Assembly: GCA_002269645.1 (NCBI GenBank)
Contig: NIVC01001950.1
Location: 62,001-126,000, forward strand
Reading direction: 5' to 3'
DNA length: 64,000 nt
From: Macrostomum lignano
Lineage: Eukaryota
Shown: positions 1 through 64,000 of the stretch, one piece after another
Position numbering within the stretch: position 1 is the stretch's first letter
Layout: every line of letters begins with the position of its first letter
Made by a program: the position numbers and the translations under genes
The notes under the pieces: generated by a model
What the model was told of the DNA's origin: nothing
Databases searched by the model: none
Seen by the model: only the letters and a program-made list of their open reading frames with translations

Positions 1-406
1 TTTGGGCTGGTCTGCAGGGCTGGCCATAGACTGTTGCTACCCAGTTTTGGGCTGGTCAGCAGGGCTGGCTATAGACTGTTGCTACCCAGTTTTGGGCTGG
101 TCAGCAGGGCTGGCCATAGACTGTTGCTACCAGTTTTGGGCTGGTCAGCAGGGCTGGCCATAGACTATTGCTACCCAGTTTTGGGCTGGTCAGCAGGGCT
201 GGCCATAGACTATTGCTACCCAGTTTTGGGCTGGTCAGCAGGGCTGGCCATAGACTATTGCTACCCAGTTTTGGGCTGGTCAGCAGGGCTGGCCATAGAC
301 TATTGCTACCCAGTTTTGGGTTGGTCAGCAGGGCTGGCCATAGACTATTGCTACCCAGTTTTGGGTTGGTCAGCAGGGCTGGCCATAGACTATTGCTACC
401 CAGTTT
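1..406. repeat. ~45-bp minisatellite (TTTGGGCTGGTCAGCAGGGCTGGCCATAGACTATTGCTACCCAGT), ~9 copies, intronic in the ion channel gene
   Basis: Tandem copies visible directly; the ORFs at 34-455 are translations of this repeat. Confidence 0.95.
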
Positions 407-597
407 AACACACTCTGCTATGCACACAGTGGTCTCAAACTTATTTCTAAGATAAATCGCTTTTAGTGTCTCTATTATACTGCAATTTTCTTAAGATACA
501 CCGCGATATGTGATATGTGATTATCAGAATGTCTTCAAGGACTTTAAGTCAGTGCTATGACGGATCGCTCATTTCTAAAAGTACATTTCAAGCTAAC

Positions 598-642
598 CTG
601 TTCAAGCCAAACGTTTGTCGTTAGAACCTGGTTGACCTCGTC
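598..642 (-). CDS. Cys-loop ligand-gated ion channel (nAChR-like) shared exon, DEVNQVLTTNVWLEQ; gene continues beyond the left edge
   Basis: 45-bp phase 0/0 exon with tttcag acceptor and gttagc donor; the peptide matches the nAChR DEKNQxLTTNVWLxQ segment. Confidence 0.9.
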
Positions 643-756
643 CTGAAACAGAAAGAAAACAATAATGGATAATATTATTCAGAAGCTTTCAGTTGCTTTC
701 AAGTTAGATAATTAAGGTATAAAAAATCTTGATAAATGACTGCAGGTATGGCAAAC

Positions 757-914
757 CATATCCGTGATGAGGATCAGTGCGAAGCCGAACGTCACCGTAA
801 CCTGATCGGACGCGTTGATCACCGGACGAACGGAGGCGTCATAACGCTGCATCATCGCCTCCATCAGTCTTTGTTCGTCCGGTTTAACCCGACCAGGCCT
901 GGGTTCGAGCGCTC
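757..914 (-). CDS. nAChR-like N-terminal exon B (..KPDEQRLMEAMMQRYDASVRPVINASDQVTVTFGFALILITDM)
   Basis: Read from the minus strand (not in the ORF track). Matches the N-terminal helix, RP motif and beta1 of Cys-loop receptors. Donor ATG/gtttgc is phase 0; tandem cagcag acceptor at 914/917 is phase 1. Confidence 0.8.
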
Positions 915-964
915 CTGCTGGGGTGGTGATTGGTGGGGAATCAGGGAGGATAAACCAAACTCAC

Positions 965-1189
965 CAGCTGAGAGATCTGAACCATGGCTATCTGGAATCG
1001 AACTTCAACAGTTTTGCCAGCATGAATTGTCGGTCTGGATGCCGGATCGTACGAGGACAATATTCGATGCAGAAGTCTTTGTTCGTCAGTCCAAGTGGAC
1101 TGATTGAACGCAGAGCATTCGCTGCATCTGCTGGCTACAAAGACTATGATGGAACAAAGAGTCAAGAGTCCAGTTGGTCTGCCGTGCAT
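965..1189 (-). CDS. nAChR-like first coding exon A with signal peptide (MHGRPTGLLTLCSIIVFVASRCSECSA..DEQRLLHRILSSYDPASRP..VRFQIAMVQISQL)
   Basis: ATG at 1189, hydrophobic signal-like segment, EQRLL/YD/RP motif, CTG/gtgagt phase 0 donor at 964. Confidence 0.85.
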
Positions 1190-2039
1190 GTCTGTGATGT
1201 CCCTTGTTCGAGAGGCGTGTAGCAAAAGGAATCCACAAGCGACGGTATGGCCTTTTTAGTAGAGATTCGCCACTCGCAATTCGTCAGTTGATTTGTCAAC
1301 AGACCATGGGGAAGAGAGAGACAGACTCAGCTCGCAGCTTGTCCCTCTATTCTCAGTCTTCCTCCCGCCTTGCCTGGTCGAATTTGTGGAGCAGTTCGAA
1401 GCAAGAACTCAAAATGCCACGTCGCCTCGCTTTGTAACACGCCTCAGCGGCCCTTTGCTCTACCTCTGATCTATATTGACTGGGATAACTTCGTTATTCA
1501 GACTGTGGTGAGCTTTTAGGCCTCTCCTGATCATCTGCTTGCTGCCTACTGGGTGCACGCGAGCATCAAAATATGTTTTTCTTTTTTGACAAAAAACACT
1601 TTTTTATGCAGGTGTTTTTCTGCTTTAATTCAGCAGCATTATAATTAATTTTCGCTGTCAGAGAAATTCTTTATTTCGATTTTTTACAATTAACTACGAG
1701 TAATAAAATCGTCGTTATTATTTTTTTTTACTACTGACAGCAGACTGTTGAGGTATTTGTTGAATTTTTCTAGTTGGGAATCTTTGAGAAGTTTTTCTTC
1801 GAATCTTAGAGTTTTCAGTTAATCCTCATGATCCAAGCTCCAGCTCAATGCACACTGAGACGGATTAAGGGAGCTTTCTAGGAAACTCCTGCTCAGATTT
1901 GATGATAAATTGATGCTGCTGAGTTGAAAATGCATCAAACCCTGGTGAAGGATTATTTAAAACGTTCCTGAGTTTTACGGCTTAACAGGTTTTGCTAGTT
2001 GGGTTACAGTTTGCAGGCTTTGAGCTCCACTGCTCAGTT

Positions 2040-2645
2040 GTAGTTTTTGTAGTTTGTGAGAGTTTTTGTAGTTTGTGAGAGTTTCTGTAGTTTGTGAGAG
2101 TTTTTGTAGTTTGTGAGAGTTTTTGTAGTTTGCGAGAGTTTCTGTCTAGTTTGTGAGAGTTTCTGTTTAGTTTGTGAGAGTTTCTGTGTAGTTTGTGAGA
2201 GTTTCTGTTTAGTTTGTGAGAGTTTCTGTTTAGTTTGTGAGAGTTTCTGTTTAGTTTGTGAGAGTTTCTGTTTAGTTTGTGAGAGTTTCTGTTTAGTTTG
2301 TGAGAGTTTCTGTTTAGTTTGTGAGAGTTTCTGTGTAGTTTGTGAGAGTTTCTGTCTAGTTTGTGGGAGTTTCTGTCTAGTTTGTGGGAGTTTCTGTTTA
2401 GTTTGTGAGAGTTTCTGTTTAGTTTGTGAGAGTTTCTGTCTAGTTTATGAGAGTTTCTGTCTAGTTTATGAGAGTTTCTGTCTAGTTTGTGAGAGTTTCT
2501 GTTTAGTTTGTGAGAGTTTCTGTTTAGTTTGTGAGAGTTTCTGTTTAGTTTGTGAGAGTGTCTGTTTAGTTTGTGAGAGTTTCTGTTTAGTTTGTGAGAG
2601 TTTCTGTTTAGTTTGTGAGAGTTTCTGTTTAGTTTGTGAGACTTT
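2040..2645. repeat. 21-bp minisatellite (GTTTGTGAGAGTTTCTGTTTA)
   Basis: Direct tandem repeat; explains ORFs 1982-2674 and 2113-2655. Confidence 0.95.
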
Positions 2646-3289
2646 CTGCTGTTAAAAAATCTTTCAAAACGCAATTAGAAACTATTCTAAATTAAAAGTG
2701 GTCAATTTAGTCCCTAGGAAACTGCTCAAAATGTCATTGCTGTGACATCCTAAAAAAGAGTTTTCCCACGAAGTACACGTAACACCGAATCAAATTACCT
2801 TCACTTTAACTAACTTTTGGCTCTCCAGTGCCCCAACAAAACAACTAAGAAAGTTAATCAAGTCAAGCTCACTCAACCCTACCTGAGACTTGAGTAGCTA
2901 CAGTGCCAGAAACCAGAAGCAGACTTGAAGAAGCAGCAAAGATTAAAAGCAGGCTTTTCTTCAACAAGAAGTTGTCGAGTGCTTGAAGAGCCATTCTGAA
3001 CTGCTGTTCAACTCAATTTTCTGTTGATAAAAACCTTGAAGATTTTCAGCCTCTCTGCTTCATCTGCGGTTACCATGGGTGGGGGGAAGTGATCTTATGC
3101 TCTCGAAGGAAGCTGGGAACAGATGGAGCAGCTAAGTTCACTCCCATTGGTTGCCACGGTGCAGAAACTTCGTAAGAATTTTCAGCTAGCAAAGAGGCAA
3201 AAGAGTTCTTGTCTGAGTGTGAATTTAATTTAATTCAGTCTGTTCAGACAGTGATCAAAGCAGCGCTCAAGTCAGTGACATAAGTCTCT

Positions 3290-4405
3290 CATCAGTGACC
3301 TTGAGGCTGAAATCTGTGACCTTAACACTTAAATCAGTGACCTTGGGGATGAAAAAAGTGACCTTGACCCTTAAATCAGTGACCTTGACCCTCAAATCAG
3401 TGACCTTGACCCTCAAATCAGTGACCTTTACCCTCAAATCAGTGACCTTGACCCTCAAATCAGTGACCTTTACCCTCAAATCAGTTGACATTGACCCTCA
3501 AATCAGTGACCTTTACCCTCAAATCAGTGACATTGACCCTCAAATCAGTGACATTTACCCTCAAATCAATGACCTTGTCCCTCAAATCAGTTGACATTGG
3601 CCCTCAAATCAGTGACATTGACCCTCAAATCAGTGACATTGACCCTCAAATCAGTGACATTGACCCTCAAATCAGTTGACATTGGCCCTCAAATCAGTTG
3701 ACATTGACCCTCAAATCAGTTGACATTGACCCTCAAATCAGTGACATTGACCCTCAAATCAGTGACATTGACCCTCAAATCAGTGACATTGACCCTCAAA
3801 TCAGTTGACATTGGCCCTCAAATCAGTGACATTGACCCTCAAATCAGTTGACATTGACCCTCAAATCAGTGACATTGACCCTCAAATCAGTGACATTGAC
3901 CCTCAAATCAGTTGACATTGACCCTCAAATCAGTGACATTGACCCTCAAATCAGTTGACATTGACCCTCAAATCAGTGACATTGACCTTCAAATCAGTGA
4001 CATTTACCCTCAAATCAGTGACATTGGCCCTCAAATCAGTGACATTGGCCCTCAAATCAGTGACATTGACCCTCAAATCAGTGACATTGACCCTCAAATC
4101 AGTGACATTGACCTTCAAATCAGTGACATTTACCCTCAAATCAGTGACCTTGTCCCTCAAATCAGTGTCCTTGACCCTCAAATCAGTGACATTGACCCTC
4201 AAATCAGTGACCTTGTCCCTCAAATCAGTGACATTGACCCTCAAATCAGTGTCATTGACCCTCAAATCAGTGACCTTGTCCCTCAAATCAGTGACCTTGT
4301 CCCTCAAATCAGTGACATTGACCCTCAAATCAGTGTCATTGACCCTCAAATCAGTGAAATGTCCCTCAAATCACTGACCTTAACACTCAAATCAGTGACC
4401 TTGAC
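3290..4405. repeat. 21/22-bp minisatellite (AAATCAGTGACATTGACCCTC), ~50 copies
   Basis: Direct tandem repeat with single-T indel variants. Confidence 0.95.
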
Positions 4406-4821
4406 GGTAATGTCAGTGAAATTAGCAAATTTTCAAATCGACATTTTTCATCAACCGAGCTGATCATATCGATTGGTATATCACATTGGCCCAGCGCCAT
4501 AAAAACATTTGGGCGGTTCACTTCACTTATAGCTTCATTACAGCCTTACGGTTTAAGATACATTTTATGATCTTTCGTGCGCAATTTCGCACTACGGGCC
4601 AAGGGATTTAGCAACGGGTACGCAGCTTAAAGTCTTCCTAATTGGCTATGGCTTCCGGTCTAATTTTTTTCGGGGTTGAACCCGTCTGTTTTCTTGACTT
4701 ATCTGTGCCTGTCTGATAGTACTCGTAGGTTCACCAATGGCAGACCGCAATGTCCTTTATGGCTGAAGCTAAATATGCTGCCAGTTGCCATTAGTTAAGA
4801 ATTCTCGCTTCTGCCGTAACA

Positions 4822-5615
4822 ACTCTCCCTTCTCTCCCTCTCACCTCCTCCCTCTCCCTTCTCTCCTCTCCCGTCTCTCCCTCTCACTTCTCTCCCTCTC
4901 ACCTCCTCCCTCTCCCTTCTCTCCTCTCCCGTCTCTCCCTCTCACCTCCTCCCTCTCCCTTCTCTCGCTCTCCCTTCTCTCCCTCTCACCTCCTCCATCT
5001 CCCTTCTCTCCTCTCCCGTCTCTCCCTCTCACTTCTCTCCCTCTCACCTCCTCCCTCTCCCTTCTCTCCTCTCCCGTCTCTCCCTCTCACCTCCTCCCTC
5101 TCCCTTCTCTCGCTCTCCCTTCTCTCCCTCTCACCTCCTCCATCTCCCTTCTCTCCTCTCCCGTCTCTCCCTCTCCCTTCTCTCCCTATCACCTCCTCCC
5201 TCTCTCTTCTCTCCTCTCCAGTCTCTCCCTCTCACCTCCTCCCTCTCCCTTCTCTCGCTCTCCCTTCTCTCCCTCTCACCTCCTCCCTCTCCCTTCTCTC
5301 CTCTCCAGTCTCTCCCTCTCACCTCCTCCCTCTCCCTTCTCTCCTCTCCCTTCTCTCCCTCTCACTTCTCTCCCTCTCACCTCTTCCCTCTCCCTTCTCT
5401 CCCTCTCACCTCCTCCCTCTCCCTTCTCTCCTCTCCAGTCTCTCCCTCTCACCTCCTCCCTCTCCCTTCTCTCCCTCTCCCTTCTCTCCCTCTCCCTTCT
5501 CTCCCTCTCCCTTCTCTCCCTCTCCCTTCTCTCCCTCTCCCTTCTCTCCCTCTCACCTCCTCCCTCTCCCTTCTCTTCCTCTCCCTTCTCTCCCTCTCCC
5601 TTCTCTCCTCTCCTC

Positions 5616-5702
<87 letters not shown>
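4822..5702. repeat. Polypyrimidine low-complexity tract ending in (CT)n
   Basis: CT-only sequence; pure (CT)n at about 5620-5702. Confidence 0.95.
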
Positions 5703-5704
<2 letters not shown>

Positions 5705-6243
5705 CTTCTCCCGTCCTTACGTTTACTAGCTAAAAATGAACTTATATTTCGGTTGCAAGATCTGCCTGCCAGCCACGCCAAGCCCCCCCCCCACCGCACT
5801 GCATATTTCTATAAAACTGTCTGGGCTACCCGCTATCACACTGCATCTGGCATCCTTGTGTCTGACAGACTCTCAGCCAAGCTCAACTCCGCAGCCCCTT
5901 ACTCGCTGTCTTTTTGTCCTGAGTTGAATAGACAATACTCGTATGCATTCAGTTTAGCCCGTTTTCTGTACAAGTGCTTCTGCACTTACGAGTATAATAT
6001 AGTATATATACTTTTGAATATCGCTAATATTAATTAAAATCCTGAATCGTAATGGGGCACACTGAAGTCCCTTTTTACAAGGCAGCAATATGACTCACCC
6101 TGCGCTACTATATTTAGATTTATTTTATAGCTATCCTTGATGCCAAAAAAATTATTCATCTACTTAACCTAAACACATCGGAGCTATAGGAGCCTGGCTT
6201 GGCAAATTTGAGAACCCTAATTCACTGCAGGGCCCGTGTTTTC

Positions 6244-9200
6244 ATGGCTGCAATTAACGTTGTCAGCTGGCTCCTGATTCTGGGGCTGTTGTCTCACTGT
6301 TCAGCCACAAATATTCGACTCAATACCGATTACAGGCTTGATAACATTCTGATTTTAGTTCAGAATGAAAACTTTGCCTCGGTTGATAACATGAAGGCGC
6401 TTAAAGTGAGTCAGGCTGTTTTCAGAATAAAAAATATTTGTTATCGTATTTTCTATGGTAACTGCCACATACAGACTCTCATCCCATCTCACCTCCACTC
6501 TCACCCCGGTCCCCATCTCACCTCCACTCTCACCGCATTTCTCCTGCACTCTCACCCCATCTCTTCTCTACTCTCACCCAATCTCACCTCCACTCTCACC
6601 CCATCTCTCCTCCACTCTCACCCCATCTCTTCTCTACTCTCACCCCATCTCTACTTCACTCTCACCCAATCTCACCTCCACTCTCACCTAATCTCACATC
6701 CACTCTCACCCCATCTCTCCTTCACTCTCATCCAATCTCACCTCCACTCTCACCTAATCTCACATCCACTCTCACCCCATCTCTCCTCCACTCTCACCCA
6801 ATCTCACCTCCATTCTCACCTAATCTCACATCCACTATCACCCAATCTCACCTCCACTCTCACCCCATCTCACCTCCACTCTCACCCCATCTCACCTCCA
6901 CTCTCACCCCATCTCACCTCCACTCTCACCCCAAGTCACCTCCACTCTTACCCCATCTCACCTCCAACCTCACCCCTTCCATCCGCAGGGCTATCTAGCC
7001 TATGTTTCGCACCAGATGGCCCGAGCAACCGAGGCTGTTGGGCGGCGCATTTCCATTAATACTGTCCGCCTGCTGGTTCCGCCAAGTAAAATCGCTGAGC
7101 TAAAGAATGCTGGCGTCTTCCCGTCCATGCCCGCCACCTGGGAATCCGAGGTCTCCGCCGATGTCGTGCTGGAGAATCCTGGTGGAAAAGTGAAGGCAAT
7201 CCCGGCCGATGAGTGCTACGGGCCAAACAAATGGATTAAAATGCCCGAATACACGGTTCGGAGGAACGGTGAGTGACAAGTTCGCGTGTCGCTTCCATGT
7301 GAGAGCTGGAAGGTAGGCGAAATGGGCCTGAGCCCTCTCCAACCTTTCCCTGTCTGTCTGTCTGACTGTCTGTCCCTGTCTCCAACCTCTTCCTGTCTGT
7401 CTGTCTGACTGTCTGTCCCTGTCTCCAACCTCTCCCTGTCTGTCTGTCCCTGTCTCCAACCTCTTCCTGTCTGTCTGTCTGACTGTCTGTCCCTGTCTCC
7501 AACCTCTCCCTGTCTGTCTGTCCCTGTCTCCAACCTCTCCCTGTATGTCTGTCCCCGTCTCCAACCTCTCCCTGTCTGTCTGTCCCTGTCTCCAACCTGT
7601 CCCTGTCTGTCTATCCTTGTCTCCAACCTGTCCCTGTCTGTCTGTCCCTGTCTCCAACCTCTCCCTGTCTGTCTGCCCATGTCTCCAACCTCTCCCTGTC
7701 TGTCTGTCCCTGTCTCCAACCTCTCCCTGTCTGTCTGTCCCTGTCTCCAACCTCTCCCTGTATGTCTGTCCCCGTCTCCAACCTCTCCCTGTCTGTCTGT
7801 CCCTGTCTCCAACCTGTCCCTGTCTGTCTGTCCCTGTCTCCAACCTCTCCCTGTCTGTCTGCCCATGTCTCCAACCTCTCCCTGTCTGTCTGCCCATGTC
7901 TCCAACCTCTCCCTGTCTGTCTGCCCATGTCTCCAACCTCTCCCTGTCTGTCTGCCCATGTCTCCAACCTCTCCCTGTCTGTCTGTCCCTGTCTCCAACC
8001 CCGTCTCTTTCTCAAAAGCAGAGAAAGCAATGCTGTTTACTTTCCTTGATTCATCTATTGATTGAATTCCAGCAACTGCCAATAGTTTTCTCCGCGAGCT
8101 GTCCATCTACCTGTGGGGCCTGCTGTCAGAGTCGGTCAGCGGAGTGCAGTTCTATCAGGATGGTAGCGGCACTTTCCAGCCCTCCGTGTGCAGCTCGAAC
8201 ATGCCAGGGCAGTACAGGTTGCGCAACAGCATCTCCAGCGGTACAGACAGCAGCAGCATCTGTCTCAGCGAGCTGGTACGCCTTGAGAACTTCTCGCTGG
8301 CTAAAATGCAGGAGATCTGCGAGTTCACCCCGAAACCCAGCCCAACGGGAAACAATTGGGGCAGCATACTGAGCCAGCCGGTCAGTCTGTTCTGCGACAG
8401 CAAGTCGTTCAACAACGACACGAGAGTTCACCACAGCAGCCAAGTGCCGAATCCATTCAACAGAGCCTGCGGCGGTCTGTCAGCTGGTGAAGTTCTTCGA
8501 AAGCATCCGCATTTTCTGCCAACCACACCTGGTGCATCGGTGCAAGAAACCCAGCCAACGGTGCTACTCGTGGAAAAGAGCGCATTCAGGGATGTCGTGC
8601 TGGTGCTGGACGTGTCTGGGAGCATGAATGGGGTGAGCTTGTTTGGGCAAAGTATAACGTACCGACATTGACCTTGGCTGCTATGTGACCTTGAGAATCC
8701 ATATGACCCATATGACTCATCATGACTATAGTGACCGATTTTTTAAAATGGTCCACACTGCGAATGACCCATCTCCCATGACCCATATTGCCAATGACCC
8801 ATCTCCCATGACCCATATTGCCAATGACCCATCTCTTATGACCCATATTGCCAATGATCCATCTCCCATGACCCATATTGCCAATGACTCATCTTTCATG
8901 ACCCACATTGTAAATGACCAATATCCTATGACACACATTGCGAATGACCCAAATTGCGAATGACACAAAATGCGAATGACACAAAATGCGAATGACACAA
9001 AATGCGAATGACACAAAATGCGAATGACACAAAATGCGAATGACACAAAATGCGAATGACCCATCTCCCATGACCCAAATTGACATGAACCATCTCCAAT
9101 GACCAGCATTTGTAATGACACCATTCTGCAATGACCAGCATTTGGTAAAATTCTGCAAAACAATGCAATGCAACAAAGCTTCATTTCTGTCCCATTTCAG

Positions 9201-12200
9201 GATCGAATAAAGAACGAGATTCGCTCGGCAACCATCTATGTGAAATACTTCTTGGAAACCGGTGCCCGACTTTCAATTGTGAGCTTCAGCGCAACAGCTC
9301 GGGAACTGCAAACGCTGCTGAAGGTCACGGATGACTCAGTGAGAGAGCAGCTGGCCAAGAAAATTCAAAGCTTGGCGGCGGGAGGATCGACAAATATTTC
9401 TGGAGCCATCTACGAGGCGATGTCTGTAAGACCAAATTTTTTGTCGGGATAAGTTCTCTATGGTTCAAATTGGGTCAAATGATGCTGGATTCCCACAATG
9501 TACAAGTTTTGGTAGTTTAGAATGTAGGGAATGCAAGCATTGAAAAGAGTGCAGGGAGTGCAGGGAGTGCAGGGAGTACAGGGAGTGCAGGGAGTGCAGG
9601 GAGTGTAGGGAGTGTAGGGAGTGTAGGGAGTGCAGGGAGTGTAGGGAATGTAGGGAGTGCAGGGAGTACAGGGAGTGTAGGGAGTGTAAGGAATGTAGGG
9701 AGTGCAGGGAGTGCAGGGAGTGTAGGGAGTTCAGGGAGTGTAGGGAGTGCAGGGAGTGTAGGGAGTACAGGGAGTGTAGGGAGTGCAGGGTGTAGGGAAT
9801 GTAGGGAGTGCAGGGAGTGCAGGGAGTGCAGGGAGTCCTGTGGACTGCAGCAGTGCGAATGTCGTGAAGTGCCTGAGGACAACACTGACCAGAAGAGTCG
9901 CACCCGACCTACTCCGCATCAAAACGCAGATCCTCGGTGCCACCGCTCCGTACACCAAGTCGCAGACTGGTTTCGTAGTTCTGATCACGGACGGCGAGCA
10001 CAACACAGGCCCGAACTTGACTGTTGCTATCGAACAGGCTGCTAAGACCAGCATTGTATTCGACACCATCAGCATCAGCAGATACGCTGACGAGAGAATG
10101 GCCCGTCTAGCTAACCTGACCAACGGGCGCAGTACGTTCGTGTCGGAGAACACTCCCGCGAATGTTGAACTGGAGGTCTCCTTTGCAGATCTGGTGAAGC
10201 GGAGCGTTGGAGGCGGCGAGAATGCCGTTCTGGTGAGTTTTGAGAGACTCAGAAGGATAACGGCCTCTAGTAAGTGACTCAGAAGAACAAAGAGCTCCAT
10301 TAGGTGACTCAAAAAGACAAAGACCTCCATTAGGTGTCTCAAAAAGACAAAGACCTCCATTAGGTGACTCAAAAAGACAAAGACCTCCATTAGGTGACTC
10401 AAAAAGACAAAGACCTTCATTAGGTGACTCAAAAGGACAAAGACCTCCATTAGGTGACTCAGAAGGACAAAGACCTCCATTAGGTGACTCAAAAAGACAA
10501 AGACCTTCATTAGGTGACTCAAAAGGACAAAGAACTCCATTAGGTGACTCAAAAGGACAAAGACCTCCATTAGGTGACTCAGAAGGACAAAGACCTCCAT
10601 TAGGTGACTCAAAAGGACAAAGACCTCCATTAGGCGACTTAAAAAGACAAAGACCTCCATTAGGAGACTCAAAAAGACAAAGACCTCCATTAGGTGACTC
10701 AAAAAGACAAAGACCTCCATTAGGTGACTCAAAAGGACAAAGAGTTAGAATAAGTGACTCAGAATGCTAAAGACATTTTTTCTTCCGACTTTCGCAGCTT
10801 CAAACGTCCGCAATCACATTGCCAACCACAAGCGGCTCCGTGTCAGTGGGGGACACGGACATTCTGTACTTCATGATTTCCCTGCCAGGTACGACTTTGT
10901 CCACGGTGAACTTCACGGCTACCAGTCCTACAGGGACTGTCTATGGCAGGTTCAGTCCCGACCCCGGTGTGTACCAAATCGATACAGCCGTCAACACCAT
11001 AGTGATCAAGATCCCTCCGCATGAAGTTGTGGTAAGTGAAGCTTATAAATTCTCATTACCATAATTATTCGTGAGCTCAGATGAGAATTCTCAAGATTTT
11101 ATATTTTTATAAATGAGCAGCCGGGGACCTGGAACTGGTGGCTGACAGGAGCCAGCACTAGTGGAAGAAGAAAACGGAGTGCCGAGGAACTGGTGAGAAC
11201 TGCCTGTGTCCGGTGTCTAACAGTGCCCGTGTCTAACATTCCCCGTGTCTGACAGTCCCGTGTCTAACAGTCCCGTGTCTAACAGTCCCGTATCTAACAG
11301 TCCCGTGTCTAACAGTCCCGTGTCTAGCAGTCCCGTGTCTAACAGTCCCGTGTCTAACAGTCCCGTATCTAACAGTCCCATCTCTAACAGTCCCGTGTCT
11401 AACAGCCCCGTGTCTAACAGTCCAGTGTCTAACAGTCCCGTATCTAACAGTCCCATCTCTAACAGTCCCGTGTCTAACAGTCCCATCTCTAACAGTCCTG
11501 TGTCTAGCAGTGCCCGTGTCTAACAGTCCCATGTCTAACAGTCCCGTGTCTAACGTCCTGTGTCTAACAGTCCCTTGTCTAACAGTCCCTTGTCTAACAG
11601 TCCCATCTCTAACAGTCCCATCTCTAACAGTCCCCGTCTCTAACAGTCACATGTCTAACAGTCTTCAAAACCACTCCTATCAGCTCCTGATTCGTCGCGC
11701 TCGAAGTACATCATCTGGCAGCCTTATCGTGATTGGTGGAACCGGTAGCGCCAATTCCACCGTGCTGCTGGACACCTGGCTGCGAGTCTCCAGTTTTCCG
11801 CAGGTGAACCAGTTCAGCGTGCAGAAGATCTACGCCTACGTGACCAACAACAGCGCGCCTTTGACGGGCGCCATTCTGGAGGCCATGGTGGCGCCGTCAA
11901 GTGGGTCTCCTTTCACTGTCCAGCTCAAAGATGACGGGCTCGGTGAGTGAAGTTTTTCTGTTCCAGGAAGGGTGATGAAGGGGCTTGAGTTTTCTTCCCC
12001 TATGAGTGTTTGAAACTGGCGCAATCCTTAAAAAGGTGCCGACCTAACGGCCAACGATGGCATTTACGTGGCTCTCGTTCTGCCCGAGAAAATGACCTCG
12101 CAGGGTGACTACGGAGTGACCGTCACGATGACGTCACCCGTAAGTCGCACGTCTACGGCTGGCAAGTTTCGCGTGGAAAATGTGGCCTCAGCGCCAGTGA

Positions 12201-13275
12201 CTCTGCCACCGGGCCGCATCACGGATCTGGCCGTGGAAAGCTCGGTGAAGCATCAGTACGTTCAAGTTCGCTTCACCTCGCCTGGCAACCAGGCCTACCA
12301 AGGAGTTCGTGAGTGAAATTGTACTCGTAACTGAGTTTAAATATGCAGGCTTTCAGGATGTACTTGTGGTGAATTACGGCGGGGTATTACATTGCAGGGA
12401 AGAATTACAAGCGACTTTAGACACTGCGGAATTAGAGGCAAATTTTGACACTGGGGAATTACAGCTGACTTTAGAAACTGGGGGAATTAGGGGCGAAATT
12501 AGACACGGGGGGGAATTAGGGATGACATTAGACACAAGGGGGAATTAGGGGCAACATTAGACACGGGGGGAATTAGGGGCAACATTAGACACAAGGGGGA
12601 ATTAGGGGCAACATTAGACACGGGGGGAATTAGGGGCGACATTAGACACGGGGGGAGTAGGGATGACATTAGATACGGGAATTACAGATGATATTAGACA
12701 CAAGGGGGAATTACAGGTGATATATAGACACAAGGGGAAATTACAGGTGACATTAGACCCGGGGAATTCACATGGGCAAGAGAAATCAAGTGTAGAGTGT
12801 AGCCAAAAGAGACAAAATGCACCCGGACCCCGCAGCGGCAGCCTACGAGATCCGAGCGTCGAACTCATTCGACCAGCTGACAGCAAACTTCTCCTCCTGC
12901 GACCTGGTCGGCCGGATTACCGGCCAGCCGGCCGGTTGGCCACTGCAGTTCGACCTTCGACCGGAGAACCTGACCGCTATTCGCATCAACGTCACCTTCT
13001 TCCTGTCGGCAGTCGCCGTGTCCACCACAGGCGTGTCTGGGGAGCCGTCATTTCCAATGGGCGGCGCCCTGACTTATCCGGCTATTCAAGCTGGAGGCGA
13101 AGAAGTCGTCCAGACTGAGCCGCCGCCAATCAGGACCGACGAGTCGGACAAGACGGATGCGCCGGAGCAGCAGGAGAGCCAGTGGACGCCCGAACTGATC
13201 GCCGGTGTCGCGGTGACAGCCGTTGTCAATGTAGCCGAGTTCGTTGCTATTGTACTGGTGGCTGTCAAATTCTGA
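6244..13275 (+). CDS. CLCA: CLCA-like protein 1 (signal peptide, degenerate CLCA metalloprotease domain, Cys-rich region, VWA, beta-rich region, FN3, C-terminal hydrophobic anchor), ~935 aa, 10 exons
   Basis: Exons 6244-6405, 6989-7268, 8073-8632, 9201-9425, 9930-10232, 10798-11031, 11121-11192, 11684-11942, 12036-12308, 12836-13275. All have GT-AG boundaries and compatible phases (sum 2808 nt). Motifs: WGL.SE..FY, VLDVSGSM, GGSTNI, VLITDGEH, DDGLGADLTANDGIY, PPGRITDL, FTSPG. Confidence 0.9.
6475..6975. repeat. CTCACCCCATCT-type low-complexity minisatellite in CLCA1 intron 1
   Basis: Degenerate tandem repeat visible directly. Confidence 0.85.
7330..8000. repeat. ~32-bp minisatellite (TGTCTCCAACCTCTCCCTGTCTGTCTGTCCC) in CLCA1 intron 2
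   Basis: Direct tandem repeat. Confidence 0.95.
8762..9140. repeat. 30-bp and 18-bp minisatellites (AATGACCCATCTCCCATGACCCATATTGCC; AATGACACAAAATGCG) in CLCA1 intron 3
   Basis: Direct tandem repeats. Confidence 0.9.
9545..9837. repeat. 9-bp minisatellite (GGGAGTGCA/GGGAGTGTA) in CLCA1 intron 4
   Basis: Direct tandem repeat. Confidence 0.95.
10272..10765. repeat. 30-bp minisatellite (TAGGTGACTCAAAAAGACAAAGACCTCCAT) in CLCA1 intron 5
   Basis: Direct tandem repeat. Confidence 0.95.
11212..11662. repeat. 15-bp minisatellite (CTAACAGTCCCGTGT) in CLCA1 intron 7
   Basis: Direct tandem repeat, ~29 copies. Confidence 0.95.
12410..12765. repeat. ~30-bp minisatellite (GGGGAATTAGGGGCAACATTAGACACG) in CLCA1 intron 9
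   Basis: Degenerate tandem repeat. Confidence 0.85.
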
Positions 13276-14775
13276 CAAAGTGATAAAGTGATATTGATTC
13301 TCAATCCATGGTATCTAGATTGAGATCTGAAAAAAAATATTTTGGTGAGAGGCAGGAAAACCAATTCACTGAAAAAATTAGTGATAGTTGGCAAGGAATT
13401 ATCTAAAACAAAAACGGCCCTTTTCGGGGTCAGGGCGCAAATAGCTATTTCAGAGGACAAGTTTCAGAACAACTGCCAATTATCTTTGTTTTTATTCCTT
13501 TATCTGCTTGCCAGTATCCCATTTTCTTATCTATCCAATCTTCCTCATATTTTGGGTGTCGCTCGTGTCATAATAAACAAATAATTCTATCGTACATAAA
13601 TTGGAATAAAAATCTGTAGTTATAACAAAACAGAACTAATTAAATATGAGAAGTTGATAAAAGAACAAGTGTAGCATTAAAAATAATATAGGGAAAAAAG
13701 AGGGATAGCTTCATTTTTACAACTAAAAACGGGCCTTTGAAGGGCCCACAAACCTTAATATCAAAATGCCAAGCTCCTTTTTAAATATTTATTTTAATAA
13801 TATCTTTCGTTCTCTAACTTTTGTTATGCTCCTATTGTTTTCGAATTTATCATACTTAAATGTCAATAATTCCTGGCCTACAGCTAATCATTAGAATAGA
13901 TTTGATGTGATTGATATAGTTTTATAGTTGTCGTCACGGTAGATGTAAAACGGCCCTTTTAAGGCCTTAGAAAGATAATATTGTTTAATTATTACATTGA
14001 GTCAATCAGCTCTTTCATTTTATTTCATTTTAATTCTTTCGGAGATTTTTAATTAAATGCCTACATTATTTACTTATTCATTTTTTAAACAGAAGAGCTA
14101 TAATTGTTAACATTGAAAATCATGTTTTTCGTTGCCGTTATTCAAGACTACTAAGGTTTGCCCAAGGCGCTTGTTGCTTAATTTAGAGATATACTATTTT
14201 TTCAATTTTTTCTACACAGAGCTATTTTATTTAGCTTTGAGTTAAAAATTTCTTAAGGTACATTTTAACCTCCCGGAGACCTGTCTGGCGGACTACTAGT
14301 ATTTATAACAAATACGTCAGAATTTGAAATAATATTACAAATAAATGACATCAGTAGCTTTGCTACCAGTAAAAGAAAACTTCTCTCTAAACTTCTATAC
14401 TTTTTTCTCTTTTGCAGTTGCATTAGGAGAGTGGTAGGTGCTACAGGACTCGCAACTCGCTTAATGCGCACTACACACTGTCTGTAGGAGCCTACAGTAA
14501 AAATTGTAAAGCAATTACGGGCTACAATTATAATCGCGGATCCTGCCAGGGTAATTTATCATCTACAGTTGTTCTCTAGAACTATCGTTGTTTATACTCC
14601 TTAAGCATAATTCTGTCTCTCGTAAAGTCCCGGATGTCTATAGTATATTTATAACTCGCTGTCTCAACTCAACAGCTATTATTTATAAAAGTGAGCATAG
14701 ACTCAAAATACGGATAAAGGACTTCGAACTTCTTCTGCAGCTGCTCTCCGGAAATAAAATTTCTTAAAATTTGAG

Positions 14776-36576
<21,801 letters not shown>

Positions 36577-36840
36577 AATTTATTAAAGCTTAAAAATACG
36601 TGAACCCGAGTTACCCAATGCTAATATATAAAAGCGAAATCATAATTTACACTGAATTTGCATTTCGAATTTACGATACAATTGGAATTTGCAGTAAATA
36701 AAAATTATTAGATCGCATTACTAAAACACGCAGAGATCGCGAATATAAAGTACTTTATGAACTTGTATTTCAGTTCGCAGTGTCATTCCCAGCAGCAATA
36801 AAATGCAAGCCTCTTGGAGAAGGCGCAGGCCAGGCGCCCC

Positions 36841-38670
36841 TCATTGCTTGGCCATCATGGCCATGAACTCCTGGAAGTCAATCTCTCCGTCACCGTTCAT
36901 GTCGGCCTCTTTAATCATCTCTTCCACCTCTTCATCGGTGAGTTTCTCGCCCAGGTTGCACATCACCGCCTTGAGCTCGGCAGGGGAGATGAAGCCGTTG
37001 CCGTCTTTGTCGAACACCTGGCAATTTGATTATATGGATACAGGTTGAGGTGCGAGATCGCCGTGTACTGATTCAATATCGCTTTAGCTTTAGCACCAGG
37101 GGCGCCAGCACCAGGGGCGCCAGCACCAGGGGCGCCAGCACCAGGGGCGCCAGCACCAGGGGCGCCAGCACCAGGGGCGCCAGCACCAGGGGCGCCAGCA
37201 CCAGGGGCGCCAGCACCAGGGGCGCCAGCACCAGGGGCGCCAGCACCAGGGGCGCCAGCACCAGGGGCGCCAGCACCAGGGGCGCCAGCACCAGGGGCGC
37301 CAGCACCAGGGGCGCCAGCACCAGGGGCGCCAGCACCAGGGGCGCCAGCAATATAGTAATGTTTACCATTTTTATAGTTTTCTATAATAATCAGAATGTA
37401 ATTTTTTAACGAGGGCTGCACGAGGGCTGCAGGCGCCTATGGCGCCATCGTTCTACAACCAGCGCTGACTGCAATTCGGCCCATTCTGCTGACTTCTGAT
37501 CACATTCAAGGGCGCCAATACTGTACGCAGGCACAACACTCGTGCACCCGCTCACACAGGGTGTACAACGGCCTTGAGTCGGACGCGTTTACGCTGATCT
37601 GCTTCGCACCATAGGATGCGTGATTTACGCAAATAATGCTTACTGGCACTTCGTACTCATGTCACGTTGAAACTTAATTCTAATTAGATACCCAAGCATC
37701 TCTGCATTACTGCTAGAGTATTGTTACTCTCGCTGTTTACTCAAGAAAATGAGCAATGGAAGATAAAAAACTTTGTATCAATAACTTGTAAAATAATTTT
37801 CATTGTCTTCCTGACTGCCATTTGAGTGTCAGTGAGCCCTGAGTTGAGTGTCAGTAAGCCCTGAGTTGAGTGTCAGTAAGCCCTGAGTTGAGTGTCAGTG
37901 AGCACTACTGATTTTAGTGACAGTGAGCACTACTGATTTGAGTGACAGTGAGCGCTGATTTGAGTGACAGTGAGCACTACTGATTTGAGTGACAGTGAGC
38001 ACTACTGATTTGAGTGACAGTGAGCACTACTGATTTGAGTGACAGTGAGCACTACTGATTTGAGTGACAGTGAGCACTACTGATTTGAGTGACAGTGAGC
38101 ACTACTGATTTGAGTGACAGTGAGCACTACTGATTTGAGTGTCAGTGAGCACTACTGATTGGAGTGTCAGTAAGCCCTGATTTGAGTGTCAGTAAGCCCT
38201 GATTTGAGTGTCAGTAAACCCTGATTTGAGTGTCAGTAAGCGCCGATTTGAGTGTCACTAAGCGCCAGTCATAAGCTCCAATTCAAGTCTCAAAATACCT
38301 AGCCAGTACTCAAACACAGAATTGCAATTTTTCTCACCCTGAACGCCTCTTTGAGCTCCGCCTCCGTGTCCGTATCCTTGATCCTCTTTCCCATGAGGAT
38401 GCAGAACTCCTCAAAATCAATAATCCCATTCCCATCGATGTCGATCTCCCCAATCATGTCCTGCAGCTCGGCCTCCGTGGGATTCTGGCCCAGAGCTCGC
38501 ATCACAGTTCCCAACTCTTGAGTAGTGATGGAGCCAGAGTTGTCTTTGTCAAACAGACCGAACACCTCCTTCATATCGTTCACCTGCTCCTCCGTCATGT
38601 CTTCGATGCCTCGGAATGTGTTCGAATCGCCTGCCGCAGGCGACTCTTCTGCCGCTGCAAAGTCTGGCAT
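36841..38670 (-). CDS. Calmodulin-like protein with four EF-hands, 169 aa, 2 exons (38338-38670, 36841-37017)
   Basis: EF loops [48 protein letters not shown]; GT-AG phase 0 intron; ~20-aa acidic N-terminal extension relative to canonical calmodulin. Confidence 0.95.
37092..37349. repeat. 15-bp perfect minisatellite (GCACCAGGGGCGCCA) in the calmodulin-like intron
   Basis: About 17 homogeneous copies. Confidence 0.95.
37825..38268. repeat. 21/25-bp minisatellite (GAGTGACAGTGAGCACTACTGATTT) in the calmodulin-like intron
   Basis: Direct tandem repeat. Confidence 0.9.
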
Positions 38671-40226
38671 TGCTGAAGCGTTGTTGCTGCTTTGAGAGCG
38701 AGAGAGCTTCTTCTACAGTCTGCCTAACCGCTACCAGGGACTCCGTTGGTTTTTTTACTCTCAGGCCAGAATTTTGTTTATGCATCTGCGCAGCTATACG
38801 GGTGATGATGAGCATGGAGGTGCATTTTAGTGTGCTTTTCATTTCGTTCGAAGCTGTGCGAATTGTGGGAGGGTCGGTTGGCTTCTTTGAATTACTGCCC
38901 CCAACCTAGCCTACCCCTACACCCCCCGACCGTAATTCGCTGGAAGTGCAAATAATGTCCATGGACCTCATGCAGCGAGATCTGGACTGAAAGACGAACT
39001 TGATCCGTTCGATAAGTAAATCAGTCTAGCAAATTCTCTGCAATCCAGTGAATAATATTGAAGGATCCTGATGAAAGATCCGGGAGTTGAATTAGCTCAA
39101 CGGTAATTTGGTGTTTTTGTGCCAAAATTGACCCATTGGGTTGCCAGACATGAGGGCCAACCCCAAAACGCATGTAGAATATGAGAGAATGCTTGTATGA
39201 GTATTCATGTAAATTTTGGAGTCTAGATGGACATCCAACCGATGCAAGATTATTTTAGGGTTTTTTCCAATCCAAGAATCCAGAGGTCCTTGCAATAGCG
39301 CTTCGCTCCGCTGCAGTGTACGTTTTTTCTGCATTTTTCTTTTCATTGTCCTGAGAGAACAGCTTTAGCATAGCCTCGCCAATATGCCAAGCGTGCGCCA
39401 CTCATAAAAGTGAACCTCTATATAGAGCAATTCTATTTAGAATAAAATAAAAATGCAAACGAGGCGGGACAAGTTTTATTACCAAGCTGCACTACTCTTC
39501 GAATATATAAGTAGACACTAAACACTAAAAGAGGATAATTTTATCCAGATTTACAATGTTTGTTCATTTAACACCGGAAATTTAACGCAAAACAATAGTT
39601 TGTACGAGTATAAAGTAATCGATAGCCGGATGCGTCTAAAACAAGTTATAAATGTTAAAATTAAAATTACAACGAAAGAAAACCCTTTTTAAAAATAAAA
39701 TCTAGCAGTTATAATGTTTGTTTAGATCTATAATACTACGGAGTAAGAATACAGTACAAGTTTCCTAGAAAAAGGTTTGAAAAAAATCATGGCTTTACAC
39801 GAAAAGGTACACGATCAACATAGAAATTGTTTCTTTATGACAAAGAAAGAATAGATAATCATTATCGTTGATTTTCAAATGCTGGTCTTAATTAAGCTGA
39901 ATTGTCAGCTTTTATCGCTTCAATATTTTAAATTTGATGCAAAAAAAGATGTATAGTATACATTTTAATGAGCATTTTGTTTTTATGAGTCAGAAAATAT
40001 TTCTATTTTTACGTCTAAAAAATTTGCTAGTGTAATTTATAATTTTTTGCTTAAAACGCCAGCATTTAAAGGTTTTTCGAAAAATCGTTCGGATTTACCT
40101 TCTTTGCTTTGACTTTATGACGTCTAGCTGTACGAGTACAATAAGCTTGAATTCACACGCAGGTTAGTCTGAGAACAATTAGGAACTTAATTAGGCAGTG
40201 CATGGTTTGCCTGTTGGAGTCAGTTG

Positions 40227-41590
40227 TCATGGTAACCTGCCAAAGCAGTGCAGACTGTCGCGTCCTTGGCTACCTGCGGCGACCACGCAGATTCCGTTGG
40301 CTGGCGAGCCGCTGCAGGCCAGGCCGCGCGGTCTCCAGGCTGCGGTCTCCGCAGATTCCGGCTTGATTTGCCCGCCGCTGATTGGCGCGTCAACGAAGGC
40401 GCCCTCCAGGCTGTGCCGCGCCACCCGGTGCGCGCCGGAGTCGCAGAGCAGCACGTGACGTCCAGAGACGTCGAATCTCAGACCGAATGGCTGCTGCGGC
40501 TCGTCCTCGGTGCTGGCGGCCCACAGGAAGGCGAGAAGGTCGCCGCGTGGATTCAGCACTGCGGCTCTGCCGTTCTCAATGTCTGACACGGCTATGAAGC
40601 CGTTGTCATGGCAACAGTCGACGTAGCTGGGTCTTAACGGTCGGTCGCCTTTGCCCAGCTCGATCGTGGCCAAGTGACGTCCTTCAGCGTCGAGTCTGTA
40701 GAGCCTACTGGAGCTCAGGTCGGTGAGCAGCAGGTGGCCCTCCCTGGTGGAGCAGATGTCTGCTGGGGAGCGACAGGCGCCGTCAGGCAGAGGCGGCGCG
40801 CGGCCCAGCGAGTGGCCGAAAACGCTGCGACATTCGATGCGACCGAGGCGCCAGTCGGTGACCCAAAGCGCATGGTTGGTCACCTTGATTGGGAACAGGA
40901 GTGTGGGAGGGCAAAGACAATAATTCAACTACGCGCACAAATTCATACATATTAGGGAATACAGAGGGAATTGCATAGATTTTTAGGCTCACAGGGGGAA
41001 TTGCTGAGATGCCAAGACTTACAAAGGGAATCGCAGAGATGTAAAGGCTTACAGGGAGAATTGCTGAGATGTCAAGGCTTACAGGGGGAATTGCTGAGAT
41101 GTCAAGGCTGAGGTCAGAAGCTGCGACATGTAGTTTATTAAAAAAATTGTTTTTCATTCTTTGTTAGCTACTATATAATAGTTCTAAAACTATAATAAAT
41201 TCCAATTAATGCGTTGTGCATACATATGGAAGGTGCAATGCCCTCGTGGGATGTCTTGTGAAGGTTTGATGTCCTGGGAAGGGACGATGTCCTCAGGGGG
41301 GGGGTATACATAAACTAGTCTCTAATTCAGGTCCGCACTTATATATGTTTCCTGGAAACTGGAAAACTCACCTGACAAACTCCAGCAGGAGAGAAGTCAA
41401 ATCCCAGTCGGACCTGATAGTCCCATTGGGGCAGCCCGGAAGCTGAGAAGTAGACCAGTCGGTGTTCAGCAGCGTCAGGCACCAGCCAGTCAAGTCCTGG
41501 CAAGTCACTGATTGCACAGGCGCTGCGCCAGAGAACCGCCGAGCCAGACGGAGGCTTGTAGGTCCAGCGCCATTGCAGATCGGCCTGCAT
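40227..41590 (-). CDS. NHL-repeat (beta-propeller) protein; exons ~41372-41590 (5' end uncertain) and 40227-40883
   Basis: NHL-like motifs PADICST..LLLTD, PSYVDC..IAVSD, PFGLRFD..VLLCDSGAHRV, PRGLAC; CAG/gtgagt donor at 41371 and caag acceptor at 40884, phase 0. Confidence 0.75.
40945..41110. repeat. 30-bp minisatellite in the NHL gene intron
   Basis: GGGAATTGCTGAGATGTCAAGGCTTACA repeats. Confidence 0.8.
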
Positions 41591-42002
41591 GGTGCAGTCT
41601 GCAGAGAATTCAATACGAGAGCCTACTAGATAGCTTTCTTCTGCACTTGTGGCATCGGCTGTGAGAGCAGTCAGTTTTGTTTTAACTGGTATTATAGCAG
41701 AAGGCAAGTGTACTTCGAGAACGTTTACTGTACACAGTTTTAGAGGGGTGTGTACTCCTCTATTTGTAGTGGCTGAGGGTAGAGAGAAAGGTACAGTAGA
41801 GAGTCTAGAGATGCCAAACAGCTGGGAGTGAGCTGCAGCAGCTCTTACTTTTCTCTGCCCATACTGTGTTCATCCAAGGAGAACTACGTGTAGGACCTGT
41901 GATAGCAATTAACTTCTATTTAGTAGTCCCTGATCCTAGCATGCAGTGTTACCTAGCTACAACTTCATATACATATACGGTACAGGTAGCTATTGCTTGC
42001 AC

Positions 42003-42178
42003 TGGGCGCCCCTGGTGCTGGCGCCCCCTGGTGCTGGCGCCCCCCTGGTGCTGGCGCCCCCTGGTGCTGGCGCCCCCCTGGTGCTGGCGCCCCCTGGTGC
42101 TGGCGCCCCCTGGTGCTGGCGCCCCCTGGTGCTGGCGCCCCCTGATGCTGGCGCCCCCCCTGGTACTGGCGCCCCCTC
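42003..42178. repeat. 15/16-bp minisatellite (GGCGCCCCTGGTGCT), reverse complement of the 37092 array
   Basis: Same unit in the opposite orientation, with variable C-run length. Confidence 0.9.
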
Positions 42179-43033
42179 TCGCTAAAGTTACGTGACTAGC
42201 TAAACGTTAACATAATAGTTTGGTTTAACCAATTCTGATACGCTCTGGTGTCATTTTGGACTTAAGTAATATCTTCGCATTTAAAGTAAGTTGAACACAC
42301 TATTGGCAACAATAGGCTATGGAGCTAGTGCTGACAGAAGCTACTAAAACATAGGATCTGCTTGTATACAAATGGATTTAGGGCTTCGTTTATACGGAAC
42401 CGAATATCAGATGGACTAAATAAACATAGGCAGCAATTTTGAATTTTAAACATAAATTTTTAATTAAAAAACACTAATAAATAATGACCAAATCCAAAAA
42501 GTAATTAAGGAAGCGAAGTAAGGAAAGACCAGAGATTGAGGCTCAGAAGACAGGCGAAGCTGGCAATTAGAGGAAGGGCTAGAGGGCAATTAGAGGGAGG
42601 GATAGAGGTCAATTCGAGGGAGGGATAGAGGGCAATTAGAGGGAAGGATAGAGGGCAATTAGAGGAGAGATAGGATAGACAGTAATTACGAGCTAGATGG
42701 AGTGATATAGAGGGCAATTAGAGGGAGAGAGACTGTAATTAAAATAAGTGTGATCGCATTTAAAAACAAAGTTTGTCTCTCAAGTCACAGAAAGAATTGT
42801 TTAAATTCTGGTCCAATAGTGCTCACAGGGGCATAATTACATACCAGTAGCTCCACCAATACTCATTATAAACGCCAGAACTATCACGAAATGTTGCAAG
42901 AATTTTTCACTTAGCCTCGCTCATTGGCTTAATGAAATTTAGGCAATTCTCAATACTTTTTTATTTAAATTTTAAAAAAATAAAACGGCCCTTTTAAGGG
43001 CCACCACTTCCATTATCATATCTAACAGTCTAC

Positions 43034-43977
43034 GGGTCTACGACGTTTGCCTGCCGGACGTTTGCAGGCGGCAATTGGTTAAAGAAGTATGCCCTCTCTA
43101 GGCTTACATGTACTTGCATTTGAAAACTGTAGACATAGCACTAATCTAATTCCACCTGGCTCCCTACTACTGCAATTAAATATACAGGTTACTAACAAAC
43201 TACTGTTCAGGCTTATTGAAGTTATTGCTCTTGTCTGCCCAAATAGGAAGGTAAAAATACAAAATAGGACTTTCCATTGTCACAGTTGATGTCTATGTAT
43301 GCCATGGAATGGCCCTTTCCATCTTAGTGGCCAAACAAGCTAAGTGTTTACAAGCTAAATGGAAAGATTGAGACATCCATAATGGTATTGGCTTAGTCTC
43401 GCCTATATATACTTAACTCAAAGGCCAAACTCTGCTTAACGGAGTTTGGCCATGACAGCGTGCGCTCGACAAGCTGCATTGGAATTAATTCGCTTACTTT
43501 TGGATCTCCCAATGAACTGGGAAATATATAAGCCAGAATTATCGTTCTTTTATTTGCTCAAAACTAATTGGCTCGCTAGAGATTCCCGTTAAATTGCGCG
43601 TCCTCATTCGCAAGTGAAAAATCAGACATCTCAAACTGGGAAAAGCGATACAAAACCGTCAGAAGTTAACTTTATAATGTTTTCACATTCAAAGAAATTT
43701 TTGTTAAACTAAAAGTTAGATTGATGAACTGCATAATTTGTATAGAGTTTGTTTTTGAACTTTTATACATGCGAATAACTGTCAAAAAGTTGGATTAAAA
43801 AAACTTTTTAACCCGCTAAACTGCGAATATTTCAGTATCAAATTTTTCACTCACTGACTTAATGTTGGCTGGCAAACGTCCCGCAGGCAAACGTCCCGCA
43901 GGTAAACGTCAGCTGGCAAACGTCCCGCAGGCAAACGTCCCGCAGGCAAACGTCCCGCAGGCAAACGTCGCTATCCC
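43034..43977. mobile_element. Putative non-autonomous element with inverted CGACGTTTGCC termini and a 15-bp GGCAAACGTCCCGCA array at its right end
   Basis: Left GGGTCTACGACGTTTGCCTGCCGGACGTTTGC is nearly the reverse complement of the right end; no clear TSD. Confidence 0.45.
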
Positions 43978-46492
43978 CAGTAATACATGTACTGTAGGGT
44001 AAGCGCGACGAATATTTCCGATAATTTTGTCTACGCACATTTTTATTCGATAATATAAGAGAAAGAATTATAAGTGCATTTAATTTACAAGTCCTCAAAG
44101 CTGATAGAAACATGTAAACTTTGTTTATTGACTGAGGACAAATTGCATGCATCTGAAGACATTATGGAGGGTTCCAGAACAGATAGAATAGCTTTATTCT
44201 GTCCTGTGGGTGCCAGGGGTAGAAGAAGACAGGAAAATACAGAGACAGCTAGAAGAAACATATGCCTGTTTAGATACATTGATTCATATTGTACTACTAG
44301 CTATAGATACATGCAGATTGTAAATTGAAAGTCTGGCTAAAACAAGGTAGTGCAGAGCAGGTCCCAGAGAGCTTTCATACATCCTGTCCTGTGTGCCTAA
44401 ATCCACGATCCCATGGCCAGCTGCACCTACACTATTGCAGCCCAAGCAAGTGAAATCAAATAATGTACCGTCCAAACTATATTTATTAAATATATATGAT
44501 GGGTTCGGCTTTTTTAAGCCTGTAGCTCCGGGCCTCAGAGCTCAGAAATGAATCGCTTAGAACTCTGGCCTCTCACTCCTGTCAGATGGTCAGCCCCATG
44601 GTAGCTAGATTGTGGGCCAGCAGCAAGGTCCTATAGCTAAGAGAAGACAGCGAGAGACAAGCTGGGAGAATTTGAAAGGTAGAGATTAGCTAATCCGCAG
44701 ATTAGCTAACCCGCTGCCACCAGTCCTAACCAAACCGGAGCTATCGAAATCGGACTTCCGACTAGAGGGGCACTGTACTTACCTGCCATCTAGTGTCTTT
44801 TAGCTGTCTAAATCTCGAAGTCATAGCCGAATAGAAGGGACGCTGCTGGGACTAAGATCGCATGGCCATGCAGGGACAGAGACGACTTGTGCAGGGGGTT
44901 CATGCGCTGGTGAGCCTTTATACACTACTAAATGTACTATTTCATTACCAATTCCCAGAAGTACATGTATCAGTACACGTGACTGCACGCTTTTGGCACT
45001 AAATGTGTAAACACGTCGACAGATAGCGTTGATGTAGATGCATTGTTACTTTTGGAGACCGTTAGACTAATATTTAAATTTGTTTAGCCGCTTTAATTAG
45101 CTGCCTGAGACTGCACGAAAGTGCCAGTCTGGCACTTGATTTGCATTCTTATCGTGATTTCCGAGATCGACTGATTGACTGGGAACTGTGCCGCTTCCGG
45201 TCCACTGTGACCTCTGCCTCTAGATCTAGCCGCTCATCTCAGCTGGCATTGCGAAAAAGAAAGAAAACGCCAAGTCTTTAACTTCTAGATTTAACTTTCT
45301 CACTTAATCCGCAATCCTAAACACCTTAGATCGAGTCAGAGCAAAGGGCTACTTTTAGTATTATATGAAACTTTTGCCTCGACTTTGGCACACAAAAAGT
45401 GCAGTGACGTCGGCTGGCACTTGCACACAGAAACAAAGCAATTAAAAGTAAAAATAGCGCGATAATAATACGTACGAATATTGTTAAAATAAATGGAAGA
45501 ATACAGTAGTAGCACGGTATGCATATGAAAATAAAGAAATACGATACGCGCGCTTCTACGAATCACACTGTCACACCCGCCCCTCTACTAAAAAATACTG
45601 AAAAACGAAGAGCAGAAAATACGAATATTTCGAACAGCGACGAAAAAAAAGTAACAAAAACTTATTTCGAAAATACCGAACAAAATAATTTACATGCGAG
45701 TTCAATTACTGGTATTGTTGGCATCAGTTTCGGATGAAAATATTGAAAAATACACAAAGCATTGGAACGAACAGGAATTAAAATAGATATTTGTCAAAGG
45801 AATGCTTCTCGCATTTCAAAATATTGAACAATATTTGGTGCAACGAGTTAGAGCCGAATTAAAGTACTCACAATGATTAATTATAGGAAATATCAAAGGT
45901 GTCGCAAACCAACTCAAAACACTGCAAAGCAAATCACGAGACGCAAAACCGGCACAGGCACACCCTATGACTAAGAGAACACACCAAAGCGAGACGAAAC
46001 AGGGCGCACCTAGCAACCTAGAAACACCAAGCAAACGGAGCACGAGAGAAACGGGAAAAGAATTCGAGCAAGCCCGGAGGCGAGCTCAGGTCCGCGCACA
46101 AACACGAACCCAGCCGGGGACCGATCAAGAACGACCACAAGGGCACGCCGATCAACGGCGCCGGAACCGACCTCGGAACCAGACGAACAGAGACCCTATG
46201 GTGCTCTGCACAGCCACACAGGCTTGACAACGGCGGCAGAAAACGCGCTAAAGACCGACAAGCGCTACTTAAGTACAGACGACACGCGATTGAATGACGA
46301 TGCAAATTAACTAAACTCTAGGACCGTAAACTACATGTATGAACTGATGATGTATGAACTCTGTACTTTGTTATCTTGGAACAACCCTGTTTATTTTCTT
46401 TTTTGTGACAATTATATTAGTTTTTATGCGTTTTTAAAGGAACATTTTCTGAGTATTAATTTTACCCGGTCCGAGCGAGTTGCGATCGATTT

Positions 46493-47510
46493 TTATTTAT
46501 TAAATAGCTGTGCTAGAAAATTTCGACAACGTGCCGGTTTGGTAACAATCCTTCTGGATCTAGTCGTCTGTGTCGATTGAGGCAAGGAAATGGCGTCAAT
46601 CTGTTCTTGTGGAGCGACAGCTTCCATCGTGGTCTCACTGTCAGGATCCTCGATGGCTTCTACCGGCATACCGGCTTCCCCCCTAACGGGACTGCCTTCA
46701 GCCGGAGCTTGCTCCTCGGTGACATCTTCTGCCGCCTCCTCCAACAGATCGCCATTTTCATCGAACACAGCTCTGCCACTCTGTTTACCGTTCGAAACCT
46801 CGTGCAGATCACCTTCATCGATTACTGCCGCCTCTCCTTCCAAGGGCTCCATCGGCGGTGGTGGCACTGCAACTGGCAGGTCGGGAGTGGCAACTGTGGT
46901 AACCTGCTGGGACTCATCCACAAGCGCTGATGACGCACTTTCTGATACCTGGAGCGGTTGAGTCGCAGCACTTTGATTGGAACCGTTGATGGAGCACGAA
47001 GACAACCAGGTAGACTGGTCGTCTCCTCGCAAGCCTACTCTTGACGACGGCATTCTGGCTGGCGTGCGAGTCCCGTACCTGTCCACAACATCTTCATAAG
47101 GCTGTTTGCGCACACAGCGCTTCATCCGATCGACATTGTACACATTGTGAGACGGGTTGGGAATGCACTCCAAAGGATTTATTCTAGCGAATTCTGGAAT
47201 GAGTCTGTAATTCCTCTCCGAAATGTTTTGCAACACCTTGTATGGTCCAAACCAGACAGCACTGTCGAGGCCACGATGGTCGGCGTTGAGGACCCATACA
47301 AGATCGCCTATCTCGAAGTTAGAGTTCAGCGCGCTGCGGTCATAGTAGCGCTTTTGGCGCTCTTGGGCCTTTCCACGGGCATGGCGCGCAGCCGCTGATA
47401 CCTCAACGAGCGTCTGGTGCAGATAATGTGCATACAGTTCAGGTCTGTACCTATCTTGAACTGGTGGATTATGAACCAGATCCAGTGGCAGATTTAGCTC
47501 GTGTCCAAAA
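46493..47510 (-). CDS. Integrase C-terminal continuation (SH3-like region plus acidic tail) separated by a -1 frameshift
   Basis: Adding one T in the T5 run gives SPAKIFFGHELNLPLDLV, followed by YYDR..F.IGDLVWV..W.GPYKV. Confidence 0.8.
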
Positions 47511-50500
47511 AGATCTTTGCGGGAGAAAATCCGGTGGATTCGGCGACTGTTGCCCGAATCGAGAGAGCTGCTAGCCGGGCTGCAAGAGGCCAATCGAACT
47601 GCCGATCCAAGCAAATAGCACGAATCTGACCTTTTACTGTCTGTATCATTCGCTCAACCTTCCCGTTCGCTTGTGGACGTCGTGCTGTGACACGCGCCAT
47701 GTCCACCTCGAGAAGTCGAGTGAGCTCAGATACGGTGCTGTTGACAAAGGCTGTACCGTTGTCCGAGACTATCTGTTCCATGCACCCGTACCTCGCGATC
47801 CATTCGGTCAGGATTTTGACTGCGGTCGTTTCCGCTGAAACATCGGCTACGGGAATGACCTCTACAAAACCCGAAAATCGGTCAACCATTACAAGCAAGT
47901 ACTTATATCCTGCTTGCTCGGGAAACGGGCCTGCGTGATCGACGTGGACCACCTGGTTCGGGTAGCCCGAGAGTTCGGGCTGCAGCGGGGCTTTATGCTT
48001 TAGTTTTGACTTTTTTGTTCTGGCGCAGACGTCACACTCAGCTATGATTCCCTTGACATAAGTTTCTAGGTCGGCGATGGCGAAACGAGATCGAATAGCT
48101 GTCAGGGTTTTTGTGATGCCGCAGTGATTGAGCTGTCGGTGGTATTTTGACACCAACTCGACAACATCTGTGGTCTCTGGAATCACTAACAGCTTATTGA
48201 CTGATTTTTTGTTCTTTTTCGGCTTAAGGTGATATAAGAGCCCATTTTCGACTTTCAGTTCATCGAACAGCGACCACAATATTCTAACTTCACGACTGCA
48301 ACTCTGCAGGCTAGCCTTAGGAGGCTTTTCTGTACGGCCCTGCACGCAATCGATCAGCTGAGCGATGTCAACGCAAGTCTCTTGTGATTCACGTGCCCAT
48401 TCTAGTTCCGGGTCAACTGACTCGACTGAGGATTCGCTGGATGCCGATTGTTCGACTTCAGCTACCCTGACTGCTAGTCGAGACGTTTCGATTGGCATTG
48501 TCGCTTCGACAGCGGCCTCTGTGACCGGAACTGTAGTGAAAAATGTGCACTGTGTTGATGTGTTGCTTGTGAATTTCTCGGTTTGACAGGCTGATGTTAC
48601 TACTGTTTCGATATTGTGACAGCTCGTGACAGGCGAGTCTGTCTGGCAACATACGTCCGCTACAGAGCATTGCACTGCGGCGTCAACTTGTTGCCTTCTG
48701 ATGTTAACTGATGCTGACTTTTTAGCTTTCTCGCTTTTAAATTTCTCTTGAAATTCAGGTACCATGCTGCATGACGGACAGTCGAAGTGATCTGCACGAA
48801 AGCGAGGATTTCGGCTCAGCATATCTGCCGCCACATGGTCTTTCCCTGGCCGGTACTGGACCTCAAAGTCGTATTCTCCGACTCTTTCAAGAGCTGACTG
48901 TTCGATCTTGAATTCGTACAAATCTATGGTCGCGAGCCACTGCGCGAGCATGCCTGTGGCATGTTTCTTAGAATGAAGCCACTGCAGGGCTGCGGCATCC
49001 ACTCTGACTGTGAAAGGTCGATCTAACAGATATGTACGAAAGTGTTCTAGCATGAGTACTAACCCTAGTAACTCGCGCATGGTTGCGCAATAGTTCGACT
49101 GACTCTGTGAAAATTTCTTAGATGCGTACGCAACGACTTGTTCTGACCCATCTGGGCCAATCTGAGATAGCACGCCGCCAACTCCTTCAAGTGAACTGTC
49201 GCAGTCGAGCACGAACCCACGACTGTCGGGAGACAAGTCCGGATACGCTAATACCGGTGGGTTGCACAAACAGCGCTTGAGTTCTTGGAATGCGCGTTCG
49301 TGGCGTTCTAACCACACGAACTTTTCCGAACCTTTAGCCAGCGCGTACAGCGGCGTGGCAATAACTGAGAATCGTTGTACGAATTTCCTATAATAGTTGG
49401 CAAAGCCAAGAAACGCCATTAACTGTTTCTTGTCTTTCGGTCTACACCACTCTTGGACTGCTCGAGTCTTGGCTGGGTCGGCTTCGATACCGTTAGACGA
49501 GACTATGAACCCTAAGAACTTAACTCTATCTTTAAATAGCTCACACTTCGCAGGTTTAATCTTCAGATTGGCCTTGCGAAGTTGCCAAAGCACCAGCGCT
49601 AGGTGCGCGATCATTTGGTCATTATTCTGTGCTTTTATTATTATATCATCGAGGTAAATTAGGCTAACTTTCATAAGCAATGGCTGAAATACCTTGTGCA
49701 TTAATTTAGCGAAATTCGCTGGGGCTGTTTTGATTCCGAATGGTATTACTTTCCAACGAAACGTGCCCTGTGGACAAGAGAAAGCTGTAAAATCTCTGTC
49801 TTCTTCTTTGATTCCCACCTGCCAATAGGCAGAGGTTAAGTCAAGGCTGCTGAACACCGAAGAACCAGCCAGGCTGTCAAACGACTCTTCAATTAATGGC
49901 AATGGAAAACTACACGGTCGAATTAACTTGTTTACAGCTCGGTAGTCAATACATAGTCTCTGAGACCCATCTTTCTTCTTAACTAACACTATCGGCGATA
50001 CCCAGTCTGAATCACACTCTTCAATTACATCCTGCTTAAGCAATTGACTAATATGTTGATCTAAAAACTCGTTTTGAGCTGGAGTTGTTCTCCTCGAAGC
50101 GAGCAGAACCGGACGACTGTCCTTCTCAATCAGATCGATTGACATTTCATGCAGCTTTGTGCGACCGAGATCACTATCATCCTGTGAGATCTGGCTTAAA
50201 AAGTAATTAAGCATGCGCAAAGTTAGGGCTAATTGATTTGGAGTCAGACTGGACTGGTCGAGTCGGAACTGTTTCACAAGCCATTCTGCTGTACCTTTTT
50301 CTGGTGGTGGTAATCTTGAAAGCTTACTGTTGAGGAGATTGCAGTTGTCTATGGAAAAATCCTTCTCAGACAAAGCAGTTGGTACTACAACTTCTCCATG
50401 ACCGAGCTCTTGAAAAGATGCAATCTCTTGGTCACGCTCAATCCTAGCTGGTTGATCGCTACTATTTAGCAATCGGACTAACACGTGATTCGTCGGGCTG

Positions 50501-51858
50501 ACTCTATCCACTGACCTAGCTACAAAAAATTCTGAGTCTGTATTGAAAAGTTTAGAGGAGACTGTGCCACTCAGGTTTGGCACAGTGTCAATCACTCGAC
50601 TCGGCACTAGGGTTTCCGAGTGAGGTGGTAGCTCAGAGGTACAAGCAGCCAATACACGGCGTATGCGAAACACCCCCTTATCGCCCTCGATCACAGGCAC
50701 TGCTCCACCGGCCACGAGTACCTGGCCACAGGTGAAATCCAGCAGCACCTGGAAACCACGGAGGAAATCAATACCTAAGAGCGATTCAGCAGTGGATTCT
50801 TCGGTCACAAGGAAAACGTGATGCTTTTTAATCTTGCCTAGTTCAACTTCGCAGCGCAAAGAGCCTAAAATCTTGGTGGTGGACCCGTTGAAAGCCGTTG
50901 CCTTTGCGTCTTTGTGCGCTGGCGAAAAGATGTTGTTGATCGGATCGGCTTCAACCAGTCTCTCCATGGCTTGCTTCCCCATCACGCTGGCGTTTGCCCC
51001 CGAGTCAAGGCAAGCCATGACTTGGTTGTCCCCGATTCGCAACTGGACAAAGAAGCTGGAATCCACCGCAGGCTCATCGGAACTAGTTTGGCCTAAATGC
51101 GTCTGATTGATCGATGGAATTGGCCTTACCCCACAAGCCTGATCGCGCTTCTTGCCCGAGTCAATTTTCCGATGGAATTGGACTCTTGTGCCCACGAGTT
51201 GGTGCTGGTCAGCCGAACGGTTCAAGGATTCAGACAGCTCACCACGGTGAAAGAAGAGCTGGTCGGGAAGTTGTTCTGATTGAATGAACCCGAAGTTCCC
51301 CTTCCAGGAAACAATTGAACCAACCTCCGACATATGCTGGGCCTGATTATTTGGAGGATGACTCTTAGCAGCGGTCTGGTGGGCTTTTGGAGGTGATGGT
51401 GTGATGGGACAGTCGGCAATGAAATGGTCCTCACCACCGCACCTGTAGCATTTCCTTGATCTGGACACCGCTGTACCAAATTGCTGAGTTGCCCCGTGAT
51501 TTGGCGGTTGTTTATTCTTGTGCTTGTTATGTGGCTTGTGTTGGTTTGAATTTTGGATTGACTTGTTAGATGGTTGTGGTTGGTTGACAGCAACAGGCTT
51601 GGAAACTCCAGCCTGGTTCTGGAGTCGAAGGAGTCTCTCTAGCTCTTGTACTCTTGCCTCCAGAGACGCCTTCTCGGTTTCAAGGACACGGATATTCGCA
51701 GAGGAGTTTGGAGCGGGTTGCAGAAGTTGCTGAATACCAACGATCTCCTTGGCCTTCTTAACCAACTCGGCAGACGGGACAGTCTTAGCCTTTGCCCCAC
51801 TAGACTCATCACTCACCCCTGCATCACTGCTCCAAAGCAAGAGTTTTTCTGCGAGCAC
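47494..51858 (-). CDS. pol: Gag C-terminus/Pol: CCHC knuckle, cold-shock domain, aspartic protease, RT, RNase H, integrase
   Basis: CYRCGGEDHFIADC; GNFGFI..LFFH; LDSGA; LCIDYR, IYLDDII; LDCDSS; H-H-C-C; VHVDH, IVSDNG, GKVERM. Confidence 0.95.
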   Translation of the reverse strand: MLAEKLLLWSSDAGVSDESSGAKAKTVPSAELVKKAKEIVGIQQLLQPAPNSSANIRVLETEKASLEARVQELERLLRLQNQAGVSKPVAVNQPQPSNKSIQNSNQHKPHNKHKNKQPPNHGATQQFGTAVSRSRKCYRCGGEDHFIADCPITPSPPKAHQTAAKSHPPNNQAQHMSEVGSIVSWKGNFGFIQSEQLPDQLFFHRGELSESLNRSADQHQLVGTRVQFHRKIDSGKKRDQACGVRPIPSINQTHLGQTSSDEPAVDSSFFVQLRIGDNQVMACLDSGANASVMGKQAMERLVEADPINNIFSPAHKDAKATAFNGSTTKILGSLRCEVELGKIKKHHVFLVTEESTAESLLGIDFLRGFQVLLDFTCGQVLVAGGAVPVIEGDKGVFRIRRVLAACTSELPPHSETLVPSRVIDTVPNLSGTVSSKLFNTDSEFFVARSVDRVSPTNHVLVRLLNSSDQPARIERDQEIASFQELGHGEVVVPTALSEKDFSIDNCNLLNSKLSRLPPPEKGTAEWLVKQFRLDQSSLTPNQLALTLRMLNYFLSQISQDDSDLGRTKLHEMSIDLIEKDSRPVLLASRRTTPAQNEFLDQHISQLLKQDVIEECDSDWVSPIVLVKKKDGSQRLCIDYRAVNKLIRPCSFPLPLIEESFDSLAGSSVFSSLDLTSAYWQVGIKEEDRDFTAFSCPQGTFRWKVIPFGIKTAPANFAKLMHKVFQPLLMKVSLIYLDDIIIKAQNNDQMIAHLALVLWQLRKANLKIKPAKCELFKDRVKFLGFIVSSNGIEADPAKTRAVQEWCRPKDKKQLMAFLGFANYYRKFVQRFSVIATPLYALAKGSEKFVWLERHERAFQELKRCLCNPPVLAYPDLSPDSRGFVLDCDSSLEGVGGVLSQIGPDGSEQVVAYASKKFSQSQSNYCATMRELLGLVLMLEHFRTYLLDRPFTVRVDAAALQWLHSKKHATGMLAQWLATIDLYEFKIEQSALERVGEYDFEVQYRPGKDHVAADMLSRNPRFRADHFDCPSCSMVPEFQEKFKSEKAKKSASVNIRRQQVDAAVQCSVADVCCQTDSPVTSCHNIETVVTSACQTEKFTSNTSTQCTFFTTVPVTEAAVEATMPIETSRLAVRVAEVEQSASSESSVESVDPELEWARESQETCVDIAQLIDCVQGRTEKPPKASLQSCSREVRILWSLFDELKVENGLLYHLKPKKNKKSVNKLLVIPETTDVVELVSKYHRQLNHCGITKTLTAIRSRFAIADLETYVKGIIAECDVCARTKKSKLKHKAPLQPELSGYPNQVVHVDHAGPFPEQAGYKYLLVMVDRFSGFVEVIPVADVSAETTAVKILTEWIARYGCMEQIVSDNGTAFVNSTVSELTRLLEVDMARVTARRPQANGKVERMIQTVKGQIRAICLDRQFDWPLAARLAALSIRATVAESTGFSPAKIFLDTS

Positions 51859-51954
51859 CTTATCCCGAATGCCATGGCACAGCCTCGCTCGTAATAAAGG
51901 TTCAGCTTCAGTAGATGAGAGGTCTGCTAACCGGGCATAAGATGCTAACCCATC

Positions 51955-52473
51955 CTAAAACTCGGCAATCGATTCGGTGCTGTTCTGGTGAGCGGCAACT
52001 AGTTCCATATAACTTTTCTCCCTAACGTTAGAGTCAGTGTAACGCGCTCTCATAGACTTCAGTGCCTCTTCACAGGTCTGGTCCGTGAGATTGTTATTTA
52101 GAAAGTACTCCTGGCATTCTGGTGCCAGAAGGGACAGCAGGACTGAAGTCTGTTGAAAGTGAGGAACCCTATGAGCTTCAATGTAGGCATTGAACTGAGC
52201 TTCCCAGGCATCAAACTTCGTGGTGCAAGTGAACAACGGTGGCGGCCGAAGCTTAATGCCTGTAGCTGTTTCCTTCTGTTGACTCTGGTAGAACGATTGA
52301 GAACGGGACTCTCTTGAGAATTGATTTTCTAACAACCGGTGCAGTGCGGCAATGGTACTAGCAAGAAGTGGCTCTGAGTCTGTAGTGTTACTTGACACAA
52401 ACTTTCTTTCCTGAGCAGAAGCGGCTGGATTTGGAGAGCCAGCAGTGGCACCCCTGTCCTCGCGGTCACTCAT
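51955..52473 (-). CDS. gag: gag N-terminal part (interrupted by an in-frame TAG at 51955-51957)
   Basis: LRPPPLFTCTTKFDAWEAQF gag motif; the frame stays open past the TAG into the 47494-51858 ORF. Confidence 0.8.
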   Translation of the reverse strand: MSDREDRGATAGSPNPAASAQERKFVSSNTTDSEPLLASTIAALHRLLENQFSRESRSQSFYQSQQKETATGIKLRPPPLFTCTTKFDAWEAQFNAYIEAHRVPHFQQTSVLLSLLAPECQEYFLNNNLTDQTCEEALKSMRARYTDSNVREKSYMELVAAHQNSTESIAEF

Positions 52474-52829
52474 GATCGGCTCGGCAACGAAGAGAAGGCA
52501 GCAAGAAAGAGAGAGAAAGCGGAAAACGAGAGAAGAACAAAAGCAAAAGCACACAGTGTCTGGCAGGACCTAATGCCCAGCCTAAAGAATCTAAACTAAA
52601 ATCACACAAACCAAATGCTAACCTGCCAGACAAGAGTCCTAAAAGACACACACAGAGGGATTCATACCGGTTTACGAAACGTGATTGCGGGCTTAGCTGG
52701 TATCGTCGCTCGGACAGTCGTAGATGGCCTCTGGCGGATGCAGACTGTGTCTCGGCCGATGTGCAGATCGCTCCGGCCGATGGAGATCGTCTTTGGGCCA
52801 CTTGCAGATAGCAGATCGCCTCAGCTCAC

Positions 52830-53045
52830 CGCTGATCGCCAGAAATCGTCGCAGGTCGCTGCAGATCACCGCAGATGGTCTCAGATCGCCGCAGATTGCT
52901 GCAGATCGCCGTAGATCGTTGCAGATCGCCGCAGATCGCCGCAGAACGTCGCAGATCGCCACAGATCGCCGCAGATCGTCGCAGATCGCCGCAGATCGTC
53001 GCAGATCGTCGCAGATCGTCGCAGAACGTTGCAGATCGCCACAAA
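52830..53045. repeat. 10-bp tandem repeat (GCAGATCGCC/T) in the gypsy 5' leader
   Basis: Lies between the PBS and the gag ATG. Confidence 0.9.
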
Positions 53046-53108
53046 TAACAACGAAAATAGGCAGATGGGTGATCTAAGACCTCCGAGGAGCCGTGCGGGT
53101 CGAGTTGA

Positions 53109-53126
53109 GTCTCGGTGGGACTTCCA
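53109..53126 (-). promoter_or_regulatory. Primer-binding site complementary to the tRNA-Gln 3' end
   Basis: Plus strand GTCTCGGTGGGACTTCCA versus the eukaryotic tRNA-Gln terminus ..TCTCGGTGGGACCTCCA, recalled from memory. Confidence 0.8.
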
Positions 53127-56100
53127 AATTTATGTGACGAATAAAGGCAGGAAGACGTGCAGTTTGTGTAGCGATTAAATTTGATAATCTAGAGCCAGTA
53201 GCCGACTTCCCTTAGCGTAAATTGCAGATTCAGATTTGGTATGTTGAATTGAAGGTTAGGTTTTGATTGGTAGCTGCTTAATTTTAGTGCGACTAAAGCA
53301 ATTGAATGCGACGGCTAAGGGGCCCGCGAGAAGCGGAGCGAAAACTCAGGAGAGAAGGGGGAGAGCGGCGGCTGGCTGCAAGCGTATATTTAATTGGTAA
53401 GGTAAACAGATAACAAACAACAGCGACCCTAATCCAAAACCCAGACAAACCCCCACGCGGCGCGCAATGTACATGTACAAATCAATCGATAAATATATCA
53501 TGCAAGAATAACATACGTCAGTACATGTACATAGGTAGAACTACCTTACGATAAATAATAACGATATGAATGAAATACAAATAATAGAATAAATACATAC
53601 GAGGCTACAAAAACAAATCAATTAACAGTAAAAATAGCGCGATAATAATACGTACGAATATTGTTAAAATAAATGGAAGAATACAGTAGTAGCACGGTAT
53701 GCATATGAAAATAAAGAAATACGATACACGCGTTTCTACGAATCACACTGTCACAATATCTTAAAAGTTCTTATAGGGAAGATAACAAACTCATTACGTT
53801 AGAAGCATATAAAAAATATTTTCCCAAAGGGACCCGTAGTATACACCGTATATACATACACGTATACTAAATTTTTGTTTGTTATATAAATTTTGTAAGC
53901 TGAATAATTGTTCATAATGAAAATGCATCATCATTGGATGGGGTCATAACAATGCTCATAACAGCCAGCCAATTTTATTCAACAATGAACTCTGCCTCTG
54001 CCTTCAATATTCGTAATTGCAGCTTCCATCCTGCATAAAAGTTCTTTTTTAACGGATGCTTAAAATTGATAAATCTTTAAAAAATTGCGATAAACAAAAT
54101 TACGCTTAGAAAACTGACATCCTACTTTATCTTTTTTTGCACGACTTGCAGTATTAAAATAAAAAAAAACTAGCTTTACTAGCTATAAAGCTCTACCTTA
54201 ACTTTTTTCTTAAAAAGTCGTTTCGTCTGACGGCAGACGAAATGACCACGCACCGGCCTATCGCCTAGATACCCTAAGGGCCTAACCCCTAACCCAAAAT
54301 AAGCCTATCTAAACTAGATAGATTACTAGATCTTACTTTTCAAGCTATCTAGAGGCTTTGAAAGAGTTCTAGTTTGTTTTATTGCTTTTAGTACAAAAGA
54401 ACAAATCAAAAGTTTTTATTAAACTTGTTCATTTCAATAAAAATAAAAGGCTAAAAAGGGTAAGTTTACACCTCATTAATTTACTTGTTTTTATATATTT
54501 ATAATTTTATTTCAATAAACATTAATACCATCATGGTATCAATGTTAAGTAGATATTATAAATCTTACATCATAATAAATATTCCATCAAAAGTATAGTC
54601 CAGACTTCAAGACTTTATTAGTGAGTTTTTGAAAGTTTTATAGTAGACCTAACTTTTTATTTTATTTAATAAAATAATATATCATTTTGACTCATTCACT
54701 AGAATACAAATGTAGGGGCCTAAAAGTTTTCAAAGTTGCTAATGAAAAATTCTACAATAATTCTATTGCTGTGACCAGGGCAGTTGTAAACAAGACTAAG
54801 TTATAGGCCTAATTATATCAAACTTGGCAATTTTTCTATTTTGGGTATTAAATCCTACCACTAGTGAGGTGGGGGTAAAGAAGTTTTCTTGGAAATTGGT
54901 TGGTTTTTTTTGAAATTTGCTGGCACCAGTGAGGTAGGGCAGATTCCTCGTTTGAATTACTGCCAACATTAGGTTCGCACAAATGAAGCTGGAAATCGCG
55001 CAGATGAATCACAACAAAATTTCTTCTCTTGTTTTACTCTGACAGCCAGGTTCTCGTAATCATAGCAGAGCGGTCATTAGCGGCGCAGTCATTCAAAGCG
55101 ATGAAACATTGGAGATTTCTGGCTTGATAAATTAATGCGTCAATTTGTTGAGCTAGTTACTTTTAGTAGGGTAGTTGCTGCCACCACTGTAATTTACGTA
55201 TTACGGAACGAATGAGTCTCAGAGCTTTCTTTGAGATAAGATCTTTGGTTATTATACGCCCTACAAGCAAATGACTCAAGAAATACTATGGGCGAAATCC
55301 AAAAACGTGGGACATATTTTTTCAGATTTCATTTTTTGCAAGTAAAAAACAAGTAAATGGCTAAGAATTATTGAAAATCTACCAAAGAATCAAGAAAGTA
55401 TAATAAAAGCACAAATAAACTGTATATAAAGTGTGCTTGAAAGAAAAGATTTGTTAAAACTTTGAACTAAATAACGATTAAAATAGTGCTGATAAAACAG
55501 TTAATAAAGCTTTTTTACTATAGTAAATAACCTTAAATAAGTTATTTGTATCAAGTTTTTATTAGCATGGTCACATTTTGCAAATAATTTAGGTGTATTT
55601 TGTTAATGTCATTGTTGCTCCTAACAACCTTTATAATTTGCGATTAAAAGTGGTTACTTCTTGGAGTCATTTACTAAATTGAACGCGTCATTTAATGTGT
55701 TAGGGAAAATTAAATTTACGTTATTAATACTTAGTAAACCTCTCTTTTCAGAGTATCAACTGTAAAGCAAGTTAGAAGAGTGCCATTGTAAGTTTAAAGT
55801 ACAATTTTTACCTGGAATAACTTTATGAATTTAATTTGCAACATCTTTTTTTAATTTAACAATAATTAAAAATTCTCGAGATTTAAATTCAATTATGCTT
55901 TTTCCTTTGCAGAGTGCTCCATGATACTGAATGCGATCAGTAATCCAAGTCTCAGATTTTAAGTCTTCCAGAACGATTATTTCGGCATATTGATTAACTT
56001 TTGATATTAAATATACAATGTAAAAGATTTTTCAATGTCAAACATTTTTAATCAAAGAAAAGGTCTGGCATTAATCTATTTAAATTTAAGCACTTTAACT

Positions 56101-57383
56101 CATGCATCAAGTTCTGTTAATAAGAAACTACTACTAGTGTTAATTATATATTTGAATTGTTATTACAAAACTTAAAAACAGTATTAACATTAAAAAAATG
56201 CAGAACATGAAAAGTAACGGTTAATACAAATAACATTATATTAATTAATAATGTGATAATTCTTCTTACAAAATGCAGTAAAAAGCAAAAAAAATTATTA
56301 CAAAACTTATTGGTGTAGCATTTAAAAAACATTAAGGTGCCAATTTGCTGAGTTATTTAAACCTCTTCAAATTTTCCAAAGAAGTTAAATTTGACTTTCA
56401 TATTTTGTGTTTCTTGATTTTCCTTCATTTATTTTTTATAACTGCAAATTGGCACTTGTCTCCCTTCTTTCTACATGCCACTAAGTCAGTGACTGCTTCG
56501 TCTTCATTTTTTTTTCTTTCTTTGGGTGTTTGATTTACTTTCCCCTTTGGTGGCACTTCCAACATTGGGCACTTCTTTTTGGCAGCAATATAGTCCTGGA
56601 CTGTGTACGTTTTGTCCATTATCTGAAATGTAAGCACAAGAATGAACTGAATTAGTTGGAAGTTGGAACCAAAAAATGAATTGGCTTTAAGCAGAAAAAA
56701 ATGTAAATAAATGCACTATAGTGGCATGACTTATCTAATGTAGGCCAGAATGACATTTAATAGACTTTTAAATTTCATAAACTTTTAATAGACATTCTCT
56801 ACGAGAGGAGTTAAGTCTTGAGCTTCAGAAAAAGTATAAATCATGTAATATTTGGCTTATGTAAGTACCATTAAATAAGTGGGTTACACCATGCAACAAC
56901 AAATAACTAATAAGTATATGTTTTGTAAGTGTCAAAAGGAAATGAATAAGATGGAAGACAAAGTCAGCTAAACATTTATTCCTGTCAGCTACACAATGCT
57001 GACCCTAAATAATTGACTAAGCTCAACTACTATCGCAGTAATAAGGGTCCCTAAGTCCCTAGTACTTATAGTCAAATTTTGGGTTGCATAGCCATTAGAT
57101 GAGCTGATGCACACTTGTAGACGATGCAGCTTTGTACTTTGCCATAGTGTAGTCCGTGTAGTGCAGCTTGTAATTCACCAGTCGCCATAGTGTAGTCCTT
57201 CATCCTGGTGTTATCAGCTGAGTCCATCCTCGTCCTAGGTGTTTAAAGTATTTTATTGGCATTATTACTGCGTAGCATAATCAATGACTTCATAGACCTA
57301 TATTTTAATACATGTAGAAGTGTACTAAAAAAGTAAAAAAGAACTAAAAGTATTAAAGTCAAAAGTCTATACGCAGGCATCCA

Positions 57384-57600
57384 TCAGTCATCCCTCCTAC
57401 AATCCTCGCAAAAGTACATGTCAGGTAGGTCGTTGTAGTCAAAACCAATACAGTAAAGGTGGAACCAGTCATCACATCCATCACAGGCAGTCATTTCTAT
57501 CTCTTGGCGCTCCGGTGGCAGGCTTGAGATGATGCAGTCTGGCGCCTTGCACTTGTTCCAGTCGCCGCCATGTCGTCCTTCATCCTGTTGTCTGCGGCCG

Positions 57601-57642
<42 letters not shown>

Positions 57643-60096
57643 GTTGGTGCTGTCCCGTCGGCCGCTTGCTGGATGGTCCTAGTTTGTGCCGGTGCCAATG
57701 GTACCCAGAGTAAAGCACCATGGCAGCTGCAGGTCTCGGTGGGATCAGAGCAGCAGCAAACTAGCTGCCTGTAGATGATCCCTGCCTGCGTCCGGCTCAC
57801 GTGGTGCGTGTAGCGAATACCTTTCATGTCGAGCAGATTGGCAGCGCTGATGTATTCCATCCATGTGTCGATTTCCGCCGATGTCACTGTGAACAGTTTG
57901 GTCTTCAGTTGTTTCTCCGCATTGAGCACTCGCAGCATGTCGTCTAGTGAAGCAACATCAGTTCCTGCTGCTGCAGCTGCGTCGCATTGTCGCTTGATGT
58001 TGCCGCCCACTCCGTCCGCGGCACCTTTGCCATGTCCAGCCTCCGTGTAGATCCATTGCCAGTCGCTGATGTTTCGCCTGCGCATAAGCTCATCAAAGCC
58101 AAAGATATTCTTCTTGTTACGATATTGGCTGCTGGGCGAGTCCGAAATGATGCTGACTCGCCCGATGCCGGAAGCTGCGAAGTGGTCTAGGACAAGGCTA
58201 AGATGTGCTGCTATGGCACCAGCAACCTGGAGATTCAGATAAAGATGCATTCCGGTTAAAATATTGGAAGTTGGGTCTATTTCTACAAGTTTTCCCTAAC
58301 ACTTCTTTCAGACAAAAATGTCTTACTTTGCGGTTGTCATCAGACAGCGATGCGAAGGACTTTGCGATCACTTTGGGGTTGCCTGGTACCCTCCAGTAGG
58401 CGACGCCTTGGTGGATGGTCACCTCACTGTGGCCACCAAAGTGTGCAGCTGTAACTTCAGTTCCGTACTTGAGTCTGTAGTTCTCGGAGAAGTCCACATG
58501 CAGGAGCAGGTGACCTGGCTTTAGAGACGCCTTCAGTTGTTCAATTGCTACATATTGATGACGAATTCGCATGTAGTGGCCAGCATAGTCAGAGAGGTCC
58601 TTGTCTAGCTTGGCGATGATCTCCTCCTTGGTGGCTGTTTTGTCGATCAGTTTCGTAGATTGGAACCTGGATTCCTGAACAATTTCCCAGGCCTTGTAGT
58701 GCACGGTTTCTAAAGCTGGTCCCTCTGGATTGATGGCAGTCTTGTTTTGGCAGCTTGTGCACTGTCTTTTAAAGCAAGCATGCTGTTCAGAGTTGGTACA
58801 GATGATTGTTTTCAGCAGCTTATGCTTGTCCTTAGACCTGACAAGCTTGACCGCATGCATGGCAGCGAGAAGCAGCTACAAACAAAATAGTGCAAATCAA
58901 GGTGCAAGTGCAATTTGGGCGTCGTGCAGTGTGCAGTGTGCTATAGACTTGTGAAATGGTGTTAGTTATTACAAACAACTAAAATTAGTAAAATTACACA
59001 GTATTAGTATTTTACATACATCAAGGTTGGTGCATTGCTTGCAAAGACACTGGTCCCGGTCATCCAGCCGTGGCTTGACAATGTACCGCGGTTTCCACTT
59101 GTAGAAACTGCTTCTGCTCACTTTGCAATTCGGATGCTCCTTCTTGAACTTCTTGAAAAGGGCGTTCCGAGTGCGAAGGAGATACCTCTTCTGGTGATGG
59201 ACTCCCTTGACGCAGATGGTCTCCTTCTTGGAAGCACTGGCGCGTGTGTTGTCATCTCGCTCGTAGAACTTGATGACCAGGGCTTCTTGTTGGCGCTCGA
59301 CCCGATGCTTTTGTACCTTCTTCACAACCTTGTGGGTGCATTGGAGTTTCTTTAGGACCTTCTCTCGAATGTTGGCAGGTGCAGACTTGCAGATCTTGGA
59401 CACGGTGAGTCGGACGGCAGTCAGCTTCTTGTTGGACACCAGGGCATCGATGATGTGGTCGGTCGTTTCGACATCCTCAGCAGATGAAACCTGAAAACCT
59501 AAAACGGGGTAGGCGGATGATTTTTGTGCAGATTTAAGCTCCCTAATCTTTTTGCGAAGCCTCTCTGATTCAGCTCCAGCAGCCACCATCCGGTTCGTGA
59601 GCTTTGCTCGCTCTCTCTGAGTTGCAGCGGCAGACTTCAGGTTGGACTTGGTCACAACAGTACTGTCAGCAGTCTGGACGTCGGCCTCGGTCATCACAGT
59701 ACTGTCAGTCTGGACGTCGGCCTCGGTTGTCACAGTACTGTCAGCAGTCTGGACGTCGGCCTCGGTCATCACAGTACTGTCAGTCTGGACTTCGGTCTCA
59801 GTTGTCACAGCACTGTCAGCCTTTGAATCCACAGTACCTGCGTCCTCAGCGGTGATGGTGGCTGCTGCTGAATCACGGAGTTCCTGCTTCTTCTTGGCTC
59901 TTGACTTGGCCATGGCCTTCCGCTTTTGCTCACGACGAACACTCAGCTCTTCATCTGTTGCCGTGGCAAGCTGCTTCTGGTAGCGATTGCGGTCAGACTC
60001 ACGTCGGCGCTCCTTGAAGGTGGGGTCCATGGCTTTCTGTTCCTGATATTGTTGAACAGAGCTGAGCTTCCTCTTGGAGCACTTGGTCTTCGTCAT
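57384..60096 (-). CDS. Spliced transposase (~820 aa) with C-terminal RG-repeat and PHD finger; exons 59020-60096, 58327-58875, 57384-58226
   Basis: Phase 0 GT-AG introns join CKQCTNLD/LLLAAM and DDNRK/VAGAI. Motifs VDFSENY, SDSPSSQYRN, GHGKGAADGVGG.IKR; PHD C..C..CDGCDDWFH..C..C..C. Confidence 0.88.
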
Positions 60097-60424
60097 ATCT
60101 GAAACTGTGAATTAGCAAAAATTACAGTAGCACATAGTACATAAACTATACTATGTACTACTGTAATTCTTGCTTTTTCTCAACACTTGTACAACATAGA
60201 ATTGTGAGTAAACTTGAGTGCTTTACTTTTGCAATGTGCAAGGTGCAAAGTGCAAGGATTTACACTGCTAACAAATCCATTTGAACTTACAAAATTTTTA
60301 ATAGTTAAATAATAAAATCATTTTGTTTTCATTGTGCTATACCTCATCATGCACAATACAATTGTTGCTATAAATTTGCAAGACTCCAAACCAGAATGTT
60401 TTTGTCTGCTTCGAAAATTAGAAA

Positions 60425-60585
60425 ATTGAAGGTTTAAGTATTTCTCTTCTTGAGGTTTCCAGTGCTTTTAGTGATATATTGAAGGTTCAAGTATTTCTCT
60501 TCTTGAGGTTTCCAGTGCTTTTAGTGATATATTGAAGGTTCAAGTATTTCTCTTCTTGAGGTTTCCAGTGCTTTTAGTGATATAT
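60425..60585. repeat. 53-bp tandem repeat, three copies, inside the Sola element
   Basis: ATTGAAGG starts at 60425, 60478 and 60531. Confidence 0.9.
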
Positions 60586-60999
60586 TTGTATGGACCAGTC
60601 ACTAAAGCAGGGTTGGGGGTTGCTATTATATAGCATATATACTGTGCTTTCCACTCACCATTGTCTTTATCTTTTATATCTAGTTATGTAACAATTGTTG
60701 CCTTATTTTTAACCTGGGTTATTGATCTAATAAATGAAAAGAAGCTTTGTCAATTATCAGTCACATCTTTTGGGTATATTGCCAGTCTGCAAATAGTGTT
60801 TTAATAATTTATTCATTAATCAATTCAACATTAGTGAATAGAATTGGCCATGATCTGCAAGTGTATCAAGGGATTCAGTTAGCTGTCCTAAAATGCTAAA
60901 CTAGTTTATAACAAAATGAAAAATACCAAAACTGCCTTACTAGTTGTTTGAAGTGTATTATACATAGAAATTATAAAAGTACACTTATTCAACACCTTA

Positions 61000-61675
61000 T
61001 TTGGAAGCCGGGTAACACATTAGAATTCCCATAAGGATTGGAAAATCGCGTTTTTCTCAGCTTCTACAATACCTATCAAGAAAATTCTTTTTTTCCTGCA
61101 TACACGCCGCGATGATACACATTTAAGTGAAGTTTCACGATACCTGGTTGCTTAATAAGCTTACAGTAAGCGCTTACTTTGGAAGCCGGGTAACACATTA
61201 GAATTCCCATAAGGATTGGAAAATCGCGTTTTTCTCAGCTTCTACAATACCTATCAAGAAAATTCTTTTTTTCCTGCATACACGCCGCGATGATACACAT
61301 TTAAGTGAAGTTTCACGATACCTGGTTGCTTAATAAGCTTACAGTAAGCGCTTACTTTGGAAGCCGGGTAACACATTAGAATTCCCATAAGGATTGGAAA
61401 ATCGCGTTTTTCTCAGCTTCTACAATACCTATTGAGAAAATTCTTTTTTTCCTGCATACACGCCGCGATGATACACATTTAAGTGAAGTTTCACGATACC
61501 TGGTTGCTTAATAAGCTTACAGTAAGCGCTTACTTTGGAAGCCGGGTAACACATTAGAATTCCCATAAGGATTGGAAAATCGCGTTTTTCTCAGCTTCTA
61601 CAATACCTATTGAGAAAATTCTTTTTTTCCTGCATACACGCCGCGATGATGCATATTTAAGTGTAAGTTTATGAT
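61000..61675. repeat. 178-bp tandem repeat, ~3.8 near-identical copies, inside the Sola element
   Basis: GGAAGCCGGG starts at 61003, 61181, 61359 and 61537. Confidence 0.95.
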
Positions 61676-64000
61676 ATTTCATTGCTTACTTCGTCTACAG
61701 GATGCATTTGATTTGATTTCCGGATTTAAATTTTGTGGTCCAAAATTTTTCACTGAAATTTTTAAAGCCTGAATATGGCCTATTATGAACAATACCATGA
61801 TACAAGTCAATACTTAAATCAAAGAAGACATCTTAAAGATTATTTTGCAACAAGAAATAAGTGGTATACTTACTTCGGGAGAAAAAGGTTTGCTGGCAAA
61901 GTTTGCGCTTTGAGTTAGTATCGAGTTTTTGAGAGTTTAGGTGGTTTTAGAAAAAGTTCAAAATCTTTTGAACTGCTTGTTCTTTTTAAAAAAATAAAAA
62001 GTAAAACACAGAATTCTTTCTCCTTTGTAAGCAAAAGAAAAAATTAGCCCTTTTTGAGACTAAAAAGTCTTATAATTAATTGTTTATTTGCAAAAAAAGT
62101 GAAAAAAAATAATCGCGAAGGTGTCAATACGCACTTTAAAAAATGTTTTTTTAGTGGTTTTGCTCGTTTATTCAGCAATGCAGTGGTATAAAAATGAAAG
62201 TTTGTGTCCTGAACTTTTTTTTAAAGACTTACCTGTCCTTTAAAATGCTTTTTCGGATACATTACCTTCCATTCATAGTCCGCAGATTTGTTTTACCGCT
62301 TTATCCCACGTTTTTGGATTTCGCCTATGGCTTTGGAGTAGTGAACAAATATTAGTTAATGAAGTTTATTAAAGTTTATTAAGCAGGCTGAATATTAAAG
62401 ATAAATATGACTCGACACTACTTAGATAAGACGGAGAAGGCAACTAAATGAAACAAACTAAAACAACTAGATAACTAACAATAGAGACAACCAGAAAACT
62501 CAAGTAGCAAGTTAAACACATGAAACGGGTATAATCAAATCCCGCAACGGGAGTGATGTCATTCCAAAATTTGGGAAACACAGCATACACCATGCTCATG
62601 CAAAAATATTCCAAATGTCAAGTTCAAGTTTATACGTGGCAACTCACCTGCTACATTAGTAGCATATTCAAGAAAGGCTAAATTTATAGAACTTAATTGT
62701 AATCCCAATGCTAATACCATCAATTTTAAATAGTCTTAACTTATATAAAGTTATTTCTTAATGTGTGCGCAAATATATTGTTACTTATTACTAACAAGCC
62801 ATAGTTAGGAAAGTGGAAGTGGCATATGTACACGCTGGAATTAAATTCGGAAAAGGCCATATTACGGAAAGTTTTCTATGTATGCCGGACACATTTTCAT
62901 TGAATTTTTAGTTGTACGCCAACAAATAGGCATAATTTTAAATGTATGCAAGCTTTCTTAATCCATAGTCCGGATCATGGCAGGGAGTATGCCAAACTAA
63001 AACTTGATAGATCCACAGTTTGTACGCCAATGTACGCCAAATTTTTTGCCTTCCCTAACTGTATGCCACTTACAGGTACAAATTTCCTACTTCAAAACTA
63101 TTCAATAAAAAGTTGAATAGTTTCCAACTCCAAGATACCAATAGTACACTATATACTATAATTATTATATTATATTATATTATATTTTATTACTATATTA
63201 TTCTATAGAACAATAGATAGGAATATATTTTGTTAAAGTGAATGCATTTCTAACATAAATTCCATTTTTAAATTATTGTGCAAATTCCTAAAAAATACCA
63301 ATGTTTATGTACATTACATTGCAATTGCAACAGCAACACCATATTGCGTATGGTTCTTCTTGTATGCTAGAAGCATTTTCTGGAAATTTCGAAGTGTACG
63401 CCAGCCTACCAACGAAGTGTATGTCAGCCTACCAACTGTGCGCCAACACCAGGCTAATGTGCTACCGCTTTTGTCAAGCTAATTTAAGTGAATTTTTATA
63501 CAGAACCTATTTTATTCACTATGTTCCTACTGGTATGTACGCTGGCTTTGCTCAACAAAGCCGCACAGGCATATGAAAACAATGGAATCCAGTTAAAGTA
63601 GTCATGCACATGATCGGCCAGGTCCTTCAGTTGCCGCCAATGAAACAGCAGCTTGACAGCTGGTCCAGTCACTTGTTGACAACCTTGCTAGTTGAATACT
63701 TTTTGTCCTTGAAGCATCCTCAAAGAATAGGTGGAAGTGGAGCCGAATTCCGCGTGTAGTGTCCCCCTTATAATAAAGCTTCGCTGCAATATCGAGGAAC
63801 CGCTCGAGAGCATTGCTGCCAACTGGGGGCAGCATCCAACTGGGTTCGCAGCTTGGCCCAAAGCTGCAACGTGCTAAATGACTGAGGCCCCTGCTGCTGC
63901 TGCGACCGCATGGTTGCATAGAATGACTCTACAATGGCCTCTATAAATTTGGGGATGCAAAAGTACTTGGATATGAATGCCTACTTCAAATGTACGTACA

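What the first reader, a model, noticed from the sequence alone, without database searches (positions are those of the whole stretch)
598..1189. Two tandem, mutually incompatible N-terminal exons in a Cys-loop receptor gene
Seen: exon A (965-1189) and exon B (757-914) both encode the N-terminal helix, RP motif and beta1 strand, and they share the nucleotide string GACGAACAAAGACT. Both end in phase 0 and fit the shared exon 598-642. Joining A to B at the cagcag acceptor shifts the frame. Exon A carries its own ATG and signal peptide; exon B needs a leader exon that I could not locate. Established: this segment shapes subunit assembly and the extracellular surface in nAChRs. Inference: exon duplication yields alternative ectodomain N-termini through alternative first exons or mutually exclusive splicing.
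Basis: partly seen in the sequence, partly recalled or inferred. Interest (0 to 1): 0.7.

Follow-up and report, generated by a model that had tools for sequence, protein, structure and literature searches.

The report
Alternative N-terminal exons, flatworm nicotinic receptor
A nicotinic-receptor-type ion channel gene of the flatworm Macrostomum lignano carries two interchangeable versions of the exon that builds the top of the receptor's outer domain, and the same two-exon switch occurs in snails and a parasitic flatworm, where public gene models wrongly string both versions into one protein.

Summary
On the minus strand, exon A (1189-965) and exon B (914-757) each match Pfam Neur_chan_LBD positions 1-39. 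Both end in phase 0 before the shared 45-nt exon C (642-598).

The window is Macrostomum lignano: UniProt model A0A1I8FH26 reproduces A, B and C exactly.

New findings:
- A strong candidate for the missing leader exon of B lies at 2994-2883. It has an ATG, a signal peptide and a phase-1 donor, and is the only such site in the window.
- A and B differ at saturated synonymous sites but keep 73% identity at second codon positions, so both evolved as coding sequence.
- The same layout occurs in 8 of 8 loci examined (two flatworms, gastropods, unnamed species). Copy 1 has its own ATG, signal peptide and a phase-0 donor. A phase-1 acceptor for copy 2 follows 25-86 nt later.
- In one homologue, two transcripts from one locus show copy 1 joined to exon 3, and leader plus copy 2 joined to exon 3.

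No M. lignano transcripts were available. B's weak donor (GTTTGC) is the main caveat. Models containing both copies look mis-joined. This is a new variant of a known kind, of moderate interest.

The parts
2883..2994 (-). Candidate leader exon for exon B. ATG at 2994-2992, peptide MALQALDNFLLKKSLLLIFAASSSLLLVSGTVATQVS plus one base (phase 1), donor CAG|GTAGGG (GT at 2882-2881).
   Evidence: A scan for an ATG, a hydrophobic stretch and a phase-1 GT donor found one hit in 7 kb upstream. At strict thresholds it is the only hit in the whole window on both strands. The same scan gave 0 hits in about 33 kb of other loci. Sequence read. Joined to B it reads ...QVS(A)GALEPRPGRVKPDEQ in frame. No transcript evidence.
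2050..2648 (.). 21-bp minisatellite (about 29 copies) inside the presumed intron between the leader exon and exons A and B.
   Evidence: Tandem Repeats Finder.
965..1189 (-). Exon A (copy 1). It has its own ATG (1189-1187), a signal peptide, a CxxC and NQS segment, then the N-terminal helix, RP motif and beta1 strand. It ends in phase 0 at donor CTG|GTGAGT (GT at 964-963).
   Evidence: Translation. Pfam LBD positions 1-39. The best PDB match is Alvinella Alpo4 (8bx5), aligned from the signal peptide onward. Donor score 10.5, matching the M. lignano donor motif GT[G/A]AG.
915..964 (-). 50-nt spacer between A's donor and B's acceptor (tandem acceptor cag|cag| at 920-915). It is C/T-rich and has a branch-point-like CTGAT about 23 nt from A's donor.
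   Evidence: Sequence. Homologous spacers are 25-86 nt in seven other loci.
757..914 (-). Exon B (copy 2), the canonical exon-2 equivalent. Phase-1 acceptor, N-terminal helix, RP motif, NAS glycosylation sequon, beta1 strand. It ends in phase 0 at the weak donor ATG|GTTTGC (GT at 756-755).
   Evidence: Translation. Pfam LBD positions 1-39. PDB hits to nAChR beta3, alpha4 and alpha7. Up to 62% identical to copy-2 or single-copy exons of other species. Donor score 2.0.
598..642 (-). Shared 45-nt exon C (DEVNQVLTTNVWLEQ, beta2 strand with the loop-D tryptophan). Acceptor tttctgtttcag|, donor CAG|GTTAGC.
   Evidence: Translation. 14 of 15 residues identical to the homologue L001. Pfam LBD positions 40-55.
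1074..1087 (-). Shared 14-mer GACGAACAAAGACT (DEQRL) in exon A.
   Evidence: Exact match search.
866..879 (-). Shared 14-mer GACGAACAAAGACT (DEQRL) in exon B.
   Evidence: Exact match search.

Best explanation
The window holds the 5' end of a nicotinic-receptor-like (Cys-loop) subunit gene of Macrostomum lignano. The gene has two alternative 5' modules that both splice to the shared 45-nt exon C.

- Module 1 is exon A. It is a self-sufficient first coding exon with its own ATG, signal peptide, N-terminal helix and beta1 strand, and it has only a donor site.
- Module 2 is a separate leader exon (candidate at 2994-2883, signal peptide, phase-1 donor) spliced over A onto exon B. B encodes a different helix and beta1 strand.

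The start of the transcript decides which module is used. A transcript starting just upstream of A has only A's donor, which joins exon C. A transcript starting at the leader treats A as intron, because A has no good acceptor, and joins B.

A and B cannot both end up in a productive mRNA. A ends in phase 0 and B begins in phase 1. B's acceptor and its likely branch point sit only 47-50 nt and about 23 nt from A's donor.

The result is two subunit isoforms. They differ in signal peptide, apical helix, glycosylation site (NQS before the helix in A; NAS after the RP motif in B) and beta1 strand. They are probably expressed from different promoters.

Shown: the anatomy, coding constraint on both exons, conservation of the layout in 8 loci, and both isoforms as transcripts in one homologue. 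Inferred: use of the leader and of B in M. lignano, the two promoters, and any functional difference between the isoforms.
For: - Both exons encode the same LBD segment and both fit exon C.
- Identity between A and B by codon position is 0.41, 0.73 and 0.32. Synonymous sites are saturated (pS 0.75) while pN is 0.44, and permutation gives p = 0.0002. A copy evolving neutrally for that long would have lost the second-position signal.
- B is closer to the family consensus than A: up to 62% against 53% identity to other species' exons.
- The leader candidate is unique.
- The whole-library search returned many proteins with two tandem exon-2-like stretches, from Batillaria, Biomphalaria, Elysia, Plakobranchus, Nucella, Cichlidogyrus and unnamed samples.
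- In all 8 loci examined, copy 1 has an ATG, a signal peptide and a phase-0 GTRAG donor. A phase-1 AG for copy 2 lies 25-86 nt downstream. In 6 of the first 7 loci it was the most pyrimidine-rich AG in the spacer (chance about 0.007), and Cichlidogyrus then fitted too with a 29-nt spacer.
- Transcript evidence in a homologue. Genomic contig L004 has copy 1, then 41 nt, then copy 2. Transcript L001 joins copy 1 to exon 3. Transcript L003 joins a 20-codon leader (phase-1 end, absent from the 750 nt upstream of copy 1) to copy 2 and then exon 3. L001 and L003 are 99.4% identical over 799 nt downstream, including the same retained 97-nt intron.
- In the neighbour-joining tree, copy 1 segments group with copy 1 and copy 2 with copy 2. 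Within-species pairing has bootstrap support of 3% (M. lignano) and 0% (Biomphalaria).
Against: - No M. lignano transcript or junction read was available.
- B's donor (ATG|GTTTGC, score 2.0) departs from the M. lignano motif GT[G/A]AG. Copy 2 has strong donors in the other species.
- The leader is a prediction from sequence features, and signal peptides cannot be confirmed by homology.
- Cross-phylum orthology of the copies rests on 42 residues with weak bootstrap support (42% and 23%).
- The minimal intron length of M. lignano is unknown to me. A 47-50-nt A-to-B intron may be spliceable, but would give a premature stop.
- The species of the homologue with transcript evidence is unknown.
Confidence: 0.7

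Rival explanations
1. Only exon A is used in M. lignano. Exon B is a recently silenced relic of the ancestral switch, still open by chance or recency, and the leader candidate is a coincidence.
For: B's donor GTTTGC is weak (score 2.0) and lacks the species' GT[G/A]AG motif. No transcript data exist for M. lignano. Fifty-three open codons alone are only about 8% unlikely by chance.
Against: B is intact and closer to the family consensus than A. It keeps its phase-1 CAG acceptors with a C-rich tract. Its second-position conservation against saturated third positions argues against long neutral evolution. A unique, well-formed phase-1 leader exon lies upstream. The switch is retained in Cichlidogyrus and in gastropods.
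Confidence: 0.17
2. Both exons are included in one mRNA, as in the database models. The subunit would then have a duplicated N-terminal helix and beta1 segment.
For: UniProt A0A1I8FH26 (M. lignano), KAK7492523 (Batillaria), KAI8777133 (Biomphalaria) and KAL3310613 (Cichlidogyrus) contain both copies. The +5 GT of GTGAGT gives an in-frame join.
Against: That join needs a donor scoring -3.0 and a 46-nt intron in M. lignano, and a 25-nt intron in Cichlidogyrus. Every GTRAGT donor offers this +4 GT, so frame rescue is trivial for a gene predictor. The Biomphalaria model needs a non-GT-AG intron and does not translate from the locus. Many two-copy entries are plain ORF calls reading through the spacer. 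The only transcripts seen carry one copy each. A second, unpaired beta1 strand has no place in the known fold (established pLGIC structure).
Confidence: 0.05
3. Exon A is the unused copy and the gene uses only leader plus B.
For: Leader plus B (phase 1 to phase 0) followed by the 45-nt exon C fits my recollection, not checked here, of the usual nAChR layout of a signal-peptide exon, a phase-1-to-phase-0 exon 2 and a 45-bp exon 3.
Against: A has an intact ATG, a signal peptide and the strongest donor of the locus (10.5). Its whole N-terminus, including the signal peptide and CxxC..N.S segment, aligns with Alvinella Alpo4. Alpo4 came from the A. pompejana proteome data set and was expressed as protein. 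The copy-1 isoform is transcribed in the homologue (L001).
Confidence: 0.05
4. One pre-mRNA from the leader promoter yields both isoforms. Either the leader is cis-spliced to B, or the spliced leader (SL) is trans-spliced onto the AG at 1193-1192 just before A's ATG, and A then joins C.
For: About 30% of M. lignano genes are SL trans-spliced. An AG lies 2 nt before A's ATG.
Against: The site (ATCACAG) does not match the trans-splice motif [T/C]TNCAG, and its last 15 nt are purine-rich. In the homologue, copy 1's 5' UTR is colinear with the genome for 90 nt.
Confidence: 0.05
5. Assembly artefact or collapsed duplication.
For: The M. lignano assembly is repeat-rich and redundant.
Against: A and B are 49% identical in DNA with saturated synonymous sites. 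The same arrangement occurs in independent assemblies of seven other loci.
Confidence: 0.01

Closest known systems
Mutually exclusive tandem exons of insect nAChR alpha6 (exons 3a/3b and 8a/b/c)
   Same: [quoted passage not shown] They are ancient (conserved over about 300 My) and used one at a time (PMC1919356).
   Different: In alpha6 the pair is the 45-nt exon 3, the equivalent of exon C here. Both are internal exons behind one promoter and one signal peptide. Here the pair is the exon-2 equivalent, each copy has its own signal peptide and presumably its own promoter, and copy 1 is a first coding exon.
Variable first exons spliced to constant exons (clustered protocadherins, UGT1A); from my own knowledge
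   Same: Each variable exon carries its own start and only a 5' splice site, so promoter choice fixes exon choice. Downstream variable exons are skipped or lie in the intron.
   Different: Here there are only two modules. The second is a two-exon module (leader plus B) whose acceptor lies immediately behind the first module's donor.
Steric-hindrance mutually exclusive splicing (alpha-tropomyosin exons 2/3); from my own knowledge, mechanism also listed in PMC1919356
   Same: A donor and the next exon's branch point or acceptor are too close to be spliced together. The spacers here are 25-86 nt (29 nt in Cichlidogyrus, 25 nt in L008).
   Different: This was not tested here. Frame incompatibility adds a second safeguard. 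In M. lignano the 47-50-nt spacer may be long enough to splice.
Alvinella pompejana Alpo4 (PDB 8bx5), an orphan invertebrate Cys-loop receptor
   Same: It is the best solved-structure match of the A isoform N-terminus. The alignment runs from the signal peptide through the CxxC..N.S segment, helix and beta1.
   Different: Over the whole protein the M. lignano model is closer to vertebrate alpha4, alpha3 and alpha7 than to Alpo4. Alpo4 has no known agonist. Whether Alvinella has a second exon copy is unknown.
Human CHRFAM7A (dup-alpha7); from my own knowledge, name seen in PDB entry 9qto
   Same: It is a nicotinic subunit with an alternative N-terminal region replacing the first exons.
   Different: It is a separate, recent fusion gene that lacks the normal N-terminal LBD segment. 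It is not an alternative exon within one gene.

Membership tests
Cys-loop / pentameric ligand-gated ion channel, nicotinic-receptor type | N-terminal ligand-binding domain (Pfam Neur_chan_LBD) | tested here: met
   A+C and B+C each match profile positions 1-55 above the gathering score (47.6 and 48.9 bits against 26). The best PDB matches are nAChR subunits.
Cys-loop / pentameric ligand-gated ion channel, nicotinic-receptor type | Cys-loop (C-x13-C) and four transmembrane helices | tested here: met
   These lie outside the window. UniProt model A0A1I8FH26 (P0002) of the same gene has CKIDITYFPFDDQIC and aligns with alpha4, alpha7 and beta2 through TM1-TM3 and TM4 (E 4e-61). The model has local errors.
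nAChR alpha-type subunit | Vicinal Cys-Cys in loop C (YxCC) | tested here: not met
   P0002 has ...ETVYPISPVPYPD... where the homologue L001/L003 has ...VVYQCCNIPYPD.... This is a non-alpha subunit, if the model is right at that point.
Tandem-duplicated mutually exclusive exons | Adjacent homologous exons encoding the same protein segment | tested here: met
   A and B are 50 nt apart and 16 of 41 residues are identical. Both cover LBD positions 1-39.
Tandem-duplicated mutually exclusive exons | Same splice phases at both ends | tested here: inconclusive
   The 3' ends are both phase 0. B has a phase-1 acceptor. A is a first coding exon with its own ATG. An AG at 1193-1192 would also be phase-1 compatible but has a poor pyrimidine tract.
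Tandem-duplicated mutually exclusive exons | Joint inclusion is non-productive | tested here: met
   A's donor joined to B's acceptor shifts the frame to a TGA. The same holds in L004, where the join reads atg|ttg ccc ttg tga. All 8 loci combine a phase-0 donor with a phase-1 acceptor. Rescue is possible only through a donor scoring -3.0.
Tandem-duplicated mutually exclusive exons | Transcripts carry one or the other exon, never both | not testable with these tools
   No M. lignano transcripts were reachable. The feature is met in the homologous locus (L001 against L003).
Alternative first exons / alternative promoters | Each isoform has its own 5' exon with a start codon | tested here: met
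   A has an ATG and a signal peptide. For B there is a unique candidate leader exon at 2994-2883 with a phase-1 donor. This is a prediction, not transcript evidence.
Alternative first exons / alternative promoters | Two transcription start sites | not testable with these tools
   This needs 5' RACE, CAGE or SL-read mapping in M. lignano. In the homologue, copy 1's 5' UTR is colinear with the genome, and the leader lies more than 750 nt upstream.

The most novel reading that the evidence does not exclude
The A/B pair is the M. lignano copy of an ancient switch of spiralian animals, possibly older than the mollusc-flatworm split, in one lineage of nicotinic-type receptor genes. Promoter choice is hard-wired to the choice between two versions of the receptor's apical helix and beta1 strand. 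The wiring consists of a first exon that has only a donor, a sub-minimal 25-86-nt spacer before the second exon's acceptor, and a phase mismatch between them. I did not find this architecture described in the searchable literature, and it is mis-annotated as a double-N-terminus protein in at least six public gene models.
Probability: 0.5. Interest if true: 0.6.

Novelty: new variant of a known kind. Interest (0 to 1): 0.5.

Why it matters
- Alternative exons in the ligand-binding domain are a known way for invertebrates to diversify Cys-loop receptors. This case couples the apical helix and beta1 segment to separate signal peptides and probably separate promoters. It appears to have been kept from flatworms to snails, which implies that the two N-termini do different jobs, such as assembly partners, trafficking, glycosylation or cell type.
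- It gives a concrete, testable pair of isoforms in M. lignano, a flatworm model in which transgenesis works.
- It flags a systematic annotation error. Models from M. lignano, Cichlidogyrus, Batillaria, Biomphalaria, Elysia and Plakobranchus contain both copies. This would mislead phylogenies, structure predictions and receptor cloning, including for relatives of parasitic flatworms and for snail hosts, where nicotinic receptors are drug targets.

Tried and rejected
- Word-indexed homologue searches with A+C and B+C gave one hit and none. The exhaustive profile search was needed.
- I looked for an internal phase-1 donor inside exon A that could lend A's signal peptide to B. The only candidates are T|GTTCCA and weak GC sites, so this was rejected.
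- SL trans-splicing onto B's acceptor: the SL ends in ATG, but the frame runs into TGA and there would be no signal peptide, so this was rejected.
- Other Cys-loop exons in the window: none.
- Leader-exon scans upstream of copy 1 in other loci found nothing within 10 kb in Biomphalaria, Batillaria or L007. In Cichlidogyrus there is only a weak candidate (2262-2373 in L009). The known leader of the L003 transcript lies outside contig L004, and so does exon 3.
- Cross-phylum orthology of the copies could not be settled. Bootstrap support on 42 residues is 42% and 23%.
- The species behind L001, L003 and L004 could not be identified. The run accessions are not in the paper library.
- Literature searches for a prior description of this exon pair found none. 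The library is incomplete, so this is not proof of novelty.
- The 14-nt identical string is roughly 2% likely given identical residues (my estimate). No complementary partner or repeat explains it, and it is left as a minor oddity.
Full report
**What is in the window**

The feature lies on the minus strand.
- Exon A (1189-965) opens with an ATG. It encodes a signal-peptide-like stretch (MHGRPTGLLTLCSIIVFVASR), a CSECSAFNQSTW segment, and then TDEQRLLHRILSSYDPASRPTIHAGKTVEVRFQIAMVQISQL. It ends at the donor CTG|GTGAGT.
- Fifty nucleotides downstream, after ccccagcag, exon B (914-757) encodes (G)ALEPRPGRVKPDEQRLMEAMMQRYDASVRPVINASDQVTVTFGFALILITDM. It ends at ATG|GTTTGC.
- After a further 114 nt comes exon C (642-598), DEVNQVLTTNVWLEQ.

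A alone and B alone each match Pfam Neur_chan_LBD profile positions 1-39, and C continues to position 55. PDB searches return nicotinic receptor subunits for both.

The 14-mer GACGAACAAAGACT occurs only at 1087-1074 and 879-866. The window contains no other Cys-loop exon. The gene continues beyond position 1, past a 45-bp tandem array.

**Organism and existing annotation**

An exhaustive profile search returned P0002, which is UniProt A0A1I8FH26 from Macrostomum lignano. It reproduces A (from Cys22), B and C exactly, so the window is M. lignano. This fits its load of minisatellites and LTR elements.

That automated model contains both A and B in frame (..ISQL-VR-ALEPRPG..). It achieves this by using the second GT of GTGAGT as donor (TGA|GTTTGG) with a 46-nt intron. 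That donor scores -3.0 on a simple donor matrix, against 10.5 for GTGAGT.

The model is faulty elsewhere too:
- a 10-residue insertion after exon C;
- a missing beta-strand block;
- a frame-shifted TM1-TM2 stretch.

Over its whole length the model is a nicotinic-type subunit, closest to vertebrate alpha4, alpha3 and alpha7. It has a Cys-loop but no loop-C Cys-Cys pair, so it is a non-alpha subunit.

**Are both exons real coding sequence?**

A and B are 49% identical in DNA, which rules out an assembly duplicate. Identity by codon position is 0.41, 0.73 and 0.32. Synonymous differences are saturated (pS 0.75) while pN is 0.44, and the excess of second-position over third-position identity has a permutation p of 0.0002.

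If either copy had drifted neutrally over the time needed to saturate third positions, second positions would be randomised as well. Both copies have therefore been under protein-coding constraint for most of their separate history. B is in fact closer to the family consensus than A: up to 62% against 53% identity to exons of other species.

**The missing leader exon**

B starts in phase 1 and so needs an upstream exon that supplies a start codon, a signal peptide and one base. No usable phase-1 donor exists inside A.

I scanned the upstream region on the minus strand for an ATG, a hydrophobic stretch and a phase-1 GT donor. There was one hit, at 2994-2883. It encodes MALQALDNFLLKKSLLLIFAASSSLLLVSGTVATQVS plus G, with donor CAG|GTAGGG (score 8.8) and start context agaATGg.
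- At strict thresholds it is the only such site on either strand of the 64-kb window.
- The same scan gave no hit in about 33 kb of other loci.

Joined to B it reads ...TQVS(A)GALEPRPGRVKPDEQ..., a normal signal peptide followed by a mature N-terminus. This is a prediction, and I have no transcript for it.

**The same arrangement elsewhere**

The top hits of the profile search carry two exon-2-like stretches in tandem. A second search added more. The named sources are:
- gastropods: Batillaria attramentaria, Biomphalaria glabrata, Elysia marginata, Plakobranchus ocellatus and Nucella lapillus;
- the monogenean flatworm Cichlidogyrus casuarinus;
- several entries from unnamed sequencing runs.

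I fetched the DNA of seven of these loci. With the window this makes 8 loci, and all 8 share one layout:
- copy 1 begins with its own ATG and signal peptide and ends in phase 0 at a GTRAG donor;
- copy 2 also ends in phase 0 at a GT donor;
- a phase-1 AG for copy 2 lies only 25-86 nt behind copy 1's donor.

| Locus | Spacer from copy 1 donor to copy 2 acceptor (nt) |
|---|---|
| M. lignano (window) | 47 or 50 |
| Cichlidogyrus (L009) | 29 |
| Biomphalaria (L002) | 56 |
| Batillaria (L005) | 86 |
| L007 | 76 |
| L008 | 25 |
| L006 | 40 |
| L004 | 41 |

 In 6 of the first 7 loci analysed, the most pyrimidine-rich AG in the spacer is the phase-1 one. By chance this would happen with a probability of about 0.007. 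Batillaria was the ambiguous one. Cichlidogyrus was then added and fits.

Copy 1 usually starts TDE.. and copy 2 PDE.., as in M. lignano. In a neighbour-joining tree of the 42-residue segments, copy 1 groups with copy 1 and copy 2 with copy 2. M. lignano A pairs with Cichlidogyrus copy 1, and B with its copy 2.

Bootstrap support for those flatworm pairs is weak (42% and 23%). Pairing of the two copies within one species is nonetheless rejected, at 3% for M. lignano and 0% for Biomphalaria. The duplication is therefore old. It clearly predates the gastropod radiation, probably predates the split between macrostomid and parasitic flatworms, and may predate the mollusc-flatworm split.

**Direct transcript evidence in a homologue**

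Genomic contig L004 carries copy 1 (ATG at 840, end at 1025, donor GTAAGA). A 41-nt spacer ending tttgtttcag follows, and then copy 2 (1067-1212, donor GTAAGT).

- Assembled transcript L001 (protein P0001) is colinear with L004 through the 5' UTR and copy 1. It then joins exon 3 directly and skips copy 2.
- Transcript L003 (protein P0165) starts with a different 5' exon encoding MSSVSNLSVMVMYLLMVAQR, ending in phase 1. That exon is not found in the 750 nt upstream of copy 1 in L004. L003 then joins copy 2 exactly at the predicted acceptor, and then the same exon 3.
- Downstream, L001 and L003 are 99.4% identical over 799 nt, including the same retained 97-nt intron. They therefore come from one locus.
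- Splicing copy 1 to copy 2 in this locus would read atg|ttg ccc ttg tga, an immediate stop.

The species is unknown. L004 differs from L001 by 4% over 277 nt, so it may be a divergent haplotype or a sister species.

**Mechanism**

I conclude that the M. lignano gene has two alternative 5' modules that both splice to exon C.
- A transcript that begins just upstream of A has only A's strong donor to offer.
- A transcript that begins at the leader sees A as intron, because A has no good acceptor. The AG at 1193-1192 has a purine-rich tract.
- The leader's donor then joins B's CAG acceptor.

Two things make productive co-inclusion impossible:
- the phases do not match (phase 0 donor, phase 1 acceptor);
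- the spacer is short. B's acceptor is 47-50 nt from A's donor, and a branch-point-like CTGAT is about 23 nt from it.

At 25-41 nt in four of the other loci, the spacer is shorter than any spliceosomal intron I would expect to be removed. The steric part of this argument is inference from established work on other mutually exclusive exons. The minimal intron length of M. lignano is not known to me.

The two isoforms differ in four respects:
- signal peptide;
- apical alpha-helix;
- N-glycosylation site (A has NQS before the helix and has lost the otherwise conserved NAS; B keeps NAS);
- beta1 strand.

In solved nicotinic receptors these parts form the top of the extracellular domain and part of the subunit interface. 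I did not test what the difference does.

**Caveats and rivals**

The main weakness is B's donor, ATG|GTTTGC (score 2.0). It departs from the M. lignano donor motif GT[G/A]AG, whereas copy 2 has strong donors in the other species. B could therefore be a recently silenced relic in this species; I give that about 0.17.

Co-inclusion of both exons, as in the database models, is unlikely.
- It needs a very poor donor and introns of 46 nt (M. lignano) or 25 nt (Cichlidogyrus).
- Every GTRAGT donor offers that +4 GT, so the frame rescue is a predictor's artefact.
- The Biomphalaria model does not even translate from its locus.
- Many two-copy entries are simple ORF calls reading through the spacer.

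SL trans-splicing onto B fails on frame. Onto A it is possible but unsupported by the motif.

**Comparison with what is known, and novelty**

Mutually exclusive tandem exons in the ligand-binding domain are well known in insect nAChR alpha6 (exons 3 and 8; PMC1919356). From my own knowledge they also occur in RDL, GluCl and the glycine receptor alpha2 subunit.

The present case differs in three ways:
- which exon is duplicated (the exon-2 equivalent rather than the 45-nt exon);
- the coupling of each copy to its own signal peptide and probably its own promoter;
- the very short conserved spacer.

The main survey of lophotrochozoan nAChR genes does not mention alternative splicing or isoforms (PMC6896357). 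My other searches found no description of this exon pair. The library is incomplete, so this is not proof. I rate the finding as a new variant of a known kind, with interest 0.5. It is a tidy, conserved and testable isoform switch, and it exposes a recurring annotation error. It is not a new principle.

Noticed in passing
window 866-879 and 1074-1087: The 14 nt encoding DEQRL are identical in A and B, including four synonymous positions. Third positions elsewhere in the two exons are at random identity (25%). My rough estimate of the chance, given identical residues, is about 2%. It could be a short gene-conversion tract, a splicing enhancer or coincidence. GACGAACAA is also shared by the homologue L001/L004.
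   Followed up: partly
window 960-955 and 756-751: The sequence after A's GTGA is GTTTGG, and B's donor is GTTTGC. If the GTGA is removed, A would end in the same unusual GTTTG donor as B. Either a 4-nt insertion created A's strong donor, or the match is coincidence.
   Followed up: no
window 915-920: B's acceptor is a tandem CAGCAG (NAGNAG) site. Use of either AG keeps the frame and would add or drop one residue (..VS-A-GALE.. against ..VS-GALE..).
   Followed up: no
beyond window position 1 (UniProt A0A1I8FH26 = P0002): The public model of this gene reads ACGSPYSACWDSGCHPTRGRRSPWVSQCW where relatives have CLWLTILSLLGFWLPPDSGEKITLGITVL. Part of it back-translates to GEKITLG in another frame. 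This means either two compensating indels in the assembly or wrong splice sites. The model also has a 10-residue insertion after exon C and lacks a beta-strand block.
   Followed up: partly
L002 (Biomphalaria), L005 (Batillaria), L009 (Cichlidogyrus); Elysia and Plakobranchus entries P0159 and P0015: GenBank and UniProt gene models of the homologous genes contain both exon copies in one protein. They do so through implausible introns (25 nt in Cichlidogyrus, non-GT-AG in Biomphalaria, a purine-rich phase-0 AG in Batillaria). This is probably a systematic mis-annotation of the switch.
   Followed up: partly
window 1-406, 2050-2648, 3266-4405, 4823-5710, 6475-8000, 8759-9144, 9547-9836, 10246-10743, 11208-11663: Dense minisatellite arrays with periods of 9-145 bp fill the intergenic and intronic space. 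This fits the reported 15% simple and tandem repeat content of the M. lignano genome.
   Followed up: partly
window about 6199-13275 (+), and again about 16550-19415 (+) and 31680-36580 (+): ORF fragments look like tandem copies of a secreted, VWA-containing, CLCA-like gene ([20 protein letters not shown], a C-terminal TM segment). Their introns are full of minisatellites. The first copy is head-to-head with the receptor gene. This is by eye only; two fragments gave no Pfam hit.
   Followed up: partly
window 33127-34932 (+): An ORF with two C-type lectin domains followed by about 20 copies of a TSAPDGGV repeat (Pfam Lectin_C).
   Followed up: partly
window 46493-52554 (-): A Ty3/gypsy-type LTR retrotransposon with a 1454-aa pol ORF (protease, RT, RNase H, integrase, zinc knuckle), plus flanking gag-like and integrase-tail ORFs. 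A second, broken gag-pol fragment lies at 19381-20696 (-).
   Followed up: partly
window 22560-27335 (-) and 57384-60096 (-): An AT-rich 893-aa ORF has a weak Transposase_21 (tnp2) hit, next to a 562-aa ORF with no hit. Elsewhere a group of ORFs includes a PHD finger. These are probably DNA-transposon remnants.
   Followed up: partly
window 38299-38670 (-) and 40227-40928 (-): A calmodulin-like EF-hand exon and an NHL-repeat ORF. These are neighbouring genes unrelated to the finding.
   Followed up: partly
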